DNA from: Candidatus Woesearchaeota archaeon
GTDB lineage: Archaea; Nanobdellota; Nanobdellia; Woesearchaeales; GW2011-AR9
DNA length: 64,000 nucleotides
Direction of reading: 5' to 3'
Assembly (NCBI GenBank): GCA_016179955.1
Contig: JACPCD010000005.1
Location: forward strand, 10,323 to 74,322
A model generated the notes under the pieces. It worked only from the letters and a program-made list of their open reading frames with translations. It made no database searches and was not told where the DNA came from. Below, one piece after another: positions 1 to 64,000 of this stretch. Within the stretch, counting starts at the first letter, position 1. Every line of letters begins with the position of its first letter. The translations under genes were made by a program, and so were the position numbers.

Positions 1-889
1 GAACTAATATGGTGAGTATCTTCTTCAGCGAAGGGCCAATTTTATATTTGTTGACTACGGCCAGCGGTACCATCACGACCGGAAAAACATAGGCCACCAT
101 TCGCAGCACGTTGGTGATAGAGGAATGGGCAGAATAAAAGCCCAGACTCTGGAAGTCAACCTTCGCACCAATCACAATTTCGCTGATGAAACTTAGCCAG
201 TAGAAGCCCGCTTGCACCAGGAATAGGGCTAAAGATAATTTTAAAAATTCCCTGTTTGAAAATGGTTGCTCTGTCGCTATTTCTTCTTTCTTCTTGTTCC
301 ATAAGTAGAGCAAGCTGATAGGAAGGAACGAAACTGCAAATGCTAACAGCACCATTATAAAGCTCCAGGAGAGGACGAAGGCTAGCAGGATGGCGGCAAT
401 GAAAATTAGGCGTTGCCACAGGGAATACCAGGACGCAGTGGAAAATCTCTTTTCTCCCCGTAGGATAGAATAGGTGGTGTAAAACAAAGTGTAGGTCACG
501 ATGAAGAGAATGACTGTTCCGTTAAAATATTTCAAATGCGGGTTAAGGTTAAAGTATTCCGTAACGACTACAGTTAAAGCAGTAAATATAATTGAAGATG
601 CAGATATCAGGTAAATATAATTTTTAAAGCTCTTTTGCAAGGTAATTTGTTTTCTTACGATGAGTTGGGTAAGGGCATAGGGAAAACCAAACGCAGTAAA
701 GAGGAAGGTCAGGTTGGTCAAGCTGAAAAAATAAGTAAATATTCCCAACTCCTCTTGCCCATAGAGTCTGGCGATTAGCACTTTGATTATAACAACTGTT
801 ATTGCAATAAGCCCATAAATAAAGAAGGTCTTAAACAGGTGCGATTGCGTTTCTCCCGGTTTAAGGAACTTTTTGGTCAAGTTGATCAT
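1..889 (-). CDS. MOP/Wzx-type polysaccharide flippase, N-terminal ~296 codons (3' end lies beyond the left window edge)
   Basis: Absent from the ORF track because it has no in-window stop. Hand translation from the ATG at 889 (MINLTKKFLKPGETQSHLFKTFFIYGLIAITVVIIKVLIARLYGQEELGIFTYFFSLTNLTFLFTAFGFPYALTQLIVRK...) stays open to position 1 and shows serial hydrophobic helices. ATGA start/stop overlap with the upstream gene at 886-889. Track ORF 156..419 is another frame of the same strand. Confidence 0.7.
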   Translation of the reverse strand, partial: MINLTKKFLKPGETQSHLFKTFFIYGLIAITVVIIKVLIARLYGQEELGIFTYFFSLTNLTFLFTAFGFPYALTQLIVRKQITLQKSFKNYIYLISASSIIFTALTVVVTEYFNLNPHLKYFNGTVILFIVTYTLFYTTYSILRGEKRFSTASWYSLWQRLIFIAAILLAFVLSWSFIMVLLAFAVSFLPISLLYLWNKKKEEIATEQPFSNREFLKLSLALFLVQAGFYWLSFISEIVIGAKVDFQSLGFYSAHSSITNVLRMVAYVFPVVMVPLAVVNKYKIGPSLKKILTILV

Positions 890-1341
890 TTTAAGAAAGT
901 TATAATCTTTTCGGGGATGGTGCAAAGAGGAGATTTATACTGGCCAAATCGATGTTTTTTAGCTTGGTTTAAACAAGACTCTAGCAATTCTACTTTATCG
1001 CAATAGCGCAGTGCCGAGGTTTCCTTGGCCATGGCCCGGAGATATTCCACTTGATGTCGCGGATCCGTCCTATCTCGGTTGGGAATAGCAATGAGTTTCT
1101 TTTTCAGCGTCAGCACTTCAAACACCACGCCCGGACCGCCATGGCTGATGACCAGTGACGCTTTCCGGTAATAGGGGGTTAGCGGGCTTTTGAAGGTGAA
1201 CCATTCACATTGGCGGGGCTTGTATTTCCCATGCCCTAATTGGATAATTACCTTATCTCTAATCTTTCCTCCCGCGACCAATTCATCTACTTTCTGCACC
1301 AATTCTTCAAACTTGCCATTTCCTACCGTAACGAAGATCAT
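886..1341 (-). CDS. Alg13-like glycosyltransferase subunit (GT28 C-terminal domain; PssE/Cps14G type)
   Basis: MIFVTVGNGKF... and ISHGGPGVVFEVL motifs typical of the Glyco_tran_28_C / Alg13 catalytic half. ATGA overlap with the Alg14-like gene at 1338-1341. Confidence 0.8.
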   Translation of the reverse strand: MIFVTVGNGKFEELVQKVDELVAGGKIRDKVIIQLGHGKYKPRQCEWFTFKSPLTPYYRKASLVISHGGPGVVFEVLTLKKKLIAIPNRDRTDPRHQVEYLRAMAKETSALRYCDKVELLESCLNQAKKHRFGQYKSPLCTIPEKIITFLK

Positions 1342-1820
1342 GACAGCCTCCCCGCAAAAATCGCTTTAGGATATACTTTTTTCAGGCTTTCCCACTGCAC
1401 AAAAAATAAGTCAGAAACTGGGTACACTAACCGTCCGGCCCAAGATTTATGGTGTACCCTCACCCAGGATTCAATGAAGATGGTCTTGATACCAATCATT
1501 TTCGCCAGCCAGAAGAGGGGTATCGCCAGGGAAGGGCCAGCGCTGAGGATTGCGTTCGGCTGAGAGTGCCTTAAAATTCTAAACCCGTCAAGAGTTGCCG
1601 GAAACATCTTAAAAAAAACCTTAACCAGAGAGTTATCCTTCATCAATCGCGGGTTTTTCATCGTATATACTTTTCCTTTGAAGTGAATCATATTTAAGGA
1701 AGTGGTATCATCGTGCCCCAAGACATATTCATATTCGTACCTTGGGCCAAGTCTCTGGACTACCTGCAACATCTGCGAGGTATGGCCGCCCATTCCCAGG
1801 ACGATGAGGAGCTTCTGCAT
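1338..1820 (-). CDS. Alg14-like membrane-anchor subunit of a split UDP-GlcNAc transferase (PssD/Cps14F type)
   Basis: LIVLGMGGHTSQML matches the Alg14 G-x-GGHT-x-x-M signature. Size is 160 aa. Translationally coupled to the Alg13-like gene. TATA box centred 27 nt upstream of the ATG. Confidence 0.8.
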   Translation of the reverse strand: MQKLLIVLGMGGHTSQMLQVVQRLGPRYEYEYVLGHDDTTSLNMIHFKGKVYTMKNPRLMKDNSLVKVFFKMFPATLDGFRILRHSQPNAILSAGPSLAIPLFWLAKMIGIKTIFIESWVRVHHKSWAGRLVYPVSDLFFVQWESLKKVYPKAIFAGRLS

Positions 1821-1843
1821 ATCGGTTCTCAGGTTTGATAATA

Positions 1844-1851
1844 TTTATAAA
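1844..1851 (-). promoter_or_regulatory. TATA-like box TTTATAAA (palindromic), 27 nt upstream of ATG 1820; may also serve the + gene at 1893 (45 nt away)
   Basis: Position measured by hand in the 72-nt divergent intergenic region. Confidence 0.5.
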
Positions 1852-1892
1852 GGTTTGGAAAGAGTAAATTACGCTATTATAGGGCTTTTTTA

Positions 1893-3677
1893 ATGGAAAA
1901 AAAGAAAGAAGAGTTGTCCATTCAGGGACCGGTTGGCCGGCAGAGCGAATTGCATAAAGAGGGTCCTGACCGTGCTTCCACCTCTCCCGCTAACAACAGT
2001 GAGGAGGGAGCAATATCCCGTAACTACGCTCGTTGGTCGGACCACGCCGCGGCGAAGATCTCCTCGTTTCTTAAAGATAAATATAACTTGGCATTTTTAG
2101 TGGTGTTATTTTTAGCTTTTCTGATCCGCCTGAAGTACATCGGACAGGAAAGCATCTGGAATGACGCAGCCGTGCATTTATGGTATGCGATTAAAGTAAC
2201 TCACCAGCCGCTTTTTATTTTTACTCAAGAATATCTGTTAGGTGATTATGCTACGGTTCAAACCTTAACCGCTTTTTTGTATTTGTTCACTAAGAATGTG
2301 TTGCTGGCAGGGCAAATCGTCGCTATGTTTTATGCGATTATCGGAATCATATTCATGTATCTTTTAGGAACTGAAATACGCAGCCGATTTACGGGATTGA
2401 TGGCGGCAACCTTATTAGCGTTTAATCATCTTTTTTGGTTTTACAGTGCTCGTCCGTTGGGAGATTCGCCACTTCTAGTTACTACCATTGTCCTTCTGTA
2501 TTGTATGGTCAGGTTGGAAAAAGAGAAAACTCTCCGCTGGGGGATACTCAGTGGGGTTATGTTTTTAGCAGCCATGTTTACAAAGCAACAATCTGTTCTT
2601 TACATCTTCGCCTTAGTGATTTATGTGCTTTTGTTTAGACGAAAGGAAATGTTCAAAAATAAGGCCTTGCTCGCCTCTTGGCTCATTCCCGTGGTTTCCA
2701 TACTTATTGCCCATGTTGTTGGAAAAATTTTCTTTCATGCAAAAGTTTTAGATCGGATCTTCAAACTATTCTTTGATTTGCGGGGTCTGCCATTTGGATT
2801 CGAAGCAGCCGGCATGCTGCAATGGATATTTTCGTGGTACCTGATTCCTTTTGTTATTATCGGGGCTTTGCTGGTCATTTTCTACCGAGAGAAAAAGTAC
2901 TATTTTGGACTGACCCTTTTTGCATTTTATTATCTGTTCTTTGAGGTAAATGTTGATAATACCCAAGATCGCTATGTTCTCCCGTTGTTTTCCATCGCCA
3001 TACTCTTGGCAGTCTTCGCCTTGGAAGAAATAAGCACTTACATCTCCATGTTTATCCATAAGTTTGCCAAACCAATTATCGTCATTGTCGTAGTCATTTT
3101 CATTAGCTGGAATTATTATCAGGTAGGCGATGCTCTCAATTATAATAAATCTTTTAGTTATTTGGGCTATCAGGAAGCGGGGCAATGGATGAAAGAGAAT
3201 GTTCCTGCCAAAGATCCCATCTTTGTCGGTGAGTATCGCTCGATACGTGCTTTCTCCGAGAGAGAATTTGGTGGCCCTATGCTGGAAGATTACGGCGGTA
3301 ATATCATTAATCTGCGCTCACCATACCGCTACAGCACCGAAGGGGTCAAACCCAAAGAGGAAGAGCAGAGAAACTTTGAAGAAGATATTTTGGTCTTATC
3401 GCAAAGTCGTGATATCTATCTTGAAATTGACATCTGGGAATACGCCCAGCCGACCTGGTACTGGCCCTTATCGCAGGCAAGCCTGGATTATTTCGTAAGC
3501 CTCGGGTTTTATCCCGTCAAGATAATCGAACGGCCGGTGTTGACCAAGGATGGGCCAAAAACCATTCCAGTCATCTTTATTTTAAAGAAAGACCGTACCG
3601 GAACAACGGCCAATGGTTCTCTCCTACAGACAGCAGTTAATGATGAAACACAATGGCGGCAAAAGTTTCTCAATTAG
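1893..3677 (+). CDS. GT-C fold membrane glycosyltransferase (GT39/ArnT/PMT-like)
   Basis: 594 aa. Hydrophilic ~60-aa N-terminus, then more than 10 hydrophobic helices. Acidic first-loop motif (ESIWNDAAVH). Soluble C-terminal ~150 aa. Confidence 0.65.
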   Translation: MEKKKEELSIQGPVGRQSELHKEGPDRASTSPANNSEEGAISRNYARWSDHAAAKISSFLKDKYNLAFLVVLFLAFLIRLKYIGQESIWNDAAVHLWYAIKVTHQPLFIFTQEYLLGDYATVQTLTAFLYLFTKNVLLAGQIVAMFYAIIGIIFMYLLGTEIRSRFTGLMAATLLAFNHLFWFYSARPLGDSPLLVTTIVLLYCMVRLEKEKTLRWGILSGVMFLAAMFTKQQSVLYIFALVIYVLLFRRKEMFKNKALLASWLIPVVSILIAHVVGKIFFHAKVLDRIFKLFFDLRGLPFGFEAAGMLQWIFSWYLIPFVIIGALLVIFYREKKYYFGLTLFAFYYLFFEVNVDNTQDRYVLPLFSIAILLAVFALEEISTYISMFIHKFAKPIIVIVVVIFISWNYYQVGDALNYNKSFSYLGYQEAGQWMKENVPAKDPIFVGEYRSIRAFSEREFGGPMLEDYGGNIINLRSPYRYSTEGVKPKEEEQRNFEEDILVLSQSRDIYLEIDIWEYAQPTWYWPLSQASLDYFVSLGFYPVKIIERPVLTKDGPKTIPVIFILKKDRTGTTANGSLLQTAVNDETQWRQKFLN

Positions 3678-4573
3678 CCACGATCCAAGTCGATCTGGAC
3701 GGGTTATGGACCAATCTGCAGTATTATGGGCATGACGCGCCCGTAAGCCCCGATATCGTATTTACGTCGGGATTGCGCCGTTATCTGGATCTCTTTGAGG
3801 AATTAGGCATAAAAGCAACTTTTTTTGTGATCGGGAAAGATGTTGGCATTCCGGAAAAAAAAGTCTTGCTTCAGGAAGCTCATGAAAAAGGGCATGAATT
3901 GGCCAATCATACATTTACACACCCCTTTGGTTTCCGCAAATTATCAGCATCGCAACAACAGGCCGAGATTGAGCAAGGGGAAAGAGCTATAGGTTCCATT
4001 ACCGGCAAAAAGCCACGTGGATTCAAAGCGCCAGGGTATGATGTTGACACCAAAATATTATCCTTACTTGCAGAAAAAGGGTATCTTTATGATTCCTCTG
4101 TTATCCCCACCCCGGCATATCCTCTTTTAATGAAAATAAATAGTATTCTCACCCGCAGTGTCTCTCGAAACCATGGCCCGCGGTGGAGTTGGGGAATGGC
4201 TCCCAATGCACCCTATCATCCTTCGTCAAAAAAGGTCTGGAGGAAGGGAAATAATCCACTCTTGGAATTGCCGTGTACCACCTTTCCCGTACTACGAATC
4301 CCTATCCATGCCACCTTTGCCGTAAAATTAGGATACCCTTTTTTCCGAGGGGCATTAGAAGTCGTAAAGAAAAGGGCTATTCCTTTAAATTATGAATTTC
4401 ATGCTGCCGACCTGTCTGACACTATCATCGACTCACGTCTGGGGCACCTGCAAGGGATCCCAATAGAAAAAAGAATGGCTTTAGTACGAAAGATGTTAGC
4501 AGCTATCTCCACCAATTATGAGCTTCGGACTTCTATTGAGTTGGCTCAGGAGTTTATCACCCATGGCCATTGA
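3653..4573 (+). CDS. Polysaccharide deacetylase (CE4 / NodB-homology)
   Basis: KATFFVIGKDV and ELANHTFTHP motifs (NodB metal/catalytic motifs). Directly upstream of a FemAB-like gene, as in EPS loci. Confidence 0.85.
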   Translation: MAAKVSQLATIQVDLDGLWTNLQYYGHDAPVSPDIVFTSGLRRYLDLFEELGIKATFFVIGKDVGIPEKKVLLQEAHEKGHELANHTFTHPFGFRKLSASQQQAEIEQGERAIGSITGKKPRGFKAPGYDVDTKILSLLAEKGYLYDSSVIPTPAYPLLMKINSILTRSVSRNHGPRWSWGMAPNAPYHPSSKKVWRKGNNPLLELPCTTFPVLRIPIHATFAVKLGYPFFRGALEVVKKRAIPLNYEFHAADLSDTIIDSRLGHLQGIPIEKRMALVRKMLAAISTNYELRTSIELAQEFITHGH

Positions 4574-5615
4574 ACTATTAACTCCACACACTGAATCGGA
4601 ATATGCAAGGTACGTCGAGCATCATCCTCGTGGAACTATAGAATTTTTAGTAGGATGGCGAGACTTATTGCAAACAAATTTTAAGTTTAAACCAGTCTAC
4701 CTCATACGAAAAAATTCTAAAGAAGTTATTGATGGAGTTCTTCCTTTGTCTTTAGCAAAGAGTATTTTTGGTACGCGGCTTGTATCCCTGCCCTATGCAG
4801 TTTCAGCAGGTGTATTGGCTGATTCTGAAGAAGCACTCAAAGAATTAGTATCTTTTGCCGAAGAGTTGGCCCGAACTGAAAAAGTCGATTTTATAGAGAT
4901 TCGTGAATCTGAAAAAGCAACACTTTATCCGGCATCTTTTCGTTGCTCCCAAAGCGTCTTCTCTTTTTCTTTAGCCTTAAGTCCAGATGTTGATGCGGTC
5001 TGGAAAAAACTTCCTAAAGGGAGCGTCCGCTGGGGTATAAAGAAAGCGGAAAAAAGCGGATTAACCCAGAGGCATGGAAACTCCAAAGAATACCTCGATG
5101 ATTTTTATCAGCTCTTCCTGCAAACCAGGAAATATCGTGGCGTTCCAGCCTACCCCTATTCTTATTTAAAAGGGATCATGGACTTATTTAGTGATAAAGC
5201 CCGTATTTACATCGCTGATTATAACCAAAAACCGGTTGCCGGGATACTTTTATTATATTATAAACAGGAAGTGCGTTACGCTTTTGCTGGTGCGATACCC
5301 CATCCTAAAATATTGCAGTTGCAGCCGTACCATTTACTCTTATGGCCGGCAGTTAAAGATGCTTGTGAGCGCGGATATACTGTGTTTAATTTTGGGGGCG
5401 CAGCCCTTACCACCAATGACGGGGGATTATATGAATTTAAGAAGAAATGGGCTGATAAAATCACCCCTATAGAATCTTATGTTTATACTCCTAAAAAAAA
5501 ATACGTGCCCCCGTCAGAAAGCCCGTTATTTAAGATGGCTGGAAAGCTATGGCAACATCTTCCTATTCCCATAGTTAAAGCAGTTAGCCCTTATGTTATT
5601 CGTCAGTTCGTTTAA
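4563..5615 (+). CDS. FemAB-family (GNAT-fold) aminoacyl/peptidyl transferase-like protein, paralog 1
   Basis: FNFGGAALTTNDGGLYEFKKKWA and C-terminal ...SPYVIRQFV are shared with paralogs at 13753 and 59548. The track start at 4518 overlaps the deacetylase by 55 nt; ATG 4563 (MAIELL...) overlaps by only 11 nt. Confidence 0.75.
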   Translation: MAIELLTPHTESEYARYVEHHPRGTIEFLVGWRDLLQTNFKFKPVYLIRKNSKEVIDGVLPLSLAKSIFGTRLVSLPYAVSAGVLADSEEALKELVSFAEELARTEKVDFIEIRESEKATLYPASFRCSQSVFSFSLALSPDVDAVWKKLPKGSVRWGIKKAEKSGLTQRHGNSKEYLDDFYQLFLQTRKYRGVPAYPYSYLKGIMDLFSDKARIYIADYNQKPVAGILLLYYKQEVRYAFAGAIPHPKILQLQPYHLLLWPAVKDACERGYTVFNFGGAALTTNDGGLYEFKKKWADKITPIESYVYTPKKKYVPPSESPLFKMAGKLWQHLPIPIVKAVSPYVIRQFV

Positions 5616-5620
5616 ATAAA

Positions 5621-5704
5621 ATGGCAAACTACAAAATATCTTTCCTGCAAAAGGAAGAGTACCATCATTATGTTCATTTGCCAGAAGAAAACCGGTTGGA
5701 GTAA
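5621..5704 (+). pseudogene. 27-codon remnant of a FemAB-like gene 5' end (MANYKISFLQKEEYHHYVHLPEENRLE*)
   Basis: Hand alignment with the start of the 13753 gene (MENYKISFLQEQDYGKY...): 10/14 aa and 33/42 nt identical over the first 14 codons. Similarity then decays and a stop follows at 5702-5704. Confidence 0.55.
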
Positions 5705-5708
5705 TAGA

Positions 5709-6422
5709 ATGAATACTAAAATTACAGTCGATGAAAATGAATTGCGTACGAAATGCCGATGGCCGAGAAACCCAGGCATTCTAGGGGATAAAATGATGGA
5801 TGAACTAGGGGTATATCTAGCGAAGCTACTCTTACATACCGCTATTGCCCCTAACCACTTGACGATTATGGGCTTATTTTCGGGTCTTATTGGTGTGGGG
5901 TTGCTTACTTTTCCTAATTATCTAATCGTTGGAATAGGATACCTCTTGATATTCCTTTTCGGGGTTATAGATTACACTGACGGTGTCATCGCGAGATATA
6001 AAAATATAGCTTCTGAGAAAGGGAAGTATTATGATGATTTAGGGCACTTCATTCCTCCCCTCATTTTTCTGGCAGTTGGGATACACATTCTTAACACTAC
6101 CGGGAACGTAACTGCAGTTATTTTAGGCGGGCTCTCATCATTTATGTACGTGAGTATTGACTTCAATGCAAAATTAATGAATCTCATCACTGGTGAAAAA
6201 AAGCATCAGCTTTATTTAACAGGTGCATCTCCCATCAGGTCCGCGATATTAAAGATACAGAAAAACCTCACTTTTGGGGTCCATATAATCATACTCTTCG
6301 GTATAGCTACCCTTGCAGAATATTTTATTCCTGAGAGTAGTTTCTACATGTTGCTATTTTTTGCTCCGTTCCTTACTCTTACTTTTTTTGCTCAGACATT
6401 TTTCTATTCTAGAAAACTATAA
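5709..6422 (+). CDS. CDP-alcohol phosphatidyltransferase-family membrane transferase
   Basis: DYTDGVIARYKNIASEKGKYYDDLGH fits D-x2-DG-x2-AR-x8-G-x3-D, but the last Asp position is His. Multi-TM. The track start at 5670 overlaps the remnant; ATG 5709 sits just after the remnant stop. Confidence 0.75.
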   Translation: MNTKITVDENELRTKCRWPRNPGILGDKMMDELGVYLAKLLLHTAIAPNHLTIMGLFSGLIGVGLLTFPNYLIVGIGYLLIFLFGVIDYTDGVIARYKNIASEKGKYYDDLGHFIPPLIFLAVGIHILNTTGNVTAVILGGLSSFMYVSIDFNAKLMNLITGEKKHQLYLTGASPIRSAILKIQKNLTFGVHIIILFGIATLAEYFIPESSFYMLLFFAPFLTLTFFAQTFFYSRKL

Positions 6423-6469
6423 ATTTTTGAGCGATTATTCCAATTTTTCTTATTTCTGTTTATTAAAAT

Positions 6470-7627
6470 TTAACTAATGCGCCGCAGGATGGTGCGCAAA
6501 GATTTTTCTGTAAGCTCCCGTGGATTGTTCTTTACCCTTTCCTGATTAAATCCATTGGCAACAATAATGTCGTGATCTTCCGGGGTGGTTATGTTAAGCA
6601 TGGCCAGTTTTCTGGTAAGTTCGATCTGATCCATAAGCTGGTTTATCTTTTGTTGCATCTCCTCTGGTGTCTGGACCCGAAAGATCGAACACAAATCGTC
6701 CATAGTTTTTTTAACATAGGCCGGTCCTCTTGTATCCAGACAATCTTCAGCATTTATTCCTGTATTATAAAGAGAAATTTCTCCTAAAGTCAAGGCACAG
6801 GCATGACCATGAGCAATGCCAAAATAAGATGTTAGGGGATAAGAGATGGAGTGGCAGGCGGTAGTTTTGGAAACATTTATCGCCTTGCCCGCAAGATTAG
6901 CTGCTTTCATCATGGCCGCACGATGTTGCAGTGAAGGATTAGTGACTGCAGATTTTAAATTATCTAAAACAATAGTAATTGCCTGCCGAGCGTAATCTTT
7001 TGATTCTTCTGTTGACTGATTGGACCAGTAGGATTCGACCGCATGACACAAAGCATCTATCCCGGTAGAAGCAGTAATATTCTTAGGCAAATTTAAAGTA
7101 AGGGTTGGTTCCAGGAATACATATTCTGGCAGCATCCATTCCTGATGAGCCAGAGAATATTTTTTTTTATGGATATAAACCACCGCAAAATGGGTTGCTT
7201 CAGAACCAGTTCCAGCAGTGGTGGGGATAGCAATCAGTGGTTTTGGTTTTTGGCTTGGCTCAATCTCTTTTTTGATATACCTCTCTGGTTCTTCCGGTTC
7301 CGCCACCAGAAAATTAATTGATTTGGCCATGTCCATGACGCTTCCTCCACCAATTGCAATAGCCAGATCGCTTTCAGCCTGTCGGAATAAAGCTATTCCT
7401 TTCTTAATGTCTTCAAGTTGCGGGTTGAGTGAAAAATCAGAGAAAGTAGTTACTTTATAAGCAGAAAGAAGCGGCTCCATCATTTCTTGTGCCCTTGAAT
7501 GTTGGTAAGAAATTTTACCAGTTACTAGAAATATTGAGGAAGGTTTTTCCTGTTCTAATACTTTTTTGAGACCAGCCAGGCTTCCTGAACCAACATATTC
7601 TTGCTGCATTTTTTGCATTTCAAGCAT
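6470..7627 (-). CDS. Iron-containing (group III) alcohol dehydrogenase; by context, phosphonoacetaldehyde reductase (makes 2-hydroxyethylphosphonate)
   Basis: 385 aa Fe-ADH architecture (GGGSVMDMAK glycine motif, His-rich metal region HAVESY...HGHACA). Lies 4 nt downstream of ppd on the same strand. Confidence 0.7.
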   Translation of the reverse strand: MLEMQKMQQEYVGSGSLAGLKKVLEQEKPSSIFLVTGKISYQHSRAQEMMEPLLSAYKVTTFSDFSLNPQLEDIKKGIALFRQAESDLAIAIGGGSVMDMAKSINFLVAEPEEPERYIKKEIEPSQKPKPLIAIPTTAGTGSEATHFAVVYIHKKKYSLAHQEWMLPEYVFLEPTLTLNLPKNITASTGIDALCHAVESYWSNQSTEESKDYARQAITIVLDNLKSAVTNPSLQHRAAMMKAANLAGKAINVSKTTACHSISYPLTSYFGIAHGHACALTLGEISLYNTGINAEDCLDTRGPAYVKKTMDDLCSIFRVQTPEEMQQKINQLMDQIELTRKLAMLNITTPEDHDIIVANGFNQERVKNNPRELTEKSLRTILRRIS

Positions 7628-7631
7628 CTCT

Positions 7632-8765
7632 TCATCTTTGAATAAATTCCATGAATTTATTTTTATTTTCCATCGGAGATTGCGTGGGCCGTCCTAGATC
7701 CTTACGCGCGCCTTTATTGCAGCGTATCTCTAATAATGCCGGACCTTTCCCTTGCTTAATTGTTAGTAATTCCTCCCGTATCTCCGTCGCATTCTCAGCA
7801 CTACAAAATGTTTTATACCCATTAGCTTTCGCTATTCCGGGAATATCAATAGCATTAGCGGCGGTAGGCTGTCCGCCAACGGAGTCATGGGCAAAATTGT
7901 TGAAAATGATATGGTTAAAGTTTGCTGGTCGTAATTTTCCGATGGTTGAAAGAACTCCCATATGCATAATTAAAGCTCCGTCCCCATCAAAACAATATAC
8001 TCTTTGATTCGGCTTCTGGAGAGCGATGCCTAAAGCGATGGATGAAGAATGCCCCATCGATCCGACAGTTAAGAAATCTTGGTGGTGTCCATGTCCTGCT
8101 GCTTTCCGAAACTCAAATAATTCCCGTGAGGTTTTTCCCGTGGTAGAGACAATGATATCACCTTTATCAAGAAGCGAGGCTACCAATTTAATTGCTTCCT
8201 CCCGAATCAAGGGGAAATGAGTCTCCTGTTTCGTTTTCAATGAATAGGAATCAAATGTCCCCTCTCGAACTACGAAAGCATAAGGAGTTTTAGTATTGTC
8301 CAAATGTTCAGCCGCTTTTTGTACTTCTTTTTTCACTTCCTCTTCACTTTCAGGAAGGATAGCATACGGAATTTCTAACACCTCCAGCAACGGCAAAGTT
8401 ATTCTGCCCATCTTGCGATGCTGCGGCTCATCTTTTTTTCCTGCTTCGCCCCGCCATCCGATGAGCAGCAGCAGCGGTAAGGAATAAATTTCTTTATCGG
8501 TAAGCGAGGTTAGAGGATTAATACAATTGCCTAATCCCGAATTCTGTAAATAAACTACGCCCACTCTTCCTGTTGCTAAATGATAGCCTGCGGCTAAGGC
8601 AATGGCATTTCCTTCATTGGCAGCAATGATATTATTTTTTGAAGAAGTATTATCTGTAACGTACGCACAGAAATCTTTCAACAGGGAATCAGGGACGCCA
8701 GCGTAAAAAGAAAAGCCGTGTCCATGCAATAGATTAAAAAAGTATTGCGGTGAAATCATCTCCAT
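7632..8765 (-). CDS. ppd: Phosphonopyruvate decarboxylase (TPP-dependent)
   Basis: N-terminus ...FFNLLHGHGFSFYAGVPDSLLKDF and TPP motif GDGALIMHMG...x...NN. Sits in a locus with PEP mutase. TATA geometry favours Met3 (ATG 8759) as a leaderless start. Confidence 0.85.
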   Translation of the reverse strand: MEMISPQYFFNLLHGHGFSFYAGVPDSLLKDFCAYVTDNTSSKNNIIAANEGNAIALAAGYHLATGRVGVVYLQNSGLGNCINPLTSLTDKEIYSLPLLLLIGWRGEAGKKDEPQHRKMGRITLPLLEVLEIPYAILPESEEEVKKEVQKAAEHLDNTKTPYAFVVREGTFDSYSLKTKQETHFPLIREEAIKLVASLLDKGDIIVSTTGKTSRELFEFRKAAGHGHHQDFLTVGSMGHSSSIALGIALQKPNQRVYCFDGDGALIMHMGVLSTIGKLRPANFNHIIFNNFAHDSVGGQPTAANAIDIPGIAKANGYKTFCSAENATEIREELLTIKQGKGPALLEIRCNKGARKDLGRPTQSPMENKNKFMEFIQR

Positions 8766-8781
8766 TCAGAGAAATATGCCG

Positions 8782-8789
8782 TTTATAAA
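8782..8789 (-). promoter_or_regulatory. TATA-like box TTTATAAA for the ppd-adh operon
   Basis: Centre is 26.5 nt from ATG 8759 (Met3) and 20.5 nt from ATG 8765. Confidence 0.5.
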
Positions 8790-8868
8790 AGTGATGAAAC
8801 GTGTTTCCCCATTAAATCTGTTGTCTTTAGGACTTGACAAACCCCAAGTTCGCAAGAAAATCATAACC

Positions 8869-8876
8869 TTTAAATA
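8869..8876 (+). promoter_or_regulatory. TATA-like box TTTAAATA for the radical SAM gene
   Basis: Centre is 27.5 nt upstream of ATG 8900. Confidence 0.55.
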
Positions 8877-8899
8877 TTCTCAAACTTCTTCAACTTTTA

Positions 8900-10438
8900 A
8901 TGAGTAAAAGTTCGCTTCCGATAATTAATACTGGACCCGAAGAAGATTGTTTCAATTCGTCCCCACGACGACTCTCTAAAGTACCAATGACGCCTGCCCT
9001 AGAAACTTTGCTTAATCCCCATTTACATAACAAAGAAGCTATTTTTACAAGCCCCATAAGACCGCCCGCGGAGGGTGAGAAAATATACCATCTTTCAGAG
9101 GAACAGATTAAAGCACTAAGGGATTTGAGAGGAAACACTATTGATCTTCATCCCGGCATGGGCGGGATTGCCCCCCATAAACTTATTGACATGATTAAGC
9201 AAGGAAAACCGCTAACTTCTTTAGATTATATGATCACCAGAGGATGTAATTTTGAATGCACTTGGTGTTTCGCTGGGTCTGATCCTTATCAAAGAGATTA
9301 TCTTCCTTTTAACGTTCTTGAATCATTAACCACAGAAGCTGCGGATATAGGAGTAAGTTTATTTGTTCTCACTGGTGGGGAACCGTTGGTATATAAAGAC
9401 CCCGCTCTAGGAAAACAAAAGGAGCGAGGGGACCATTTTTTTAGAATTGTTCAAATGATCAGAGATACTTATAATAGAAAGGATAATCCGGCAAAGATCC
9501 TTACCTTTGATGATGTAGCCTTAATCACGCCGAAAATTGCCAAAAATTTCGCTGATTTTGAGGTTGGCTTATGTACAAAAGGCGATACTTTAAACCCGGA
9601 ATTGCAAGATTTTAAAGTCAATCAATCAGGAGCATTTAAAAAAATGCAACAGGGATACGAAAACCTGATGCATGTTGGATATGGTAAAAATCCAAAATTA
9701 CGCTTGGTTGTTAATTCAGTTCTGGACCACACCACTTTTGATGGAATAATCGATCTTCACCTGTGGGTCATGAAAAATGGATTTGATCACTCGATTGTTC
9801 CAGTACACTATTGCGGCAATGCTGAAAATGAGGATCAGGAGGCAGGAATACATTCTCCGCATGTAAAAGTCCTCTATGATTTAATCACCAGAATTGATGC
9901 TGCATATTTTGGTGTAAAATGGGAAGCTTGGTCTGCGTTTACGTACAATAAAACCTGTAACCGGAATAGATCGGGGTTGCACATCAGGGCCGATGGAGAC
10001 GTTACCGCGTGTTCAGAATCCCCAGGGAGATCTGAAACCAATAAATATACTTTTGGTAATGTTTTATCCGATAAAAATTTTTCACTTAGAACGCTAGCTA
10101 ATAGCCAACAATTAGCTGCTTACCGGGAAGAATTTGCTAAAGGACATGGCACCTATGTCTGCTCCCCAAAAGTATGTGATTTGTATGCTAATGATTTATG
10201 TCAGGGCGGTTGCGCAACTCGATCAGCGTATTCAAAAATTGATTATGAAACTGGTCTGATTGTAAAAAACGATAACCCCCATAGTTATAGTGAATTTAGG
10301 GAAGACCCTTTATGTCCTGCTTGGACCGTTCTTGCTGAACGCCAGGGCGTTCTTAAAAAAAGTTTACTGAGAGAAATTCATGATCGGCTACTTTCCAACA
10401 GTCAAAGTATAGAAGCGAGAGAATTCCCTTTTTCTTAA
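8900..10438 (+). CDS. Radical SAM enzyme with C-terminal Cys-rich SPASM/twitch-like domain; substrate unknown
   Basis: CNFECTWC (C116-x3-C120-x2-C123) plus the GGEPL glycine motif. C-terminal CSPKVCDLYANDLCQGGCATRS. About 100-aa N-terminal extension with no motif I recognise. Confidence 0.8.
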   Translation: MSKSSLPIINTGPEEDCFNSSPRRLSKVPMTPALETLLNPHLHNKEAIFTSPIRPPAEGEKIYHLSEEQIKALRDLRGNTIDLHPGMGGIAPHKLIDMIKQGKPLTSLDYMITRGCNFECTWCFAGSDPYQRDYLPFNVLESLTTEAADIGVSLFVLTGGEPLVYKDPALGKQKERGDHFFRIVQMIRDTYNRKDNPAKILTFDDVALITPKIAKNFADFEVGLCTKGDTLNPELQDFKVNQSGAFKKMQQGYENLMHVGYGKNPKLRLVVNSVLDHTTFDGIIDLHLWVMKNGFDHSIVPVHYCGNAENEDQEAGIHSPHVKVLYDLITRIDAAYFGVKWEAWSAFTYNKTCNRNRSGLHIRADGDVTACSESPGRSETNKYTFGNVLSDKNFSLRTLANSQQLAAYREEFAKGHGTYVCSPKVCDLYANDLCQGGCATRSAYSKIDYETGLIVKNDNPHSYSEFREDPLCPAWTVLAERQGVLKKSLLREIHDRLLSNSQSIEAREFPFS

Positions 10439-10515
10439 GGTTAGATCTCCATTTGTAATTCCATTGAAGCCGTAAAAATATTTTTGAAGATATATCTTTA
10501 TTAAGTTTATTATAC

Positions 10516-10555
10516 CAAAAGACATAATTATTTATACAATTTGTTATGTCTTTTG
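10516..10555. terminator. Hairpin 1 in a convergent intergenic region (12-bp perfect stem CAAAAGACATAA/TTATGTCTTTTG, 16-nt loop)
   Basis: Arms at 10516-10527 and 10544-10555, paired by hand. Confidence 0.35.
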
Positions 10556-10561
10556 TATATA

Positions 10562-10599
10562 CAAATGGCGTAAATTTGTATAACAATTTACGTCATTTG
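10562..10599. terminator. Hairpin 2 (15-bp stem with one G-U, 8-nt loop TGTATAAC)
   Basis: Arms at 10562-10576 (CAAATGGCGTAAATT) and 10585-10599 (AATTTACGTCATTTG). Confidence 0.35.
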
Positions 10600-10631
10600 G
10601 TATAGGTAGGGAATTACCACTTAGTAAAGGA

Positions 10632-11999
10632 CTAAACCTTATTTCTTCCTTCTTGGTTAAACCAGGGAATCATTTCACCAAAAGCACGGGCAGAATTCTG
10701 TTTCCCTATCAACGAAAGTTCTCGCTGAGGTTCACCCGCAACCCTTCCGCCAATTCTCAAAACTAATAATTTTCCATCCGGTCCGCGAAAATTATGTGGA
10801 ACAAACGGCTTTACATACATAGAGTCGTTTGGCATGATGGATTCGCAATACTCGTGGTCATCAGTGCGCCAGTTAATGTTCACTGGTGAATTTCCCACAT
10901 TATACACATATTGATGCAGGCCGACTTTAAGATCTAGGATGTCTCGGTTTTTATCGGACTGTTTAAGAACTTTCAACTCCAAGGCCCGGGAGTGGGATAG
11001 ATGACTTGTTCTTGCCAATTCCACCAATTTATACGCTGGATCAATACTGGGAAAATCCCATCTCCGGTTAGTTCTATAATAATTGACCAACACTTTCTTT
11101 TGTATATCGTCTGGAGGCAGTAATTCCCGCCGGTCAATATTTAATGCTTCTGCCAGCGCTTCGAGGTCATCAGGTTTTGGTAAAACCGTTCCCAATTCAT
11201 ATTTTTCTAAAAGAGATAAAGAAAGTCCAGTTCTCCGAGTTAATTCCGGATGATCAATACCGGCTGCTTCTCTATGAAACCGTAGCAGAGAAGCAGCTGC
11301 TTTTTCTCGAGTAGAAAAATCCAAGGCATAATCAGCGGCAAGTTCTGGACCTATTGCAGATAATTCTTGTTGTGTTTCTCCGGCAAGCTTATTTCCATAG
11401 GTTAAAGCAAGAATAAGTCCTTTCTCGCCAGCCCTATTCTTGCGGGTGGCAAATGTATGCGGAACAAACGGAGTAATATACATGGAGTCGCCGGTATTCA
11501 TGACCGCAACTTTTTTATCCCCCCTTTCTCCTTTGTAATAAAAATTAACCGGACCGATAAAGTATGTAAATTGATGCAGGAAGTGTCCATTGTTCCATTG
11601 CACTGCCTGATGGTTAGCACTATTGTTATCTACTATGCACAGTTCTTTGATCCATTCCGGCCGAAATTGGCCGACCGTGCTGGCAACTGTATCGCGATAT
11701 TCATAATACGGCTGGCCGGCACGTTTCATAACCCGGCTAGTTTTGGCGGATTCTTTCGCTCGCATGATTTTAACACCGATTGGACAATCATCGTTGACAC
11801 AATAGAAATCACGTTCGTTGACCGGCCATATCCCTGCTGCTCGCCTTATTAATTCCGCCGGAATCTCTTTCTCACCACTTAAATAATAATTAAGTTCGTC
11901 CACTGGGATCTTAAGGTCAGCTGCTGCATCTTCCGGTCGGCGTTTGAGATCATTCAGAATGCCTAAGAGATTCTGCGCGCTTCTTTTTTTATAGTTCAT
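10632..11999 (-). CDS. mpnS: HEPD/MPnS-family non-heme Fe(II) 2-hydroxyethylphosphonate-cleaving dioxygenase; residue pattern predicts methylphosphonate synthase
   Basis: 455 aa with two (HTH + cupin) repeats. The first cupin has H139, Q143, H181 with F153 and I175. All five sit at a constant -9 offset from the N. maritimus MPnS residues H148, Q152, H190, F162, I184 as I recall them. No Glu at the position of the HEPD Glu ligand (I175 instead). Codons verified on the DNA (CAC 11585-11583, CAA 11573-11571, TTT 11543-11541, ATT 11477-11475, CAT 11459-11457). Confidence 0.65.
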   Translation of the reverse strand: MNYKKRSAQNLLGILNDLKRRPEDAAADLKIPVDELNYYLSGEKEIPAELIRRAAGIWPVNERDFYCVNDDCPIGVKIMRAKESAKTSRVMKRAGQPYYEYRDTVASTVGQFRPEWIKELCIVDNNSANHQAVQWNNGHFLHQFTYFIGPVNFYYKGERGDKKVAVMNTGDSMYITPFVPHTFATRKNRAGEKGLILALTYGNKLAGETQQELSAIGPELAADYALDFSTREKAAASLLRFHREAAGIDHPELTRRTGLSLSLLEKYELGTVLPKPDDLEALAEALNIDRRELLPPDDIQKKVLVNYYRTNRRWDFPSIDPAYKLVELARTSHLSHSRALELKVLKQSDKNRDILDLKVGLHQYVYNVGNSPVNINWRTDDHEYCESIMPNDSMYVKPFVPHNFRGPDGKLLVLRIGGRVAGEPQRELSLIGKQNSARAFGEMIPWFNQEGRNKV

Positions 12000-12104
12000 T
12001 TTATTCCAGTTGGGGCTACTATGTCAAAAATATGCCACCTGCCTATTTGACCGGTGGACCATGTCCCTCGGTGTGGTTTTCGGCAGCATATTGGGATTGG
12101 AGTC

Positions 12105-13409
12105 TCATTCACCATTTGGTATTAGAGTAATAATTTCTTTAATGGACATGCATTGTTCATTACTTGCTTCATAACTTCGTTTATTCTTTAAAATAGATTC
12201 TGCTGTTTTTACCATAGCAGGATAAGCACTACGCAATAAATGATTAGCATATACAACCATATTAACTCCTGCCGTAATAAGTTCTTCTTCAGTGATTATA
12301 GAATAGGTGCTAGGGACCACGACTAAACTTACTTTAGTCTCAAATTTTTTGTATTCCTTGCAAAACTGTAAAATTTCTTCCGGGTTCTTTTCTTTACTAT
12401 GGATCATTATTCCATCAGCTCCAGCGGCAATGTATGCTTTTGCTCTTTCCAGGGCGTCAGCTAAACCTTTCTTTAGAATTAAACTTTCTATTCTCGCAAT
12501 AATCATAAAATCATCGGAAGCCTGAGACTTTTTCCCTTCTGAAATCTTGCGGCAAAAATTTTCTATTGTATCCTGATTTTGCTCTACTTCAGTTTCAAAA
12601 AGAGAATTTCTTTTCGAACCAATTTTATCTTCAATTACCACTGCTGAGACGCCCAATCTTTCCAAGGTTTTTACCGTAAAGCGGAAATGTTCAATTAATC
12701 CTCCGCTGTCAGCATCTACCAGCATTGGTTTAGTAGTTACCTCAAAAATTTCACTTACAGTGTTGCCTATAGAGGTAATATCCACATATTCAATATCTGG
12801 TTTACCTTTAGAAGTAGCATGGGTCAAACTGCTTAACCAAGTGGCATCAAATGTTTTGGGGACATTATCTTCATCTTTCACCATGGTTTTTTCAACAATA
12901 ATCCCGGTTAAACCATTATGGGCTTCTAAGATGCGTATCATGGATTTAGCGTCCAGCAAACGCCGCAGCATATTGCGGCGAATATCGGGGGTAATTCCTC
13001 TTTGTTTAACTTTAGTTATTAGCTGGGTTGAAGAAATCCCCTGAGTATAAAGCGGTTCAACAACTTGGCCGCCCCATTCTTTCATCACCTCTATTACCCT
13101 TTGGCGCTTTTTTGCCTGTATCCCTATTTTCCAGTCATCGCCATGAACAAAATAATCCGGCTTTAATTCTCGTATGGCGGGGATGTAATCGTCATCTTCC
13201 TGCGCATAGACCTTGCTTACCGTGCGTATATTTTCAATAACTTTTTTACGCTGCTCAAAAGTCAATATGGGGAGCCGCTTATAATTAGCAATGGCCCGAT
13301 CGGTCAGAAGCCCCACTGTCACTTCTCCAAGTTTGCTGGCTTCATTAAGAATATTCATATGGCCGTCGTGGAGTAAATCGGCAGCCATGGGAACATATAC
13401 TTTTTTCAT
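12105..13409 (-). CDS. pepM: Fusion of a cytidylyltransferase-like domain (HxGH) and phosphoenolpyruvate phosphomutase
   Basis: N-terminal MAADLLHDGHMNIL (HxGH nucleotidyltransferase motif, ~135 aa). The C-terminal ICL/PEPM fold carries the PepM-diagnostic EDKIGSKRNS (EDK-x5-NS). SD-like GTGAGGT lies 8 nt upstream of the ATG. Confidence 0.85.
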   Translation of the reverse strand: MKKVYVPMAADLLHDGHMNILNEASKLGEVTVGLLTDRAIANYKRLPILTFEQRKKVIENIRTVSKVYAQEDDDYIPAIRELKPDYFVHGDDWKIGIQAKKRQRVIEVMKEWGGQVVEPLYTQGISSTQLITKVKQRGITPDIRRNMLRRLLDAKSMIRILEAHNGLTGIIVEKTMVKDEDNVPKTFDATWLSSLTHATSKGKPDIEYVDITSIGNTVSEIFEVTTKPMLVDADSGGLIEHFRFTVKTLERLGVSAVVIEDKIGSKRNSLFETEVEQNQDTIENFCRKISEGKKSQASDDFMIIARIESLILKKGLADALERAKAYIAAGADGIMIHSKEKNPEEILQFCKEYKKFETKVSLVVVPSTYSIITEEELITAGVNMVVYANHLLRSAYPAMVKTAESILKNKRSYEASNEQCMSIKEIITLIPNGE

Positions 13410-13752
13410 CTTGGTACCTCACTTTTACCTAGTTTTCATCTTGCTTCTGGTTAAAAAATAGTATATAAACTTTCGGGAACAGCAATACCTTTTCTTCTGC
13501 ATTCAACTAAGATAAATAATCAAAGTGTTTATTAAGCGTTTTTATATTTTCATCATATACCACTACCAGCTACCGTGAGATTGTCTGCAGAAAACAATCT
13601 TTATTTCAAAATATTAATAAATACCCCTTTATGTTTGATAACTTGGCTACTCCAGAATGGAAAAAGAAGTAATTATATGTTAAAATGAAAGAAACTATTA
13701 ACATAATTATATAACCAATCTTTGTTACCAGTTCATCCCGTATATTATCAAA

Positions 13753-14802
13753 ATGGAAAATTATAAAATCTCTTTTCTGCAAGAGCAAGATTATGGTAAA
13801 TATGCTTCTTTCCTCAAAGAATGTCCCGAAGCATTATACGAACACGACCTCGCAATTAAAGACTTAGTTGCTAAACACTTTAAATTTAAACCAAGCTATT
13901 TAATTGCGAAAGAAAACGAAAAGATAGCTGGGGTTCTGCCCATCTTTGAAGCTAAAAGTATCCTGGAAGGAACCCGGTTTGTTTCCATTCCTTTTTTCCC
14001 TTTCGGCGGGGTTATTGGCAAGGATATTGACTGCAAAAGGCAGTTGCTGGATAAAGCGAAAGAGCTGGCAGCCAATGCTAAATTCCTCCAGATACGGCAG
14101 CGTGAAGAGCTTCTCCCGGAGTTAGTTCAAGAGATGGTGGTGCAGAAGCCCATCACCAATTTTTTTATTGATCTTAAAAAAGGAGAACCAGAAATGTTTG
14201 CTTCCCTGGATAAAAGCATCCGCTATGACATACGAAAAGCCCAGAAACACCATCTTCCTGTCGTTATTGGCACTACCCCTTTACTTCTGAATGATTTTTA
14301 TACCGTATACTTAAATACGCGGAAGAAGCGGGGAGTTCCTGCCTGGCCGTACGGCTTATTTCAACAGGCCTTGCAGAACTGCAACACAAAAGTCGCAGTA
14401 ACCTATCATCAACAAAAACCAATTGCGGCCAGTTTCCTGTTTATGGATAAAGAAACTATCGAATACGCCTTTGCCGGGACCGATTATCGTTACTCCTGGA
14501 TGTGTCCCTACTATCTTTTAATCTGGGAAATCATTCGTTTTGGTATTCGCAACAATTACAAGACTTTAGAGCTTGGTGGTTCTACCAGAGAGATGAATGA
14601 TGGAAATATGTACCTGTTCAAAGACCAGTGGGCCACCCGAAAAGCGGAGATTCCGTATTACTTCTATGCTGCTGATCCTCAAAATATTCCTTCCCTGCAC
14701 CGTTCCTTTGCTCTCTACCGTTGGTATGGCCGTTTTTGGCGTTTGCTTCCCACGGCAGTGATTAAAAGAATAAGCCCATTCATTATACGCCAGTTTGTGT
14801 AA
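13753..14802 (+). CDS. FemAB-family transferase-like protein, paralog 2
   Basis: Same architecture and C-terminus (...SPFIIRQFV) as the 4563 gene. LELGGSTREMNDGNMYLFKDQWA core. Confidence 0.75.
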   Translation: MENYKISFLQEQDYGKYASFLKECPEALYEHDLAIKDLVAKHFKFKPSYLIAKENEKIAGVLPIFEAKSILEGTRFVSIPFFPFGGVIGKDIDCKRQLLDKAKELAANAKFLQIRQREELLPELVQEMVVQKPITNFFIDLKKGEPEMFASLDKSIRYDIRKAQKHHLPVVIGTTPLLLNDFYTVYLNTRKKRGVPAWPYGLFQQALQNCNTKVAVTYHQQKPIAASFLFMDKETIEYAFAGTDYRYSWMCPYYLLIWEIIRFGIRNNYKTLELGGSTREMNDGNMYLFKDQWATRKAEIPYYFYAADPQNIPSLHRSFALYRWYGRFWRLLPTAVIKRISPFIIRQFV

Positions 14803-14841
14803 CCTCAAACATATAAACTAATACGAAAAAATTAAACCCCC

Positions 14842-15882
14842 ATGAACACCATCCATCGACGACTGGAACGAACCTTGGCTGCCTTTTCCGGGGTCAAGAA
14901 TGCAGTTCTTTTCAGCTCCTGCCGCAATGCTCTGTATACTTTACTTTTAAGTTTACAACTAAAGCCGGGAGATGAAGTAATCATTCAGTCATTCATTTGC
15001 GACAGCCTGACTCAGGCCATCCGTAAAGCTGGAGGGGCCGTTGTTTTTGCGGAAGTGGAACCATCCACACTCAACCTCCATCCACGAGAGATCCAACGAA
15101 AGATAACCCCTCAAACGAAAGCAGTTGTTTTTGTCCACACCTATGGAAATACATCAAATATAAATCAAGTCCAATCTTTATGCCGGAAGAAAAATATTAT
15201 CCTTATTGAAGACATCGCTCATGCTCTTGGTGCTACTTACCGAGGGAAACCCGCCGGTAGTTTTGGTGACTATGCCATTTATAGTTTTACCAAACAGATG
15301 ATCAATGTTGGCGGGGGTGCTCTGCTCAGCAATAAAGACCTTTCTCTCGTGCGTCGATTGCGTGACCAACCGAAAGCTAAAGCAAATTTTTTAGATTATG
15401 GTAAGCGGTTATTTGCCTCCCTATACGAAACCAGGGCTTTCTGGCTCTCCAAACTGATGATTGACTCGGTACGTTCCCGTCAAGATTTAAAGCTTGTTAA
15501 TGCTCTTTCCCCTCACTTCACCTGCAGTACGCTCGAAGCATATCTTGCCTTGCGACAGCTGAAATCCCTCTCACTGCTGATACGTAAGCGGCAGCGGAAT
15601 TATGAGTACCTCGCCAGATTCGTTAAAACTCAACAAGTTGTGAAAAAAGCAAGTTCCAGTTATAATTATCTTTCTTTTCTCTTTCCTAATAGCATCACCA
15701 GAGATCGTGCCTTACAAAAAAACTTTCTTTTTCTCCCCCCCTGGCCCGGAGCGGAAGTTTCCAGCACCCTGTTGTTTGTACCCAACAACCCTTTCTTTTC
15801 CAAGAAAAAGCTTCGTTTGTTAGTGCAGTCATACAATAAAGTTTATAAGCACCCGGCTGCGGGGACTATTCATGGAAAATAA
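14842..15882 (+). CDS. DegT/DnrJ/EryC1-family PLP enzyme (short, divergent), paralog A
   Basis: IEDIAHALGATYRGKPAGSFGDYAIYSFTKQMINVGGG, including the candidate Schiff-base Lys. Paralog of the 57775 gene. Confidence 0.65.
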   Translation: MNTIHRRLERTLAAFSGVKNAVLFSSCRNALYTLLLSLQLKPGDEVIIQSFICDSLTQAIRKAGGAVVFAEVEPSTLNLHPREIQRKITPQTKAVVFVHTYGNTSNINQVQSLCRKKNIILIEDIAHALGATYRGKPAGSFGDYAIYSFTKQMINVGGGALLSNKDLSLVRRLRDQPKAKANFLDYGKRLFASLYETRAFWLSKLMIDSVRSRQDLKLVNALSPHFTCSTLEAYLALRQLKSLSLLIRKRQRNYEYLARFVKTQQVVKKASSSYNYLSFLFPNSITRDRALQKNFLFLPPWPGAEVSSTLLFVPNNPFFSKKKLRLLVQSYNKVYKHPAAGTIHGK

Positions 15883-16225
15883 TACCAAAGCGATTCTGCT
15901 GGCGTTGATCTGCACCGCCATCGTGTCCGTGGCGCAGATATTCCTCAAACAAGGCAGCGACGCATTTTCTCTTTCTTTGGACCAGATCTATAATTACCCG
16001 TTGCTGGCGGGAGTTGTTCTCTATTTTGCCGGGGCGGTCGTTTTAATCTATGCCTTTCGCCTGGGAGAACTTTCAGTTGTCTACCCTGTTATGGCATCAA
16101 GTTACGTGATTGTAACCATTTTATCCAGCATCTATCTGCAGGAGCCCATCATCCCCCAGAAATGGATTGGCATCAGTTTAATCACTTTGGGCGTCATTAT
16201 CATCGGCCGGGGAGGGAAATCATGA
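15872..16225 (+). CDS. Small 4-TM EamA/SMR-like protein (ArnE/ArnF-like flippase subunit candidate)
   Basis: 117 aa with four hydrophobic helices. Paired with a second small subunit via an ATGA overlap. Confidence 0.6.
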   Translation: MENNTKAILLALICTAIVSVAQIFLKQGSDAFSLSLDQIYNYPLLAGVVLYFAGAVVLIYAFRLGELSVVYPVMASSYVIVTILSSIYLQEPIIPQKWIGISLITLGVIIIGRGGKS

Positions 16226-16557
16226 ATCTTCCGTTGGCCGTAACTTTTATTTTTGTGTCTTCCATCTTTGGCGCCTTTAGTACGCTGCTGTTCAAGATGG
16301 GCTCTCTTTTACGCATTAATCTCAAAAATAAAAAAATGATAGGGGCAGTGCTCCTGGCGGGGGTTTCTTTCTTTTTTTATCTCCGTGCCCTGCAGCAAGC
16401 TCCCCTGACATTCATTTACCTTACTGCGTCCATTAGTTATATTTGGGCTATCGTCCTTGCCCGGCTGGTACTTCACGAACGTATAACTAAGTATAAAATT
16501 ATAGGTATAAGTTTGATTTGCCTCGGTATTATCTCACTTTATGTACCCTGGTCGTAG
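16222..16557 (+). CDS. Small 4-TM EamA/SMR-like protein, second subunit
   Basis: Start moved to ATG 16222 (MNLPLAVTF...): ATGA overlap with the upstream stop, and GGGAGGG 5 nt upstream. The track start at 16162 adds a non-hydrophobic His-rich leader in the overlap. Confidence 0.6.
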   Translation: MNLPLAVTFIFVSSIFGAFSTLLFKMGSLLRINLKNKKMIGAVLLAGVSFFFYLRALQQAPLTFIYLTASISYIWAIVLARLVLHERITKYKIIGISLICLGIISLYVPWS

Positions 16558-16584
16558 AATTTAAAGAACGACATACTTATCACT

Positions 16585-17322
16585 ATGGCAGCCAGCACCA
16601 AACTATCCCTCATTGTTCCCTGTTATAACGAAGAGCGTGGCATTCAGAATCTCTATCATCAGCTTGCGCCCGTACTCGATAAATTAGAAAAGGAATATTC
16701 CCTTGAAGTTATTTTCGTAGACGATGGGAGCAAGGATCAGACCGTTGCGCTTCTCCAGCAATTCTTTAGCGGGAAAAAGTATGTTCAAATTGTCCGCCAT
16801 GAGGTAAACAAAAACTTGGGCGCTGCCGTCCGCACCGGTTTTGCTCATGCAACCGGTGACATCATCATCACCATGGATAGCGATTGCACCTACGATCCGC
16901 AGGGCATTTTTCCCATGCTCCAGCTTTTGGACCGTGGTACTTCGATCGTGACTGCTTCTCCTTACCATCCTTTAGGCGGCATCCGAAATGTGCCGAAGTA
17001 CCGCCTATTTTTAAGCAAGTCTATTACGGGCATCTATCGTTTCCTGACTGGGGCAAAAATCTACACTTTTACCGCCCTGTTCCGGGCGCAGCGGAAAGAA
17101 GTGGTGCAGAACATCCTTTTTAAGTCTAATGATTTTCTGGCCACCGCCGAAATTCTAGTTTCCGCTCTAAACCAAGGCCATCATGTAAAAGAATACCCCA
17201 TGGTCCTCAGCGTACGGGAGTTTGGTGAGTCCAAGATGAAACTATTGAATGTCATTTGGAGCCATCTTAAATTTGCGACGAGTTTAGTTCCCCAAAGAAT
17301 AAAAAGGGGTTTAAAGCCATAG
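16585..17322 (+). CDS. GT2 polyprenyl-phosphate glycosyltransferase (DPM1/ArnC-like)
   Basis: LSLIVPCYNEE...FVDDGSKDQT...MDSDCTYDP (GT-A DxD region). 245 aa, soluble type. Confidence 0.75.
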   Translation: MAASTKLSLIVPCYNEERGIQNLYHQLAPVLDKLEKEYSLEVIFVDDGSKDQTVALLQQFFSGKKYVQIVRHEVNKNLGAAVRTGFAHATGDIIITMDSDCTYDPQGIFPMLQLLDRGTSIVTASPYHPLGGIRNVPKYRLFLSKSITGIYRFLTGAKIYTFTALFRAQRKEVVQNILFKSNDFLATAEILVSALNQGHHVKEYPMVLSVREFGESKMKLLNVIWSHLKFATSLVPQRIKRGLKP

Positions 17323-17328
17323 TTTCTA

Positions 17329-18438
17329 ATGAATTCACTGAAGATATGCACTGTTCTGGGCACCCGGCCGGAAATTACCAAATTGTCTCCCTTACTCCCG
17401 CTGCTCGATCAGGAATTTAACCATTGTATCATTCATACCGGCCAGCATTATGATTATGCCCTGGATGGTGTTTTCTTCAAAGAATTACATCTGCCAGCTC
17501 CCCAATACCAACTAAACATCGGTTCTCATTCCCAGGGAAAGCAAACCGGACGAATGCTTGAAAAGATAGAAGAAGTATTAGTGCAAGAGCAGCCAGGATT
17601 AGTCATCGTTGAAGGCGATACAAATACTACTATGGCCGGCGCGTTAGCCGCTGCTAAATTACATATTCCCGTCATGCACGTGGAATCCGGCTGCCGTTCC
17701 TTTAACCGAAAAATGCCGGAAGAGATTAATCGCATCGTGGCTGATCATAGCGCGGAGTATCTCATTGCTCCGGATGAGGATAGTGTCAAAAATCTGCAGC
17801 AGGAAGGGATTCCTTCTCAAAAAGTTTTTTTGTTGGGCAGTACCGTTTTTGATGCCGTGGAACGAACCAAGACCTTCATTCAGCCGGAACACGTTTTGAG
17901 CCAATGGGGATTGTCGAAAAATGGATTTATTCTGGTGACCCTGCATCGTGCCGAGACGACTGACAATATGGAAGTTATTACAAATATTGTCCAGGCATTA
18001 AATACCCTCGCCTTGAATATTCCCATTGTCTTTCCCATCCATCCGCGGACCCGAAAGACCATTACGGAAAATGCCATTACTTTCAATAACAATATTCTTT
18101 CCATTGATCCCCAACCCTATTTGTCATTCCTGGCCTTGCTTTCTGCCTGCCGATTTTGCATAACTGATAGTGGGGGTATCCAAGAAGAAGCATTGGCTTT
18201 CAATGTTCCTTGCTTAATCCCCAGAACCGAGACTGAATGGGTGCGCTTAGTTCGTGCCGGTAAGAACTTGTTGGTTGGTGTTAAAACTGAGGGCATACTC
18301 TCAGCCGCCAGAAAAATTATTGAGGATGAAACTGAACTACGGAAAATTAAAGAAACACGCTATCCTTACGATATCGGCACCAGTAAAAAAATAATAGAGC
18401 TTATACAAACCATTGACCATGATCCATCCCACCGCTGA
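17329..18438 (+). CDS. wecB: UDP-N-acetylglucosamine 2-epimerase (non-hydrolysing family)
   Basis: [42 protein letters not shown] motifs. Confidence 0.85.
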
Positions 18439-18964
18439 CGTTTCTCCTGCTGCCATTATAGGGCTGAATGTGCGTATTTGGCACCAGGCGCAGGTACGGG
18501 AAGGCGCCGTTATCGGAGATAACTGTATTGTAGCCAAAGGCGCCTATATCGATAAGAACGTGATGATGGGGGATAACTGCAAGATTCAGAATTATTCTTC
18601 TTTGTATCATGGTGTGGTGCTCGAGCGGGGCGTTTTTATCGGTCCGCATTGCGTTTTAACCAATGATAAGCATCCCCGAGCTATAACGTCAGATGGTTCT
18701 TTAAAACAAGAAACGGATTGGAAAGAAGGAAAGATTCTGGTTCGGGAAGGGGCATCTCTTGGCGCGAGAGTAGTCGTGCTCCCGGGCATCACCATCGGGA
18801 GATTCGCTATGGTGGGCGCTGGTTCTGTCGTTACCAAATACGTTCCTGATTTTGGGCTAGTGTATGGCAATCCAGCGAGGTTGCAAGGGTATGTATGCAA
18901 ATGCGGCCAGAAGTTAGACGCTGGAAAAAATGCCGGAGAAGCATGTATTCAATGCTCCCGTTAA
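18413..18964 (+). CDS. Left-handed beta-helix (hexapeptide) N-acetyltransferase, WbpD/WlbB-like, with a C-terminal Cys4 ribbon
   Basis: Hexapeptide repeats throughout. C-terminal CKCGQKL...CIQC. Confidence 0.7.
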
Positions 18965-18980
18965 CCTTAGGGACAATGAG

Positions 18981-19988
18981 TCATGGCATCCGGAGGGCAT
19001 TATAAAAAAATTCTGCTTCCTTCTTCAGTTTCTCGCTGCTTTCCTTGTTGTTCTCCAATATTAATGCTTTTACCCCTGCATTTACCAATTGTTGCATTGA
19101 TTTCTGAGGATCAAGCACTGTATACATCTCATCCTCACCATCGGTTATAAACGTGTGAGATTTAAACCACTGGGCAACTTTCTTTTTCCCATTTATCATT
19201 ATCGGAAGTGCATAAGAAAATTTTTCATAACCTGGTTGATTACCCTGCCAGTCCGCTAAGGTTAATGCTTTCTCATCAAATGCTTTAATTATTCTTCCAT
19301 CCGGAAGGCTTACGCGTTGGTCCATGCCTTGGGTTTCTGGTTTTTTCTGCTCGGCTACAAATACGTGCCCGTTGGTGTGGACAACTGGAGCCAAGTAACC
19401 AGAATCAATTATTTCCTGTACTGCTCCATAATACCACGTTGCAGATTCCGGTGGTATTTTGGTAGAGTATGTTCCATCCGCTAGACAGGTAACGTCCAGC
19501 GGTTTTTGAAGTGATTGCAGATAAACTCCGGTCTGAAACAAGTGGCATATATCAATAAGAACTTTCGACTCCGCAGATTGCGCCAATGTTATCAAGTCTT
19601 TTGGAAAAGCAGTATTTGCCTCCAATGCTGCCGGTGACGTTGCCGGAAGTGCTTCAATAGCTTTGTGTTCGTATCGTAATCGTTGAAGTCGTTCAATCTT
19701 CTCCTTAAATCCATCAACGGCAACATATATTGCTCCAAAAGGCGAATTTTTACCTAGGTCCGACAGGAAATTCAATCGATCCAAAAGTTCAATCCAGCGC
19801 TGTTCTTCTTCCTTACCCTTAAGGTCAATGCTGGTGGGGAATAAACCTGCCCGTGCTTCTTCCTCTAGAGCATTCCAATCCTCTCGACGAGCGATCACTG
19901 CCTCATAAACTGAAAAGCCCGCTTTCTTTAAATTCTCGGTTTGCTTCCCGGGTCTTGCTTTTCCACCTATTGTAAAATCAAGGGGCAT
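18981..19988 (-). CDS. Hypothetical protein (335 aa), no family recognised
   Basis: Long ORF with its own TATA plus decamer promoter, and the only minus-strand gene inside a plus-strand run. The DICH and ILEN motifs faintly recall TIM-barrel sugar isomerases but occur in the wrong order. Confidence 0.5.
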   Translation of the reverse strand: MPLDFTIGGKARPGKQTENLKKAGFSVYEAVIARREDWNALEEEARAGLFPTSIDLKGKEEEQRWIELLDRLNFLSDLGKNSPFGAIYVAVDGFKEKIERLQRLRYEHKAIEALPATSPAALEANTAFPKDLITLAQSAESKVLIDICHLFQTGVYLQSLQKPLDVTCLADGTYSTKIPPESATWYYGAVQEIIDSGYLAPVVHTNGHVFVAEQKKPETQGMDQRVSLPDGRIIKAFDEKALTLADWQGNQPGYEKFSYALPIMINGKKKVAQWFKSHTFITDGEDEMYTVLDPQKSMQQLVNAGVKALILENNKESSEKLKKEAEFFYNALRMP

Positions 19989-20010
19989 CGTATTCTGCCA
20001 ACGGGGCTAT

Positions 20011-20030
20011 TTTTTAATGTTTCTGGAACA
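20011..20030 (-). promoter_or_regulatory. TATA-like box (20011-20018) + 2 nt + conserved decamer TTCTGGAACA (20021-20030; reads TGTTCCAGAA on the transcribed orientation)
   Basis: TATA centre is 26.5 nt from ATG 19988. Same architecture at 32283, 50317 and 55442. Confidence 0.55.
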
Positions 20031-20074
20031 AAAATCGGGCCCTGTAAACGCCCCTATACCTTAGTTACCCAACC

Positions 20075-20082
20075 TTTATAAA
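20075..20082 (+). promoter_or_regulatory. TATA-like box TTTATAAA for the aminotransferase operon
   Basis: Centre is 28.5 nt upstream of ATG 20107. Confidence 0.55.
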
Positions 20083-20106
20083 TCAATTTTATGCTTTTTG
20101 TCCTGC

Positions 20107-21186
20107 ATGATTCCTATTGCCAAACCTCTTCTGGGGGCGGAAGAACAGGCGGCAGTGCTCCACGTGTTAAACTCAGGCATGCTGGCTCAAGGCCAAAAAG
20201 TCGCGGAATTCGAGCAGGCCTTTGCTCAATTCATTGGCGTACGCCATGCTATCGCCACGTCCAATGGCACTACGGCGTTGCATGCTGCTGTACTGGCTCA
20301 CGGCATCGGTCCGGGAGATGAAGTCATAACCACCCCTTTTACTTTTATTGCTACTGCCAATGCCATTAAAATGGCTGGCGCTACTCCGGTCTTTGTGGAT
20401 ATTGATGAGGATACTTTCAACCTCAACGCTTCTCTTATTGAAGCGGCCATTACTTCCAAAACTAAAGCCATTCTTCCCGTCCACTTGTTTGGACTGCCAG
20501 CGGAGATGGACAAGCTCCAGTCGATAGCTCGAAAGCATAACATAGTCATAATTGAAGATGCCGCTCAGGCGCATGGCGCAGAATTTCAAGGAAAAAAAGT
20601 GGGTTCGTTTGCAACTGGCTGTTTTTCATTCTATCCTACCAAGAACATGACCACCGGAGAAGGGGGCATGATTACAACTAACGATAATCAATTGGCGGAA
20701 AGATTACGCAAAATAATTAACCACGGCTCAACCCAAAAATATGTTCATGATTCTGTTGGCTATAATTATCGTATGACTGATATTGCGGCCGCTATTGGGA
20801 TAGAACAATTAAAGAAACTAGAATCATTCAACCAAAAACGACGGGCGAACGTGCGCTATCTCCACCAGAAACTTGCTTCCATACCTGGAATAATCTTCCC
20901 TAGTCTTACTGAGGGGCATGTTTTCCACCAATACACCATTAGAGTAACGCCAAAATTCAGAGTGTCACGAGATATCTTTCTCAAATCTTTGGTGGAGAAA
21001 GGCATTGGCTGTTCTATTTTTTATCCCATACCAATCCATAAGCAGAAAGCATATGTCCCGTACGGGTCTTCTACGTACCCCGTCGCGGAAAGAATGGCGC
21101 AGGAAGTACTCTCGCTCCCTATCCACCCCACCGTTTCGGAAACGGATTTGGATACCATTGCTGCTGCTATCCGGGGGCTGGCATGA
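20107..21186 (+). CDS. DegT-family sugar aminotransferase (WbpE-like)
   Basis: MIPIAKPLLGAEE..., SNGTTALH, and FSFYPTKNMTTGEGG with the Lys. The track start at 20098 is a TTG; ATG 20107 fits the leaderless geometry. Confidence 0.85.
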   Translation: MIPIAKPLLGAEEQAAVLHVLNSGMLAQGQKVAEFEQAFAQFIGVRHAIATSNGTTALHAAVLAHGIGPGDEVITTPFTFIATANAIKMAGATPVFVDIDEDTFNLNASLIEAAITSKTKAILPVHLFGLPAEMDKLQSIARKHNIVIIEDAAQAHGAEFQGKKVGSFATGCFSFYPTKNMTTGEGGMITTNDNQLAERLRKIINHGSTQKYVHDSVGYNYRMTDIAAAIGIEQLKKLESFNQKRRANVRYLHQKLASIPGIIFPSLTEGHVFHQYTIRVTPKFRVSRDIFLKSLVEKGIGCSIFYPIPIHKQKAYVPYGSSTYPVAERMAQEVLSLPIHPTVSETDLDTIAAAIRGLA

Positions 21187-22163
21187 CCAGAGTGGCAGTC
21201 ATCGGCTTGGGAAATATGGGCAAGCATCATGCCCGGAATTATTTTGAGATGGAAACAGCAGAATTGATTGCCGTCTGCGACGTAAACCAGGAGCTGGCCA
21301 ATACCGCTGCTAAGAGATTTTCATGCAAGGCGTACCATGACTATAAAGATCTGCTGAAGAATGAGCAGATTGACGCCGTAAGTATCGCTGTTCCCACCCA
21401 TCTTCACCAGGAAGTAGCTTTATATTTTCTGGGGCAAAAGATTGATGTGCTTATTGAAAAACCGATTGCCGCCACCATTCAGGATGCCGAAGCGATAATC
21501 CGTGCCGCTCAAGAAAACAACTGCATCCTGCAAGTGGGCCATGTGGAACGGTTTAATCCTGCCGTCAAAAAGTTAAAAGAAATAATTCAGCAGGGAAAAT
21601 TGGGAGAGGTAACTTCTATCATTGCCCGCCGGGTAGGAACGGTTCCAGTTCAAGTCCGGGACGCCAACGTTCTTATCGATCTGGCAGTCCACGATATTGA
21701 CATCATTAATTATCTCTACGGCTCCAGCGCAGAGAAAATCATGGGGAATATTGGAAAGGCCATGATCGAGAAACGGGAAGATTATGCCGAAATTTTCCTC
21801 AAATATGGCAATCGTTCCGGCTTTATTCAAGTCAACTGGATTACACCTATAAAGATTCGTAATCTTAGCGTCACGGGCAGCAAAGGCTATGCGGAACTGA
21901 ATTATATTACGCAGGAATTAGTCATTTATGAAAGCAATTACACCCGGGAGATGGTTGATGAGTATGGCGATTATGTGGTGAAGTTTGGCCTTCCGAACAA
22001 AACTCAGGTGGGAGTTGAGACTGTTGAGCCCCTTTTAATCGAGCTACAGGACTTTGTGCGCTGCGTGAAAAAGAGAGAACAGCCTTTAGTAAACGGGGAG
22101 ATGGGGTTACAGGCCCTCTCTGTTGCCTTGCAGGTGATGCGTCAGGATTCTGTTATTCAATAA
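21183..22163 (+). CDS. Gfo/Idh/MocA NAD-dependent sugar oxidoreductase (WbpB-like)
   Basis: VAVIGLGNMGKHH Rossmann motif and the EKP motif. ATGA overlap with the aminotransferase gene. Confidence 0.8.
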   Translation: MTRVAVIGLGNMGKHHARNYFEMETAELIAVCDVNQELANTAAKRFSCKAYHDYKDLLKNEQIDAVSIAVPTHLHQEVALYFLGQKIDVLIEKPIAATIQDAEAIIRAAQENNCILQVGHVERFNPAVKKLKEIIQQGKLGEVTSIIARRVGTVPVQVRDANVLIDLAVHDIDIINYLYGSSAEKIMGNIGKAMIEKREDYAEIFLKYGNRSGFIQVNWITPIKIRNLSVTGSKGYAELNYITQELVIYESNYTREMVDEYGDYVVKFGLPNKTQVGVETVEPLLIELQDFVRCVKKREQPLVNGEMGLQALSVALQVMRQDSVIQ

Positions 22164-22171
22164 GGTACGCC

Positions 22172-23869
22172 ATGGAAAAGAAAACTATATTCTTGATTAT
22201 CTTTGCCATTTTCATCTTTGGGATCCGCCTGGCAAATATCAACGAGGCTCTTTATGATGATGAAGCTAATTTTGCGTATTCACTGACGGTGATGGATAAA
22301 TGGGGTTTCAATCATGATTACCCGTCCCCACAGCCACTTAACTTGATTTATAAGCCATTTATTGCTGTATTTGGGCTGGAAACGTGGGTTTTTCGTATAG
22401 TTCCCTGGCTGTTTGGGATAATCAATACGCTCTTAGTCTATTTTTTTGCGCGAAGGCATTGGGACGAAAAAGTTGCTTTTTGGGCAACTCTTCTGATGTT
22501 AGTCTCATTTTATCCCACGCTGGCATCGCTGCAGTTTGATGTAGAGGGTAATTTAGTCATGTTTTCGATTATCCTATTCATTTTTTCGTACTTGGAATAT
22601 AAAAAGAATATCGAGAATAAGAAACGCCTTTTTTGGCAGATAATTTCTGGAATTGGGTTGGGGCTGGCTGTCGCAACAAAGTACAATTCTTTTTTTCTGG
22701 CCGCCGTTCCCGCTTTATATTCCTTTTTTATGGATAGTGACAGGTTTCTCCTGCGACTAAAAAAAGCCATAAAAGATATCTATTTTATCTATTTTATTGG
22801 TTTAATCATTTTTATAGGAATTACATTTATGGGCTTCATCGCCTCCCCGGAAAAGTGGCTTTACTTTGTACCAATTATTTCTTGGGCAGATGGATTTGGG
22901 ACCGACTATCGGCCGCAATCCATTGGTCTTTTAGGCCCCATGTTATTTTTTTTATGGTCAACGCCATTGCTCTTTGGTTTTTATATTTTATCCTTCTTTC
23001 AGGAGCGGAAGAAAATTCTACTCCCACTTATTTGGGTTACTCTCACCCTCTTATTTTATACTTTTGGCATGACCTATGGTTCGATGGATCGTTATTTTAT
23101 GCATACCATTCCGGCTCTGGTGATTCTTGGTGGATACTTTTTATCAAAAATTTCTTTTCAGCGCAAAGAGATTGCTGTTTGGTCGTTCCTTATAATAATC
23201 TGGACCACCTTTCTCTTTCTGGTCAATTCTTTACCTTCAAAATCACTTGCCCGTTTTCCCTCCATTTATTTTGAAGAGATTAAACATAGGAATATAAACT
23301 TCTTGTTCTCCTATACTTCTGCCTCCGGCCCTACTTTCGGAGTCAATTTTGCAACTGTCTTTGTAACTTCAGTAATTGCTCTTCTGTGTATTTTTTTCTA
23401 TATTTTAGCAGTTGAAAAAATGACTTCCCGGGCTTTCATTTTAATATTCTTCCTGGCCACCTTGTCTTTTAATATTTTCCTGGTCTCCGAATACCTATTC
23501 CACCCTACCGGCGCTGATATTAGCGGAGTGAAGTTAGAAATGGTTCAATATGTCAAAGAGCAGGAATTAAAAAAACCAATTTATACTAATGATGAAGGAA
23601 TCCAATGGTATTTTGATCATTGGTATAAAAATAAAAATAATCTCACCCTCGGTTTTGGGGATAATGAGCTTGAGGATGTGCCAATCGTACTTAAAGATAG
23701 CATTGCCAACCAAGGAGGTACGATTATTTTAGTTCGTTGGCCACCCCTTCCATCCGGAAGTACAGCTTTAAAAGTGATCAAGCTCTGTACGTTGCAGAAA
23801 CAGTTTTATTCAAATAGGGAAACTTTTGGAGAAATTTACCTATGTCAGCCGGATTATCGGATAATTTAA
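22172..23869 (+). CDS. GT-C fold membrane glycosyltransferase (ArnT/GT39/GT83-like), second copy
   Basis: 565 aa, polytopic. First-loop acidic motif EALYDDEANFAY. Soluble C-terminal domain. Confidence 0.65.
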   Translation: MEKKTIFLIIFAIFIFGIRLANINEALYDDEANFAYSLTVMDKWGFNHDYPSPQPLNLIYKPFIAVFGLETWVFRIVPWLFGIINTLLVYFFARRHWDEKVAFWATLLMLVSFYPTLASLQFDVEGNLVMFSIILFIFSYLEYKKNIENKKRLFWQIISGIGLGLAVATKYNSFFLAAVPALYSFFMDSDRFLLRLKKAIKDIYFIYFIGLIIFIGITFMGFIASPEKWLYFVPIISWADGFGTDYRPQSIGLLGPMLFFLWSTPLLFGFYILSFFQERKKILLPLIWVTLTLLFYTFGMTYGSMDRYFMHTIPALVILGGYFLSKISFQRKEIAVWSFLIIIWTTFLFLVNSLPSKSLARFPSIYFEEIKHRNINFLFSYTSASGPTFGVNFATVFVTSVIALLCIFFYILAVEKMTSRAFILIFFLATLSFNIFLVSEYLFHPTGADISGVKLEMVQYVKEQELKKPIYTNDEGIQWYFDHWYKNKNNLTLGFGDNELEDVPIVLKDSIANQGGTIILVRWPPLPSGSTALKVIKLCTLQKQFYSNRETFGEIYLCQPDYRII

Positions 23870-23918
23870 ACTAGATATTCCCTATAGCTTGCTGGGTGGT
23901 AGTTCAATTATGGTTAAT

Positions 23919-23938
23919 TGTTTCGAAAGGTTTAAATG
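23919..23938 (+). promoter_or_regulatory. Degenerate decamer TGTTTCGAAA + 2 nt + TATA-like TTTAAATG
   Basis: TATA centre is 25.5 nt upstream of ATG 23960. The decamer matches TGTTCCAGAA at 7/10 positions. Confidence 0.4.
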
Positions 23939-23959
23939 CGCACCTGCTCCCTCAAAAAT

Positions 23960-25042
23960 ATGCCCGAATTTACTATAAGAACGCCTTCCGGAGAAAGAAT
24001 AATCGGTTCTGGACATCCCGCATTTATAATCGCAGAGATGTCATCCAATCACGGTCAGAATTTTGATACCGCTGTTGAGATAATTAAAGCGGCTGCCAAA
24101 GCAGGAGCCGACGCAATTAAACTGCAGACCTATACTCCGGACACGATGACTATCAACTGCAATACTGAGCATTTTATTGTTGGCGGAAAGGAAACGCCGG
24201 AAGGCTGGAAAGGACAAACACTCTATGAATTATACCAGAAAGCATATACTCCTTGGGAATGGCATGTTCCATTACAGAAGATTGCTGAAGAGTTGGGATT
24301 AGTTTTTTTTTCCACGCCATTTGATGAAACTGCAGTTGATTTTTTGGAGAGTTTAAATGTTCCAATCTATAAAATAGCTTCCTACGAAGTAACGCACCTG
24401 CCCTTGCTCAAGAAAGTGGCTCACACAGGAAAGCCAGTTATTATGTCTGTTGGCTTTGCTACGCTTGATGAAATAGGCCTTGCCGTGAGGATTTTACGGG
24501 AGAATGGTACAAAAGATATTGCCCTTTTGCATTGTGTAACTGCTTATTCTAATGAACCAAACCCTGAAAATATAAACTTGATAACTATGCCCGATATCCA
24601 GTCTCGGTTCAATGTTGTGGTTGGTTTTTCAGACAATAATCACGGGATCGAAATTCCTCTCCAGGCAGTATTAATGGGTGGCAGCATTATAGAAAAGCAT
24701 ATGGTGTTAGACACTTCCAAGAAAACGCTGGATGCTGATTTTTCAATTAATCCTTATGAATTCAAAAATCTTGTTGCTGCGGTTAGAAAATCAGAGAAAA
24801 TACAGGGGGTAGTAAAGTATGGAACCCAATCTTCAACTGAGGAGCATAATAAGCAGTATCGGCGTTCCATTTTTGCAGTTTGCGATATCGCTAAAGGCGA
24901 ATATTTTACGGAAGATAATGTAAAAGTAATTCGACCTGCTGCCGGGTTGGAGCCAAAATACTATGAAATTATTTTGAGCAAAAAGTCCAACCAGGCCATT
25001 AGCCAGGGAACCCCATTGGGGTGGGATTTACTTGCCGACTAG
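23960..25042 (+). CDS. pseI: NeuB-family nonulosonic acid synthase (pseudaminic acid synthase-like) with a C-terminal SAF domain
   Basis: HPAFIIAEMSSNHGQNFDTAVEIIKAAAKAGADAIKLQTYTPDTMT. The track ATG 23936 lies inside the TATA box; ATG 23960 (MPEFTIRT...) is preferred. Confidence 0.75.
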   Translation: MPEFTIRTPSGERIIGSGHPAFIIAEMSSNHGQNFDTAVEIIKAAAKAGADAIKLQTYTPDTMTINCNTEHFIVGGKETPEGWKGQTLYELYQKAYTPWEWHVPLQKIAEELGLVFFSTPFDETAVDFLESLNVPIYKIASYEVTHLPLLKKVAHTGKPVIMSVGFATLDEIGLAVRILRENGTKDIALLHCVTAYSNEPNPENINLITMPDIQSRFNVVVGFSDNNHGIEIPLQAVLMGGSIIEKHMVLDTSKKTLDADFSINPYEFKNLVAAVRKSEKIQGVVKYGTQSSTEEHNKQYRRSIFAVCDIAKGEYFTEDNVKVIRPAAGLEPKYYEIILSKKSNQAISQGTPLGWDLLAD

Positions 25043-25070
25043 AAAATCAGGGGAGTGTTTAAAGAAATAT

Positions 25071-25100
25071 GGGAGAAATAAGAATATTTATTCCTCTCCC
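25071..25100. terminator. Hairpin downstream of the synthase gene (GGGAGA/TCTCCC plus AATAA/TTATT stems, CC bulge)
   Basis: Paired by hand. Lies 29 nt after the stop at 25042. Confidence 0.3.
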
Positions 25101-25133
25101 TGGACGTTACTTTCACTAATGGTTGTTTAGAAA

Positions 25134-26333
25134 ATGGAAAATTTTTTTATTTCAGAAGAAGCACAGGTTGGGTCTGGGGTCAGGGAAAGACTGGAACTTT
25201 TGCATAGAAGAAATAACGCCACAATTGTTATAGAAAAGAACGTTAAAATTTCTGATGATGTTATATTTTCTGATGTTTTGCAGTCTTTGTTCATAGGTCA
25301 ATACACCTTTATCGGTAAAAGAACATTTTTTGCTTTTAAACGAATAAATATAGGGGCTCATTGCAGTATCTTGGCCGGGATGTATTTCGGGAAAAGACAG
25401 ATGGAGACTTTTATTCCCGGCATACAAAAAGGTAGGATGGGCACATTTGATCAATTAACTATTGGGGTTGGTGCCCATATCTACGGGGATAGTGAAATTT
25501 ACGCTTTAAATGTAATTTTTGGAAACTTCCTGAGAATGAATAGCCGTGTCAAGATAGATGGGTATAAAGACTTCAAGGCCGGCCACAATGTTTGGGTTGG
25601 TAGCGATACTACCCTTAATGCTACTGGTGGTCTGGAGATAGGAAACAATACTGGCATTGGTGAAAAATGCTTAATCTGGAGCCATGGGTACTGGTCTGAT
25701 TTATTAGAAGGGTCAAATATATTTACCATTAAAAAAACCACCATTGGGGATGAATGCTGGGTAGCTGCGGGGACTTCCATCACTCCTGGAGTAAAAGTTG
25801 CTAACCGTGTATTGATGTTGCCTGAATCAAACGTGGTCAAGTCCATCGAAGAAGAAAACGTTGTTGTAGGTGGAAATCCAGCTAAAAAGATACAAAAAAT
25901 TGTCGGTGGACAGACAATAGACCTGGCCCATTTTTCCCCCAAGAGCCGGGAGGAGAAGTATGGTTATTTAAAGCAAGTTCTTAATGATTTCTGCAGGCGA
26001 TTCCAAAAAGTAGACCTAAAAGATGGCCAAAATTATACTACCTGGGATGTTTTGCAAGGGGGTTATTCTGGACAATTGTTTTTATTGTTAAATGAAAATA
26101 AAGATGATGACGTGGTTGACCTTTTATCTCACTCCACTGAAAATAAAGAGATATTGGTTTTCTCACCCCACGATGTTGGAAGTAATATCTCTACAAATTT
26201 TAATTATATGACCAGAACGCATTCTTCTTTGCTTAAAAATGATGGCTCTTATAATTTACTGGCTTTGGAATTCATTAAGGATTCCAATACTTATATCGCA
26301 AAATTTATCCCCCAGGATGGTTTTTATAAATAA
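25134..26333 (+). CDS. Left-handed beta-helix acyltransferase with a ~130-aa C-terminal domain of unknown function
   Basis: Hexapeptide-type repeats across residues ~40-250 (IGAHCSI, IGVGAHI, VGSDTTL, IGNNTGIG, IGDECWV, VVGGNPAK). Confidence 0.6.
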   Translation: MENFFISEEAQVGSGVRERLELLHRRNNATIVIEKNVKISDDVIFSDVLQSLFIGQYTFIGKRTFFAFKRINIGAHCSILAGMYFGKRQMETFIPGIQKGRMGTFDQLTIGVGAHIYGDSEIYALNVIFGNFLRMNSRVKIDGYKDFKAGHNVWVGSDTTLNATGGLEIGNNTGIGEKCLIWSHGYWSDLLEGSNIFTIKKTTIGDECWVAAGTSITPGVKVANRVLMLPESNVVKSIEEENVVVGGNPAKKIQKIVGGQTIDLAHFSPKSREEKYGYLKQVLNDFCRRFQKVDLKDGQNYTTWDVLQGGYSGQLFLLLNENKDDDVVDLLSHSTENKEILVFSPHDVGSNISTNFNYMTRTHSSLLKNDGSYNLLALEFIKDSNTYIAKFIPQDGFYK

Positions 26334-26839
26334 TGGCCATCAACATTAATGATTCAATGAATGGAGACGGAGCGGTCAATAAAGAAAATATAATGAAGAT
26401 AATGCCCTATCATGAAAAATTTTTAATGCTGGACCACGTAGAATTTTTAGATCATAAAAAAATAATTGCCATTAAAGATGTGCCTCTGGATGATTTTTGG
26501 GTTGGCTATCATTTTGTCAACTTTCCCATTATGCCTGGCGTCTTAATAATAGAATTTTTAGCCCAGGCAGGCAGTTTATTAGCTCGATATAATATTCCCC
26601 ATCATGAGGGAAAAGATATCCTGGCCCACACCATTAGCAATAGTCGTTTTATTCATCCGGTTTTCCCCGGGGATAGATTAAAATGCGAGGTCCTAATGTC
26701 TGAATTTAATGGGAACAAAGCGCTATTCCACGGAAAAGCCTGGGCAAATAATCAACTTTGCTCCGAGGCAGAGTTTACTTTAGCCGCAGTGGATAAAGAG
26801 AGATTTAGAAATAAATTTATGAACGTCAACAAAAGGTAA
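26333..26839 (+). CDS. FabZ/FabA-like hot-dog 3-hydroxyacyl thioester dehydratase
   Basis: MPYHEKFLMLDHV...GYHFVNFPIMPGVLIIEFLAQAG includes the catalytic His and Glu positions of FabZ. Confidence 0.75.
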   Translation: MAININDSMNGDGAVNKENIMKIMPYHEKFLMLDHVEFLDHKKIIAIKDVPLDDFWVGYHFVNFPIMPGVLIIEFLAQAGSLLARYNIPHHEGKDILAHTISNSRFIHPVFPGDRLKCEVLMSEFNGNKALFHGKAWANNQLCSEAEFTLAAVDKERFRNKFMNVNKR

Positions 26840-26842
26840 TTT

Positions 26843-28174
26843 ATGGATAAAGAAAAAGTTTTCATATTTGATATGGACGGGGTAATAACCGACACGAAAA
26901 ATGGGTTGTATGCTCTTTATCAAGAGTTTATAGAATCTTTTGGCAAGAAAATAGGTCCCGGTGAATGCAGCCGGCTTGATGGCCCAAAAATAGAAGAAAT
27001 AATTACATACGCAAAGAAAGAACACGATCTTCCCGGAAGCCATCAGGAATTGTTGGAAAAATACAATCAAAAAATTGAAACAATATATCAATCAGTAAAA
27101 TTAGTTGCAAATGTTCGAGGAGTTATCGAAACTCTTCATAAAAATAAATTTAAAATTGCTTTAGCTAGTTCTTCTAAAAGAAAGAACATCAATGTAGTAC
27201 TGCAAAAATTTAAAATTGGAAGTTATTTTGATTTCATTGTTTCTGGCGACGAGGTCTCTGCCGCCAAACCTTCCCCAGAAATATATAACCGTGTGCGAGA
27301 TCATTTTGGAGATAAAGAATATTATGTCATTGAAGATTCCCTCCACGGCGTTACCTCGGCAATAAACGCCGGAATGAACGTCATCTTCTTCAACCCTTAC
27401 CGGCAAACAAAACCTAACGGCATTACTTACACTATTTCTCGGATGGAGGAGATGAAGAGAATAATCTCTGAGATTAAAGCGGATTGTAAAATTATCGCTC
27501 TTGCCCGGGACATAAAAGTTAATATCAAACAACCGGAATTGTCATTTTCTTCAAATGATTTAGGGATTATTGATGCTCTCTGGAATCAAGAAAAAACAAA
27601 AAATTCATTTTTATTCAATGGGAAAATGGTCAGTTATCATTCTCACTATTTTGAATCAAACCAATTAATTATTAATTGTTTTATAACCGAATATAAATAT
27701 TTTGTTGCTAAACTTAAACTACCCTCTTTAAATATCCCCATCTGTCCTTTGGCAGTAAGTGGCGTAATCATTGACAGCGAAGGTAAAGTCCTTCTCGGCC
27801 AAAGAAAAAAAGTTACCGAATACGAAAACTTCTATGAGTTTGTTCCTTCCGGGGGGCTTAATGCTAATAATATGGTTGGTGACACCATCTCTTTTGAAAA
27901 GCAAATTAAAGCAGAATTTAGGGAAGAGACCGGAATGGGCCCGGATTATATTAAAGAAATAACCCCTTTTTGCGTTATTTTAGACAAAAAACACTGGGTC
28001 TACGATATTTGCTCTAAAATATTCTTAAAGACAGCTTTTCCCGCTCTTTTTGAAACTGAAGAATATAACCACCTTCATCCCCTGCGTCTCCAAGATATTT
28101 TGGGATTTATTAATAATCAAAATATTGTACCAACTTCTTCCCTTCTTCTTGGAATTATGAATGAAGGTGAATAG
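26843..28174 (+). CDS. Fusion of a HAD-superfamily phosphatase with a C-terminal Nudix-like domain
   Basis: N-terminal FIFDMDGVITDT (HAD motif I), ALASSS (motif II), IEDSLHG (motif IV region). C-terminal ...PSGGLNANNMVGDTISFEKQIKAEFREETGM resembles a Nudix box (REUxEExGU with Arg replaced by Ala and unusual spacing). Confidence 0.6.
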   Translation: MDKEKVFIFDMDGVITDTKNGLYALYQEFIESFGKKIGPGECSRLDGPKIEEIITYAKKEHDLPGSHQELLEKYNQKIETIYQSVKLVANVRGVIETLHKNKFKIALASSSKRKNINVVLQKFKIGSYFDFIVSGDEVSAAKPSPEIYNRVRDHFGDKEYYVIEDSLHGVTSAINAGMNVIFFNPYRQTKPNGITYTISRMEEMKRIISEIKADCKIIALARDIKVNIKQPELSFSSNDLGIIDALWNQEKTKNSFLFNGKMVSYHSHYFESNQLIINCFITEYKYFVAKLKLPSLNIPICPLAVSGVIIDSEGKVLLGQRKKVTEYENFYEFVPSGGLNANNMVGDTISFEKQIKAEFREETGMGPDYIKEITPFCVILDKKHWVYDICSKIFLKTAFPALFETEEYNHLHPLRLQDILGFINNQNIVPTSSLLLGIMNEGE

Positions 28175-28225
28175 GTCAGCAAAATAATCGGGATGTAGTC
28201 TAGGGGCAGGTTTGGTGGCTCACGT

Positions 28226-29257
28226 TTATCTATCAACGTGATTGATACTAATTGTCCTTTTATCCCGAGCTGACTGCTTAGCTGCTTCTACTAGTTTCAA
28301 GGTAGAAATACTATTGGCAATATCATTCATGGTTGGAGAATATTTTTCAACGCAGGATAAGAAATAATCTAATTCTTGGGTATACATGTAATTAGGATCA
28401 ATTATCAGCTCTTTCTCTTTTAGTGGATCTGCTGGTAATCCAAATATCCTAATCGTGGTTTTTTCCGGCGCATTGCCTATGCTTTCCCAGGTAATTGTTT
28501 TTTTCTCCCCCACTACTTCGTATCCCCGGCGCTTTGTCTTCTGCAGGCAATCAAAATGAAGCTGGGCAAGTATACCTGTTTTGAATTTCAGAGTAATTTC
28601 TGCCAGATCTTCAGCATCTATTTCTAAATCACTCACCTTGGCAATGGTGGCAGAAACCCCCTCTACTTTGCCAAAGAGCCAACACAGATAATCAAATTCA
28701 TGAATCCCCTCTAAAAGCATTCCTCCCCCTTCTGCTGCTTTGGCAGAGTACGTTTGACGATAATCAATTGTACGCCAAAACGGCAAATACTGGCCAACAT
28801 AAACATGGACAGAATAAATTTTTCCCAATTCTTCAGAGGAAAGCACCCGGCGCAATTCTTGAATGGCGGGGTGAAACCGCATATTGCAGCCAATTAATGT
28901 TATATTTTCCTTTTCTTCTGCAATAATTCTAATTTCTTCTAGTTCAGGAGAAGTATTTACTGCTATTGGTTTTTCAATAAAAACATCGCAGCCGGCAGAC
29001 AGCGCTGCCTTAGCCGGAGCTATATGGTAATTAGTAGGAGTACAAATAAAGACCGCCTTTTGTCTTTTAAGTTCTTCTGGCGTAATTCCTTCAACGAAAG
29101 TGAACCCATATCTCCCAGCAGCATTCCTTGCTTTTTCTGCATCAACATCAAATAAAAAGACGTTCATATTTTTAGCCTTCAGATTTTGTGCATGCCGAAG
29201 TCCGATGGAACCTACGCCAATTACTAAAGCATTATTCTGAGGTAGATTTTCTTTCAT
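28226..29257 (-). CDS. Gfo/Idh/MocA-family oxidoreductase
   Basis: ALVIGVGSIGLRH Rossmann motif and EKPIA. Last gene of the pseB-pseC-cytidylyltransferase run. Confidence 0.75.
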   Translation of the reverse strand: MKENLPQNNALVIGVGSIGLRHAQNLKAKNMNVFLFDVDAEKARNAAGRYGFTFVEGITPEELKRQKAVFICTPTNYHIAPAKAALSAGCDVFIEKPIAVNTSPELEEIRIIAEEKENITLIGCNMRFHPAIQELRRVLSSEELGKIYSVHVYVGQYLPFWRTIDYRQTYSAKAAEGGGMLLEGIHEFDYLCWLFGKVEGVSATIAKVSDLEIDAEDLAEITLKFKTGILAQLHFDCLQKTKRRGYEVVGEKKTITWESIGNAPEKTTIRIFGLPADPLKEKELIIDPNYMYTQELDYFLSCVEKYSPTMNDIANSISTLKLVEAAKQSARDKRTISINHVDR

Positions 29258-29363
29258 TTTTTGCTGAGTTGATACCCTGCCCCTTGGGGCGACTTCATTG
29301 TTTAATGCCTGCTGTTTCCAGCAAACATTAAAAATACCCCGCCGCTTGCGGTGATTTGGATTT

Positions 29364-30104
29364 TTATTTTGTGGTTTTATCTATTATATTTTTTTCAATA
29401 ATATTTTTACATAGTCCAAATTCAAATCCATCTGCTATGTGTATAGACCTTTCTTTAGGCATTTTGTAGATGGCCATTTTTTCACCAAAGAAATGCCTTA
29501 CATTGAAAAGTTGGTTTATTTTCATTATTTTAATTGCGCCATTAGGCGAATAAACTGGAGGAAGCTCTGTCCGTGATTTCAGAAATTTTTCTCCAAAATA
29601 TAATTTGCCGTATCCTGGTTCATATTCATCAACCACCCAGTGGAAAAAATGGGGATCAACTTCAGAAACGGAAACCAAGGAATTGGCACCAGTTTCCTTA
29701 AATTGAAGATAACTTTTAACGATGTCTTCCGCGGTACGCAGAGGAGAGGTCGGCTGCAGGCAGATCAAGTCATCAAACTCTAATTCCTTGGTCTCTTTCA
29801 ATATTTTAAGCGCATACAAAGATGGCTTGACGACTTCGGTGGTGTCCCTGGCCAATTCCAGCGGAAGTTTAAAAGGAATTGCCCCATAGCTGTGAGCATG
29901 CTGGAGAATTTCATCATCATCCGAAAGGACATAAATATGCGGGGTAATTAAAGAATTTCTTGCTGCCGCAACTGAATAATAAAATAATGGTTTATCAGCA
30001 ATGGGCAAACAGTTCTTTCGGGGCAATCTTTTTGATCCGCCACGGGCAGGAATAACTATAATGGTCCTTTCTGATAGATATTTTTGGAAAGAATCAGGCA
30101 TCAT
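29364..30104 (-). CDS. CMP-nonulosonate synthetase (acylneuraminate cytidylyltransferase family; PseF-like)
   Basis: IIVIPARGGSKRLPRKN, and QPTSPLR. Confidence 0.75.
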   Translation of the reverse strand: MMPDSFQKYLSERTIIVIPARGGSKRLPRKNCLPIADKPLFYYSVAAARNSLITPHIYVLSDDDEILQHAHSYGAIPFKLPLELARDTTEVVKPSLYALKILKETKELEFDDLICLQPTSPLRTAEDIVKSYLQFKETGANSLVSVSEVDPHFFHWVVDEYEPGYGKLYFGEKFLKSRTELPPVYSPNGAIKIMKINQLFNVRHFFGEKMAIYKMPKERSIHIADGFEFGLCKNIIEKNIIDKTTK

Positions 30105-31233
30105 GTAATATTCTCTTGACCGTTTGAATAATGAACTCTTGTTGTTTGGTACTCAAGGAAGGGTATATGGGCAGCGAAATTATACTTTTGAACGTGCGGT
30201 GAGTTATCGGGTAATCTTCTGCCTTCCAGCCAAATCTTTTGTGGTAAGTGAATTCATATGCCGGGATGTGGTGAACATTAACGCCAATCCCATTCTCTCT
30301 CATCTTCTTAAAAAATAAGTCCCGCTCATAATTTCCAATTAAAATTGGATATAAATGCCAGGCATGCCGAACTTTCTCTCTTACGATGGGCACCCGGAGG
30401 TGGGGATGTCCTTGCAGGGCTGCGGTATAACGCCAGGCAATAGTCTCCCGCTGTTGGATAAACCCATCTAATTTTGCCAATTGTGATAATCCCAAAGCAG
30501 ACTGGAAATCTGTAAGACGATAGTTTCGTGCTAGATGGAGAACATCGTAAGACCATTCCGCCTGCGGTCCAAATCGTTCCTGAACTTCTTTATTGATGCC
30601 ATGGTTGCGCAAAAGACGCAATGTATGGTCAAATTCTTTATTATTGGTGAGCACCATCCCCCCCTCACCAGTCGTGATATGTTTTACGGGATGGAAACTC
30701 AAAACGGTCATGTCAGCAAAAGAGCCGATTTTCTGGTCGTTATATTCAGCGCCTAAAGCCTGGGCCGAATCCTCTATCAAAAAGAGCCGGTGCTCTTGGG
30801 CTATCTTCTGCAGTTCTTCAATATTACACGGTTGTCCGGCATAATTAACATACAGGAGGGCCTTGGTCTTGGGGGTTATCTTCTTCCGGACTGAAGCAGG
30901 ATTAATATTATAAGTTTCAGAATCAATATCGGCTAAGACGGGGATACAGTTGTTGAAGAGTATGCTGTTGATGGTGGCAATGAAAGTGAAGGGGGTGGTA
31001 ATTATCTCTGATCCTGGCGCGAGTCCCAATGCCTGAATGGCCATATCCAACGCAGCGGTCCCGCTACTTACTGCTATCCCGTACGTTGCATTACAATATC
31101 TGGCAACTGCCTCTTCAAACTCTTTTACCTTTGGCCCGGTCGTTATCCAATCACTTTCTAAAACAGTGGCTACTGCCCTAATATCGTCAGCAGCAATGGC
31201 CTGTTTTCCATAAGGGATATATTCAGTATCCAT
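30094..31233 (-). CDS. pseC: UDP-4-amino-4,6-dideoxy-hexose aminotransferase (PseC-like, DegT family)
   Basis: IPYGKQAIAADDIRAVATVLESDWITTGPKV and LSFHPVKHITTGEGG. Confidence 0.75.
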   Translation of the reverse strand: MDTEYIPYGKQAIAADDIRAVATVLESDWITTGPKVKEFEEAVARYCNATYGIAVSSGTAALDMAIQALGLAPGSEIITTPFTFIATINSILFNNCIPVLADIDSETYNINPASVRKKITPKTKALLYVNYAGQPCNIEELQKIAQEHRLFLIEDSAQALGAEYNDQKIGSFADMTVLSFHPVKHITTGEGGMVLTNNKEFDHTLRLLRNHGINKEVQERFGPQAEWSYDVLHLARNYRLTDFQSALGLSQLAKLDGFIQQRETIAWRYTAALQGHPHLRVPIVREKVRHAWHLYPILIGNYERDLFFKKMRENGIGVNVHHIPAYEFTYHKRFGWKAEDYPITHRTFKSIISLPIYPSLSTKQQEFIIQTVKRILHDA

Positions 31234-32260
31234 GGTACGGGCCTATACTTTCTAGGATTTTGTTTTCCATGAGGGCCTCAAATAACTTTTCCTCACTGAT
31301 TAAGAAATCTTTTGAATTTAATTCTGTAGAATTAATAAGCGGGGCACTTTCCAGATGCTGAAAATGTGTTCCCTGCTGATATTTGTCAATATCTGACCGG
31401 ACCACATAAAAATTCTCCAATTGGTGCGTTCTCCTTGATTCTGTTTCATTGATAAGCACTTCATGAATTTTCTCCCCTGGCCGTATCCCGATTACTTTTG
31501 TTTTTATCTCTTTATGGTAATATTTGGTGAGAACCGTAATAAGATCTACAATCTTAAAAGAATTAAGTTTTGGGATAAAAATCTCACCGCCTCGGCTATG
31601 TATTATCGAATTAAAAATCAAATCGACGGCTTGGTTGGGGGTGATTAGAAATCTGGTCATACGTTCATCCGTTAGCGTTATTTCCTCCTGGTGAAGGATG
31701 CTGTGGATAAATGAAGGGATTACGGAGCCGGTACTGTCTAATACGTTCCCATAACGGACGGATAAGAAAATTGTATCTGCCGAACCTTTGCTGTAGTTTG
31801 ATTCAGTGAATATCCGCTCCCCGATAAATTTACAGGCTCCATACGTGTTGACCGGCGAGCACGCCTTATCGGTCGACACAAACACAGCTTTTTTGACGTT
31901 TTCATCCCAGCAGGCCTTAGCCACATTAAGTGTTCCCAAGACATTCGTTTGTATTGCTTCCTCCACATTATATTCGATTATATCAATGCGCTTTAAAGCT
32001 GCCGCATGAATGACAATATCCACGCCTTTCAGTGCCTTACGAAGCCGGCTGTAATCACGAACATCGCCAATGAGATGTCGTAGCTGGGGGTGGTTATTAA
32101 ACTTGGTTTGGGTATGAAAATGCTTTACCTCATCCCGGCTAAATAATCTGATGCTTTTGGGATTATACGGAAGAATTCTCTGCACCAGCTTATTTCCCAA
32201 AAAACCGGTGCCGCCAGTAATAAGAATAACTTTATCTCTAAATAAGTCCCCATAAAGCAT
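31223..32260 (-). CDS. pseB: UDP-GlcNAc 4,6-dehydratase (PseB/CapD-like SDR)
   Basis: VILITGGTGFLGNKL, FSRDE, GDVRD, HAAALK, STDKA...YGACK. Start set at ATG 32260 (MLYGD...), which lies 26.5 nt from the TATA centre. The track start at 32335 adds 25 poorly conserved-looking residues. Confidence 0.75.
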   Translation of the reverse strand: MLYGDLFRDKVILITGGTGFLGNKLVQRILPYNPKSIRLFSRDEVKHFHTQTKFNNHPQLRHLIGDVRDYSRLRKALKGVDIVIHAAALKRIDIIEYNVEEAIQTNVLGTLNVAKACWDENVKKAVFVSTDKACSPVNTYGACKFIGERIFTESNYSKGSADTIFLSVRYGNVLDSTGSVIPSFIHSILHQEEITLTDERMTRFLITPNQAVDLIFNSIIHSRGGEIFIPKLNSFKIVDLITVLTKYYHKEIKTKVIGIRPGEKIHEVLINETESRRTHQLENFYVVRSDIDKYQQGTHFQHLESAPLINSTELNSKDFLISEEKLFEALMENKILESIGPYHGY

Positions 32261-32282
32261 ACTTTGTTTCGCTTTTTTCTCA

Positions 32283-32302
32283 TTTAAAAATGTTCCGGAA
32301 CA
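32283..32302 (-). promoter_or_regulatory. TATA-like TTTAAAAA + 2 nt + decamer TTCCGGAACA (part of the perfect palindrome TGTTCCGGAACA) for the pseB operon
   Basis: Measured by hand. Same 2-nt spacing as the three other sites. Confidence 0.55.
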
Positions 32303-32363
32303 ATGATTAGATACCAAAATCCAACCTGCCACCACTAGGTCAAGTGAAGCAATCGAGAACCAT

Positions 32364-32384
32364 TGTTCCTAAACGCTTTTAAAT
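32364..32384 (+). promoter_or_regulatory. Decamer variant TGTTCCTAAA + 3 nt + TATA-like TTTTAAAT for the second cytidylyltransferase
   Basis: TATA centre is 27.5 nt upstream of ATG 32408. The decamer matches at 8/10 positions. Confidence 0.45.
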
Positions 32385-32407
32385 CATTTTCTGCCCCTCA
32401 CCATCTA

Positions 32408-33115
32408 ATGATTCAGCACCAACGTGTTTTAGCATATATCCCTATCCGCAGCGGCTCCAAGAGCATTCCCGATAAGAATATTATCGACGTAGGGGGAAAA
32501 CCGCTGGTAGCACACTCGATCGAGGCCGCCAAAAAGAGCCGGTATGTTGATAAGATTATTGTTTCTACCGATTCTCCGCGATATGCTGAAATCGTTAAAG
32601 AATATGGGGCCGAAGCACCCTTTCTTCGGCCAGCGGAACTTGCTGATGACACTGCCATCGAGATGGATGCCTGCCAGCACATGATGGGGTGGGTGGAGAA
32701 AAATTGGGCTGATAAATTCGATATCCTTGTCAAACTAGAAGCGACTTCCCCTCTGCGGACGGTAGAGGACATAGATAAAGCCATTGAAGAATTAGTGGAA
32801 AAAAGTGCCGATACTGTGGTTACGGTCACGGAAGCGTTTACTCATCCATTTTGGATGAATATCCTTCCCGCAGACCATTCCCTGAAGAATTTCATTGCCC
32901 CAGACATCGCCAGAAAAAATCGCCAGCAATTACCTACTTACTATCAACTGGACGGCGTGGTGTATGTTGCCCGCTGGAATTTCCTGAAACAACATAAAAC
33001 CTGGTTCGCTGACAATAGTTATGCTACTATCACCCCTAATAGCCGGGCGGTTGATATTGATACCATCTCTCAATTGGAGTTAGTGAGGATACTTATAAAA
33101 AATAGCCAACCCTAG
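32408..33115 (+). CDS. Second CMP-nonulosonate synthetase paralog (NeuA/LegF/PseF family)
   Basis: VLAYIPIRSGSKSIPDKN and EATSPLR. The track start at 32363 is a TTG; ATG 32408 fits the leaderless geometry. Confidence 0.75.
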   Translation: MIQHQRVLAYIPIRSGSKSIPDKNIIDVGGKPLVAHSIEAAKKSRYVDKIIVSTDSPRYAEIVKEYGAEAPFLRPAELADDTAIEMDACQHMMGWVEKNWADKFDILVKLEATSPLRTVEDIDKAIEELVEKSADTVVTVTEAFTHPFWMNILPADHSLKNFIAPDIARKNRQQLPTYYQLDGVVYVARWNFLKQHKTWFADNSYATITPNSRAVDIDTISQLELVRILIKNSQP

Positions 33116-33133
33116 TAAATCACAATTAAATGT

Positions 33134-34132
33134 TTACGACATGAATAATCCCCCATTAATATTAAATGTTTGCCCAGTAATATAATTTGATTTATCTGAG
33201 ATTAAAAAATGCACTAATTTTGCAACCTCTTCCGGCTCTCCGAACCTCTGCAGGGGAATCTGGCGCATTATGTCCTGTATGGTTCCTGGCGGTATTGTTT
33301 CGGTCATCTTGGTGTTGATAAATCCCGGGGCAACAGCATTAACTAATATCTTATCTTTAGCATATTCCTTGGCGATAGTTTTAGTGAACGCTATAATCCC
33401 TCCTTTTGTTGCCGCATAATTGGCCTGCCCAATATTGCCGGTTTCGCCAACGATGGACGAGATGTTCACTATCTTCCCCCCACCCTGTTTTTGCATTTGT
33501 TTGATAACCGCTTTGGTGCAGTTAAAAGTCCCCGTTAAATTGGTGGAGATAACTTGATCCCACATTTCTACCCCCATATTCTCTAATTTTTTATCCCGAG
33601 TAATCCCTGCATTATTGATGAGAATATTTATTTTCCCGTATTCTTCTATAATTTGTTTAACCATCTCCTCTACTTTTTGGTAATTAGAAATGTCGGTAGG
33701 GATATATGTTGATTTTCGTCCAATTTTTCTAATCTCATTTGCCAGTTCTTCCCCTTCGGGAAGGAACTTGCTATTGTTAACAACAATATCTGCTCCGTTC
33801 TTTGCTAATTCCAACGCAATTGCGCGGCCAATTCCTCTCAGGCTTCCGGTAACCAAGGCAACTTCTGCGGTTTCTTCTTTTGTTTCTTCTACCATCACCG
33901 GTATAAAAAAGTTTATCTCCCCATACATATTCTCAATGGGCCGGATTTTCCCCTGTAAGCCAATGGACAGCACCTTGCGGTATTTTTTATCTATTTGGGT
34001 AATTAATCGTTCTCTCTGTTCGTTTTCAACCATTCCCACCAAGTATCCTGCTTCATATGGTGGGAGGGGCGTCGCTGTTTCAGAGTAAGTTATTAAAGTC
34101 CACGATTGATCTCTGCTTTTTATTATCCCCAT
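33134..34132 (-). CDS. Fusion of an N-terminal DUF35-like OB-fold domain with a FabG-type 3-oxoacyl reductase (SDR)
   Basis: The C-terminal ~245 aa carry VALVTGSLRGIGRAIA, NNAGITRD, YAATKGG (SDR TGxxxGxG, NNAG, YxxxK). The N-terminal ~85 aa resemble the OB-fold partner of archaeal-type thiolases. Confidence 0.7.
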   Translation of the reverse strand: MGIIKSRDQSWTLITYSETATPLPPYEAGYLVGMVENEQRERLITQIDKKYRKVLSIGLQGKIRPIENMYGEINFFIPVMVEETKEETAEVALVTGSLRGIGRAIALELAKNGADIVVNNSKFLPEGEELANEIRKIGRKSTYIPTDISNYQKVEEMVKQIIEEYGKINILINNAGITRDKKLENMGVEMWDQVISTNLTGTFNCTKAVIKQMQKQGGGKIVNISSIVGETGNIGQANYAATKGGIIAFTKTIAKEYAKDKILVNAVAPGFINTKMTETIPPGTIQDIMRQIPLQRFGEPEEVAKLVHFLISDKSNYITGQTFNINGGLFMS

Positions 34133-34141
34133 ATCTTTTTA

Positions 34142-35308
34142 TTATTCATTTATTTTCTTTAAAATATGAATGGCAGCAGTGCCGCCAACACCTCCAACGT
34201 TGTGAGTTAACCCTATTTCTGCAGCTTTTACCTGTCTGCTACCGGCCTCGCCCCGTAGCTGTGTTACTATCTCATAAATCTGTGATATACCAGTAGCGCC
34301 AATGGGGTGTCCGTTTGCTTTAAGTCCACCATCCGTGTTGATGGGCAAGCTGCCTTGCAGGGCGGTTCTGCCCATTTTAATCCATTCTTTGCTCTCTCCG
34401 GGTGCACAGAAGCCAAGATCTTCCATGGCCACCATTTCGGCAATGGTAAAACAATCATGGACTTCGGCTAGATTAATATCCGAAGGAGAAACCTTTGCTT
34501 GTTGGTAGGCTTCCGCAGCGGCCAATTTTGCTGCTGGAAAACAAGTGAAATCCTCTCTTTGAGTAAGAGAGATAAAGTCCGTCTTCAGGCTCGAGGCAAT
34601 TATTTCTACATCCCGTTTCGAATGCCTTTTCTTTGAAATAATAATGGCAGCCGCCCCATCTGAAACCGGTGAGCAGTCAAATAACCGTAACGGTGAGCTG
34701 ACCATCACCGAGTTTTTAATAGTGTTTAAGTCAATTTTTTTATGTTGAAAATGGGCCGAAGGGTTTAAAGTAGCATTGTAATGGGCTTTTAATGAAATCA
34801 AATCTAAATCATCGCTCGTTGCCCCATATTTTTCCATATACTTTTGGGCAATGAAAGCATAGCTGGCTGGAAAACTGAGGCCCGGGAGTTGATCCCGTTC
34901 TACATCCCCAGCGGAGGCAATCGCTTTTGAAATAACCCCTGAATCATAGCCGGTCATTTTTTCCACCCCTAATACAAGAATATTCTCAAATTTATTCATA
35001 GCAATTAACGCTTGATGCACAGCTGCGCCACCAGAGGCGCAGGCAGTTTCAACTCTGATTATGGGAAGATGGCGATGAGGAAATAATCCCGAAATAACTG
35101 AATTAAGATGCAGCTGGTTTTGTAGAATTCCTCCCAAGAAATTACTGACATATATCGCCTGAATATTTTCACTAGGAAAAGAACTATCCACCATTGCTTT
35201 ATTTATGGCTTCTTCCGCTAATTGGATTAAATTTTGAGTAGTCACTCCAAACTTCGTCTTGCCTATTCCAATGACATACATTTTAGCAGATTCAAGGAGG
35301 TAGGACAT
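34142..35308 (-). CDS. Thiolase-fold condensing enzyme (archaeal/SCP-x type acetyl-CoA C-acetyltransferase-like)
   Basis: MYVIGIGKTKFG, active-site region ETACASGG, and C-terminal NVGGVGGTA. Possible true start at Met10 (ATG 35281). Confidence 0.75.
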   Translation of the reverse strand: MSYLLESAKMYVIGIGKTKFGVTTQNLIQLAEEAINKAMVDSSFPSENIQAIYVSNFLGGILQNQLHLNSVISGLFPHRHLPIIRVETACASGGAAVHQALIAMNKFENILVLGVEKMTGYDSGVISKAIASAGDVERDQLPGLSFPASYAFIAQKYMEKYGATSDDLDLISLKAHYNATLNPSAHFQHKKIDLNTIKNSVMVSSPLRLFDCSPVSDGAAAIIISKKRHSKRDVEIIASSLKTDFISLTQREDFTCFPAAKLAAAEAYQQAKVSPSDINLAEVHDCFTIAEMVAMEDLGFCAPGESKEWIKMGRTALQGSLPINTDGGLKANGHPIGATGISQIYEIVTQLRGEAGSRQVKAAEIGLTHNVGGVGGTAAIHILKKINE

Positions 35309-35397
35309 TTATAAACCATTTGTTTTTTGGAGAGCGTCTTTAGTACCACAACCTTTATTAATGCCTATCGTAAAAATTAATATCCCATTTAAATAAA

Positions 35398-35409
35398 TTT
35401 AAATATAAA
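35398..35409 (+). promoter_or_regulatory. TATA-like TTTAAATATAAA for the 35432 operon
   Basis: Centre is 27-30 nt upstream of ATG 35432. Confidence 0.45.
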
Positions 35410-35431
35410 CCCAAATTAAGATTGTACATCT

Positions 35432-36694
35432 ATGCAATCAAAAGGAAGCGGCATGGACCCCCGACACCCCCATCGAGTTTCTCCAAAAGCATTAGAATAC
35501 CTTAAAGAGGTTGTAGATTATGGTTTTGGCAATTCTTCCGGGCCGGGGATGACTACGCGTTTTGAAAAGGCCTTTGCCTGTAGATTAGGTATGGGTTTTG
35601 GAATTTCCCATTGCAATGGCACTGCCACCATGCATTCCTGTTTAGCTGCTGCTGGGGTGAAGCCTGGAGATGAGGTCATAGTTCCACCGTTGACAGCAGC
35701 AGCAACGGCTATTTGCGTCCTGCATCAAGGGGCAATTCCGGTCTTTGCTGATATTGATGAATTAACGTTTAATATAAGCCCTCAAAGTGTTGAAGAGCAT
35801 ATCACCCCCCTCACCAAAGCGATTATTCCTGTCCATTTGTACGGCCTGATGGCTGACATGGATAGCTTAATGGAAATTGCTAAAAAGCATAATTTAACAG
35901 TAATTGAAGATAGTGCCGAATGTTTTCTCGCCTCATGTAACGGCAAGCTGGCTGGAACGATTGGACATGCTGCCAGTTTCAGCTTCCAGGCTTCAAAACA
36001 TCTTACCTGCGGTGATGGTGGTATTGTCGTAACCAATGATGAGAATTATGCTACCATGATCCGCCGGTTTTCCGTTTTTGGCTATCATACGCTGACGGGG
36101 AGAAGTGGCGGTGTGATGCCCAAACGAGAGCGGGGTGATCCCACCTCCATTCGCCACGATTTTTTGGGGTGGAATTATAGGATGTCAGAATTACAGGCCG
36201 CAGTTGCCTTAGAACAGACTGAACGGATGGATGAGTTGGTAGACCAGAGAAAGAAGATAGGAGCCATGTTTTTAGAGGCGGTGAAAGGTTGTTCGTGGCT
36301 TGTTCCCCAATATACTCCTCCCGGCTATGACCATTCTTATTGGACCTTTGTGTGCCGTTTCGAATCAGAACCGGCCGGATGTATCTGGCAGGAATTCCGA
36401 CAGAAATTTTATGATTTTGGGGGAGATTTTTTTTATGGAGCTTGGCGTCTTATTTATAATGAACCAGTTTTCCAAGAGCGCAGTTTCTTGGGTGGTTTTT
36501 TCCCGGTAGATTCCGATCTCTACAAAGGAAAGTACAAAGATTATCGGCCAGGATTATGCCCCGTTGCCGAAAAATTACAGCCAAAATTAATGCAGTTCAA
36601 AACCAACTATGTTGATCTCAACGAAGCAGCACGCCAGGTGGGCATTCTTAGAGAAACGATCAATTATTTTGAGGAAAAGCGAGAGGTTAAGTGA
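35432..36694 (+). CDS. DegT/DnrJ/EryC1-family PLP enzyme (420 aa, long form)
   Basis: CNGTATMHSCL, and VIEDSAECF...FSFQASKHLTCGDGG with the Lys. Confidence 0.75.
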   Translation: MQSKGSGMDPRHPHRVSPKALEYLKEVVDYGFGNSSGPGMTTRFEKAFACRLGMGFGISHCNGTATMHSCLAAAGVKPGDEVIVPPLTAAATAICVLHQGAIPVFADIDELTFNISPQSVEEHITPLTKAIIPVHLYGLMADMDSLMEIAKKHNLTVIEDSAECFLASCNGKLAGTIGHAASFSFQASKHLTCGDGGIVVTNDENYATMIRRFSVFGYHTLTGRSGGVMPKRERGDPTSIRHDFLGWNYRMSELQAAVALEQTERMDELVDQRKKIGAMFLEAVKGCSWLVPQYTPPGYDHSYWTFVCRFESEPAGCIWQEFRQKFYDFGGDFFYGAWRLIYNEPVFQERSFLGGFFPVDSDLYKGKYKDYRPGLCPVAEKLQPKLMQFKTNYVDLNEAARQVGILRETINYFEEKREVK

Positions 36695-37308
36695 TGCGCA
36701 CTTCAAGGATCCTGCGGATGAAAGACATTGCCCAACACTTGGTCCCCTCTGATATTGTGTTGGATATTGGGGCTTACGATTGTGAACTGCAGAACCATAT
36801 CACTGTAAAAGAATACAAAGGGGTTGATCTTACCCCATTCAAAGACGGGGTTCTTAAAGTAAATGTATCGTATGAAAAACTACCATTTAAAGACAAGACG
36901 TTTGACAAAGTAGTTATGAGTATGCTTTTAAGTCACATTGATAACCCTCTTTTTGCACTGCAGGAAGCTCGCCGGGTAATGAAAGACAATGGGGAAGTTA
37001 TTTTAGTGTTTAGTAATATTGAAAATATTAATAAACTGTTTCAAGGACTGTTTTTAGCAAAAAAATTAATTCAAAGACCGAATTATTCTTACATTTCTGT
37101 ATTTGGTACCCAAGAGATAGCGAACATCTTAGCTCGATCTTCATTTAAAGTATGTGGCCTCAAAAAAAGATGTGCCGAATTATTCGGTTATCGTCTGCCC
37201 TTCCTTGATTGGACCGGACTATTTTCAGAGTATGTATTGGTTGTAGCTGAGAAGTCAAGAGAAGTAGTCCCCGCTTGGAGTTATGGTAAGAAATTTTCGA
37301 ATTTATGA
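36691..37308 (+). CDS. Class I SAM-dependent methyltransferase
   Basis: VLDIGAYDC (motif I-like), FDKVVMSMLLSHI. ATGA-type overlap with the upstream gene, and a GAGAGGT SD. Confidence 0.65.
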   Translation: MMRTSRILRMKDIAQHLVPSDIVLDIGAYDCELQNHITVKEYKGVDLTPFKDGVLKVNVSYEKLPFKDKTFDKVVMSMLLSHIDNPLFALQEARRVMKDNGEVILVFSNIENINKLFQGLFLAKKLIQRPNYSYISVFGTQEIANILARSSFKVCGLKKRCAELFGYRLPFLDWTGLFSEYVLVVAEKSREVVPAWSYGKKFSNL

Positions 37309-37375
37309 GGCTCAATAGGGTTCCTGAATCTTATTTTCTACCCTGTTTTTATTAATTGTTCGATTTTCTCCAATA

Positions 37376-38773
37376 TTAATTTTTTTCTTTTTTTAACATA
37401 TAATCACTAATTCCCTGCACTAAACGCTTAATGTTGTCTTTATCTAGGGAATGATTATTACAATCACTAGGAAGTCTTGCCAGTCCGGAATAGCTGCAGC
37501 GAAACATCGCCGCCACAAAATTAATTAGGTTGTCCCTATTTATTTTTCTGTCAACACTGTTTTTAATTATTTCCGGGAGAAATTCTATATTTTTAACTTT
37601 AATTGTTTCTTCACAGACATTATAAAAAATATTGCCAAAGGTAACTGCCGGGATTTCAAAGAGCAATGCCTCCCATCCTGATGTTCCCGTTATGGTTAAG
37701 AGCAGCGAAGATTTTTTTATCAATTCAAAATTATTTTGGTGAGGCGATATAAGTCTAACATTTGGTATTTTCTTAATCCTCTTATAAAAACTGAGATTTC
37801 TATTCCCATAACCAAAGGGGTGTTCTTTCACGTAAAGAAGATGTGTAAGGGGCATCGATTTGGAAATATTCTCTATTAAGCTTAACTGATCCACGTACCA
37901 CTTCCCATATATTAAAGTTGTCGATTCTGGTTGATAATGGAGCGGAAAAAGAACATATTTTTCTCCAGGGCGGGGGGTCTCAAAAATACCGGCATGATCA
38001 TATACTTTTTGGATAAGGGGCCAAAACACAAATCGTAAATCAGGGGGTAATTTTCTGTATTTTAATACTTGGTAAGCATATGATGATGCCCGCTCTGCTT
38101 TTTTACGCAGCGGTTCTTTAAATTCTTTGGCACAATCCTGAATTTTTGGCTTATTTTGGAAGTCTTTTACGAATTGTTCGGATTTAATTCTTTCTTCCGA
38201 GGATAAGCCATTCCTTTTGATATCTTTATAGGCATAATCTAAGGAGGGCCATATGTTGGAAAGATCTTCTGCGAATGTAAACCGATTTGGCACTATGGAA
38301 GAAACTAATTCAATAATCCGTACTTTATTCTTCTGCAGTACTGAATAAAGAACTATTGCATGGTACCCTGATGGCCCGTAACAAATACAATAATCTGGCT
38401 TTATTTCTTCAACAATTCTTTCCATCCCTTCGAATGCACTTTGAAAATAACTTAAAATCTCCTCTGTTGAAAGCTTTCCTCTACTCCTTTTTCTAACGGC
38501 AGAGACAGACCAGGCATCCCAAATATTTATATTATATCTTTGTTCGCATTTACTAAGATAGCCCCTATCTGCGGTTGAACCATTATGGAAAGGAAACAGG
38601 GTTGTAATCTCATTTTTAGGAACTCCCTGAGCCACCAAATAATCTAAATTTTTTTCCCTGGTAGCTATGAAATGCGGCTTTATTGCTTGTGTTTTGGCCA
38701 TCTCTTGGTATATCTTCCACATCCAAATCTCTCTATCGCAAGAGCCAGTTAGGAAAAGTATCGTTTTTACCAT
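37376..38773 (-). CDS. Capsule-synthesis (KpsS/KpsC-like, PF05159-type) glycosyltransferase; candidate nonulosonate transferase
   Basis: LFPLHYQPESTT...LYVKEHPFGYG pattern resembles KpsS-type capsule proteins. Neighbours the CMP-sugar genes. Confidence 0.5.
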   Translation of the reverse strand: MVKTILFLTGSCDREIWMWKIYQEMAKTQAIKPHFIATREKNLDYLVAQGVPKNEITTLFPFHNGSTADRGYLSKCEQRYNINIWDAWSVSAVRKRSRGKLSTEEILSYFQSAFEGMERIVEEIKPDYCICYGPSGYHAIVLYSVLQKNKVRIIELVSSIVPNRFTFAEDLSNIWPSLDYAYKDIKRNGLSSEERIKSEQFVKDFQNKPKIQDCAKEFKEPLRKKAERASSYAYQVLKYRKLPPDLRFVFWPLIQKVYDHAGIFETPRPGEKYVLFPLHYQPESTTLIYGKWYVDQLSLIENISKSMPLTHLLYVKEHPFGYGNRNLSFYKRIKKIPNVRLISPHQNNFELIKKSSLLLTITGTSGWEALLFEIPAVTFGNIFYNVCEETIKVKNIEFLPEIIKNSVDRKINRDNLINFVAAMFRCSYSGLARLPSDCNNHSLDKDNIKRLVQGISDYMLKKEKN

Positions 38774-38848
38774 AAGTTATCGGAATTACTTATTCTTTTT
38801 TTTAAACTTTATGTAAAACTAGCTTCCAAAACCTCTTTTTAATAAACT

Positions 38849-38856
38849 ATTTAAAT
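38849..38856 (+). promoter_or_regulatory. TATA-like ATTTAAAT for the GNAT/deacetylase operon
   Basis: Centre is 25.5 nt upstream of ATG 38878. Confidence 0.5.
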
Positions 38857-38877
38857 TGGGGACGGTTGGGGGCTATA

Positions 38878-39909
38878 ATGGAAGTAAAGCTTTTAACAAA
38901 CGATGAATATGGTGCTTTCTTTAAATTTAATGCTGATTGCTATCCAAACCGGCCCAATATATTAGAACGGTTTAAATTCCAATCGTTAGCTAACCCTTTT
39001 CTGAAACCGGAGGATGGCCCCTTAGTACTCCTCGCCTATATTGATGAAGGCCAGATTGTTGGCCAGTTAGGACTTAATCCCGAAGTATGTTTTCTAAGAG
39101 GAAAAGAGTTTCGTTGCTTTTTTGGCTATGATCTTTTTGTCTCTGAAAAGCACCGCGGACAGGGAATTGGGTCTTTATTAGTTAAAAAAGCAATTGAAAA
39201 ATACAGCCCCTTCTTTGCTGTTGGCGTTTCTCAATCAGCAAGTAAGTTATATTCTGACTTTAATTTGGTGGGTAGTATGCACACTTTTTTATGGTTTAGA
39301 AAAGTAAGTAGCTTGCCGAAGTTGTGGTTTAATAATACTTTCTCTACCCCTGGTTCTTCCCCTACATCAAAAAATTCTAGCTATATTTTTCCAAAAAATG
39401 TTTCATCTCCAACCCATGATTTCAAATTAGTAAGCTCTTTACGTAACTGGCCCAACCATAATTGGAATGGAGAAGTAATGGAATTATCCCGCTCTTTGAA
39501 GTTTTTACAATGGCGGTTCTTTAGTCGGAAGGGTCACCAATTTTATGTATGGAGATCTCGCGGCAGTCAAGCTTATTTTGTGGTTAATATTGTAGCCCTA
39601 AAAGGCCTGCGGTTTCTTGCTCTTGTTGATTACCGCATTTCTATTGGGAAAGATGACTTTTTTAGGGATATCTTAAGCATCTGTAAAAAATTAGCCAAGG
39701 AAGCCGGTTGTGAGGGGGTCGTCCTTCTTAGTTCCCACACAGTATTCGATAGGGCTTTGAGGAAGAGTTTTTTTATAAAAGCCCCCCATGAACAGAAAGT
39801 ATTAATCAATTCTCCTCTGCCCCTGTCTTTAGACCAGATTAACAAAAGGGAATCGCTGTTTCTCACCATGGCTGATGCAGATTTTGAATTTTCATATGGG
39901 TTAGTCTGA
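38878..39909 (+). CDS. GNAT-family N-acetyltransferase with an extended C-terminal domain
   Basis: DLFVSEKHRGQGIGSLLVKKAIE (GNAT motif A). The track start at 38866 is a TTG. Confidence 0.7.
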   Translation: MEVKLLTNDEYGAFFKFNADCYPNRPNILERFKFQSLANPFLKPEDGPLVLLAYIDEGQIVGQLGLNPEVCFLRGKEFRCFFGYDLFVSEKHRGQGIGSLLVKKAIEKYSPFFAVGVSQSASKLYSDFNLVGSMHTFLWFRKVSSLPKLWFNNTFSTPGSSPTSKNSSYIFPKNVSSPTHDFKLVSSLRNWPNHNWNGEVMELSRSLKFLQWRFFSRKGHQFYVWRSRGSQAYFVVNIVALKGLRFLALVDYRISIGKDDFFRDILSICKKLAKEAGCEGVVLLSSHTVFDRALRKSFFIKAPHEQKVLINSPLPLSLDQINKRESLFLTMADADFEFSYGLV

Positions 39910-39911
39910 AT

Positions 39912-40832
39912 ATGGCAATAATTAAACGGAGTAAAATAAAGAAAATCTTGGCTGGAATATTAGGTATATTTCTAATCCTCTCTCGCTCATTTTATAAGTC
40001 AAAGAAAGAGATGTTCTCTGGTCAAAAAGTAACTGGCATTTTTTTTCATAATCCTTCTCCTGAAGTATTTGGGCGCTCCATCCGGTGGTTAATAAAGAAC
40101 AACTGCATTTTTATTACTACGGATCAGCTTGTTGCCATTCTCCTTCATAAAGCTGCTCTGCCACCACGGGCCGTTTGGATAACTTTTGATGATGGGTGGA
40201 AAGATAACATGAAGAATGTCCTTCCCACCCTGCAGAAATATAAGATCCCAGTAACCTTTTTTATTTCTACTGCTCCCGTAGAAGAAGGTTTTTTTTGGTT
40301 CAGCGTGGTACGAAAATATAATCAACAGCTCCCCCCCCCATTTAAAGAGGATGTTAAAAAATTATGGTTCATCGAGGAAACCAAAAGGAAAAAGATAGTT
40401 GCTGAATTGTTAAGAAATATAAATGGTGGTATAGAAAGGGAGGCCATGACGGTTGAAGACATCAAATCCATTTCCATTTTGCCGCAGGTAACCATCGGGG
40501 CCCATACTGTAAACCACGCCATTACCACCAATTGTACTCTTCCGGAGCTTATGTATGAAATAAAGGAATCTCAGCAGAAATTAATGGAATGGACTGGAAA
40601 AAAAGTGAAATTCTTTGCTTATCCGAATGGGAACGTTGGGGATAAAGAAAAGGCGATCCTCCAGCAAAATGGATTTACTTTAGCTACCACTATTGAAAAA
40701 AGCCGTATTTCTCCTGTTCAGGACCTATACGTGGTACCAAGATATGGGGTTAATGATGATGCCTTCTTCTCAGAATATCTCTGTCAGATGACAGGGGCTT
40801 GGTGGAATTTTCTGGATAAATTTAAGATTTAA
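39912..40832 (+). CDS. Membrane-anchored polysaccharide deacetylase (CE4)
   Basis: N-terminal TM helix, WITFDDGWKDN, IGAHTVNH. Confidence 0.8.
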   Translation: MAIIKRSKIKKILAGILGIFLILSRSFYKSKKEMFSGQKVTGIFFHNPSPEVFGRSIRWLIKNNCIFITTDQLVAILLHKAALPPRAVWITFDDGWKDNMKNVLPTLQKYKIPVTFFISTAPVEEGFFWFSVVRKYNQQLPPPFKEDVKKLWFIEETKRKKIVAELLRNINGGIEREAMTVEDIKSISILPQVTIGAHTVNHAITTNCTLPELMYEIKESQQKLMEWTGKKVKFFAYPNGNVGDKEKAILQQNGFTLATTIEKSRISPVQDLYVVPRYGVNDDAFFSEYLCQMTGAWWNFLDKFKI

Positions 40833-40876
40833 TGGGTTGGAAACTGAAACTAGTGCCACCGCCGGTTTCCAGCCCA
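40833..40876 (+). terminator. Hairpin starting immediately after the stop codon (14-bp stem with two G-U pairs, 16-nt loop)
   Basis: Arms at 40833-40846 (TGGGTTGGAAACTG) and 40863-40876 (CGGTTTCCAGCCCA), paired by hand. Confidence 0.35.
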
Positions 40877-40950
40877 TATTCGACAAATTTATAGACTGAA
40901 CATACATAATCATTATAAAGCCAATAATAGTAACTTATGTTCATCTTAAA

Positions 40951-42036
40951 ATGGCCTTTGCCGGAATTTTACACGGAATTAATGATATAAGATATCAGGA
41001 ACATACCCCGCGAGCTATTACTGGAGAAGAAGTCCAGGTAGCTGTAAAATGTGCCGCTATCTGCGGATCCGATATCCCCAGAGTAAAGAGCAAAGGCACG
41101 TATAAATTCCCCACTATTCCCGGCCATGAAATATCCGGTATCGTGGTGGAAAAAGGGGAAAATATTAAATCTATAAATGCCGGGGATAGAGTTACTGTTT
41201 ATCCTTTAATGCCTTGTGGTATTTGCCCCCCTTGCCAGTCCCATTGTCCAAATTTGTGTGAGAATTACAATTACCTCGGTTCTCGCTGCGATGGCGGGTT
41301 TGCGGAATATGTTGTTTGTCCGGCCAAAAATGTTATAAAAATAGCTCCCACGGTGTCTTTTGAAGCGGCCGCTTTGGTCGAACCAATGGCGGTGGCTCTT
41401 CGGGGGATCAAAAAAAGTAATATCTCTTCTGGAGATAAAGTGGTTGTTTTAGGCTTGGGTTCCGTAGGATTATTTGCAGTTCAATGGGCCAAGATCTTCG
41501 GGGCGTCGGTGGTGATAGGAGTCGACCGGAATCCTCATAAATTAAAAATAGCTGCTGCCGTGGGGGCCAATTACACAATTAATTCTTTAGATTATAATTA
41601 TAATGCAGAATTTCAAAAGATATTTGGTGCCCAAGGTGCGGACGTCGTTATAGAATGCAGTGGAGCGAATAGTTTTCAAGAATTGGCTATTACTATTGTT
41701 AAAAAAGGTGGAACTATCTCTTTAATCGGGAATCCCCAGGGCGATGTAACAGTTAAAGAAAAAATATTTCAGCAGATAGTGCGAAAGGAAATTACCCTTA
41801 AGGGAAGTTGGAACTCTGTCATTCTTCCTGAAGAAGATGAATGGGGTTTGGTGTTGGATTATCTCTCTGCCGGAAGAATTGATCCGGTATCGATAATTAC
41901 TCACTACTTTAATCTAAGTGATATCAAACGGGTGTTTGATGATCTTTATGAGCGAAAAATAGCTGGATATTGCAAAGGTGTTTTTGTAATAAATAAACAT
42001 TTGGATCCGGCGACATTGAACCAGGTGATACTATGA
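40951..42036 (+). CDS. Zn-dependent MDR alcohol/polyol dehydrogenase
   Basis: CAAICGSDIPR, GHEISGIVVEKG, and structural-Zn cysteines CGICPPCQSHCPNLC. Confidence 0.8.
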   Translation: MAFAGILHGINDIRYQEHTPRAITGEEVQVAVKCAAICGSDIPRVKSKGTYKFPTIPGHEISGIVVEKGENIKSINAGDRVTVYPLMPCGICPPCQSHCPNLCENYNYLGSRCDGGFAEYVVCPAKNVIKIAPTVSFEAAALVEPMAVALRGIKKSNISSGDKVVVLGLGSVGLFAVQWAKIFGASVVIGVDRNPHKLKIAAAVGANYTINSLDYNYNAEFQKIFGAQGADVVIECSGANSFQELAITIVKKGGTISLIGNPQGDVTVKEKIFQQIVRKEITLKGSWNSVILPEEDEWGLVLDYLSAGRIDPVSIITHYFNLSDIKRVFDDLYERKIAGYCKGVFVINKHLDPATLNQVIL

Positions 42037-43100
42037 TTTCGCAGATGAGGGCAGCAGTTTTACAGGGAATCAACGATCTAAAATTAGGCTCTGTTCCTGT
42101 GCCGCAATTAAAGCCCGGCAGTTTGCTTTTAAAGATTCATGCCTGCGCCATCTGTGGTTCCGATATACGTATTCTTAAATCTGGAAATAATCGGGTAAAG
42201 TATCCCGCTATCATTGGGCACGAATCATCTGGAGAAGTTGTCATGGTTGGCGAAGGCATTACAAATTTTAGAGTTGGTGATCGCCTTGCTTTGGGTGCAG
42301 ATATACCATGTGGCAGGTGCATTTATTGTACTAATGGTTTAGGCAATTGCTGTGATGAGAATTATGCCTTGGGGTATAAATTCCCGGGAGCATTTGCCGA
42401 ATATTGTTTGCTGGAACCAATAATGGTCAATTATGGCCCCCTTATCAAAATTCCAGATTCTGTAAGCTATGATGAGGCTGCACTCATGGAGCCATTGGCT
42501 TGCGTGTTAAACGGGTTCGAGTTAGCGCAGATGAAGGTTGGGAAAAGTGTGTTAATCATTGGGGCGGGCCCTATTGGCTGCATGGGGATTATGGTCGCAA
42601 AGGCGTTGGGGGCATCTGCGGTTATATTGGCCGAAGTAGATGAAAAAAGATTAGAAGAAGCAAAACAATTTGGCGCCGACATATATATTAATTCCCGGAA
42701 AGACAACCTCATAGAGGAGGTAAAAAAGATGACGTTGGGAAGAGGGGTTGACGGTGTATTTACTATGTGTCCTTCAGTCGAAGCCCACGAACAGGCAATT
42801 GAGCTCGTGGCTAAAAGGGGTTATGTCAATCTTTTTGGAGGATTGCCGATTGGGTCCCGAAAAGCCCAAATTACATCTAATTTAATCCATTATAAAGAAT
42901 GTTTTGTGATGGGCTCTCATGGTTCAACTCCTCGTCATAATAAGCTGGCGATGGATCTTATTGCCACTAAGAAAGTTGACGTGGGAAGACTTATTACTCA
43001 TCGCTTTGGCCTTGAAGAGATAAAAATGGGAATCAAGGTAATGGAGAATTTAGAAGGAATGAAAATTATTATCAAGCCGGGAGGTATACCTACGTCATGA
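42033..43100 (+). CDS. Zn-dependent MDR alcohol/polyol dehydrogenase, second copy
   Basis: CAICGSDIR, GHESSGEVVMVGEG, CGRCIYCTNGLGNCC. ATGA overlap and an AGGTGAT SD. Confidence 0.8.
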   Translation: MISQMRAAVLQGINDLKLGSVPVPQLKPGSLLLKIHACAICGSDIRILKSGNNRVKYPAIIGHESSGEVVMVGEGITNFRVGDRLALGADIPCGRCIYCTNGLGNCCDENYALGYKFPGAFAEYCLLEPIMVNYGPLIKIPDSVSYDEAALMEPLACVLNGFELAQMKVGKSVLIIGAGPIGCMGIMVAKALGASAVILAEVDEKRLEEAKQFGADIYINSRKDNLIEEVKKMTLGRGVDGVFTMCPSVEAHEQAIELVAKRGYVNLFGGLPIGSRKAQITSNLIHYKECFVMGSHGSTPRHNKLAMDLIATKKVDVGRLITHRFGLEEIKMGIKVMENLEGMKIIIKPGGIPTS

Positions 43101-44002
43101 ACCTTAAATTAGGGATTAATACTGGCTTTGCGCTCAATCGTTTCCCCCTTCCGGAGGAATGGATGAAGATTGTCGGGGAAGATTTGGGCTTACGGTATGT
43201 TCAACTTACTGCCGATATGCTTAACCCCGCTTTGGGTGATGTCATTGTGTCTGATTATATCGCCAGAATTAATAGACTTAAGATAAAATACAATGTAACT
43301 ATTGATAGTATTATGACGGGTGCTTTTACCAGAGTAAATCACTTTTCTCATCCCGATGCAGGGCAACGATTATACTGGATTGATTGGTTCAAGAGGCTGG
43401 TAGATATTGGGGTTGCTGTTGGTGCCACTAATCTTTCGAGCCATTTTGGCATTATGTCCTATTATGATCTGAAAGACCAATTGAGGAGAAAGCAAGTCCT
43501 GGAGCAGACCATTGCCGCTTGGAAAGAGATTGCCATATACGCAAAGTTAAAAGGGATGCAATATTTGAGCTGGGAACCGATGTCTATCGCCCGGGAGTAT
43601 GGCGAGACCATCCAGGAAACAAGAAAAATACAACGCATGTTAAATGATAGTGCTCTGCCCATCAAATTGTGTTTAGATGTCGATCATGGTGATGTTTCTT
43701 CCCCGAATCCCGATGATACTAACCCTTATGCCTGGCTGCGGGAGTTTGGGAAAGATGCCCCCCTTATCCATCTTAAGCAGAGTTTAAAAGACAAAAGTGG
43801 CCATTGGCCGTTTACGCCAGAAACCAATAGGGAAGGAAAAATTATTGCAGAGAAAGTGATTAAAACATTAGAGGAAAGTGGATGTAAAGACTCCCTGCTT
43901 CTCTTGGAGTTTTCGTTTCGGGAACGAGAACCGTTTGAAAGCAGGGCCCTAGGGGATTTAAAATCATCGGTTGAGTACTGGCGGGATTTCGTTTCAAATT
44001 AA
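43097..44002 (+). CDS. Xylose-isomerase-like TIM-barrel sugar(-phosphate) isomerase/epimerase
   Basis: LSWEPM and LCLDVDHGD metal-ligand motifs in the expected order. GGGAGGT SD. Confidence 0.65.
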   Translation: MNLKLGINTGFALNRFPLPEEWMKIVGEDLGLRYVQLTADMLNPALGDVIVSDYIARINRLKIKYNVTIDSIMTGAFTRVNHFSHPDAGQRLYWIDWFKRLVDIGVAVGATNLSSHFGIMSYYDLKDQLRRKQVLEQTIAAWKEIAIYAKLKGMQYLSWEPMSIAREYGETIQETRKIQRMLNDSALPIKLCLDVDHGDVSSPNPDDTNPYAWLREFGKDAPLIHLKQSLKDKSGHWPFTPETNREGKIIAEKVIKTLEESGCKDSLLLLEFSFREREPFESRALGDLKSSVEYWRDFVSN

Positions 44003-44824
44003 TTTTTCTTGCTTCTCAAGGACTATTCTTCGTTGTAAAGCAAATACCATTGGGGCAGCAAAAATTAAAAATGAATCTATTGTATCAATTACTTTAAGTA
44101 TATTCCATGGGAGGTTAATGGTCTTTGCTTTGGCAGTCACTCCTCCCGATAAAGGGAAGATGCAGAATTCAGAAAATTTATGGTATTTTATAGAAAAAGC
44201 AGGAATATTCTTCTCAAAAGAAACCCGGTCATCAAAGAGGAGGTTGGGTACCGCATTGTTTCCTGACCATGGGTCGTCTTTATCATTACAAGGCTGATTA
44301 ATATTATAAGGGTCACGGTGAAATGACCACCCTTCATGTTTAAGTATCTTCAACATTAGTCTAGTCATTAGTGAACAGTTCATCTCTTGGATCAGCAGCC
44401 TTCCTCCCGGTTTCAGTATTCTCTCCATTTCTCTGAAGAAATTTATTGGATATGCAACATGGTGGATAGTATTACTGCAAAAAACAACATCCACGGAATT
44501 ACTTTTTATTTTGGTGTTAAGTGCATCGACTACCTGATCAACCCAGGGATGTTTTTCTATGTCAGATAATATCAATTGGGCATCTTTTCTAATGAAATCT
44601 CTGGAAAATCCTGCCCCACAGCCAACCTCTAATACTTTATCTCCGGGATTAATGTGTTTGTTCATCCAGGAATATCTTTTTTCAAGCAGGAACGTAAGAT
44701 TAGTCGGTTTATTCTTATAAAAATCTTCCCGGGCTGAGACCACATCGCCTTCTCTTTTTAGGCGGTTCTCGGCATGGGGGGGGAGATACTCTTTCCAAAA
44801 CCAGGGCTGTTTCATCTTTTTCAA
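43994..44824 (-). CDS. Class I SAM-dependent methyltransferase
   Basis: VLEVGCGAGFS (motif I), PGGRLLIQE. Confidence 0.7.
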   Translation of the reverse strand: MKKMKQPWFWKEYLPPHAENRLKREGDVVSAREDFYKNKPTNLTFLLEKRYSWMNKHINPGDKVLEVGCGAGFSRDFIRKDAQLILSDIEKHPWVDQVVDALNTKIKSNSVDVVFCSNTIHHVAYPINFFREMERILKPGGRLLIQEMNCSLMTRLMLKILKHEGWSFHRDPYNINQPCNDKDDPWSGNNAVPNLLFDDRVSFEKNIPAFSIKYHKFSEFCIFPLSGGVTAKAKTINLPWNILKVIDTIDSFLIFAAPMVFALQRRIVLEKQEKLI

Positions 44825-44832
44825 GTTTAATT

Positions 44833-45096
44833 TTATTTCACTAAATTCTCTCCAGTATCCAACTTTATTACTTTGATTGCAGCCACCGGGCAGACTCCTG
44901 CTGATTCCAAGGCTTTGGGAAGCAATTCTTCATCGATAATAACCTCTTGGAATTTTTCATTCTTATTTGCTGCAGGGAGTTTTAAGTCTGCTTTGTTGTT
45001 CTCTACATCAAATTGCCATATCTCTTCTCCGACAGCTACGCAGGAATAAGCACCAATGCAAGCTTCTCGGTCCAGTATGATCTTGTATTTTACCAT
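44833..45096 (-). CDS. Small ferredoxin-like Fe-S protein (divergent mono-cluster type)
   Basis: 87 aa. REACIGAYSC...GVCPVAAI cysteine pattern. Confidence 0.55.
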   Translation of the reverse strand: MVKYKIILDREACIGAYSCVAVGEEIWQFDVENNKADLKLPAANKNEKFQEVIIDEELLPKALESAGVCPVAAIKVIKLDTGENLVK

Positions 45097-45112
45097 GCGC
45101 GTCTTCTCTCCC

Positions 45113-45880
45113 CTATCTGTTTTTTACAGTCATTGAAGAGGCTTTTTTTTCTCCATACCTCTTTAATAAAACCATATAATTTATAAACTTATTAATGGTC
45201 TTTAATTTTGATAAATGGCTGAACGCCCACTTGGATTCCCCGTATTGCCGGTCGCGGTAATCAACCGGGATGTTTATAATATTAATCTTTTCTTTTTTTG
45301 CTTTATACAATACGTAAAAATCTAAATTAAAATCGTGGGGAAGATAAACCAATTTATTCAAGAATTCCCGGTGAAATACTTTTGGCTGACCATTTATGTC
45401 TGGATATATTTTCCAGAAAATGGCGGTGGCCAGGATATGGAAGCAAGTTGTCAGTATTTTTGGGATTACCTTCCTCTCTCTTCTCCTTCCTTTTACTAAA
45501 TGGCTTTGTGGACTGCTTTGGGTGGCTAGTTTATGGTACCCGTCTATTACATCCAGGGGGTCACACTGCATATCGGCATGCGAGTACGCAATTATATCCG
45601 CTGAACTTTCTTTCAAACCACTAATTATTCCGAACCCATATCCAACATTTCTCTGCACTTTAATTGATTTAGCAAATGAATATTCTGGCTTTTGTAGTTC
45701 TTCCAGTAAAATATCGGCAGTATCATCTGTAGAACCATTATCGACCATGATTAATTCTAACTTCAAATCCCCTTTGACTTGCCTAAATCTCTCTAAAGTT
45801 AACTGAACATTTGGCCCTTCATTGTAACAGGGAATAACTACTGAAAGTTGTGCTTTTTCTTTAATATTTTTTTTAATCAT
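45113..45880 (-). CDS. GT2 glycosyltransferase
   Basis: LSVVIPCYNEGPN...MVDNGSTDDT...SHADMQCDP. Confidence 0.8.
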   Translation of the reverse strand: MIKKNIKEKAQLSVVIPCYNEGPNVQLTLERFRQVKGDLKLELIMVDNGSTDDTADILLEELQKPEYSFAKSIKVQRNVGYGFGIISGLKESSADIIAYSHADMQCDPLDVIDGYHKLATQSSPQSHLVKGRRRERKVIPKILTTCFHILATAIFWKIYPDINGQPKVFHREFLNKLVYLPHDFNLDFYVLYKAKKEKINIINIPVDYRDRQYGESKWAFSHLSKLKTINKFINYMVLLKRYGEKKASSMTVKNR

Positions 45881-45946
45881 TTTCCCTTTACTAATAATTT
45901 CACCTAAAACTTTTTTTATATTTTCTTTTTAATTTAGTCTATCTAC

Positions 45947-46705
45947 TCATTTTCTCCGTGAAGTTTCCTCCAATTCAAATTCTTTTAATTCATCCGGGGT
46001 TCCCCAGCAGATCCATCGTTCAACATCAAAGATAACGGAACGCTTGTTCAACTTGCGCAGGAAAATGGGCACGGCATCAACATAAAACTCATTTTTAATG
46101 CGATGATTTTCTGTAATCATCAGGTTAACGGCATCAAAGAAATCTTTCGCCTTTTTGAAATAAAATGTGGCCACCACGGCATGGTCATAATAGGGGTCTT
46201 TTGAGATGGGGATCTTTACTGACATATCTTTAATTGTCATTCCGTCTTCATCTAACCTGGCCCATCCATAGGCGTGTGGGTTTCGCCGCATCTTTTCCAT
46301 CTGGGTGAAGGTCCACAATACGCAATCAATAGAAGGGTCCGTCATCAGTTTCTCATATTTTTTCTTGTCATAAACATACCCATTGTCACAGGCAGCAATA
46401 AACAAAGGCTCGTCAGGAAGCACATATCCCTGAGCGAGAAGGCAGGTATTAGCCTGTCCTAATGTGGTGGTGTTTACGGCGATGATTATGGCCGGTGGTA
46501 TTTCGTTTTTAATGACTTCATCCAGATGGTGCTGCTGGATATGCTCTTGTCGGACAATAAAAATCCATTTGTCGCTTTGGGGCATGCTCCGAATGGCCCG
46601 GATGATCATTGGTACGCCCAAGACCGGGATTAATGGTTTGGGGGTCGAGTAGCCTTGCTCTGAGAATCGTGAGCCTAGTCCGGCCATGGGAATAATATTT
46701 GCCAT
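45947..46705 (-). CDS. Sugar-phosphate nucleotidyltransferase-fold protein
   Basis: MANIIPMAGLGSRF...PKPLIPV (G-x-G-x-R signature) and C-terminal WGTPDEL. Confidence 0.65.
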   Translation of the reverse strand: MANIIPMAGLGSRFSEQGYSTPKPLIPVLGVPMIIRAIRSMPQSDKWIFIVRQEHIQQHHLDEVIKNEIPPAIIIAVNTTTLGQANTCLLAQGYVLPDEPLFIAACDNGYVYDKKKYEKLMTDPSIDCVLWTFTQMEKMRRNPHAYGWARLDEDGMTIKDMSVKIPISKDPYYDHAVVATFYFKKAKDFFDAVNLMITENHRIKNEFYVDAVPIFLRKLNKRSVIFDVERWICWGTPDELKEFELEETSRRK

Positions 46706-46745
46706 TTTTAATTAAGTGCTTTATTTATTTCTATTTTTTGTTCGT

Positions 46746-48332
46746 TCAATGCACCATCTTGCTATAGGGATGATACGGCAGCTTGTCAAAATAATCCTGC
46801 CAGTAGATGAACTCCTGATAATCTGTGGTGGAATTAAGAGACACAAACTTGTCCACCTCGAATGGGACCACTTTCTTGCCTTCCTGAATAAGGCGGTTAA
46901 TAGCCGTGGTAAAATAGCTCTGCTTATGGGGGTCCAGCGAAATCAGCTGCTGTATAGAATCAAAAAGATCATTTGCTTTTCTATAAATTACTGTTCCCAC
47001 GACCGCATGATCTTTATAAGGATTTTCAGAGATAACTTCTTTTTCTGAAATAAATTCTGCTTTCCCATCGTGGAGTTTTACATACCCATACTTAGGATTC
47101 CGAAGAATATATTCGTGGTGGGTAAGAGTAAAGACAATAACATCCACTGAAATGTCATCAAAGAGGTGTGATAATCTCCTCTCATCGTATCGAAGAATGT
47201 AATTATTTCCCGATACACATACTGGCGAATCCTGGTTAATGCTGTCCCTGCATTTTAAGATTGTTTCTGCGTTACCGCCAGTTTTTTCTGGAAGATAAAT
47301 AATCTCGGTGTTTTGAAAAATGCTTTTTATCATAGGGTCAATATTGTACTGTGTTTTATGGTCTTCCAGACAGAGAAATATGTTCTTAATGCCCCGGGGG
47401 TGCGAATTAACCGTAGAAAAAAGCAAAGGCTTGTTAAGGAGAGGAATGAGATAATTCGGCTTTTCTATACCTAGGGAACCAAAAGACTTCTCTCCACCAG
47501 CTAAAGGAAAAATATTGGTCGTCTTTATGTTCACATTGTTGAACCCCACGATTGATCCGGAACAGGAAAAGAAAAATTCAGACCAAAACTTATAAATTTC
47601 ATAATCTCTGGGGGTGCCCCAACAAATAAATTTCTCGACTTCGTAATTCAATACTTTTCTTCCTTCTTGCATCATCAATATATACGGCAAAGTAGCATAG
47701 GCTTCCCCCCTGACACTTATTTTCTGTTCTATGATCCTCTGGCAGTAATGCTTAAAAAGTAGACCGGTCTTGAAATAATAGGTGCCGGTCGACGCATAAT
47801 CCTGTTTTCTATCTTCCGAGAAAGATTCTTTTTCCCGAAGACCGGTTACATACCCTGCCCCGCTAACCTCCATATATGCATAATAAGTATTTCCAAGAGA
47901 CGCGGGGTGAAATCCTTTAAATGACGGTATGGCCCCATCACAGGGAATTGATTGTACTTTATGGAGAAAGTCTCTATAATCCCATTTCATCGTAAAATCA
48001 CAATAATTAACGATCACTCCCTCATCATCTTTGATATCATCGAATGCGAAAAAACAGGTGTAGACCGGCCCCCCTTCGATTTGGTCATAATTGACCGGTA
48101 TTATTTTGAATTTAGGGGTTAAATTACCCAGTATTTGTCTTAGATTTGTTGTTTGGAGATGTTCTTCATTACAAATGAATAGGAATTCATCCTGGGGCGA
48201 GAATAAATTCACCACATGTTCAATCATCGGCTTGCCGTCAATCTCCAGCAGAGGTTTCGGTCCATGAAATGAAACTTCATTGTACCTTTTTCCCTTTCCA
48301 CCCATAGGGATGATTATTTTCATGGTAACCAC
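46746..48332 (-). CDS. Tandem (duplicated) nucleotidyltransferase-fold protein
   Basis: First half IIIPMGGKGKRY...PKPLLEI...CWGTPRDYE. Second half IFPLAGGEKSFGS...KPNYLIPL. Both halves resemble the 45947 gene product. Confidence 0.6.
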   Translation of the reverse strand: MVTMKIIIPMGGKGKRYNEVSFHGPKPLLEIDGKPMIEHVVNLFSPQDEFLFICNEEHLQTTNLRQILGNLTPKFKIIPVNYDQIEGGPVYTCFFAFDDIKDDEGVIVNYCDFTMKWDYRDFLHKVQSIPCDGAIPSFKGFHPASLGNTYYAYMEVSGAGYVTGLREKESFSEDRKQDYASTGTYYFKTGLLFKHYCQRIIEQKISVRGEAYATLPYILMMQEGRKVLNYEVEKFICWGTPRDYEIYKFWSEFFFSCSGSIVGFNNVNIKTTNIFPLAGGEKSFGSLGIEKPNYLIPLLNKPLLFSTVNSHPRGIKNIFLCLEDHKTQYNIDPMIKSIFQNTEIIYLPEKTGGNAETILKCRDSINQDSPVCVSGNNYILRYDERRLSHLFDDISVDVIVFTLTHHEYILRNPKYGYVKLHDGKAEFISEKEVISENPYKDHAVVGTVIYRKANDLFDSIQQLISLDPHKQSYFTTAINRLIQEGKKVVPFEVDKFVSLNSTTDYQEFIYWQDYFDKLPYHPYSKMVH

Positions 48333-48934
48333 GCTTCCGGTCTTTTGGTTAAGACGGCATCCAGGATAATTTCTCGTCGCTTTAAAGTATTTTGATAGGC
48401 TTTTATTTTATCTTCTCTTCCGAGCAACTCTGGAGAAACCAGGCAAAGCTTATATCCTTGTGATTTTAAAAATGAGTAGGTTCTTTTATCTAAAGGAAGT
48501 TCCGTTATTTCTTTCTTCTTCCCCATCACATCAATGAATATCCAGGGGATTTGTCCCGGGAAAGCTCGGCCATATTTTATACCTGTTTTAATAGATTCAA
48601 AAGTAGAAAAGCGAGCAGAAAGGTTCTGCACCCCTTCTTTAGCTAATTTGGTCAAAAAAGGGGGAGTAACGTCTAACAGAAAATAATCCGTAAAGTGGTG
48701 CTTTTTCATCAATTCTATCACATATTTTTCAATTCCTTCGCTTTTAATATCCAGAATGAGAAAAGCATGATGATAATGTTTCAGCCATTCTTCAAAATCG
48801 GTTCCTGGGACAAAGGGGTCATGGTGAAGTATGATTCGATTGCCTTCCGGCCGGAGGTCAATTTCGACTCCGAACTCAGGCGGGGTCTGTTTGAGTTCTT
48901 CTACCGTATTAACGCGGTGTTTAATGATGAGCAT
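48320..48934 (-). CDS. GDPD-like (glycerophosphodiester phosphodiesterase fold) protein, tentative
   Basis: MLIIKHRVNT...GVEIDLR...IILHHDPF resembles the GDPD N-terminal His/Glu/Asp motifs. The track start at 49003 is a TTG, so ATG 48934 is used. Confidence 0.4.
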   Translation of the reverse strand: MLIIKHRVNTVEELKQTPPEFGVEIDLRPEGNRIILHHDPFVPGTDFEEWLKHYHHAFLILDIKSEGIEKYVIELMKKHHFTDYFLLDVTPPFLTKLAKEGVQNLSARFSTFESIKTGIKYGRAFPGQIPWIFIDVMGKKKEITELPLDKRTYSFLKSQGYKLCLVSPELLGREDKIKAYQNTLKRREIILDAVLTKRPEAWLP

Positions 48935-49021
48935 TCTTATCCCCTCTTTTTCTGCCCTCTCCTTTCTGCTAATTCTTCTCTGGGGAGAAGTTGAATAAAC
49001 CAATTGGTCATTTTTGTCATT

Positions 49022-49702
49022 TTATTTTTTCTCCAATGATGTAACCATCAAATCCCTCTGTTTCAGGATCTCTAGGTTGTTGTTGAACCCTTCCTGATTA
49101 AAGAGCCCGGCGCTGCCGCCAACGAAAACATGGACACCTCGCTCTGCAAGTTGTGGCAAGGTCTTTTCATTGATTGCCCCGTCAGCAACCAGCTTTAAAG
49201 AATCATTTTTTCCGCAGCGGAATTCCCGTAACTGGTCAATCTTATGAAGCACGGCATGCTCAAATTTTTGTCCAGCAAACCCTGGCTGTACAGTCATAAA
49301 CATCAAGTAATCAATCTGTCCGATATAAGGATAGATTCTTTCGAGTGAAGTCTCCGGATTGATAACCAAACCGGCTTCTAATCCTTCCCGTTTGATCAGC
49401 TCAATGACATAGTGGGGGTCTTCTGCCGCCTCGATATGGAAATAAATAATATTCACCCCGGCATCCTTAAGGCGAGAAATAAACTTTGATGGCCGCCGCA
49501 CCATCAGGTGGGCATCAAATTTCTTATGGGTAACACTTCGCAATTCTTTAATAAGATCTATATTTAATGCGATATTTTCAACAAAATCACCGTCCATGAT
49601 ATCAAAATGGAACATATCTATCCCCGCGTTGAGCAGGGAACGGACATCCCGATAAAGATAAAGCTGGCTTGCGCACATCAAGGAAGCAGTAATGATAATC
49701 AT
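49022..49702 (-). CDS. rpe: Ribulose-phosphate 3-epimerase family
   Basis: FHFDIMDGDFVENI, HLMV, and MTVQPGFAGQKF motifs. Confidence 0.8.
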   Translation of the reverse strand: MIIITASLMCASQLYLYRDVRSLLNAGIDMFHFDIMDGDFVENIALNIDLIKELRSVTHKKFDAHLMVRRPSKFISRLKDAGVNIIYFHIEAAEDPHYVIELIKREGLEAGLVINPETSLERIYPYIGQIDYLMFMTVQPGFAGQKFEHAVLHKIDQLREFRCGKNDSLKLVADGAINEKTLPQLAERGVHVFVGGSAGLFNQEGFNNNLEILKQRDLMVTSLEKK

Positions 49703-49724
49703 ATTCCTATTTGCTGATATACAG

Positions 49725-49732
49725 TATAAATA
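49725..49732 (-). promoter_or_regulatory. TATA-like TATAAATA for the rpe-led minus-strand operon
   Basis: Centre is 26.5 nt from ATG 49702. A degenerate decamer-like TTATGGAATT follows at 49735-49744. Confidence 0.5.
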
Positions 49733-49791
49733 CCTTATGGAATTATAAAGAATTTGCTTATGTGCTGCCTAAGATGGGTTTGGGTTCTGTA

Positions 49792-49956
49792 GGCTCTGTC
49801 CTAAATCTCGCTGACGCTCGGGTTAGTGGATTCAAAGCTTTGTTGTTGCTTCTTTAAGGCTGACGTTCCCCGGATGGGACAACCCCCTTGTCAGCAGGAT
49901 ATTCTGGTTGGATAAGCTTTGACCTGATGCCACTAACCTACATTTAGGACAGAGCC
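49792..49956. repeat. 165-bp GC-richer nested inverted repeat (rod-like); candidate MITE or structured RNA
   Basis: Perfect 15-nt terminal arms GGCTCTGTCCTAAAT (49792-49806) / ATTTAGGACAGAGCC (49942-49956). Inner stems at 49821-49829/49930-49938 (GGTTAGTGG/CCACTAACC), 49832-49840/49914-49922 and 49859-49864/49890-49895. Confidence 0.55.
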
Positions 49957-50294
49957 GTTTCTGCACTTAATTCTGAGTCCTGGCAGTATTTAAAGTTATA
50001 GTGTAAAGCAATAGATGCCTTTTGAAGTTCTTTTCCAAGATAAGCAGCATGATCCAATAATGACACCCACCCTTCATCAATAATTTTATACATAATCTCT
50101 TCAGGGGTCTTTCCTTTTATGATTCTGATTAACTTGTGCTCATTAGTACAATGTCCTACTTCTATCATCTGCTGCTCCGGGTTAATGCGTATTAAGAAAT
50201 AACCGGCCGGGTCCAGAACCCATTTCTGCCGAAACCCGTCAGCATCTATCGCTTCTTTGATCTCTTCTTTGATTTCCCACCATTTTCCTTTCAT
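49944..50294 (-). CDS. Small protein, DUF4346-like (tentative)
   Basis: LDPAGYFLIRI...IEVGH...LLDHAAYLGKELQKA resembles DUF4346 as I recall it. Start moved to Met7 (ATG 50294), 26.5 nt from the TATA centre. The last 4 codons and the stop lie inside the right arm of the inverted repeat. Confidence 0.4.
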   Translation of the reverse strand: MKGKWWEIKEEIKEAIDADGFRQKWVLDPAGYFLIRINPEQQMIEVGHCTNEHKLIRIIKGKTPEEIMYKIIDEGWVSLLDHAAYLGKELQKASIALHYNFKYCQDSELSAETALS

Positions 50295-50316
50295 TCCATA
50301 AATTTGGGTCATAATA

Positions 50317-50336
50317 TTTATAAATATTCTGGAACA
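50317..50336. promoter_or_regulatory. Palindromic TATA box TTTATAAA (within ATATTTATAAATAT) serving both directions, + 2 nt + decamer TTCTGGAACA
   Basis: TATA centre is 28.5 nt from ATG 50349 (+) and 26.5 nt from ATG 50294 (-). Confidence 0.55.
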
Positions 50337-50348
50337 TTTAACACTTAT

Positions 50349-51902
50349 ATGGCAGATATTATACTTTTACAGCCAAAGTGTGGCGTATGGGATATTATGG
50401 GGGTTCGGGCCCCCACCGGCTTGCTGGCTGTTGGCGCAGTTCCAGTTAACGATGGGTATGCCGTCGTTCTTATTGACCAAAGGGTCAATTTTAATTGGGA
50501 AAATGAAGTAAAGAAGCAGATCCTGGCCGGAGCCAAAATTGTTTGCTTAACCACCATGGTTGGAGAGCAGATTATTCTGATGATGCATGCGTCAAAATTC
50601 GTGAAGTCACTAAATCCCGGCATTATCACGGTCCTTGGAGGAAGCTGGGCGCAAATACAGCCAGAAATGTGCATGCAGGATGATAATATTGATATTGTTT
50701 GTTATGGGGAAGGAGACCATCTTCTTTCCGATATTATGGCTTACTGCGCAGGGGAGAAAAAAATTGAACAAGTGCCGGGCATATTCTATAGAACGCCCGA
50801 TGGCGAAATAAGAAAGACAACACCTCGTCCATCCATTAAGAACCTTGATGAGCTCCCCCCTATACCTTATCATCTTATTAACCTCAAAAATTATGCTGCA
50901 GTCGGTTTTCGCCCCCATTATCCCTCAATGGCTCTGGTGACCAGCCGTGGATGCCAGTTCCGATGTACTTTTTGCAATATCGTTACACTCTCCAAGTCCA
51001 CAAATGAATTCGGAGAGATGCTCTCTAACCAGTGGCGGGGATATTCTGTCAAGCGTTTAATGGCTGATTTAGAGCATTTAGAAAAAACCTATGGGATTAA
51101 AGACTTTTACTTCCAGGATGATTTAATTAGCGGTAGCCATAACCGTTTTGTAGAATTTGTCAAAACCATCGCAGAATCAGGGAAAGATTACAATTGGGGA
51201 ACCGCTGGCATTCGGGGGGACCATATCCTCAGGTTAGATGACCAAACAATGGAAAATTTAGTAAAAAGTGGCTGCAGAAACTTAGACGTGGGGGTCGAAT
51301 CGGGAAATCCCCGTATGCTTAAATTAATGAAGAAGGACACCACTTTAGAGGTAATCCGGAAAGTCAACCAAAAGATGAGCAAGTACCCCATCATTATTAA
51401 ATATACTTTTATGGGGGGGTTTCCAACGGAAACGGAGGAGGAGTTTTTGGACACTATGAAATTTAGAAGAATCCTTCAAGAGGAGAATGAATATGCGGTG
51501 GCGCCTATCTTTTTCTATACCCCTTATCCAGGAACAGAAATGTTTCAGTTGGCGATAGATCAAGGATTTGTTCCTCCCCAAACCTTGCAGGAATGGGCTG
51601 ACTTTAATTATAACACCTGGTATTTAAAATACCCTTGTTGGTTAACCGCCCAAAAAATCCGCTTAGTTGAGAATGCCGTATTTTTATCCTATTTCTCTGA
51701 TAAAAAGATGGGATACAAATATCCTAACCCTTTGCTCCGGAGGCTGTTCCTGATGTATTATCCTTTTGCCAGATTTCGCTACCGCCATGATTTTTATAGG
51801 TTTATGGCGGAAAAGTACCTGGCAAAAGCCTTATCTCATTTAAATTCAAAGACAGATTTATTTAATCGTATACAGAAAAGATCCACTAACACTGCTCCCT
51901 AA
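50349..51902 (+). CDS. B12-binding-domain radical SAM enzyme (class B type)
   Basis: N-terminal Rossmann-like B12-binding region (ILLQPK..., VCLTTMVGEQ, VLGGSW). Radical SAM CQFRCTFC (C-x3-C-x2-C). The track start at 50304 would overlap the divergent gene; ATG 50349 (MADIILLQ...) fits the TATA spacing. Confidence 0.8.
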   Translation: MADIILLQPKCGVWDIMGVRAPTGLLAVGAVPVNDGYAVVLIDQRVNFNWENEVKKQILAGAKIVCLTTMVGEQIILMMHASKFVKSLNPGIITVLGGSWAQIQPEMCMQDDNIDIVCYGEGDHLLSDIMAYCAGEKKIEQVPGIFYRTPDGEIRKTTPRPSIKNLDELPPIPYHLINLKNYAAVGFRPHYPSMALVTSRGCQFRCTFCNIVTLSKSTNEFGEMLSNQWRGYSVKRLMADLEHLEKTYGIKDFYFQDDLISGSHNRFVEFVKTIAESGKDYNWGTAGIRGDHILRLDDQTMENLVKSGCRNLDVGVESGNPRMLKLMKKDTTLEVIRKVNQKMSKYPIIIKYTFMGGFPTETEEEFLDTMKFRRILQEENEYAVAPIFFYTPYPGTEMFQLAIDQGFVPPQTLQEWADFNYNTWYLKYPCWLTAQKIRLVENAVFLSYFSDKKMGYKYPNPLLRRLFLMYYPFARFRYRHDFYRFMAEKYLAKALSHLNSKTDLFNRIQKRSTNTAP

Positions 51903-51913
51903 AAGGCAGCTCT

Positions 51914-53446
51914 TCACTTAATCATCAGCTTTCTTAACCACCACAAATTTATCGTAAGTCTTTTTTCTAACATTTCTATTATTTTTACATCATCTTCCGT
52001 GAAAGAAGAGAAAGAGATAAGAAGAACTAAGTACAGAATGAGATAAATTACTATGCTGGTTAAAAGCAACCAAGAAGATTCAGGGCGGATAAATCTTAAA
52101 AAATAAATCATTATTAAAGGGATTAGGCCGCTACCAATATATTTAAGATATTCTTTCCATCGGATGACCAGATTGATGCGTTTCCAGATTATGATGAAAA
52201 TAGTCCCTTCTTTTATGAGAATTGATATGGTGGTCGCCACAGCAGCCCCGACAATGCCCCACCGGGGGATAAATAAGAAATTTAAGAGGATATTGGAAAT
52301 GACCGCCACGGAGTTTATATAAAATAAAGTTTTAGTCTTGTGAAAGACCATCATGGTTTCCGTTGCCGGGCCGATAACTATTTTTAGGAAATAGGCCACC
52401 ATTAGTACTTGCAAGACCAGAAATCCGGATTCATATGCCGGGCCAAAAATTATACCTAATATTTCCTTAGAAAAGAATAGCACTATAAAAAGCATTGGGA
52501 GACTTAATAAAAATATCCACCGGGCGATGGAATCATACATCTGGGCTATCTTTTTGTATTCTTTCCTGGCATAAGATTCAGAGGCTAAGGGGAAAAAAAT
52601 ACTTCCAAAGGAAGCGAGGACAATAGTGAGGGTATTTACAAATGGCAAGGCGACATTATAAACTCCCACTTCTTCAGAAGTCCTTAAAGCCCCCAGGAAT
52701 AGCGTGTCTATCCAGCCCATTATACTTACAAAAAGGCCAGAGAAGAACAATGGGAGAGAAAAAGAAACCAACTTTTTAAGTTCAAATACTGCTTTTATTT
52801 TGGTTCTGATAATGGAGAACGTTTTTGTTTCTAAGAGATAAAATCCCCAGGCAGCACTTAAAACATATGAAACTAAAAAAGCTATGGCTATTAAATAAAC
52901 ATTTCCTTTCAAAATGATGATTAAAATAACTATTAATATGGATGAAACCGGGCGGATGAACGCATTCAACTGGTTTCGGTAATGTATCTTCTTAAATGCA
53001 ATAAATATATTGGTCAACAGATTGGAATATCCGAAAAACGGGACTGCCAAAGCAAAGATAACTAAAAGCGGTGCCAATTCTTCCTTGTTGAATATTCCAA
53101 TGGCTATGTAATTTGAAAATATGATCATTAATGCCGAAATTACTATGCTGGTGGGGAGTATAAATTTTAAAGAAGCTATAATCACTCCCTTGATTTTTTC
53201 TGGCTTATTTTTTGCCAGATAATGGGAAATAAATTTAATTACTCCGGAAGATATCCCTAATGTTGCCAGGAGGATGGCGATATTGAATACCCCCTCTCCC
53301 AAAGAAAGTAAACCATAATCGGATGGCCCTAAATAACGGGAGACGATTATTCTGTAAATGAATTTCATCAAATATATGAATAATGTTCCCAGAAAAAATA
53401 AACCAGCACCTTTTATGAGTTGTTGCAGACTATTCTCTTCGGACAT
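51914..53446 (-). CDS. MOP/Wzx-type oligosaccharide flippase
   Basis: 510 aa, roughly 12-14 TM helices, with N-terminal ...RYLGPSDYGLLSLGEG typical of polysaccharide biosynthesis (Wzx) proteins. Confidence 0.75.
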   Translation of the reverse strand: MSEENSLQQLIKGAGLFFLGTLFIYLMKFIYRIIVSRYLGPSDYGLLSLGEGVFNIAILLATLGISSGVIKFISHYLAKNKPEKIKGVIIASLKFILPTSIVISALMIIFSNYIAIGIFNKEELAPLLVIFALAVPFFGYSNLLTNIFIAFKKIHYRNQLNAFIRPVSSILIVILIIILKGNVYLIAIAFLVSYVLSAAWGFYLLETKTFSIIRTKIKAVFELKKLVSFSLPLFFSGLFVSIMGWIDTLFLGALRTSEEVGVYNVALPFVNTLTIVLASFGSIFFPLASESYARKEYKKIAQMYDSIARWIFLLSLPMLFIVLFFSKEILGIIFGPAYESGFLVLQVLMVAYFLKIVIGPATETMMVFHKTKTLFYINSVAVISNILLNFLFIPRWGIVGAAVATTISILIKEGTIFIIIWKRINLVIRWKEYLKYIGSGLIPLIMIYFLRFIRPESSWLLLTSIVIYLILYLVLLISFSSFTEDDVKIIEMLEKRLTINLWWLRKLMIK

Positions 53447-53470
53447 GGCTATTTTAAAGTTAATGCCTGG

Positions 53471-53478
53471 TTTTTAAA
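53471..53478 (-). promoter_or_regulatory. TATA-like TTTTAAAT upstream of the flippase gene
   Basis: Centre is 28.5 nt from ATG 53446. Confidence 0.4.
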
Positions 53479-53531
53479 TATTATCAAACTGTAGCGTCAT
53501 TGAAAAGTTCACGTCAGCTGCCACCATAAGA

Positions 53532-55367
53532 TTAACGTTCATCTCTGGTCAAGGGCACTTTATAAACGATATACTTCTCGTTTTCATAAAATAAACTAAG
53601 GTTCAATTCTTTTGGTTTCTTGAAGAGGGCATAGCTAATATTGTACTTGCGGTTTAATCTTTCCAAATCGTTTTCCTGAAGCGAATCGTAACCCTGAAGT
53701 ATCAGATAATACTCTTTGAGTTGCGAGAATGTTGTAATTTGGTGATTGCTGATATCTCTAATCCGGAGGAACCATCGGGCCATACCTTTGTCAGTAAAAG
53801 GATGTAAATGGTCTACTACAATTGACCTATTGGCAGTTGTCCTGAACCCCGATAGGTCAAAGGGGGTTAAAAAGACGGCATCAGGGGGAGAGTTAATCTT
53901 AAGATAATCCAACATTTCATTTGTTTCAGGGTCGTGAGTAGGGATATGTAAATGGGGGTTGAAAGGGCCAATTATTGCCGTTGCTAAAGAAATAATTATT
54001 ACAATAATAGCAATTATCCTTTCCTTTGCTGTCAGTGTGTACATTAATATGAAATAAAACATAATTGGGATTATGACAAAAGGGAGCACGGCATTGAGAG
54101 CCATGCGTTCTCTGGGGAGCAGAAATAATAAATAGTTATATACTAAAAATATTCCTGCACCGGTTAGTAATATTGTTATAGGGATTATGGTGTTTTTTTT
54201 CCTAAGGAAAAGATCAAATACATCCATTTCTTTTTTTTCTTGATAATATTCAATTAATAAGAATAAAGGTATCGCCAAAATAGCCAGCAGCGGATAGATA
54301 AAAAAAATCGGAACCATTATCAAATACTTCTTTTCTAACCAATTTCTTGATTTTTCTAAACGGTCAAAGAGATATGCCCCTAACGTTAAATATCCCAAGA
54401 GGGCAATTATCTTTGTGGCCCTAAATATTACCATCTTAGTTATCGTTGCAATGGGGTATATCTCCACAAAGACAACCCCTATAATGATATACAATAAAAT
54501 TATCCACGAAAAATTTCTGATGATCCGTTTATGTTTATACTCATAATTCGTCCTTTTTAATATAAAGATAAACAATATAACAAAAAGTATAAAAGGCAAG
54601 ATGATTGTCATCCCCCATGACGATGGCAGGGTATGGGTTACATGAAAGTTAGCATAAATTTTGGCAGCAGCTATCGCCAGAGTAGGGGTACTATCAATAT
54701 TACTCAAATACAGCGGTATAATCAACAGCAAGGAAATTATAAAATAGGGGGCACTTTGCAACAAAGAGATGGCTTTCTCTTTGGAGAAGAGGGGTTTAGA
54801 AAGGAGGAGGCCTCCAATAAACAATCCAGCAATAGGGATTCCTTCTCCAACATCTATAAGTGTAACTAATCCCAATATTGTAAAAGAATAAATATATTTC
54901 TCCCTAAAATAGAAATATATTGCAATGACTAAGAGAGCTGAGGCCAGACCATTAGCCGAAAGAGAAGATTTAAAAAAAGAAATCCCTCCGAGAACAATAG
55001 GGTAGCCCACAAAAAAGATTGCGGTTGTGAAAAAAGTCTTATTCTTTTCCTTTAAAATTGTTTTTATTAAATAGTATAATCCACCAATGAACAGGGCAAA
55101 AGAGAGACTATGCAGAAATAAGACTGTCCACTCTAAGTTCCTAAAAATATAATTTATAATTATAATTAATTGGTTATAGAAATATCGAGCATCAAAACCA
55201 GAAGTCTCTTTAATGTACCAATCATTAGAGAGATAGTCTGGGTTCATTATGTGAAAAACAGTAGGGATATTTTGAGCCTGGCTTGCGGTGCCTAATTCGG
55301 TGCTCGTGAGAAAACCGTAGCTGATGGCTAAGGTGATTAAAGCAAGAAGATGATAGTTGATTTTCAT
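53532..55367 (-). CDS. Large polytopic membrane protein with a C-terminal soluble domain; possible GT-C glycosyltransferase or polymerase
   Basis: 611 aa with more than 12 hydrophobic helices followed by a ~130-aa hydrophilic tail. I recognise no diagnostic motif. Confidence 0.4.
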   Translation of the reverse strand: MKINYHLLALITLAISYGFLTSTELGTASQAQNIPTVFHIMNPDYLSNDWYIKETSGFDARYFYNQLIIIINYIFRNLEWTVLFLHSLSFALFIGGLYYLIKTILKEKNKTFFTTAIFFVGYPIVLGGISFFKSSLSANGLASALLVIAIYFYFREKYIYSFTILGLVTLIDVGEGIPIAGLFIGGLLLSKPLFSKEKAISLLQSAPYFIISLLLIIPLYLSNIDSTPTLAIAAAKIYANFHVTHTLPSSWGMTIILPFILFVILFIFILKRTNYEYKHKRIIRNFSWIILLYIIIGVVFVEIYPIATITKMVIFRATKIIALLGYLTLGAYLFDRLEKSRNWLEKKYLIMVPIFFIYPLLAILAIPLFLLIEYYQEKKEMDVFDLFLRKKNTIIPITILLTGAGIFLVYNYLLFLLPRERMALNAVLPFVIIPIMFYFILMYTLTAKERIIAIIVIIISLATAIIGPFNPHLHIPTHDPETNEMLDYLKINSPPDAVFLTPFDLSGFRTTANRSIVVDHLHPFTDKGMARWFLRIRDISNHQITTFSQLKEYYLILQGYDSLQENDLERLNRKYNISYALFKKPKELNLSLFYENEKYIVYKVPLTRDER

Positions 55368-55441
55368 AATTAAAGCACTATATTATGACGGAAAACTTCT
55401 CGCCACCCCTAAACTTCCTTCTGTTTTACAGCTTAAAAATA

Positions 55442-55461
55442 TTTATAAATCTTCTGGAACA
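55442..55461 (-). promoter_or_regulatory. TATA TTTATAAA + 2 nt + decamer TTCTGGAACA; near-identical copy of the 50313-50338 block
   Basis: 26-nt block 55438-55463 versus 50313-50338 with one mismatch (hand alignment). About 78 nt upstream of ATG 55367. Confidence 0.5.
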
Positions 55462-55478
55462 TTAATTTTCAGATGAGC

Positions 55479-56561
55479 TTATTGATTAACCTTATCACTT
55501 TCTTTAAAAATCGAATGGTGAAATGATCTCAAATTATCTTCCTCTCTAAATTTTCTCTGGATTAAAGTTCTTGATTTTCTGCCCATACAGGCCATAACCT
55601 TACTCTCCTTAATGCATCGGCTTATAGTGTGTGCAATGTGCTTGGTGCTTTTTGGTTGAATTAAAAATCCATTCCCACCATTATTGATGATTTCCGGTAT
55701 CCCATAAACCCTGGCCGCAATCACCGGCTTCCCGCACGCCATCGCCTCCAAGATGACATTGGGAAAAGATTCTACAAAGGTAGGGAGCACCAAAACATCA
55801 TGCTGATTGATGATATAGGGCAACTCTTTCTGCTCTACCCTCCCATAATACTGGACAAAGGGATACGTTTTCTTATATTGAGCGAGCAATTTCCCATCCC
55901 CCACAATGCTCAAGTGCACGCTTTCCTGAAGCGGCTTAATTGCCCGGAAGAGATATTCCAACCCTTTTTCGGGGTTGAGATTGCCAACGAAAATGAGATT
56001 TAATTTTGGGCTTATTCTAGGAACTTTCATCGGCCGGAAAAGTGTTGTATCCACGCCATTGTATATCACTTCATAATTGTGTTGGTACTGGTGCTGGACC
56101 AATGCTTTCGAGTTGTAGATCACTTTATCACAGCTTTTAATAACCAGTGGTTTCGTCATCTGTAAGATCATTGTTTTAAGAACTGATGACAGCGAACTTA
56201 ATTCGTAAACCCAAGGGCTGGCCGCACGCAAAAACAATTTTGATTTCTTCTTTCTCTTCAGTAAAACGCCAAAAAGCCCCCCGACGAAAAAATCATTGAT
56301 GTAGATGGGGGTTCGTGGTGGAACTTTTCGTTGATATCTCCACCAGTCTCTAAACCCCCCGCTGCAATACCGTCTATTTCCCTTTTGGATGGAATATTTC
56401 TTCCCCCGGCAGAAAACAATGACCTTTTCAAAATGCTTTCCTAGCATCTCCAAAATGGATGAATGAATGGAATTTTCCAGGGTTTTTTGTGTCGCCAGGC
56501 TAATAAAAATGATAGTTCTGGGGTTGTTTTTTGTAATGGGATTCATTTTATCTTTGCTCAT
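55479..56561 (-). CDS. GT4 (group 1) glycosyltransferase
   Basis: VLVLPTFVESFPNVILEAMACGKPVIA (E-x7-E motif). Confidence 0.8.
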   Translation of the reverse strand: MSKDKMNPITKNNPRTIIFISLATQKTLENSIHSSILEMLGKHFEKVIVFCRGKKYSIQKGNRRYCSGGFRDWWRYQRKVPPRTPIYINDFFVGGLFGVLLKRKKKSKLFLRAASPWVYELSSLSSVLKTMILQMTKPLVIKSCDKVIYNSKALVQHQYQHNYEVIYNGVDTTLFRPMKVPRISPKLNLIFVGNLNPEKGLEYLFRAIKPLQESVHLSIVGDGKLLAQYKKTYPFVQYYGRVEQKELPYIINQHDVLVLPTFVESFPNVILEAMACGKPVIAARVYGIPEIINNGGNGFLIQPKSTKHIAHTISRCIKESKVMACMGRKSRTLIQRKFREEDNLRSFHHSIFKESDKVNQ

Positions 56562-57711
56562 ACAATTTCAGGTATCTTTTGCTTATAACTGACCAATAAA
56601 ATTTTTTAATCTTTTCTTTCCCCCCCGTAGATACTCTTCGAGCCAATCCCTCCTGGGCAAGAATTCTTTTAATGGCGGAAGAATATCCTTTCGGATTATT
56701 AATGTTAACCAACAATCCTTCTTTTCCATTCTCAATTAAATCCGGCGTACACCCTTCGTTCGTCGCCACTACCGGTAATCCTGACGCCATCGCCTCCATC
56801 ACCACGCCCGGGAGGCCTTCCCCTTCCGAGGGCAGCAGCAAGACATCAGCCAAATGCATCAACTCCGGGATATCTTTCCGCCCCCCCGTAAATAGTACCT
56901 GTTGCCGGAATTCCGGCCTGACTTTCTCTTTAAATATATTTTTTCCATGGGCATCACCCACTATCAGCGTTTTAATCTTGAATCCTTCGCGGAGCAGTTC
57001 TTGGCTGACTTTTATGACTTTTCCTACCCCTTTCCGTTCCGTAAGCATGCCCACAAAAAGAATAACCTTTTCATCTTTAATCCTGAATTCCTTCCGAAGC
57101 AGGTTTACTTTTTTCCGATCCACCTTCTGAAATCTTTCGAGATGAATGCCGGTGGGAATGACCCGCAGTTTTTTCATCGGCACTCCCGCTTGCCGTGCAA
57201 AGGGCACCATCGCCTTGCCATAGGTCGTTATAGTTTTGGGGATGGTAAACAGAAAGCGGCCCAGGAATCGCGTGTACAGTCGAAATGCCGGCACTAACCA
57301 CCAGGGCTGTTTTGGTTGGTAAGAGTATCCTACAAAACCGTCCGTGGTGAGAATCGTCTTTCGTTCTTTGCGATGCAGCCATGCATACAGCAGCGGAACA
57401 ATAGAGAGAGGGTAATAATATTCCCAAATATGAATCTTATCGTTTTTCTGAAAGGCGTTTCGGGTCGCTTTCCATAAGGCAACGGGGTTGGGAAAAGAGT
57501 ATCGCAGCGGGGCAAAATACCAGGCGGGGATGGGAATGGCTTTTATAGAACCCTGCAGTATAACTCTGTTTGCAACCCAATTTTCTGTAGGGCAGTTCTT
57601 GCTTACAGGGTACATAATAGCGACCGTATGGCCCATTTTAGCCATAATTTCGGTCAGTTCAGCAATGGGCCGGCGGATGTTGTTGGTGGGGTTAATATAG
57701 TAGATATTCAT
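56548..57711 (-). CDS. GT4 (group 1) glycosyltransferase
   Basis: LLLPSEGEGLPGVVMEAMASGLPVVAT (E-x7-E motif). Confidence 0.8.
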   Translation of the reverse strand: MNIYYINPTNNIRRPIAELTEIMAKMGHTVAIMYPVSKNCPTENWVANRVILQGSIKAIPIPAWYFAPLRYSFPNPVALWKATRNAFQKNDKIHIWEYYYPLSIVPLLYAWLHRKERKTILTTDGFVGYSYQPKQPWWLVPAFRLYTRFLGRFLFTIPKTITTYGKAMVPFARQAGVPMKKLRVIPTGIHLERFQKVDRKKVNLLRKEFRIKDEKVILFVGMLTERKGVGKVIKVSQELLREGFKIKTLIVGDAHGKNIFKEKVRPEFRQQVLFTGGRKDIPELMHLADVLLLPSEGEGLPGVVMEAMASGLPVVATNEGCTPDLIENGKEGLLVNINNPKGYSSAIKRILAQEGLARRVSTGGKEKIKKFYWSVISKRYLKLYEQR

Positions 57712-57745
57712 GGTTTTTCTCTCTTGAGCCTCTTTTTAACAAGTT

Positions 57746-57753
57746 ATTTAAAT
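57746..57753 (+). promoter_or_regulatory. TATA-like ATTTAAAT (palindromic) in a divergent intergenic region
   Basis: Centre is 25.5 nt from ATG 57775 (+) and 38.5 nt from ATG 57711 (-). Confidence 0.5.
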
Positions 57754-57774
57754 AGATTTATGGAAGAAAAAATC

Positions 57775-58842
57775 ATGTTATTGAGCCAGCAACGGATAAC
57801 TGCTCGTGTCAGTGATTTATTTCCTCGTCCGCTGGACCGAAGAACCATCCATAAGTACATCCCTCAACCATACAAATATTGGGTTGGCTCTGCCCGGGAA
57901 GGAATCCGGCAGGTTTTGTCGCAGCTTCGTGTCGAAAAGAACGTTAAAAAAGTCGGCGTTCCTGCCTACACCTGCCAGGTTGTTTTAGAGGCGGTCTACC
58001 GTGCTGGCTGCCAGCCCATGTTCTATGATTCTGGGGTCGTTGCCGAAACCTCTGAAATTCAAAAAATAATTACAAAGGTTGATGTTCTCATCGTAACACA
58101 TAATTTTGGCTTTCTGCCGGATATTGCTTCTATCTCTACGCTTTGCAAGAAGCATAAAGTTATTCTCATTGAAGATTGCGCCCAGGCGCTCGGCGCAACA
58201 TATCAACATCAGTTAGTGGGCAGTTTTGGCGATTATGCAGTGTATTCGTTTGGAATAAGCAAGAATGTGGGGTTTTGCGGAGGGATAATCTCCAGCAAAC
58301 ATCCGCTTCGCCTTTCAGGGCTGAAGAAATATCCTCTTGGAACATTGTGGAAAACAGTAGCTTCAGTGCTGGTTTCACCTTTTTTCTTTCATAAATATTT
58401 TTATCCTTTCTTTTATCCCCGACTTTCTCGTCATTTGGGGCGCCAGCCTCCATTTCCCCCGGGGCCTTACTCCTGTCCTCCGCTGGCGAAAAGAGTTGTT
58501 CTGCACCAATTGAAACGATATGATAAAATACAAAGCATTCGGCGAAGAAATGGAGAATACTGTCTTCGGGGATTGCGGGGAGTCGTTCCATTTGTCGAAC
58601 CAAAAAATGGTGCTCCTGCGTGGTTATACTTTGTGCTTCTCAGCATTAAAGCATCAGCATTACAAAAAAGATTGCTCCATCATGGCGTTGATATTGGCCT
58701 GATGCGCACCTTTCGCTGCCTGGATAAGAATAAACCAAAAGCTGCTGCGGCCGAGAAGAACGTTCTTGCGTTTGCTTTATATAGGTCCCCTCAGGAAATT
58801 GCAATCATGGTTAAAGCCATACGGCAAATCGCTCATGAATAA
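57775..58842 (+). CDS. DegT/DnrJ/EryC1-family PLP enzyme (short, divergent), paralog B
   Basis: IEDCAQALGATYQHQLVGSFGDYAVYSFGISKNVGFCGG parallels the 14842 gene. The track start at 57628 runs antisense through the neighbouring GT4 gene start; ATG 57775 (MLLSQQ...) fits the TATA spacing. Confidence 0.65.
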   Translation: MLLSQQRITARVSDLFPRPLDRRTIHKYIPQPYKYWVGSAREGIRQVLSQLRVEKNVKKVGVPAYTCQVVLEAVYRAGCQPMFYDSGVVAETSEIQKIITKVDVLIVTHNFGFLPDIASISTLCKKHKVILIEDCAQALGATYQHQLVGSFGDYAVYSFGISKNVGFCGGIISSKHPLRLSGLKKYPLGTLWKTVASVLVSPFFFHKYFYPFFYPRLSRHLGRQPPFPPGPYSCPPLAKRVVLHQLKRYDKIQSIRRRNGEYCLRGLRGVVPFVEPKNGAPAWLYFVLLSIKASALQKRLLHHGVDIGLMRTFRCLDKNKPKAAAAEKNVLAFALYRSPQEIAIMVKAIRQIAHE

Positions 58843-59200
58843 TCCCCACTCCACCAAAACCGGAATAATCTTAATTATTTTATGTACTTTATTTACCGCC
58901 TCCGGCCAAATATTATTCAAGTACGGCTCCGAAGATTTTTCTTTCGAAATCATACGATTGCTAACCAATTACCACCTCCTCTTGGGATTTGTCTTGTATG
59001 GTATGGGAGCAGCCCTATTGGTGCTGGCATTGAAATTTGGCAATCTCTCTGTCATATATCCTTTTGTGTCGCTCACGTTTATCTGGGTCATGTTCATCTC
59101 TGCGTTCATATTCGGCGAGGTTATCAATAGCTTTAAGATCAACGCTGTCATTTTAGTTATCTTTGGCATCGTCCTTATTGCGGGAGGAAGTAATGGTTAA
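58835..59200 (+). CDS. Small 4-TM EamA/SMR-like protein (ArnE/F-like), module B subunit 1
   Basis: MNNPHSTKTGIILIILCTLF... with four helices. 8-nt overlap with the upstream gene. Confidence 0.6.
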   Translation: MNNPHSTKTGIILIILCTLFTASGQILFKYGSEDFSFEIIRLLTNYHLLLGFVLYGMGAALLVLALKFGNLSVIYPFVSLTFIWVMFISAFIFGEVINSFKINAVILVIFGIVLIAGGSNG

Positions 59201-59546
59201 AGAGATTATTATCGGAATGGGGCTGGTTGGCATATCCACGCTCCTGGGGGCCATTGGCGCGCTGCTGTTTAAGATTTCTTCCACCAGAATTACTTTCAAT
59301 TTTGTTAGCCTCTTCCGCAATGTGCCCATTTATTTTGGGATATTTTTGTATGGGATCTCGGCGCTTCTTTTTGTCTATGCCCTGAGATTTGGCGATCTTT
59401 CTTCATTATATCCTATTGCCGGCTTAAGTTATGTCTGGGTATCGTTATTGTCAGTATTCTTTTTAGGCGAACGGATGAATGGTTATAAATGGGCTGGCAT
59501 AGCGTCGATAATGACTGCGGTAGTTTTTATCGGGATTGGAGCTTAA
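59193..59546 (+). CDS. Small 4-TM EamA/SMR-like protein, module B subunit 2
   Basis: MVKEIIIGMGLVGISTLL... with four helices. GGGAGGA SD and an 8-nt overlap with the upstream gene. Confidence 0.6.
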   Translation: MVKEIIIGMGLVGISTLLGAIGALLFKISSTRITFNFVSLFRNVPIYFGIFLYGISALLFVYALRFGDLSSLYPIAGLSYVWVSLLSVFFLGERMNGYKWAGIASIMTAVVFIGIGA

Positions 59547-59547
59547 A

Positions 59548-60588
59548 ATGCAGGTGGTGGAACTCTATGGGCGGGAGAGTTATCTTGGTTCTTTTTTAGA
59601 GAAGAATGACCATCTCATTTTCCACACTTTCCCCTATAAGCAATTTATTGAAGAAGCCTTTAGCTGTCGCTACCAATTACTTTCGGCAGTTGATAATGGA
59701 GGGATCAAAACAATTTTTCCCTTCGTTGACGTGCGCAGCAAAATCTTCGGCAACCGAATAATTTCTTCCGCGTATATTGAATATGGGGGATTTGCCGGGG
59801 ATGAGAAGTATGTGGGCCCCCTGCTGGATTTTCTCTCTGAACAATATAAAAGAAGCCATGACGTCTTAGAAATTAGAGGGGGGATTGCCCAATTCGATTC
59901 TCTGCTGGCAAAGCACCTGATTCAAAAGAACTTTTACCAACGGTTTGTCCTCCCTCTAGCAGACGAACAGACCATCTGGAAAAACATCCAGCATGCCAAG
60001 CGCAAAGCCATCAATAAGGCTCTGAAAGAAGTGGACGTTGAGGATGTACCCGTTGCGGAAATACCCCAATTATATTCGTTGTATTGTCGAAATATGCGTG
60101 CCTTTGGCAGCCCCCCCTATAGCAAAAGATATTTTGAAAGTTTTTATAAACATTTGGTGGCAAAGGGCATGGCGAAAGTGTATGGCGCATATATCCACAA
60201 AAAAGGGGAGCAGAAATTAGTTGCCGCCTTATTGGGGTTCTGTTACGGCGATCGGGTGCATATCCTTATTGCGGTTTCTGATCCACGATACCAGCAGCAT
60301 CGCCCCAATGATGCGATGCATTGGACTTTTATCCGCTGGGCCTGCCAGAATAATTATAGGTGGTTTGACTTTGGCCGTGTACGTGAAGGTTCAGGACAGT
60401 TTGAGTATAAGCAGAAGTGGGGGCCGACTGTAATGGATTTACCGTCCTATTTTATGCTGTGGAAAAGTAAAGAAGTCCCGATGGTGGATCCAGAAAAACA
60501 TAAATTAGTGGTGAACCTCTGGAAAAAGATGCCGCTCCCAGTTACTAAATTAGTGGGTATGCCGTTGCGCAAGGGGCTGGGGATTTAA
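59548..60588 (+). CDS. FemAB-family transferase-like protein, paralog 3
   Basis: FDFGRVREGSGQFEYKQKWG core. The track start at 59536 is a TTG; ATG 59548 follows the upstream stop by 1 nt. Confidence 0.75.
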   Translation: MQVVELYGRESYLGSFLEKNDHLIFHTFPYKQFIEEAFSCRYQLLSAVDNGGIKTIFPFVDVRSKIFGNRIISSAYIEYGGFAGDEKYVGPLLDFLSEQYKRSHDVLEIRGGIAQFDSLLAKHLIQKNFYQRFVLPLADEQTIWKNIQHAKRKAINKALKEVDVEDVPVAEIPQLYSLYCRNMRAFGSPPYSKRYFESFYKHLVAKGMAKVYGAYIHKKGEQKLVAALLGFCYGDRVHILIAVSDPRYQQHRPNDAMHWTFIRWACQNNYRWFDFGRVREGSGQFEYKQKWGPTVMDLPSYFMLWKSKEVPMVDPEKHKLVVNLWKKMPLPVTKLVGMPLRKGLGI

Positions 60589-61320
60589 TTTCATCCATTC
60601 CCGGCAGCTAATCCATTTGCTTTCCGCTTTCTCCACGTGCTTCTGTAAGATTTCCCACGCCTTTTTTCCGCTGTGGCGGAGCAAGAGGCTATTGACCAAT
60701 GACTTCGGTGCCGATAATTCTTTTTTCTCCAGCAGTTCCCAGGGGTGCAGGTAGAACATATATGGTTTAGGAAATACCTTAGAAAAGGGATGCAATAATT
60801 TCAGGTACGATAATCCGCTGTTAACGGCCGGATAGATCATCGTCGGCATGGGAAATATCGTCATTCCTTCCCGCTGGAACGGTTTTCCGGGGAGAGTGAG
60901 ATTTTGGTAACGTCCCGGAAAAAATCGGGCAAAAGAGGAATCGTAGGTATAGCCATACTTCTGCAGGAGTTCCAGATGGTCTTTCGTCGTTATGAATCCA
61001 GGCGCCCGAAATCCTGTACATTCAATACCGTACTCGGCAAGAACTTCTTTCGATTTTTTAATTTCCCATTCGGCATTTACTGGATTCAGCCAGTGATGGG
61101 TATGGGAATGTGCCGCAACTTCATGTTTCCGGGAAATTTCTTTGATTTCTGGTGCATACTTTTCAAGCAATGACGTCACGGTAAAAAAAGTCGCTTTGAT
61201 GTTATGCTGGTCAAAGAACTCTAACAACCTCGGGATAACTACGTGCATGCTTTTGCACTCCCGTGAGCCTAAGTCTGGTTCTAAATCCACAGTCATGATG
61301 CGAGGAGTTGCAGTAACCAT
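60550..61320 (-). CDS. Polysaccharide deacetylase (CE4)
   Basis: KATFFTVTSLL and AAHSHTHHW motifs. Its 3' end overlaps the convergent FemAB-like gene by 39 nt. Confidence 0.8.
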   Translation of the reverse strand: MVTATPRIMTVDLEPDLGSRECKSMHVVIPRLLEFFDQHNIKATFFTVTSLLEKYAPEIKEISRKHEVAAHSHTHHWLNPVNAEWEIKKSKEVLAEYGIECTGFRAPGFITTKDHLELLQKYGYTYDSSFARFFPGRYQNLTLPGKPFQREGMTIFPMPTMIYPAVNSGLSYLKLLHPFSKVFPKPYMFYLHPWELLEKKELSAPKSLVNSLLLRHSGKKAWEILQKHVEKAESKWISCREWMKLNPQPLAQRHTH

Positions 61321-61323
61321 TTT

Positions 61324-63234
61324 TTAGAGCAACGATTTTAAGGCCACTTTATTATCCAACGGTATCTTCTCACTATCAATAAACATCCGCTGCCACAATT
61401 CAAAGTTGATTAGCGTAAACAGCTGTTTCCCATAAATCAGTTTTGAGGAATTATATTTCTCCCAGATGTTTTTGACGTATTCATAATTAAAATATCCTCG
61501 GTGGCGGACGTTTGCCGGCGTAAAAATCTGCTCTGCCAGTGACCGCAGCTCCTCCTTATACCACTTATCGAGCGGCATGAAAAAAGCATGTTTCTTAGCA
61601 GAGGTTATGGTTCGCGGCAAGATGTCTTTCATCGCCCGGCGTAGTACCCATTTATCAGTCCGACCCCTCATTTTCAACCGTGGATGCAAAGAAGCAGCAT
61701 ATTCAACTAAGCCGTGGTCCAGGAAGGGAACGCGTCCTTCAATGGAATGGGCCATGGTCATGCGGTCGTTGATGAAGAGCACGTAATTTGGAAGCCAGGT
61801 TTTCGTATCATAATAAAGCAGCCGGTCCAGCAGCGGTTCTCGCTGCTGTTGATAATAAATTTCTTTTGCAGGATGTATGCTGGTGCGAAAATTCTCGCTG
61901 AAGAGCAGCTGCTTATCTTTGGTGGTGGTGATGGAAGTCAAATCGTGATATGCTTTTCGTTCCTGCGAAAGATCGTGAATAAAATCGACGACTTTCTCTT
62001 TTCCTTTAGTGCCCAGTGATGCCGGATAGTCAAAAAATGCATTGAGGATAGGCGTGGGGATACTTCTCACCACACTTTTAGTAATGAAGCGGGGAAATTT
62101 CCGAAGGTGTTGCGCTTTCAGAAAAGTCTTATACTGCACATAACCAGCAAAAAGTTCGTCCGCACCTTCACCAGAGAGCACCACTTTCACTCTCTTGGTC
62201 GCTAGTTGAGACAATTTAAATTGGGGAATAATGACTGGATCGCCATGTGGTACGTCCAGATGCCATAGAATTGAGGGCAGCATCTCAGAAATTGCCTGGT
62301 CAACGACAATCTCATGATGGTCCGTTTGAAAATGTTCTGCCACTCTTCTGGCCTGCTGCAATTCGTCCACCTTCTGGCTGTGGTCAAATCCGACGGAAAA
62401 TGTCTTAACTGGCTCGGTGGTACTCTGTGATGCTAAACCAACGATTGCTGCCGAATCAATTCCTCCGGAAAGATACACCCCTACGGGAACGTCCGCCATT
62501 AACCGCTGCTGCACTGATTCCTGCAGTTCTTCTTTTACTCGGGAGACCGCGTTGTTGTCCCTCAGCGTCCTGGGCATGGGCACATCCCAAAATTGATGCA
62601 ACTGTAATTCTTTCCCTTTCACCGTGAGTGTATATCCCGGCAGCATTTTTTTGATGCCCTGAAAGAGCGTCTCTTCTCCCGGAACATACCGCCAGTTGAG
62701 GTAGTGATATGCTGCCGAGAGGTTAACTTCGCGTTTAAGCGATGGTTCCAGCAGCAGCGCTTTTATTTCCGAGGCAAACAGAAACTTACTGCCATCCCAG
62801 TAATAGTATAATGGCTTTATCCCTAATCTATCCCGGGCCAGAAATAGCTTTTTATTCTTTTGATCCCAGATGGCAAACGCAAATTCCCCGTCAAATTTCT
62901 CCACTATGCTCTCGCCCCATTCTTCATAGCCGTGGACGATGACTTCCGTGTCGGTGTTGGATTCAAAGCGATGGCCTTTCTCCTCCAGCATCGTGCGTAA
63001 CTCTTTGAAATTGTAAATCTCCCCGTTAAACGTCACCCAGACTGTTCCTTCCTCGTTGGTCATGGGTTGTCGTCCAGCGTCCGATAAGTCGATGATGGAC
63101 AAGCGGCGGTGGCCTAAGCTGATGCCCCGGCTCCTATAAACGGCACCGCCATCCGGACCGCGATGCGTAAGAATGGCAGTCATTCTTTTCACTAATTCTT
63201 TATCGTCCCAGTTAAATCCGCAGATGCCGCACAT
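61324..63234 (-). CDS. asnB: Asparagine synthase (glutamine-hydrolysing) family amidotransferase
   Basis: MCGICGF N-terminal nucleophile Cys2. SGGIDS PP-loop motif (VYLSGGIDSAAI). Confidence 0.85.
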   Translation of the reverse strand: MCGICGFNWDDKELVKRMTAILTHRGPDGGAVYRSRGISLGHRRLSIIDLSDAGRQPMTNEEGTVWVTFNGEIYNFKELRTMLEEKGHRFESNTDTEVIVHGYEEWGESIVEKFDGEFAFAIWDQKNKKLFLARDRLGIKPLYYYWDGSKFLFASEIKALLLEPSLKREVNLSAAYHYLNWRYVPGEETLFQGIKKMLPGYTLTVKGKELQLHQFWDVPMPRTLRDNNAVSRVKEELQESVQQRLMADVPVGVYLSGGIDSAAIVGLASQSTTEPVKTFSVGFDHSQKVDELQQARRVAEHFQTDHHEIVVDQAISEMLPSILWHLDVPHGDPVIIPQFKLSQLATKRVKVVLSGEGADELFAGYVQYKTFLKAQHLRKFPRFITKSVVRSIPTPILNAFFDYPASLGTKGKEKVVDFIHDLSQERKAYHDLTSITTTKDKQLLFSENFRTSIHPAKEIYYQQQREPLLDRLLYYDTKTWLPNYVLFINDRMTMAHSIEGRVPFLDHGLVEYAASLHPRLKMRGRTDKWVLRRAMKDILPRTITSAKKHAFFMPLDKWYKEELRSLAEQIFTPANVRHRGYFNYEYVKNIWEKYNSSKLIYGKQLFTLINFELWQRMFIDSEKIPLDNKVALKSLL

Positions 63235-63236
63235 GG

Positions 63237-64000
63237 TTATCGCTTCCGGTATTCCTGTTTTTTGAGTTTATACAAAATATCTTCCTGCAACTGCCGATTG
63301 CGGTCCATCATGTCCGCAATCAAGCCCAGAATGATGAATAAAACCCCGATAATGATAAGGAATACATTGGCGTAGATGACGATAAGATATGGATCAACCC
63401 TACTGATGAGCAGCCAGCGGACGAATAACACTAAACTGCTTAATAGTCCCAGGAGCGTCAGGTAAAACCCCGTCAACCCAAAAAATTTCAGTGGTTCATA
63501 ATCCCTCATGCTCCGCAACAGGATTAACGCTACTTTTAACCCATAGGAAAAAACATTCTTGACCACCCTGGATTTTCCGTTTCTCTCGCCGATAACCTTG
63601 CAGGGCACTTCCTGGATGCGGAATCCCTTTTTGACCAGATCAATGAATACTTCCTGGGTGTAGGTATATCTGCTGAATAACACTAGATGGAGTGCTGCTT
63701 CCTGGGAATAGGCTCGGAAACCGCATTGCGTATCATGGTAATGGGTATGCAGAAAGGCATTTAATACTTTGGTAAAGAGCTTGTTGCCAAAGATCTTGAT
63801 GGCAGGCATCCTCGGCATTAATGCCGGGTCTTTGAAGCGAGAGCAGGTCACCATATCCGCTTTATCATCGAGGATGGGCTGAAGAAGTTTGGGGATGTCG
63901 TGAGGGTTGAATTGTCCATCGGCATCAATGTTGACGATGATATCTGCCCCCATCTTTAACGCTTCATGGATGCCATCGCGGAAGGTAATGCCCAGCCCTA
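63237..64000 (-). CDS. GT2 polyprenyl-phosphate glycosyltransferase with C-terminal TM helices, 5'-truncated by the window edge
   Basis: The frame stays open to position 64000. ...IVNIDADGQFNP (DxD region). The C-terminal ~90 aa form two hydrophobic helices, as in DPM1/GtrB-type enzymes. Confidence 0.7.
   Translation of the reverse strand, partial: GLGITFRDGIHEALKMGADIIVNIDADGQFNPHDIPKLLQPILDDKADMVTCSRFKDPALMPRMPAIKIFGNKLFTKVLNAFLHTHYHDTQCGFRAYSQEAALHLVLFSRYTYTQEVFIDLVKKGFRIQEVPCKVIGERNGKSRVVKNVFSYGLKVALILLRSMRDYEPLKFFGLTGFYLTLLGLLSSLVLFVRWLLISRVDPYLIVIYANVFLIIIGVLFIILGLIADMMDRNRQLQEDILYKLKKQEYRKR

Follow-up and report, generated by a model that had tools for sequence, protein, structure and literature searches.

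This locus raises the question of why an open reading frame of 27 codons that opens like a FemAB gene stands directly behind one complete FemAB gene (FemAB1), with the complete gene whose start it resembles (FemAB2) beginning only at position 13753, on the far side of a set of phosphonate genes. We addressed it in a 64,000-nt stretch of a Candidatus Woesearchaeota archaeon contig, hereafter the window, from a genome of 0.95 Mb in 42 contigs. This genome encodes ribosomal protein S8e, and the homologues of its proteins carry Woesearchaeota or Nanoarchaeota labels, which marks the host as a DPANN archaeon. The short frame, hereafter the stub, is very probably a non-functional scar, left where a segment of 8,060 nt joined the resident FemAB2 after about codon 23. 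The features on which the argument rests are as follows, in window coordinates.

4518 to 5615, plus strand: FemAB1, FemAB/Acetyltransf_6 family (Pfam); database homologues start at 4563 (350 aa; P0003, 350 aa)
5618 to 5689, plus strand: left copy of a 72-nt diverged direct repeat, 3 nt of leader and the first 23 codons of a FemAB2 gene
5620 to 5676, plus strand: segment missing in strain L073 (described below), flanks 93-98% identical in nucleotides
5621 to 5704, plus strand: stub ORF, very probably a FemAB2 5'-end pseudogene remnant whose last 5 codons are cassette leader sequence
5690 to 5708, plus strand: left end of the inserted DNA and leader of the CDP-alcohol transferase gene, kept in L073; no FemAB2 similarity past 5689
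5709 to 6422, plus strand: CDP-alcohol phosphatidyltransferase-family gene (CDP-OH_P_transf, Pfam)
6470 to 7627, minus strand: Fe-dependent alcohol dehydrogenase (Fe-ADH) of the phosphonoacetaldehyde reductase type (Pfam), 69-71% amino acid identity to cassettes of genus g61
7632 to 8765, minus strand: phosphonopyruvate decarboxylase-type (Ppd) TPP enzyme (Pfam), 74-85% amino acid identity to g61 cassettes
8900 to 10438, plus strand: radical SAM/SPASM enzyme (rSAM; Pfam), 83% to G095 and 68% to G009
10632 to 11999, minus strand: methylphosphonate synthase-type (MPnS) bicupin, HTH-cupin in Pfam, with a PDB match
12105 to 13409, minus strand: cytidylyltransferase-PEP mutase fusion, CyTase-PepM (CTP_transf_like and PEP_mutase, Pfam), 85-86% amino acid identity to g61
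13439 to 13494, minus strand: putative pepM promoter block, TGTTCCCGAA, 2 nt, TTTATATAC, with a motif match at 13472-13481
13495 to 13749, no strand: AT-rich spacer of 27.5% GC forming the right end of the insert, with a TATA-like TTATATAA at 13708-13715
13750 to 13821, plus strand: right repeat copy, the functional 5' end of FemAB2
13753 to 14802, plus strand: FemAB2, intact (Pfam); its orthologues directly follow FemAB1 in relatives

The surrounding genes mark a glycan locus, with a flippase, GT28-C/Alg14, PMT_2, polysaccharide deacetylase and FemAB1 on the left and FemAB2, DegT, two EamA genes, GT2 and an epimerase on the right. The six genes between the repeat copies had already been named from the letters alone by an earlier, sequence-only reading of the window, and Pfam agrees with these names; the cupin is of the MPnS type, with an E value of 2e-158 to the Nitrosopumilus maritimus MPnS (PDB 6b9s) and of 6e-83 to HEPD (6b9r). 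The start of the CDP-alcohol transferase gene was placed at 5709, with a GGAG Shine-Dalgarno-like motif at 5697-5700, 8 nt before this ATG. The upstream in-frame ATG at 5670 was rejected as its start because L073 lacks it and has a protein, 93% identical, that begins at the equivalent of 5709.

The TAA stop codon of FemAB1 (5613-5615) is followed by the spacer ATAAA and then, 5 nt after the stop, by the ATG of the stub at 5621, whose 27 codons read MANYKISFLQKEEYHHYVHLPEENRLE and end at their own TAA (5702-5704), with a TAG directly after. The start of FemAB2 at 13753 reads MENYKISFLQEQDYGKYASFLKE.... The same reading had aligned the first 14 codons of the two by hand, and its counts of 10/14 amino acids and 33/42 nucleotides were reproduced exactly. 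Its statement that similarity collapses after codon 14 holds for the strong match, which ends there, but the collapse is not complete: weak homology runs to codon 23 (12/23 amino acids, 49/69 nucleotides), and only 2 of the following 12 nucleotides agree. With the 3 nt before the ATG included, an ungapped comparison of 5618-5689 with 13750-13821 gives 52 identities in 72 positions, which blastn reports as 72.2% over 72 nt.

This similarity also survives the shuffling test that had been named as a way of refuting it. The local alignment of the stub with FemAB2 scores 50, as against a mean of 18.4, a standard deviation of 2.6 and a maximum of 31 among 2000 shuffles, and in a fixed-register permutation none of 200,000 trials scored as high as the observed pairing. 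Across the 64-kb window, on both strands, the FemAB2 start is the top non-self match of the stub (runner-up, 35), and tblastn with the 5' ends of 841 ORFs genome-wide recovered the stub at an E value of 9e-4. A genome-wide search for further 5' stubs using blastn with 7-mers missed even the known one; the genome-wide tblastn search gave no general pattern, and among its other top "intergenic" matches are contig-end duplicates of 100% identity and a single multi-copy element. Both junctions are also present, with the same bases, in Logan assemblies made independently from four sequencing runs (SRR12113431, -424, -430 and -385), at 99.95-100% identity. The duplication of the FemAB2 5' end in the stub is confirmed.

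To establish which arrangement came first, the site was compared with related loci. At least 15 of these, from at least 10 genera, preserve the gene order; in them FemAB2 follows FemAB1 directly, at a distance of 6-195 nt, and phosphonate genes do not intervene. In G012, G022 and G007, from three other genera of the family, the 12 flanking genes are all collinear, at 40-68% amino acid identity; a family-wide search added the adjacent-FemAB loci of G126, G075, G076, G080, G065 and G063, and protein-database look-ups added those of L078/L079, L080/L081, L075 (together with an ENA contig) and L076. Two of these loci belong to the closest relatives outside the strain: in L075 (polysaccharide deacetylase 75% and FemAB1 66% identical) FemAB2 begins 6 nt past the FemAB1 stop, nearly the 5-nt spacing of the stub, and in L076 (FemAB1 70-72% identical) it begins 52 nt past the stop. 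Neither the stub nor the cassette is present at the FemAB1/FemAB2 site in any of the syntenic relatives, and the cassette occupies this site only in the present genome and its strain-level relatives, which argues that the adjacency is ancestral and the insertion derived. This is the outcome that the sequence-only reading had predicted for loci lacking pepM and mpnS, and none of them has a stub without the cassette; together, the synteny and the significant repeat support its proposal that the cassette was inserted or recombined at the start of a FemAB gene, leaving a 5' stub. A cassette-free genome of the same genus was not found, and as a result we infer the pre-insertion allele.

On this basis, the ancestral operon would have run PMT2, polysaccharide deacetylase, FemAB1, a gap of about 5-6 nt, FemAB2, DegT, EamA, EamA, GT2 and epimerase. 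The segment 5690-13749 (8,060 nt), carrying the CDP-alcohol transferase, ADH, Ppd, rSAM, MPnS and CyTase-PepM genes, the pepM promoter block and the AT-rich spacer, would then have joined the resident FemAB2 past about codon 23, with a complete FemAB2 5' end on its right. The event would postdate the divergence from the L075 and L076 lineages and predate that from strain L073. The outcome would be a diverged 72-nt direct repeat around the insert, whose left copy, at the original place, is truncated and decaying and whose right copy heads the working gene.

The ends of the insert suggest recombination without a dedicated mobility enzyme. No transposase or integrase was found by Pfam among the six genes between the repeats, and neither terminal inverted repeats, judged against a background of 140 pairs, nor a short identical target duplication were found at the insert ends. 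A candidate inverted third copy (13438-13468 with 13761-13791, 71% complementary) was rejected as a chance match; it lies within the 140-pair background, and its left arm is the conserved pepM promoter. A transposon or IS element is argued against by a repeat that is 72 nt long and 71% identical instead of short and identical, and an integrase island by the purely biosynthetic genes (Pfam) between the repeats and by the repeats themselves, which are diverged and coincide with a coding 5' end.

The anatomy of a truncated 5' copy, an insert and a complete copy points to at least one illegitimate joint, at about codon 23. A recombination mechanism is likely, and the start of FemAB2 could have been restored next to this imprecise joint by three routes: homology-facilitated illegitimate recombination, with a homologous crossover on one side only, within FemAB2 or farther downstream, and a donor in which the cassette preceded a FemAB2 allele; Campbell-type integration, in which a circle bearing a FemAB2 5' fragment would have entered by a single crossover; or a prior local duplication. 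No donor with a pepM-spacer-FemAB2 arrangement was found. The repeat copies are only 71-79% identical, so either the event would be old or the copies would already have been different alleles.

Homology-facilitated illegitimate recombination is familiar from naturally transformable bacteria, where a one-sided homologous anchor is combined with an illegitimate joint. On this route the window would resemble it in having one homologous side and one imprecise joint, with no mobility enzyme and no short identical target duplication. The usual outcome of that process is a deletion of recipient DNA, however, whereas the window has a 72-nt duplication of the anchor's start, and the host is an archaeon. 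Campbell-type insertion-duplication arises by a single crossover of a circle that carries a 5' gene fragment. It yields the anatomy seen here, namely a direct repeat on both sides with a truncated 5' copy in its native context, the insert, and a complete copy removed from the native promoter. However, the repeats of the window are 71% identical and not near-identical, so the event would have to be old or the Campbell route would be wrong.

The third route leads to the best-surviving alternative, which is nevertheless unlikely: FemAB2 or its 5' end would first have been duplicated in tandem, the upstream copy would have been mostly replaced or deleted when the cassette arrived, and the stub would be the remnant of a third, lineage-specific FemAB gene. 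Of 15 FemAB2-type 5' ends compared with the stub, that of FemAB2 in the same genome matches best (49/69 nucleotides, followed by L075 with 42, G126 with 41 and L076 with 40) and is the only one with which the stub shares K5 and Q10; a duplication would account for two copies that are each other's closest relatives and have these derived residues in common. Six of the nine mismatches within codons 1-14 fall at third codon positions (binomial p 0.04), which fits a period in which both copies were coding but is also expected if selection acted on the FemAB2 copy alone. Three tandem FemAB genes occur in none of the at least 15 related loci, and a prior duplication requires two events where one would do. 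We therefore retain the reading of the stub as the truncated start of the resident FemAB2.

Under that reading the stub should be free to decay, and two strain-level comparisons bear on this. L073, an ENA metagenome contig of 2,366 bp from another sample, carries the FemAB1 3' end (98.2% nucleotide identity), the CDP-alcohol transferase gene (93%) and the ADH gene (96%) in this order. Its junction reads TAAATAA and then TTTGCCAGAAGAAAATCGGTTGGAGTTAATAGAATG (also given as TAAATAA and then TTTGCCAGAAGAAAATCGG...), so that it lacks window positions 5620-5676, 57 nt comprising the ATG and about 19 codons, and keeps the stub tail and the GGAG motif. Over those 57 nt the stub is only 72% identical to FemAB2, as against the 2-7% by which the strains differ, which suggests that the stub is older than the strain split and that L073 lost the segment by deletion. 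In L086, the assembly of a fourth run, one of only 2 differences in 4,350 nt is a SNP (5630 T>C) that causes the missense change Y4H at a conserved Tyr of the stub. In addition, F20 and L/V21, conserved in orthologues, read L and P in the stub, each one base change away, a replacement that has the pattern of decay. The stub thus combines significant homology, truncation, the position that FemAB2 occupies in relatives (5 nt after FemAB1) and disabling changes, as a pseudogene remnant would, and the loss in L073 and the SNP in L086 point to a dispensable, decaying fragment instead of a functional ORF.

These same changes bear on the idea that the stub is a functional small ORF, acting as a leader peptide or as a translational-coupling bridge from the FemAB1 stop to the transferase start. 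The geometry would suit such a role, with the ATG 5 nt past the FemAB1 stop, a TAA TAG end 1 nt before ATG 5709, the transferase start 4 nt past the ORF stop, and a frame open for 27 codons. However, the 13 extra open codons are ordinary at such a composition (roughly 0.4-0.5 by our own estimate), conserved F20 and L21 are mutated, L086 has its missense change at the conserved Tyr, and L073 has dropped the ATG and 19 codons and kept the transferase with its GGAG, a loss that makes a coupling or leader function very unlikely.

It is slightly more improbable still that the cassette is ancestral at this site and that the relatives lost it by deletion between the repeat copies. Direct repeats can mediate deletion, and G012 and G063 do have phosphonate genes elsewhere in this large glycan region, at distances of 26 kb and 13-18 kb, respectively. 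Even so, many independent, precise and scarless losses in at least 10 genera would be needed, the origin of the truncated duplicate would be left without explanation, the stub is nearest to its own FemAB2 and not to the orthologues, and the PepM of G012 is of a different lineage (68% identity). Finally, that the similarity arose by chance, given a short region and two paralogous genes in an AT-rich genome, or that the contig is chimeric, is scarcely credible in view of the shuffle, permutation and tblastn results, the identical junctions in the four run assemblies, the left junction in the ENA contig from another sample, and the fact that a chimeric join would require identical repeats and not ones 71% alike.

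With the stub read as the scar of an insertion, we asked where else the cassette occurs. Five genomes of genus g61 carry genes with 85-86% (PepM), 68-71% (MPnS), 74-85% (Ppd) and 69-71% (ADH) amino acid identity to the window cassette, and one of them, G095, also has the rSAM gene (83%), with order and orientation as in the window. Their setting differs: GT2 genes flank them, one gene is additional, and the CDP-alcohol transferase shares only about 30% identity with that of the window. Upstream of pepM, a stretch of 56 nt (13439-13494) matches the five g61 cassettes at 82-92% identity and contains TGTTCC(C/T)(G/A)AA, 2 nt and TTTATATAC; we read this conserved block as a putative BRE/TATA-type promoter block that travels with the cassette. 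Within the family, 36 of 114 genomes gave PepM-type matches, and these lie in varied contexts (in G012, 26 kb from the FemAB pair); no syntenic FemAB locus contains the cassette. In the literature searched, we found no paper pairing methylphosphonate synthase with Woesearchaeota.

The PepM tree joins the window to the g61 clade as its sister (support 100/99); G009 comes next, then G012. PepM identities to the window fall in that order (85-86%, 77% and 68%), and those of the Family B DNA polymerase (PolB) are about 60% for g61, 55% for G009 and 63% for G012, so the similarity ranks are discordant. IleRS was tried as a yardstick of relatedness and set aside as erratic (G020 at 89% but as three different fragments, g61 at 50-70%), and PolB was used instead. 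The pairing of 85% in PepM with 60% in PolB is suggestive of transfer and not proof of it, as PepM evolves slowly. Composition gives a mixed answer to the earlier proposal to compare the GC and codon usage of the cassette with its flanks. GC3 is uniformly low in the six cassette genes (0.32-0.39, z-scores -1.0 to -1.8; most flank genes 0.43-0.59), but FemAB1 itself is equally low (0.35, z-score -1.4), and codon-usage likelihood is ordinary for all cassette genes save the CDP-alcohol transferase (z -3.0). Overall GC shifts modestly, from 42.9% and 44.7% in the flanks to 39.9% in the insert. Taken together, the case that the cassette was acquired by transfer is of moderate strength.

In a search of 5.8 billion proteins, only two homologues of the CDP-alcohol transferase exceeded 50% identity, and a scan of metagenome contigs with the transferase returned nothing; so rarely matched a gene suggests that the cassette is itself composite. 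Upstream of the 53%-identical homologue in L074 there is no similarity to 5677-5708, and the left cassette end is therefore not defined by it. Likewise, the spacer at 13495-13749 matched no gene remnant or homologue in blastn and six-frame tblastn searches against all fetched loci. The description of the cassette as a "mobile or exchangeable module" in the sequence-only reading can be kept in its second part, given the g61 copy in a context without FemAB genes, and not in its first, as neither mobility genes nor att or target-site repeats were found.

Phosphonate cassettes are exchanged horizontally and lie in variable islands, and in Prochlorococcus the pepM tree agrees poorly with the species tree (Acker et al. 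2022, PMC8931226). Like those marine bacterial islands, the cassette studied here is centred on pepM, patchy in distribution and located in a variable cell-surface region (PMC8931226), and its pepM tree may likewise be discordant with marker genes. Unlike them, it belongs to a Woesearchaeota-type DPANN archaeon, has no transposase nearby, and lies inside an operon between two FemAB-type genes, where a gene remnant fixes the insertion point.

The boundary between the two FemAB genes also shows up in gene trees. A clade of the window and L075 is supported for the polysaccharide deacetylase (98/99) and for FemAB1 (97/93) and is rejected for FemAB2 (delta lnL 36.7, AU p 0.0085), which points to this boundary as a recombination breakpoint somewhere in the clade that is not assignable to the window lineage. 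The event is not pinned to that lineage because the best match of the window FemAB2 is a 111-aa FemAB2 fragment of L076 (68%). There is also a hint of a mosaic FemAB2 in the alignments: its N-terminal third resembles G126, G007, G075 and L075, and residues 176-245 are 76-77% identical to G012, L078 and L080 versus 59% to L075. Separate trees of the two FemAB2 halves gave no resolution.

It is possible, though doubtful, that the diverged repeat is the footprint of a homology-anchored, enzyme-independent capture in which the cassette came with a different FemAB2 allele and downstream glycan genes. The right anchor would have been homologous and the left joint illegitimate, and the stub would be the last piece of the displaced resident allele.

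The insertion also has predicted consequences for expression. The CDP-alcohol transferase gene lies on the same strand as FemAB1, 93 nt past it in the window and 37 nt past it in L073, and is probably transcribed together with it, as the final gene on that transcript and with its own GGAG. FemAB2 and the five genes downstream now stand 7 kb from the upstream promoter, behind four opposite-strand genes; with these intervening, they would have to use a promoter in the spacer 13495-13749, and this AT-rich spacer probably supplies a new one.

The stub adds a case to the known class of gene remnants at recombination joints. It does not represent a new type of element and is otherwise ordinary as a relic of evolution. 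Bacterial capsule and O-antigen loci are mosaics in which truncated gene fragments mark module junctions, often together with IS elements. The window is like them in that a gene remnant marks a past exchange in a surface-glycan locus and unlike them in having no IS element. For annotation, ORF 5621-5704 should not be called a gene, and the CDP-alcohol transferase should start at 5709. If the cassette was indeed captured along with a FemAB2 allele, the FemAB1/FemAB2 boundary would be a recurrent exchange point for glycan modules in Woesearchaeota, and the cassette's own promoter block would rewire the operon that it split. The scar places the entry of a methylphosphonate cassette into a glycan operon within a few bases, gives the order of events, and indicates that this Woesearchaeota lineage gained the trait instead of inheriting it. 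It would illustrate how a DPANN archaeon can take up a cassette without mobility genes, in a group for which little is documented on how genes are acquired, and it fits the view of phosphonate cell-surface decoration as a frequently exchanged accessory trait (PMC8931226).

In the comparison with L075 and L076, the loci of the two closest relatives outside the strain, in both of which FemAB1 and FemAB2 are adjacent, the window groups with L075 both for the upstream polysaccharide deacetylase gene (support 98/99) and for FemAB1 (97/93), which together occupy window positions 3653-5615. For FemAB2, however, a clade of the window with L075 is rejected (AU p 0.0085), and by this conflict at least one lineage has recombined at the FemAB1|FemAB2 boundary.

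FemAB2 itself (13753-14802) may be a mosaic, judging by where its closest sequences lie along its length. Its first ~115 residues are nearest to those of the family genomes G126, G007 and G075 and of L075, at 63-65% identity, whereas residues 176-245 are 76-77% identical to those of the genome G012 and the relatives' loci L078 and L080, and 59% identical to those of L075. Trees built from each half of the protein gave no resolution.

G020, a family genome assigned to genus g21, carries three different fragments of IleRS with 89%, 75% and 58% identity to the IleRS of the window's genome, and its family B DNA polymerase is only 59% identical to that of the window's genome. Either G020 is a mixed bin or IleRS underwent transfer; IleRS is a poor yardstick of relatedness in this family.

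Within the cassette, the CDP-alcohol transferase (5709-6422) is a near-orphan: a search of 5.8 billion proteins returned only two homologues at more than 50% identity, i.e., the strain variant (93%) and one other from an unrelated archaeal context (53%). No other gene of the region has so atypical a codon-usage likelihood (z -3.0). Just downstream, at the equivalent of window ~6463-6468, the transferase and ADH genes are separated in the metagenome contig of the near-identical strain (L073) by an additional ~314 nt of non-coding DNA (L073:1177-1496). This insertion looks like a MITE because a 6-nt duplication, TTAAAA, is present at both flanks and its ends form imperfect terminal inverted repeats (CCCAACTTTGACA... 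/ ...TGTCAAACTTTGG). No second full copy was found in the window's genome, where the sole match is limited to the initial 46 nt of the query, which overlap the shared flank.

Further along the cassette, the MPnS gene contains a 40-nt direct repeat (10788-10827 and 11451-11490) whose copies are 80% identical and 663 nt apart. The protein has two cupin domains, with the motifs MYITPFVPHTF and MYVKPFVPHNF, and the repeat probably reflects their internal duplication. The pepM promoter block at 13439-13494 on the minus strand, TATTG(C/T)TGTTCC(C/T)(G/A)AAAGTTTATATAC, is conserved in five cassettes from a different genus and contains the TGTTCCRGAA-TATA motif with one mismatch.

Elsewhere in the genome, ~90 nt from what appears to be the start of the ORF C19:267-1829 turn up again, 76-92% identical, on five or more contigs, and one copy lies ~600 nt upstream of the window start:

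C11:9631-9720, copy of the ~90-nt repeat
C33:7981-8067, copy of the ~90-nt repeat
C6, C5 and C4, further copies

Rather than being coding, this sequence is probably a small repeated element or an RNA gene.

On the far side of FemAB2, the relatives' loci L078/L079 carry a second PMT, a HAD hydrolase, a GNAT, NeuB and an APH-type kinase in place of the DegT-EamA-GT2-epimerase genes. This difference in gene content indicates that the glycan locus is modular to the right of FemAB2 as well.

Follow-up and report, generated by a model that had tools for sequence, protein, structure and literature searches.

A probable methylphosphonate biosynthesis and activation cassette in a cell-surface glycan island of a DPANN archaeon

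Which phosphonate would a DPANN archaeon make from a compact gene set embedded among glycan genes, and how might that product come to be fixed to the cell envelope? The locus that raises this question belongs to a Candidatus Woesearchaeota (DPANN) MAG, and lies in the 64-kb stretch of DNA analyzed here, hereafter the window. Positions 5709-13409 of the window encode a PEP mutase (PepM), a phosphonopyruvate decarboxylase (Ppd), an Fe-alcohol dehydrogenase (Fe-ADH) and a 455-aa two-module HTH-cupin enzyme. All four had been named in an original prediction and were located where it had placed them, with profile and structure-sequence matches supporting PepM, Ppd, the Fe-ADH fold and the cupin. 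The region also contains a cytidylyltransferase (CyTase) domain on PepM, a radical-SAM/SPASM gene splitting the cassette and a CDP-alcohol phosphotransferase (CDP-OH) gene starting at about 5709, which that prediction did not include. The features are as follows.

1893..5615, + strand: flanking glycan genes encoding a PMT_2 GT-C glycosyltransferase, a polysaccharide deacetylase and a FemAB-like acyl/aminoacyl transferase (Pfam, NCBIfam)
5709..6422, + strand: CDP-alcohol phosphotransferase-family membrane protein, an uncertain candidate phosphonyl transferase (PF01066)
6470..7627, - strand: group III Fe-alcohol dehydrogenase, predicted phosphonoacetaldehyde reductase forming 2-hydroxyethylphosphonate (2-HEP, or HEP) (PF00465, PF25137)
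7632..8765, - strand: Ppd, phosphonopyruvate to phosphonoacetaldehyde (TIGR03297, TPP GDG motif)
8900..10438, + strand: radical-SAM/SPASM enzyme of 512 aa, a conserved accessory gene of HEP/MPn-type clusters (PF04055, PF13186)
10632..11999, - strand: methylphosphonate synthase (MPnS) of 455 aa, predicted to convert 2-HEP and O2 to methylphosphonate (MPn) and CO2 (6b9s match)
12105..13409, - strand: ORF of the bifunctional PepM protein, 434 aa
12105..12989, - strand: PEP mutase domain, PEP to phosphonopyruvate (TIGR02320, EDKIGSKRNS, PDB matches)
12990..13409, - strand: N-terminal CyTase domain of the PepM protein, residues ~1-140 (PF01467)
13753..15882, + strand: flanking glycan genes encoding a second FemAB-like protein and a DegT-type sugar aminotransferase (Pfam, NCBIfam)

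Taken as a whole, the region is probably a cassette that makes and activates MPn, set within a very large island of cell-surface glycan genes. Its core MPn pathway is a further example of what is known, because MPnS clusters in glycan loci have already been found in Thaumarchaeota and SAR11. The PepM ORF matched PF13714 at 187 bits (Pfam) and TIGR02320 at 386 bits, above the NCBIfam cut-off of 319.6; the expected EDKxxxxxNS motif occurs as EDKIGSKRNS at residues 260-269, in agreement with the predicted PEP mutase, and the mutase domain also matched the PepM structures 5unc and 1m1b. Likewise, the proposed TPP-dependent Ppd was recovered at 500.8 bits against TIGR03297, well over the equivalog cut-off of 312.5, with its TPP-binding GDG at residue 261. 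For the dehydrogenase, the predicted family was confirmed by PF00465 and PF25137, whereas its role in phosphonate metabolism was less firmly indicated, the best NCBIfam match being the phosphonate Fe-ADH model TIGR03405 at 194 bits, under its equivalog cut-off of 423.7. The Fe-ADH gene starts 4 nt past the end of the Ppd gene, an ADH follows Ppd in those related DPANN loci long enough to show it, and most other MPnS loci contain an ADH too; because this position after Ppd is conserved, the enzyme was assigned as a putative phosphonoacetaldehyde reductase.

The original prediction placed the 455-aa protein, with its doubled HTH and cupin, in the HEPD/MPnS family and favored methylphosphonate as the likeliest product. 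Over residues 3-453, essentially its full length, the protein matched N. maritimus MPnS (6b9s; E = 2e-158, 531 bits), and it has the two tandem HTH-cupin modules of NmMPnS at the corresponding size of ~450 aa. A HEPD-type dioxygenase, giving hydroxymethylphosphonate and formate, would share this fold and architecture, and HEPD (6b9r) was indeed matched, but at only 282 bits. In a MAFFT alignment with 6b9s, all five MPnS signature residues (H148, Q152, F162, I184 and H190, NmMPnS numbering) were present, as were K28, R102, Y110 and N145, so that the 2-His-1-Gln iron site (H148, Q152, H190) is intact. The positions that discriminate the two enzymes, Phe162 and Ile/Val184 in MPnS against Tyr/Ile and Gly/Glu in HEPD (PMC9381506, supplement file 2), are occupied by Phe and Ile in the cupin enzyme and by Tyr and Gly in the SaHEPD control of the same alignment. 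A HEPD-type activity is thus very improbable: as judged from its sequence, the enzyme is an MPnS and not a HEPD, and the combination of Phe162, Ile184 and His-Gln-His ligands points to MPn rather than hydroxymethylphosphonate, as had been anticipated. Its NCBI entry (MBI2145790.1) is annotated merely as "helix-turn-helix domain-containing protein".

These assignments compose a pathway whose four steps are well supported by sequence. The PepM domain would convert PEP to phosphonopyruvate, Ppd would convert this to phosphonoacetaldehyde, Fe-ADH would reduce the aldehyde to HEP, and the O2- and Fe(II)-dependent MPnS would turn HEP into MPn and CO2. MPnS needs O2 and many Woesearchaeota are described as anaerobes, which counts against this explanation. 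The same four-step pathway is found in the Nitrosopumilus maritimus/Thaumarchaeota cluster (pepM, ppd, pdh and mpnS, with nucleotidyltransferase and sulfatase-family neighbors), the host here being a DPANN archaeon instead. The N. maritimus MPnS cluster lies in a glycan/exopolysaccharide neighborhood and has been read as serving MPn ester synthesis, and marine MPnS neighborhoods have been surveyed (PMC9381506; PMC8942020). In Thaumarchaeota-labelled loci, MPnS was 52-57% identical to that of the window, with the same active-site signature, whereas their Ppd was 38-44% identical and their PepM, unfused, 31-35% identical; within 10 kb, these loci showed no CDP-OH transferase, cytidylate kinase or radical-SAM gene.

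The PepM of the window, by contrast, carries an N-terminal domain that matched PF01467 (62 bits, residues 11-132; Pfam), has the HxGH motif as HDGH at residue 14 and shares 57% identity with the Fom1 CyTase domain across 133 residues (PDB 5x3d; E = 4e-47). These three lines of evidence identify it as a predicted CyTase of Fom1 type fused to PepM. A PF01467-PepM fusion occurs alongside MPnS in 20 of 43 genome loci (from DPANN, SAR11, Agarilytica, Marinicella, Myxococcota and Balneolaceae), whereas in other DPANN MPnS loci PepM is joined instead to a PF12804 nucleotidyltransferase. The PF01467 fusion next to MPnS, Ppd and Fe-ADH is shared by the MPnS clusters of SAR11 (Pelagibacteraceae) and other bacteria; their MPnS is merely 43-45% identical to the one described here, and neither a CDP-OH transferase nor a radical-SAM homologue was detected within 10 kb of them. 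We infer that the fused CyTase would join CTP and the phosphonate, MPn or possibly HEP, into a CMP-phosphonate.

The choice between these two substrates bears on the end product. Fom1, the sole characterized close homologue of the domain, uses HEP, its CyTase domain making CMP-HEP (PMC6697681), and the radical-SAM gene of the cassette also occurs in PepM/Ppd/ADH clusters devoid of any MPnS (e.g. L064, L065 and L079). Both observations would suit an envelope-attached end product that is 2-HEP or a HEP derivative, instead of or besides MPn; in such a scheme HEP would be the substrate of the CyTase, MPnS would only draw off some of the flux, and HEP-CMP would be tailored by the radical-SAM enzyme. 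However, the operon here and in all close relatives keeps an intact MPnS whose active-site signature is complete, the same CyT-PepM fusion is found in SAR11 MPnS clusters, and a SAR11 strain of this CyT-PepM/MPnS kind reportedly makes MPn (Born et al. 2017). We regard an end product of the HEP type as unlikely and MPn as the preferred one.

The radical-SAM/SPASM gene splits the cassette on the opposite strand, in the same slot and orientation as in L049 and L070, and is co-directional in L050, with overlapping stop and start codons. The protein matched PF04055 and PF13186 (25.3 bits, cut-off 21.5), its best fold match was anSME, and its CX3CX2C cluster motif reads CNFECTWC; C116, C120 and C123, together with seven SPASM cysteines (C353, C371, C421, C426, C434, C438 and C472), are conserved without exception in 35 homologues. 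The N-terminal B12-binding domain PF02310 expected of a Class B (cobalamin) radical-SAM methyltransferase such as Fom3 was not matched in this protein (Pfam). A PF02310 match is present in an unrelated window gene at 50304-51902. Members of the family are 65-85% identical across phyla and recur by nucleotidyltransferase, Fe-ADH, PepM, Ppd and MPnS genes; in 52 loci, the neighbors included a nucleotidyltransferase (36), an Fe-ADH (32), Ppd (13) or an MPnS-like cupin (12). This synteny suggests a real pathway partner. The most economical guess, by analogy with the unrelated B12 radical-SAM Fom3 on HEP-CMP, is that it may act on the cytidylylated alcohol; recognition of cytidylyl-HEP by Fom3 is reported in the work cited as reference 39 of PMC9204698.

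The resemblance to the Streptomyces fosfomycin pathway (Fom1, Fom2, FomC, Fom3, Fom4) extends to most components, since the two share a bifunctional CyTase-PepM (with CyTase domains 57% identical), a Ppd and an Fe-ADH, and each has a radical-SAM enzyme and a cupin of the HppE superfamily. With counterparts of Fom1, Fom2, FomC, the radical-SAM enzyme and the cupin all in place, the cassette might be thought to make a fosfomycin-like secreted small molecule. Such a role is extremely unlikely, as the radical-SAM enzyme here has a SPASM and no B12-binding domain, the cupin has the two modules and the Gln ligand of an MPnS and is not a single-module HppE, FomD-like hydrolase and FomA/FomB-like kinase families were unmatched in the Pfam/NCBIfam-scanned ORFs, and the neighbors are all glycan genes. 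Nor did any fosfomycin- or phosphinothricin-type tailoring or resistance family appear among those ORFs; for the tailoring genes, this agrees with the original prediction.

The same prediction had pointed to candidate genes for activation and transfer. For activation, the candidate is the Fom1-like CyTase fused to PepM; the transfer gene turned out to be a weaker candidate than implied. The CDP-OH protein matched PF01066 at 33.8 bits (Pfam cut-off 22); its ORF spans 5670-6422, and 5709 is the likely start codon because a 93%-identical homologue (P0121) has 237 aa, fitting that start. Its nearest solved structures are AF2299 (4o6m) and IPCT-DIPPS (4mnd); the donor of DIPPS is a soluble CDP-alcohol, and AF2299 is usually grouped with DIPPS. 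The full signature of CDP-alcohol phosphotransferases is D1xxD2GxxAR...GxxxD3xxxD4. The 5709-6422 protein has DxxDGxxAR-x8-G-x3-D-x3-H (DYTDGVIARYKNIASEKGKYYDDLGH), an incomplete signature in which D4 is replaced by a His that aligns with an Asp of AF2299. A His at D4 is also found in P0121-P0123 and in the CDP-OH type of operonic DPANN loci, the latter having in addition a Glu at D3, and this common substitution suggests a variant subfamily with predicted activity.

In those operonic DPANN loci, seven in all (L001-L003, L049 and L102-L104), the gene order is CyT-PepM, MPnS, [orphan or rSAM], Ppd, ADH, cytidylate kinase and CDP-OH transferase, the last a paralogue of the CDP-OH protein of the window. 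A CTP-driven transfer cycle predicts a CMP kinase beside a CMP-releasing transferase, as in these operons; no cytidylate kinase was found in the 64-kb window. In the final proposed step, the membrane CDP-alcohol phosphotransferase would pass the phosphonyl group on to a membrane-bound acceptor, a lipid or lipid-linked glycan, at one of its hydroxyls, and release CMP. This transfer is the weakest link of our explanation. The CDP-OH gene of the window is convergent with the ADH gene and ends a + strand run of PMT_2, deacetylase, FemAB and CDP-OH; the protein shares no more than 29-32% identity with the CDP-OH type of the DPANN operons, and its closest homologues lack phosphonate genes nearby, P0122 (53%) having a housekeeping context and P0123 (44%) lying in a glycan locus lacking pepM. 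It could therefore serve the glycan operon with a different CDP-alcohol or with CDP-archaeol, the phosphonyl transferase being another enzyme, in the window or elsewhere in the genome, and the pathway and CMP activation remaining as proposed. We take this alternative seriously but consider it unlikely, given that at least 10 independent loci, DPANN or related (the window, L001-L003, L021, L049, L050 and L102-L104), have a CDP-OH transferase, of two or more paralogue types, next to the cassette, and that LicD, sulfatase/PEtN-transferase and TagF-type families had no match among the Pfam-scanned window ORFs.

The surroundings were expected to be glycan machinery, and the whole 64-kb window indeed contains GT2, GT1, GT-C/PMT_2, NeuB, DegT, deacetylase, FemAB-like and flippase genes; the DPANN MPnS operons L003, L050, L102 and L104 likewise have PMT_2 and GT2 genes on their flanks. 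As foreseen, the Pfam scan, which covered all window ORFs of at least 150 aa except five, revealed neither a class-V AEP transaminase nor a C-P lyase, and the aminotransferases of the window are DegT-type sugar enzymes. This island, the PepM-CyTase fusion and the adjacent CDP-OH phosphotransferase together support the view, already put forward, that the product would decorate the cell envelope and not be secreted as an antibiotic. The logic resembles that of Pnt systems, in which PntC cytidylyltransferases accompany LicD or CDP-OH transferases (e.g. the 'Burkholderiales_CDP-OH' AEP clusters), and a Ppm-nucleotidyltransferase fusion and phospholipid-type transferases put a phosphonate on the cell surface (PMC6697681; PMC8942020). 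Those systems handle 2-aminoethylphosphonate and have an AEP transaminase, whereas the archaeal cassette would handle HEP/MPn and has MPnS.

Two further ideas, which we advance jointly and only tentatively, are that the radical-SAM family is an undescribed phosphonate-tailoring enzyme acting on a nucleotide-activated 2-hydroxyethyl compound (e.g. HEP-CMP), a non-cobalamin counterpart of Fom3, and, separately, that the DPANN operon defines the missing MPn attachment route via CMP-methylphosphonate to a membrane acceptor. If so, the radical-SAM family could give rise to a novel phosphonate head group or, still more tentatively, provide an O2-independent route to methylphosphonate, and the operon (CyT-PepM, MPnS, Ppd, ADH, CMP kinase and CDP-OH transferase) would lead to a methylphosphono-lipid or a lipid-linked glycan.

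Methylphosphonate esters in dissolved organic matter are the accepted source of methane in oxygenated waters. To our knowledge, current understanding stops at the four-step route to free MPn, its activation and fixing to polymers or lipids not having been demonstrated. Next to MPnS, the cassette and above all its operonic DPANN relatives encode an activating domain dependent on CTP, a CMP kinase and a membrane transferase that would release CMP, which yields a small set of proteins open to in vitro testing. The cassette also brings to light a radical-SAM family that is highly conserved and linked to nucleotidyltransferase/Fe-ADH pairs and to phosphonate clusters. Lastly, it adds DPANN archaea, including some whose samples are labelled as groundwater, to the known hosts of MPnS; because the DPANN enzyme is currently annotated as a transcriptional regulator, sources of MPn may be undercounted.

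An ORF map of the 5.6-13.5 kb segment, annotated with Pfam and NCBIfam profiles, placed the four enzymes named in the original prediction at the coordinates it gave, together with a radical-SAM/SPASM gene (8900-10438) that it had not listed:

12105-13409, minus strand: bifunctional cytidylyltransferase (CyTase; N-terminal PF01467) and PEP mutase (PepM), 434 aa (TIGR02320, 386 bits; cut-off 319.6)
10632-11999, minus strand: two-module HTH-cupin protein, 455 aa, a methylphosphonate synthase (MPnS) by sequence
8900-10438, plus strand: radical-SAM/SPASM protein, 512 aa (PF04055, PF13186)
7632-8765, minus strand: phosphonopyruvate decarboxylase (Ppd), 377 aa (TIGR03297, 500.8 bits; cut-off 312.5)
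6470-7627, minus strand: Fe-alcohol dehydrogenase (Fe-ADH), 385 aa, its start 4 nt past the Ppd end
5670/5709-6422, plus strand: CDP-alcohol phosphotransferase-family membrane protein, 250/237 aa (PF01066, 33.8 bits; cut-off 22)

The PEP mutase motif EDKIGSKRNS occupies residues 260-269 of the fusion protein. Position 5709, from which the prediction had counted the cassette, is probably the start codon of the CDP-alcohol phosphotransferase, since a 93%-identical homologue (P0121) has 237 aa. Pfam and NCBIfam scans found glycan machinery throughout the remainder of the 64-kb window, namely GT2, GT1 and PMT_2 transferases, DegT aminotransferases, UDP-GlcNAc 2-epimerase, NeuB, a PseB-like dehydratase, a CMP-sugar synthetase-type protein, deacetylases, three FemAB-like proteins and a flippase. 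ORF map, profile scores and glycan-filled window thus confirm the predicted PEP-to-methylphosphonate-type cassette within a glycan locus. The NeuB, CMP-sugar synthetase-type (PF02348), DegT and PseB-like genes of the same island (23936-25042 and 29364-32335) indicate a nonulosonic-acid pathway. Two of the three FemAB-family paralogues (4518-5615 and 13753-14802) bracket the cassette and have as their top NCBIfam model the XrtA/PEP-CTERM-associated FemAB protein, scoring below its cut-off; the third (59536-60588) was covered by the Pfam scan only. The paralogues suggest that the glycan is aminoacylated or acylated.

The prediction had left the double cupin within the family of MPnS and hydroxymethylphosphonate-forming HEPD, and the search of all PDB sequences settled this in favor of MPnS: the protein matched Nitrosopumilus maritimus MPnS (6b9s) over its full length with 531 bits, against 282 bits for Streptomyces HEPD (6b9r) and a weak match to the single-module epoxidase HppE. 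Lockwood et al. verify MPnS by residues H148, Q152, F162, I/V184 and H190, and HEPD by H148, A/Q152, I/Y162, E/G184 and H190 (PMC9381506 supplement). When aligned to both PDB sequences with MAFFT, the window protein carries H, Q, F, I and H at these positions, and the HEPD control has Y at 162 and G at 184. K28, R102, Y110 and N145, which we take to be the residues binding the phosphonate of 2-hydroxyethylphosphonate (HEP), are likewise conserved in the same alignment. On score and signature residues the assignment as HEPD was rejected, and the protein passes every sequence-level membership test for MPnS. Enzyme identities, active-site signature, domain fusion and synteny are established here at the level of sequence, and sequence and context support the predicted product reading, in which methylphosphonate (MPn) would be made for the cell envelope and not as an antibiotic.

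Variants of the enzyme were seen in the comparison loci. Single-module HTH-cupin proteins of 242 aa with the full H/Q/F/I/H signature lie immediately 5' of the radical-SAM gene within PepM, Ppd and ADH clusters (L053 943-1671, L054 2571-3299, L055 7128-7856) and apparently represent a half-size MPnS-like enzyme. Two further MPnS/HEPD-family proteins adjoining a radical-SAM gene (L072 901-2139, L073 6455-7693) have Ala at 162 and His at 184, the pattern of neither enzyme. The protein of the Marine Group I thaumarchaeote F20 (L013 2949-4295), 56% identical to the window MPnS, has the HEPD-like Tyr162 and Gly184.

The window MPnS corresponds exactly to NCBI MBI2145790.1 (Candidatus Woesearchaeota archaeon), and the neighboring radical-SAM protein to MBI2145789.1. 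The former is listed at NCBI as "helix-turn-helix domain-containing protein", and several homologues appear at JGI as "transcriptional regulator with XRE-family HTH domain"; public annotation therefore masks the enzyme, and annotation-based surveys would overlook these DPANN MPnS genes. In the protein search the closest relatives (64-73% identity, about 19 clusters) are, where named, Nanoarchaeota or Woesearchaeota; the genome scan adds to this group two loci, L001 and L002, labeled "uncultured Methanosarcinales archaeon". A next tier of about 51-57% identity comprises loci labeled Thaumarchaeota, Chloroflexota, Patescibacteria, Acidobacteriota and Myxococcota, and the SAR11 enzyme is about 43% identical. 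The cassette looks mosaic, with an MPnS closest to the thaumarchaeal type but a CyTase-PepM (56-62% identical to Agarilytica, Marinicella and Myxococcota, 31-35% to Thaumarchaeota) and a Ppd (47-51% and 38-44%, respectively) that lie much closer to the bacterial type.

The N-terminal domain of the PepM protein retains the HxGH motif and shares 57% identity over 133 residues with the CyTase domain of Fom1 (PDB 5x3d, E = 4e-47), which converts HEP and CTP into CMP-HEP (PMC6697681). By analogy, its substrate would be a phosphonate, MPn or HEP. In phosphonate clusters the mutase is predominantly fused to a PF01467 or PF12804 nucleotidyltransferase (PMC6697681), and the PF01467 form was present in 20 of the 43 genome loci recovered through MPnS, in DPANN (L001-L005), SAR11, Agarilytica, Marinicella, one Myxococcota locus and Balneolaceae. 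PF12804 fusions were found in two other DPANN loci, and L005 carries both kinds as divergent genes (298-1629, minus strand, and 1757-3439, plus strand, one with PF01467 and the other with PF12804). PepM of the thaumarchaeal MPnS loci is unfused, whereas that of the window is fused to CyTase; given this distribution, nucleotidyl activation is a constant companion of MPnS outside Thaumarchaeota.

The radical-SAM gene was initially expected to be a chance insertion, since no homologue occurs in any of the 43 genome loci recovered through MPnS, but its own homologues sit in phosphonate clusters, which ruled this out. Homologues 54-85% identical were found in Acidobacteria, Rhodospirillaceae, Gammaproteobacteria, Deltaproteobacteria, Patescibacteria, Omnitrophica and archaea. 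In L049 and L070 the gene (83-85% identity) has the same slot and opposite orientation as in the window; in L050 it is co-directional, starts 2 nt after the MPnS end and overlaps the Ppd start by 4 nt. Clustering of neighbor genes in 52 loci gathered through the radical-SAM protein alone returned a nucleotidyltransferase (NTase) in 36, Fe-ADH in 32, Ppd in 13 and an MPnS-like cupin in 12. The co-directional order NTase, Fe-ADH, radical-SAM recurs in about 17 loci and NTase-PepM, MPnS-like, radical-SAM, Ppd, Fe-ADH in about six, with about three more in which ADH directly follows the radical-SAM gene. Because pepM occurs in only about 4% of bacterial genomes (PMC8942020), the enrichment of this family near phosphonate genes is very large. 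Some of the triads have no PepM within 10 kb, and L051 and L052 have the radical-SAM gene without any of these partners; the link of the family to the NTase/Fe-ADH pair is therefore closer than that to PepM. The triad loci (L071, L074-L078, L080, L081, L083-L087, L092, L093, L096 and L099, with the radical-SAM gene at about 10001 in long loci) mostly lack PepM within 10 kb; a PepM homologue lies about 4.4 kb upstream in L083 and L084. L077 has an NTase fused with an APS-kinase domain, and sulfotransferase-like and B12 radical-SAM genes lie in its vicinity. The substrate of the triad may be a non-phosphonate analogue.

The protein itself has a CX3CX2C motif and all seven cysteines of the SPASM motif, and Pfam detected no B12 domain; in the PDB sequence search only cluster-motif matches to MoaA (22 bits) were returned. 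Its AlphaFold model (pLDDT 84.5) matched the generic SPASM enzymes anSME, SuiB, SkfB, CteB, BlsE, DesII and viperin in Foldseek with target-normalized TM-scores of 0.39-0.71 (most 0.55-0.67), a likeness in general fold alone, from which no function can be derived. A literature search found no publication on this family or on a SPASM radical-SAM enzyme in phosphonate clusters. In fosfomycin biosynthesis the Fom1 CyTase yields CMP-HEP, FomC is an ADH and Fom3 is a radical-SAM enzyme recognizing cytidylyl-HEP (PMC6697681; reference 39 of PMC9204698). This parallel suggests that the window enzyme may act on a cytidylylated alcohol, a role we infer by analogy. The analysis rejects a fosfomycin-type pathway as such, since the radical-SAM protein lacks a B12 domain, the cupin is an MPnS and Fom-type accessory genes were not recognized among the ORFs scanned with Pfam or NCBIfam. 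The window also encodes, 37 kb from the cassette (50304-51902, plus strand), a cobalamin-binding radical-SAM protein of 532 aa. Among PDB entries it matches best the aminoglycoside enzyme AprD4 (6fd2, E = 1e-17); it is probably involved in sugar modification and is not Fom3-like by this test.

Seven DPANN loci (L001-L003, L049, L102-L104) share one co-directional operon in the order CyTase-PepM, MPnS, an orphan gene (280-298 aa) or radical-SAM, Ppd, Fe-ADH, cytidylate kinase and CDP-alcohol phosphotransferase, downstream of which GT2, PMT_2 and a GFO/IDH oxidoreductase usually lie. The CDP-alcohol phosphotransferase would convert a CMP-phosphonate and an acceptor hydroxyl into a phosphonate ester and CMP, the acceptor possibly being an archaeol-type lipid, a polyprenol or a lipid-linked glycan. 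A CTP-driven transfer cycle predicts a CMP kinase beside a CMP-releasing transferase, and this pairing in the operon is the strongest evidence for the CMP-phosphonate transfer model, of which we infer both reaction and acceptor.

The window is a rearranged form of this operon, and the evidence for transfer is weaker here. No cytidylate kinase was detected in the window by tblastn, and the 5709-6422 gene is convergent with the cassette, ending a run of PMT_2, deacetylase and FemAB genes. Its product is just 29-32% identical to the operonic type and its nearest homologues come from loci without phosphonate genes, P0122 (53%) from among housekeeping genes and P0123 (44%) from a glycan locus that also holds deacetylase, FemAB and DegT genes; on these grounds it was rejected as an orthologue of the operonic type. 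The proteins it most resembles are AF2299 and IPCT-DIPPS; the donor of DIPPS is a soluble CDP-alcohol, and AF2299 is commonly classed with DIPPS. His takes the place of the final Asp in the canonical motif; this is no phosphonate-specific marker, because homologues outside phosphonate clusters also have His and cluster-associated members have H, C, D or S there. Given this weaker evidence, the 5709-6422 protein is the best candidate transferase, set against the explicit alternative, which we judge rather unlikely though far from negligible, that it is not the phosphonyl transferase.

Two modules of the comparison loci had no counterpart in the window by tblastn. A Phosphodiest gene (alkaline-phosphatase superfamily), two unannotated genes and a PHP-domain gene lie 5' of two DPANN MPnS operons (L102 1103-6299, L103 251-5483) and also in the pepM-less glycan locus of P0123 (JGI 3300072015), and possibly constitute an outer-face head-group transferase. 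The orphan protein (L003 11425-12321; also L001, L002, L004, L005 and L102-L104) had no Pfam, NCBIfam or PDB match, fills the MPnS-Ppd slot where the window has its radical-SAM gene and may be an alternative accessory module.

MPnS clusters in glycan neighborhoods of Thaumarchaeota and marine bacteria have been published and interpreted as serving MPn ester synthesis (PMC9381506; PMC8942020), which makes the core finding a further case of a known system; our literature search found no publication tying MPnS or pepM to DPANN archaea. The core pathway is thus already known and the DPANN host is new. What goes beyond the described systems is the proposed logic of CTP, CMP kinase and CDP-alcohol transferase and the conserved radical-SAM partner, both directly testable.

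What the first reader, a model, noticed from the sequence alone, without database searches (positions are those of the whole stretch)
8900..10438. Unassigned radical SAM/SPASM enzyme in the middle of the phosphonate cassette
A 512-aa radical SAM protein lies between ppd-adh and mpnS-pepM. It has the C116-x3-C-x2-C cluster motif, a Cys-rich C-terminal auxiliary-cluster region (CSPKVCDLYANDLCQGGC), and a ~100-aa N-terminal extension I cannot place.

It is transcribed divergently from ppd, from its own leaderless-type promoter. The known route to methylphosphonate needs no radical SAM step.

Inference: it could tailor the phosphonate, mature a glycan or peptide acceptor, or be unrelated. It is not the B12-dependent Fom3/PhpK type, because it has no B12-binding domain.
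Basis: inference. Interest (0 to 1): 0.65.

Follow-up and report, generated by a model that had tools for sequence, protein, structure and literature searches.

The report
Phosphonate-cluster radical SAM/SPASM enzyme family
This gene encodes a real iron-sulfur "radical SAM" enzyme from a small, uncharacterised family found almost only inside gene clusters that make carbon-phosphorus compounds (hydroxyethyl- and methylphosphonate) for cell surfaces, mostly in lineages typical of oxygen-poor habitats, so it probably carries out an undescribed oxygen-independent step in phosphonate biosynthesis.

Summary
ORF 8900-10438(+) encodes a 512-aa radical SAM/SPASM protein with C116x3Cx2C, a 7-Cys SPASM set, two further invariant Cys and a conserved N-terminal extension. 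It has no B12 domain. It lies between ppd/Fe-ADH and a bona fide mpnS plus a cytidylyltransferase-pepM fusion, in a Woesearchaeota glycan locus.

No curated family claims it. A search of 1.84 billion representatives shows a tight, isolated clade. Members are 43-83% identical across Archaea and Bacteria.

In 47 non-redundant loci of at least 8 kb, 37 carry phosphonate genes next to it: Fe-ADH 33, PepM 30, Ppd 23, a nucleotidyltransferase 36, MpnS-type 16. The gene is often inside the operon. The refutation condition (no conserved linkage) fails.

Peptide-maturase and sulfatase-maturase roles are disfavoured. There is no conserved precursor ORF, and sulfatase genes occur in only 4/47 loci without a target motif.

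Aerobic MpnS clusters (Nitrosopumilus) lack the enzyme, and about half of the complete clusters that carry it lack MpnS.

Best reading: a dedicated small-molecule phosphonate enzyme acting at the HEP or cytidylyl-HEP stage. The reaction itself is unknown. The most novel reading not excluded is an O2-independent counterpart of MpnS (about 0.2).

The parts
8900..10438 (+). Radical SAM/SPASM enzyme, 512 aa. It belongs to an isolated, uncharacterised family linked to phosphonate clusters.
   Evidence: ORF. Pfam Radical_SAM and SPASM. AF2 model pLDDT 85, pTM 0.87. Foldseek top hit anSMEcpe, E 9e-13, 17% identity. 170 homologs. Isolated clade.
8978..9214 (+). Family-specific N-terminal extension, residues ~27-105, with three helices packed on the core. 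It is absent from the nearest outgroup SPASM proteins and has no Pfam match.
   Evidence: Conserved in alignment A1. pLDDT 77-95 for residues 21-80. Outgroup matches start at profile positions ~60-95. No Pfam domain.
9245..9268 (+). C116-x3-C120-x2-C123, the radical SAM [4Fe-4S] cluster motif. The GGE-type SAM motif TGGEP (residues 158-162) lies downstream.
   Evidence: Invariant in 37 family members and in all outgroups.
9956..10315 (+). SPASM auxiliary-cluster region: C353-x12-G366-x4-C371, C421-x4-C426-x7-C434-x3-C438 and C472, seven invariant Cys in all. Two further invariant Cys lie upstream at C225 (strand beta4) and C305 (loop after beta6, family-specific).
   Evidence: Invariant columns in A1. 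Cys positions. Family specificity of C305, H287, H297, H361 and R363. Secondary structure.
8869..8876 (+). TATA-like box TTTAAATA starting 31 nt upstream of the ATG, a putative archaeal promoter giving a leaderless or very short-leader mRNA.
   Evidence: Sequence, and conservation at the same spacing in ortholog L001 while the flanks differ. The function is inferred, not tested.
7632..8765 (-). Phosphonopyruvate decarboxylase (Ppd), divergent from the radical SAM gene.
   Evidence: TIGR03297 500.8 bits, cutoff 312.5.
6470..7627 (-). Fe-dependent alcohol dehydrogenase, a phosphonoacetaldehyde-reductase-like enzyme that forms 2-HEP. It is the most frequent partner of the family (33/47 loci).
   Evidence: Pfam Fe-ADH. 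Best NCBIfam hit Phn_Fe-ADH, 194 bits, below cutoff. Co-occurrence.
10632..11999 (-). Methylphosphonate synthase (MpnS-type), convergent with the radical SAM gene.
   Evidence: 531 bits to 6B9S MpnS against 282 bits to HEPD 6B9R. H139/Q143/H181 plus F153/I175 match MpnS and differ from S. albus HEPD.
12105..13409 (-). Cytidylyltransferase-PEP mutase fusion, the same architecture as Fom1.
   Evidence: PF01467 and PF13714. TIGR02320 386 bits. EDKIGSKRNS motif.
5670..6422 (+). CDP-alcohol phosphotransferase-family membrane protein, the likely transferase for a CMP-linked phosphonate head group.
   Evidence: PF01066 33.8 bits. The family recurs in 11/47 loci. The role is inferred.
10511..10604 (.). 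AT-rich nested inverted repeats in the convergent spacer between the radical SAM gene and mpnS, a possible bidirectional terminator or regulatory site.
   Evidence: 32-nt arms at 81% complementarity, 15-nt arms at 93%, 12-nt arms at 100%. The function was not tested.

Best explanation
The gene encodes a three-cluster radical SAM/SPASM enzyme. It belongs to a small, sharply delimited, horizontally mobile family that is a dedicated component of the 2-hydroxyethylphosphonate (HEP) branch of phosphonate biosynthesis for cell-surface decoration.

Proposed working. PepM, Ppd and the Fe-ADH convert PEP to phosphonopyruvate, then phosphonoacetaldehyde, then HEP. A cytidylyltransferase can activate the phosphonate; here that is the Fom1-like domain fused to PepM, and elsewhere a LicC/GlmU-like NT, often with an APS-kinase-like partner. 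The radical SAM enzyme acts on this small phosphonate, either HEP or cytidylyl-HEP. This is the same pathway slot as MpnS, between the reductase and transfer to the acceptor.

Proposed mechanism. The enzyme reductively cleaves SAM. The 5'-deoxyadenosyl radical abstracts an H atom from the C2 unit, as Fom3 does on cytidylyl-HEP, but there is no cobalamin and so no methyl transfer. The two auxiliary [4Fe-4S] clusters accept or relay the electron, and C305 and/or C225 serve as cluster ligand or H-atom donor. The result is an O2-independent transformation of the head group.

What is shown: the domain architecture, the conserved Cys set, the isolation of the family, its gene-neighbourhood linkage, and the absence of peptide or sulfatase targets.

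What is inferred: the substrate (HEP or CMP-HEP), the site of H abstraction, the roles of the clusters and cysteines, and the product. The product is unknown. Candidates are O2-independent C1-C2 cleavage to methylphosphonate, or oxidation or rearrangement to a different head group.
For: Architecture: CX3CX2C, TGGEP, a 7-Cys SPASM set, and invariant C225 and C305. The AF2 model is confident (pLDDT 85) and most resembles anSMEcpe, SuiB and CteB.

The family is isolated. There are only about three full-length 50%-identity clusters, and then scores drop from over 390 to about 140 bits. No NCBIfam equivalog comes near its cutoff.

Linkage in 47 non-redundant loci of at least 8 kb: Fe-ADH 33, PepM 30, Ppd 23, NT or CT 36, MpnS-type 16, any phosphonate gene 37. 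The chance expectation for PepM within 10 kb is of order 1e-4; this is my estimate, using the pepM frequency of ~4% of genomes in PMC8942020.

The gene is embedded within operons, for example ctPEPM>RSAM>PPD>ADH, MPNS>RSAM>PPD>ADH and PEPM>PPD>ADH>RSAM>NT>APSK. Linkage persists in the most divergent subgroup (43-48% identity, L082-L097) and in a distant homolog that lacks the N-terminal region (P0127).

All ADH subgroups hit the phosphonate Fe-ADH model best.

Identity is 43-83% between Archaea and many bacterial phyla over the full length, with many invariant Arg, Lys and His residues. That fits one small anionic substrate better than variable peptides or glycans.

ADH occurs without MpnS in 20 loci, and MpnS without ADH in only 3. 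So the substrate is more likely the ADH product than MPn.
Against: There is no biochemical evidence of any kind.

Ten of the 47 loci have no phosphonate gene within 10 kb, for example the Rhodospirillaceae locus L019 in a housekeeping context. In those genomes pepM may be elsewhere, or the enzyme may have another role.

The known HEP and MPn routes are chemically complete without it, and aerobic MpnS clusters lack it. So its step is not obligatory.

In clusters that also carry MpnS it would compete for HEP, unless it is isofunctional with MpnS or acts on the cytidylylated form.

The distant homolog's cluster lacks the ADH.

The closest structural relatives are mostly peptide- or protein-modifying enzymes.

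A plausible radical route from HEP to a useful product is not obvious: C2-H abstraction followed by oxidation would simply reverse the ADH.
Confidence: 0.55

Rival explanations
1. The enzyme acts on a part common to all these pathways that is not the phosphonate carbon skeleton. This could be the cytidine nucleotide handle of the activated donor (a viperin-like or MoaA-like nucleotide chemistry, possibly connected with the APS-kinase-like 3'-kinase), or the glycan or lipid acceptor.
For: A nucleotidyltransferase is present in 36/47 loci and an APS-kinase-like domain in 14/47, including the compact APSK-NT>ADH>RSAM triad. This reading fits clusters with and without MpnS equally well. Viperin, MoaA and DesII appear among the structural and sequence matches. 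The clusters sit in glycan loci with NeuB, DegT and glycosyltransferases.
Against: The viperin and MoaA matches cover only the generic SAM-binding half. The window itself has no NT or APS kinase, only the CT fused to PepM. Acceptor and glycan genes differ widely between loci while the enzyme stays 43-83% identical. The Fe-ADH, which has no role in nucleotide or acceptor chemistry, is the most frequent partner.
Confidence: 0.17
2. The enzyme acts upstream of HEP, on phosphonopyruvate or phosphonoacetaldehyde. For example it could be a radical decarboxylase or decarbonylase that replaces or bypasses Ppd, or it could modify C1 before reduction by the ADH.
For: Four well-covered loci have PepM, ADH and the enzyme but no detectable Ppd (L015/L106, L057, L061, L093). 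The distant homolog P0127 sits with PepM-NT and Ppd but no ADH. Aldehydic or alpha-phosphonyl C-H bonds are easy targets for a 5'-dA radical (my inference).
Against: Twenty-three loci carry both Ppd and the enzyme, so it is not a general Ppd substitute. If PnAA were the substrate, the strongly conserved ADH would be superfluous in MpnS-less clusters. A modified C2 unit would not suit MpnS in the 16 loci that carry it. Ppd may simply lie elsewhere in those four genomes.
Confidence: 0.1
3. The enzyme is a peptide or protein maturase. It would be either a RiPP-type SPASM enzyme acting on a small precursor, or an anSME-like enzyme that matures a sulfatase/alkaline-phosphatase-family phosphonate transferase or another enzyme of the cluster.
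For: The best structural matches are anSMEcpe, SuiB, TigE, CteB, SkfB and ChlB. The best weak NCBIfam hits include sactipeptide and other peptide maturases. Sulfatase-family genes do flank MpnS in Nitrosopumilus.
Against: No small ORF is conserved next to the gene across the family. There is no RRE or PqqD-like domain, and the N-terminal extension is helical with no Pfam match. The anSME model scores 20 bits against a cutoff of 349. Sulfatase-family genes occur in only 4/47 loci, none has a Cys/Ser-x-Pro-x-Arg motif, and the window has none. The Nitrosopumilus cluster that has sulfatases lacks this enzyme. Cross-domain sequence conservation is very high.
Confidence: 0.05
4. The enzyme is an unrelated passenger gene whose proximity to phosphonate genes is coincidental, or reflects only shared residence in variable glycan islands.
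For: Ten of 47 loci lack phosphonate genes nearby. The clusters lie in mobile, variable cell-surface loci.
Against: PepM lies within 10 kb in 30/47 independent loci across two domains and many phyla. The gene is frequently inside the pepM-ppd-adh operon on the same strand. Linkage is retained at 43-48% identity and in a distant homolog. Generic glycan genes (NeuB, DegT, GTs) co-occur far less consistently than the phosphonate genes.
Confidence: 0.03

Closest known systems
anSMEcpe, the anaerobic sulfatase-maturating enzyme of Clostridium perfringens (PDB 4K36-4K39)
   Same: It is the best structural match (Foldseek E 9e-13, TM 0.69 on the target). Both have a partial TIM-barrel radical SAM core plus a C-terminal SPASM domain with seven Cys for two auxiliary [4Fe-4S] clusters, and both suggest O2-independent oxidative chemistry.
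   Different: Identity is only 16-17%. TIGR03942 scores 20 bits against a cutoff of 349. This protein has an extra ~100-residue N-terminal extension, altered Cys spacing (CX4CX7CX3C rather than CX2CX5CX3C), and no Cys equivalent to the upstream AuxI ligand just before the motif. No sulfatase target co-occurs.
Fom3, the cobalamin-dependent radical SAM C-methyltransferase of fosfomycin biosynthesis
   Same: The pathway context is the same: a CT-PepM fusion (Fom1-like), Ppd (Fom2), an Fe-ADH (FomC), a radical SAM enzyme, and a cupin enzyme of the HppE/HEPD/MpnS superfamily. Fom3 abstracts H from C2 of cytidylyl-HEP (PMC8158854, and my own knowledge of the fosfomycin pathway).
   Different: This protein has no B12-binding domain and belongs to the SPASM branch, so methyl transfer via methylcobalamin is excluded. 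The cupin partner here is MpnS-type, not the epoxidase HppE.
MpnS, methylphosphonate synthase (non-heme Fe, O2-dependent; PDB 6B9S)
   Same: It occupies the same pathway slot in gene-content terms: PepM-Ppd-ADH-[MpnS]-NT in aerobes against PepM-Ppd-ADH-[this enzyme]-NT in about half of the complete clusters here. Where both occur they are usually adjacent. 16 of 18 MpnS-like partners carry the MpnS signature, not the HEPD signature.
   Different: The fold and cofactors are unrelated (a cupin using O2 against a radical SAM enzyme with three Fe-S clusters). Equivalence of function is only a hypothesis.
AhbD / NirJ / AhbC, SPASM/twitch radical SAM enzymes that trim tetrapyrrole side chains
   Same: These are the named families closest to the nearest outgroups (about 150 bits) and they appear among the weak hits of the protein itself. 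They are small-molecule SPASM enzymes that carry out O2-independent oxidative decarboxylation or C-C cleavage.
   Different: Scores are far below the cutoffs of 500-650. There is no tetrapyrrole context. The N-terminal extension and the C305/H287/H297/H361/R363 signature are absent from them.
BtrN, a twitch-domain radical SAM dehydrogenase acting on a small-molecule alcohol
   Same: It is the conceptual model for a SPASM/twitch enzyme that oxidises a carbinol C-H of a small molecule and passes the electron to an auxiliary cluster (from my own knowledge).
   Different: It did not appear among the top matches. It has one auxiliary cluster, not two. Simple dehydrogenation of HEP would merely reverse the neighbouring ADH.
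Cj1416/Cj1415 of Campylobacter jejuni (a nucleotidyltransferase plus an APS-kinase-like 3'-kinase that build the PAPS-like phosphoramidate donor)
   Same: It parallels the NT and APS-kinase-like partners, separate or fused, that accompany the enzyme in many loci. PMC8942020 notes Campylobacter ppm-ppd clusters flanked by 'radical SAM and adenylsulfate kinase' genes.
   Different: This concerns the partner genes, not the enzyme itself. The window lacks them. Whether the Campylobacter radical SAM protein belongs to this family was not tested. The Cj1415/Cj1416 functions are recalled from memory.

Membership tests
Radical SAM superfamily | CX3CX2C motif ligating the SAM-binding [4Fe-4S] cluster | tested here: met
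   C116/C120/C123 are invariant in 37 family members and in all outgroups.
Radical SAM superfamily | Profile match above the curated threshold, and the partial (beta/alpha)6 barrel fold with the GGE SAM motif | tested here: met
   PF04055 39.8 bits against 29.5. TGGEP 158-162 is invariant. The AF2 model shows alternating beta/alpha elements and matches radical SAM structures at probability 1.0.
SPASM-domain subfamily | C-terminal seven-Cys motif, CX9-15GX4C ... CX2CX5CX3C ... C, for two auxiliary [4Fe-4S] clusters | tested here: met
   All seven Cys are invariant: C353-x12-G366-x4-C371, C421-x4-C426-x7-C434-x3-C438, and C472. The spacing of the central block is non-canonical. PF13186 scores 25.3 against 21.5, but TIGR04085 scores 22.8, below its cutoff of 27. 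Cluster content itself is not testable here.
Anaerobic sulfatase-maturating enzymes (anSME, TIGR03942) | Equivalog-level sequence match | tested here: not met
   20.4 bits against a cutoff of 349.45. Identity to 4K37 is 17%.
Anaerobic sulfatase-maturating enzymes (anSME, TIGR03942) | A co-occurring sulfatase substrate with the Cys/Ser-x-Pro-x-Arg motif | tested here: not met
   Sulfatase-family genes occur in 4/47 loci, none carries the motif, and the window has none.
Class B (cobalamin-dependent) radical SAM methyltransferases (Fom3, PhpK) | N-terminal B12-binding (Rossmann-like) domain | tested here: not met
   There is no PF02310 hit. The N-terminal ~100 residues are mostly helical with no beta-alpha-beta repeat. 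A genuine B12 radical SAM elsewhere in the window, at 50304-51902, is readily detected.
RiPP-maturing SPASM enzymes (AlbA, SkfB, CteB, SuiB, PqqE, MftC) | An adjacent precursor peptide gene and/or an RRE (PqqD-like) recognition domain, with an equivalog-level match | tested here: not met
   No small ORF is conserved across the family. There is no RRE or PqqD Pfam hit. The best peptide-maturase models score 26-39 bits against cutoffs of 265-650.
AhbD / NirJ / AhbC tetrapyrrole-modifying radical SAM enzymes | Equivalog-level match and a heme or heme d1 biosynthetic context | tested here: not met
   Scores of 22-33 bits against cutoffs of 500-650. No tetrapyrrole genes appear in any locus.
PhnJ (the C-P lyase radical SAM component) | PhnJ family sequence and phnGHIJKLM context | tested here: not met
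   PhnJ does not appear among the 25 best of 34 NCBIfam hits or among the Pfam hits at E<=0.01. No phnGHIKLM-like genes were seen in the loci whose genes carried Pfam or NCBIfam annotation. Some loci contain PhnCDE-type transporter genes only.
MpnS (for the neighbouring gene 10632-11999) | A 2-His-1-Gln Fe site plus the Phe and Ile that fix the Gln (N. maritimus F162 and I184, replaced by Tyr and Gly in S. albus HEPD) | tested here: met
   H139/Q143/H181 and F153/I175 are present. The alignments show Phe/Ile shared with 6B9S and Tyr/Gly in 6B9R. The assignment of these residues as diagnostic is from my recollection of Born et al. 2017; the paper could not be retrieved.
PEP mutase (for the neighbouring gene 12105-13409) | TIGR02320 above cutoff and the EDK(X)5NS active-site motif | tested here: met
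   386 bits against 319.55. EDKIGSKRNS at residue 260. The motif criterion is from bioRxiv 10.1101/2020.11.04.368217.

The most novel reading that the evidence does not exclude
The enzyme is the oxygen-independent functional counterpart of methylphosphonate synthase. It would be a radical SAM/SPASM enzyme that converts 2-HEP, or cytidylyl-HEP, to the C1 phosphonate (methylphosphonate) by radical C1-C2 cleavage, allowing MPn-decorated cell surfaces to be made in anoxic water, sediment and groundwater. In this reading clusters with both genes carry an aerobic/anaerobic pair, like HemF/HemN, AcsF/BchE or FGE/anSME. The thiol-type HxlR regulator often found between or beside them might switch between the two.

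Support:
- The apparent slot replacement: PepM-Ppd-ADH-[MpnS]-NT in aerobes against PepM-Ppd-ADH-[rSAM]-NT in about 10 complete clusters here.
- Partnership only with MpnS-signature enzymes, never HEPD-signature ones.
- Frequent direct adjacency to MpnS.
- A distribution centred on lineages I know as mostly anaerobic or microoxic.
- Weak intermixing of the downstream NTs.

Against: no precedent exists, and there is no easy radical route, since C-C scission needs an O-centred radical on HEP. HEP itself could also be the final head group in the MpnS-less clusters.
Probability: 0.2. Interest if true: 0.9.

Novelty: new variant of a known kind. Interest (0 to 1): 0.68.

Why it matters
Phosphonates make up a large share of marine dissolved organic phosphorus. 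Methylphosphonate is the accepted precursor of aerobic marine methane (the 'methane paradox'), and MpnS, the only known route to it, needs O2.

This work defines an uncharacterised radical SAM/SPASM family that is built into HEP and MPn clusters of DPANN archaea, CPR bacteria, Omnitrophica, anammox bacteria and other lineages typical of low-oxygen habitats. That points to an undescribed, O2-independent step in phosphonate head-group biosynthesis.

Whatever the reaction is, it would be the first SPASM radical SAM enzyme in phosphonate biosynthesis. The radical SAM enzymes I know of in phosphonate metabolism are the B12-dependent Fom3 and PhpK, and PhnJ.

If it proves to be an anaerobic MpnS analogue, the predicted sites and producers of methylphosphonate would change. 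If it makes a different head group, it predicts a new natural phosphonate on the surfaces of ultra-small symbionts.

The family is compact, well conserved and modelled with confidence, so it is a tractable target for anaerobic enzymology.

Tried and rejected
- Curated family assignment. Pfam and NCBIfam gave only superfamily-level hits. PDB searches with the sequence and with the profile matched only the SAM-binding segment of MoaA, SkfB and viperin.
- Literature. Eight full-text searches and several papers yielded no description of this family. The only lead is a remark on Campylobacter ppm-ppd clusters flanked by 'radical SAM and adenylsulfate kinase' genes (PMC8942020), which I did not follow to sequence level.
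- Born et al. 2017 could not be retrieved, so the MpnS residue numbering rests on memory plus the alignments.
- RiPP hypothesis. A search for conserved small ORFs found only shadow frames within closely related subsets.
- anSME-like hypothesis. A sulfatase survey was negative.
- Viral and plasmid carriage. There are no family members in IMG/VR, only generic radical SAM hits of 27-36% identity over short stretches, and none in PLSDB.
- First clustering pass. Single linkage merged the radical SAM and PepM clusters. No protein hits both, so this was a chaining artefact and not a fusion. Stricter coverage fixed it.
- The 'ADH' partner of the APSK-NT>ADH>RSAM triads looked like a different enzyme (<40% identity), but it still hits the phosphonate Fe-ADH model best.
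- NT tree as a proxy for head-group identity. The branches are too long and unsupported to be decisive.


Full report
OBSERVATION.

The ORF at 8900-10438 (+) is present exactly as described: ATG start, 512 aa. Its cysteines lie at 17, 116, 120, 123, 225, 305, 353, 371, 421, 426, 434, 438 and 472. Pfam gives Radical_SAM (39.8 bits, gathering 29.5) over residues 111-189 and SPASM (25.3 bits, gathering 21.5) over residues 353-413, with no B12-binding domain.

The identical protein is on record as 'radical SAM protein [Candidatus Woesearchaeota archaeon]', so the window comes from a DPANN archaeon.

- Ppd at 7632-8765(-), TIGR03297 500 bits.
- An Fe-ADH at 6470-7627(-) whose best model is the phosphonate-cluster Fe-ADH.
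- A CTP_transf_like+PEP_mutase fusion at 12105-13409(-), TIGR02320 386 bits, with the EDKIGSKRNS active-site motif.
- A 455-aa HTH/cupin protein at 10632-11999(-).

The last of these is MpnS rather than HEPD. It scores 531 bits against N. maritimus MpnS (6B9S) and 282 bits against S. albus HEPD (6B9R). It also shares with MpnS the Fe ligands His/Gln/His and the Phe and Ile that are Tyr and Gly in that HEPD.

The gene is divergent from ppd across a 134-bp AT-rich spacer. A TTTAAATA box starts 31 nt upstream of the ATG and recurs at the same spacing in the 83%-identical ortholog L001 while the flanking sequence differs. The 'own, leaderless-type promoter' is therefore plausible, though untested.

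The wider window is a cell-surface glycan locus: PMT_2 and GT2 glycosyltransferases, Alg14/Glyco_tran_28_C, a flippase, NeuB, UDP-GlcNAc 2-epimerase, DegT aminotransferases, a polysaccharide deacetylase and a CDP-alcohol phosphotransferase.

THE PROTEIN.

An alignment of 37 family members (A1) shows the following invariant features:
- The CX3CX2C motif and a TGGEP SAM motif.
- A complete seven-Cys SPASM set: C353-x12-G366-x4-C371, C421-x4-C426-x7-C434-x3-C438, and C472. The spacing of the central block is non-canonical.
- Two more cysteines, C225 in strand beta4 and C305 in the loop after beta6.
- Many basic residues: K227, K351, R355, R363, R409, R441, R467, H287, H297, H303, H321 and H361.

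The N-terminal extension is conserved from about residue 27, and only the first ~26 residues vary.

AlphaFold2 with this alignment gives a confident model (pLDDT 85, pTM 0.87). Its best PDB match is the anaerobic sulfatase-maturating enzyme anSMEcpe (E 9e-13, TM 0.69 on the target, 16-17% identity). SuiB, TigE, CteB, SkfB, ChlB, DesII, EpeE, viperin and MoaA follow.

The architecture is thus that of a three-cluster SPASM enzyme, but no close relative has been characterised:
- The best NCBIfam scores are about 39 bits against cutoffs of 131-725 (27 for the SPASM domain model).
- PDB sequence and profile searches match only the SAM-binding segment.

An exhaustive HMM search of 1.84 billion representatives shows how isolated the family is. 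About three full-length 50%-identity clusters score above 390 bits. Scores then fall to about 140 bits for generic ~360-aa SPASM proteins that lack the N-terminal extension. The best named relatives of those outgroups, far below threshold, are AhbD and NirJ.

Mapping the outgroups onto the family profile shows which residues are family-specific: C305, H287, H297, H361 and R363.

GENOMIC CONTEXT.

Homologs are 43-83% identical over the full length. The source names are Woesearchaeota, Nanoarchaeota, Ryanbacteria and other Patescibacteria, Omnitrophica, Ca. Scalindua, Phycisphaerae, Deltaproteobacteria, Acidobacteria, Rhodospirillaceae and Gammaproteobacteria. That spread indicates horizontal mobility and strong constraint.

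I collected 18 loci from reference genomes and 79 from metagenomes, plus annotated contigs. I called ORFs, clustered them by all-against-all BLASTP, and reduced the set to 75 non-redundant loci, of which 47 are at least 8 kb.

| Feature within about 10 kb of the enzyme | Loci (of 47) |
|---|---|
| Fe-ADH | 33 |
| PepM | 30 |
| Ppd | 23 |
| LicC/GlmU-like nucleotidyltransferase | 26 |
| Cytidylyltransferase (free or fused to PepM) | 17 |
| Either kind of nucleotidyltransferase | 36 |
| MpnS-like protein | 16 |
| APS-kinase-like domain (often fused to the NT; passes the apsK cutoff) | 14 |
| B12-type radical SAM | 12 |
| CDP-alcohol phosphotransferase | 11 |
| Any of PepM, Ppd, ADH or MpnS | 37 |

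PepM occurs in only a few percent of genomes (PMC8942020), so chance proximity is of order 1e-4 per locus by my estimate.

The gene is commonly inside the operon. Examples are ctPEPM>RSAM>PPD>ADH, MPNS>RSAM>PPD>ADH, RSAM>ctPEPM>PPD>ADH and PEPM>PPD>ADH>RSAM>NT>APSK. A recurrent compact triad, APSK-NT>ADH>RSAM, is also seen. The triad's ADH is a separate subgroup, but it still hits the phosphonate Fe-ADH model best.

The linkage runs deep:
- It survives in the most divergent subgroup, at 43-48% identity (L082-L097).
- It survives in a distant homolog that lacks the N-terminal extension, P0127, which sits with a PepM-NT fusion, a split Ppd, a CDP-alcohol transferase and an NT.
- The next outgroup, P0136, lies about 7 kb from an AEP-type phosphonate set.

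Accessory genes point to CMP-linked donor chemistry: cytidylate kinase, HIT proteins, TagF-like and CDP-alcohol transferases.

Ten loci show no phosphonate gene nearby. Several of these still carry an NT, an APS kinase and glycan genes. A few are true orphans, such as the Rhodospirillaceae locus next to ilvD and valS.

RELATION TO MpnS.

Of 18 scorable MpnS-like partners, 16 carry the MpnS signature H-Q-F-I-H. These include forms only 30-35% identical and two half-length forms. None carries the HEPD signature, and two have a third pattern.

MpnS is directly adjacent to the enzyme in 8 of 16 loci, and separated only by an HxlR-type regulator in 2 more.

MpnS is nonetheless dispensable. ADH occurs without MpnS in 20 loci, while MpnS occurs without ADH in only 3. 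Among clusters with PepM, Ppd and ADH all present, about 10 lack MpnS and about 12 have it.

Conversely, the MpnS family is roughly ten times larger: 1,765 hits at E<=1e-20 against 170 at E<=1e-5. The MpnS clusters of Nitrosopumilus zosterae and a marine Dehalococcoidia have PepM, Ppd, ADH, MpnS and NT but not this enzyme.

Three inferences follow:
- The enzyme is not part of the canonical aerobic MPn route.
- Its substrate is unlikely to be MPn itself.
- In gene-content terms it occupies the same slot as MpnS, between the reductase and nucleotidyl activation.

A crude NJ tree of the NTs puts those from MpnS-less loci together with those from MpnS-containing loci, next to the aerobic MPn-cluster NTs. 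I give this little weight.

RIVALS TESTED.

Peptide maturase. No small ORF is conserved beside the gene across the family. The recurrent ones are shadow frames within close relatives. There is also no RRE-like domain.

anSME-like maturase. Sulfatase-family genes occur in 4/47 loci. None has a Cys/Ser-x-Pro-x-Arg motif, and one has Thr at that position. The window has none.

B12 methyltransferase. Excluded by architecture.

Passenger gene. Excluded by the statistics above.

A role on the nucleotide handle or on the acceptor remains possible. It is less likely because the acceptor and glycan genes vary, the window has no NT or APS kinase, and the ADH is the most constant partner.

A role upstream of HEP is suggested by four loci with PepM, ADH and the enzyme but no Ppd. 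The 23 loci that have both Ppd and the enzyme argue against this.

MECHANISM.

What is shown: a three-cluster radical SAM/SPASM architecture, and dedicated, ancient, cross-domain linkage to the HEP branch of phosphonate biosynthesis.

What is inferred: the enzyme binds HEP or cytidylyl-HEP. The CT-PepM fusion has the architecture of Fom1, whose CT domain makes cytidylyl-HEP for the radical SAM enzyme Fom3 (PMC8158854 and my own knowledge). The enzyme cleaves SAM, abstracts an H atom from the C2 unit, and uses the auxiliary clusters and C305 and/or C225 to complete an O2-independent transformation of the head group.

The product is unknown. Simple dehydrogenation would only reverse the ADH. Methylation is excluded by the lack of cobalamin.

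The most interesting candidate is C1-C2 cleavage to methylphosphonate, which would make this the anaerobic counterpart of MpnS. I put this at about 0.2. The comparative genomics fit it well, but the chemistry has no precedent, because scission needs an O-centred radical.

I put the umbrella explanation, a small-molecule phosphonate enzyme acting at the HEP stage, at about 0.55.

NOVELTY.

No paper in the searchable library describes this family. The superfamily and the SPASM architecture are known. A SPASM radical SAM enzyme built into phosphonate biosynthesis is not. I therefore rate it a new variant of a known kind, with moderately high interest: a specialist would want to know the reaction, and the enzyme is tractable.

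Noticed in passing
L048, L055, L052, L053, L012, L058, L065, L061 (APSK-NT>ADH>RSAM); L069/L070 and L023 (separate NT and APSK): An APS-kinase domain (passes the TIGR00455 cutoff) is fused to, or sits next to, a LicC/GlmU-like nucleotidyltransferase beside the ADH-rSAM pair. By analogy with Campylobacter Cj1416/Cj1415 (from memory), this suggests a PAPS-like 3'-phospho-NMP-phosphonate donor. A Sulfotransfer_1 protein occurs in L086/L087/L092. PMC8942020 mentions Campylobacter ppm-ppd clusters with 'radical SAM and adenylsulfate kinase' genes.
   Followed up: partly
L003, L005, L008, L009, L015/L106, L037, L068 (immediately upstream of the rSAM gene, divergent): A ~120-140-aa HxlR-family regulator with an N-terminal Cys (the position of the sensing Cys in YodB/HxlR-type thiol sensors, from memory) is divergently transcribed from the radical SAM gene. 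In L009 and L015 it sits between mpnS and the radical SAM gene. It may couple expression to redox or electrophile state.
   Followed up: no
L015/L106, L057, L061, L093: These loci have PepM, Fe-ADH and the radical SAM enzyme (L015 also has MpnS) but no detectable Ppd within 10 kb, although PepM needs a coupled downstream step. Either Ppd is elsewhere or another enzyme drives the pathway.
   Followed up: partly
L106 11651-14239; also L031, L018, L011: PhnCDE-type phosphonate ABC importer genes (Phosphonate-bd, ABC_tran, BPD_transp_1) lie inside otherwise biosynthetic phosphonate clusters of DPANN-type archaea. This hints at scavenging of external phosphonate for surface decoration.
   Followed up: no
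L028 2571-3299, L029 7128-7856; L009 8333-9553, L010 6585-7823: Half-length (242 aa) MpnS-like proteins retain the MpnS H-Q-F-I-H signature. Two ~410-aa homologs have Val/His or Ala/His at the Phe/Ile positions, which is neither the MpnS nor the HEPD pattern.
   Followed up: no
window 50304-51902 (+); 12/47 related loci; L116 16195-17844 (Nitrosopumilus zosterae): A B12-binding radical SAM protein (weakly HpnJ/BchE/PhpK-like) recurs in phosphonate and glycan clusters both with and without the SPASM enzyme, including the aerobic Nitrosopumilus MpnS cluster. The window copy is 40 kb away and only 26% identical to the recurrent type.
   Followed up: partly
window 10511-10604: Dense nested AT-rich inverted repeats (32-nt arms at 81%, 15-nt at 93%, 12-nt at 100%) lie in the convergent spacer between the radical SAM gene and mpnS. 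They may be a bidirectional terminator or a regulatory element.
   Followed up: no
window 4518-5615 (+) and 13753-14802 (+): Two FemAB/Acetyltransf_6-type (aminoacyl-tRNA-dependent peptidyltransferase-like) genes flank the phosphonate cassette in an archaeon. They cluster together with each other but recur in no other locus.
   Followed up: no
L014 ~10001-11450 (OZ251221.1, 4.05-Mb bacterial chromosome): The radical SAM homolog is split into two ORFs and has no phosphonate neighbours. It may be a frameshifted pseudogene or a long-read assembly error.
   Followed up: no
L019-L022 (Rhodospirillaceae, TARA): This is an orphan context: the enzyme sits between ilvD and two conserved unannotated ORFs (64 and 222 aa), among housekeeping genes and with no phosphonate or glycan genes within 10 kb.
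   Followed up: partly
L001 (CAYIZT010000043.1) and other 'uncultured Methanosarcinales archaeon' records (L008, L009, L011, L015): The taxonomic labels look inconsistent. The syntenic 8.8-kb contig, 83% identical to the window, is titled Methanosarcinales in one source, while its MpnS protein is named Nanoarchaeota in NCBI (P0279). The gene content is DPANN-like.
   Followed up: no
L001 999-1730, L106 916-1635, L009: A cytidylate kinase gene lies next to the CDP-alcohol phosphotransferase in several clusters. This is consistent with recycling of CMP released from a CMP-phosphonate donor.
   Followed up: no
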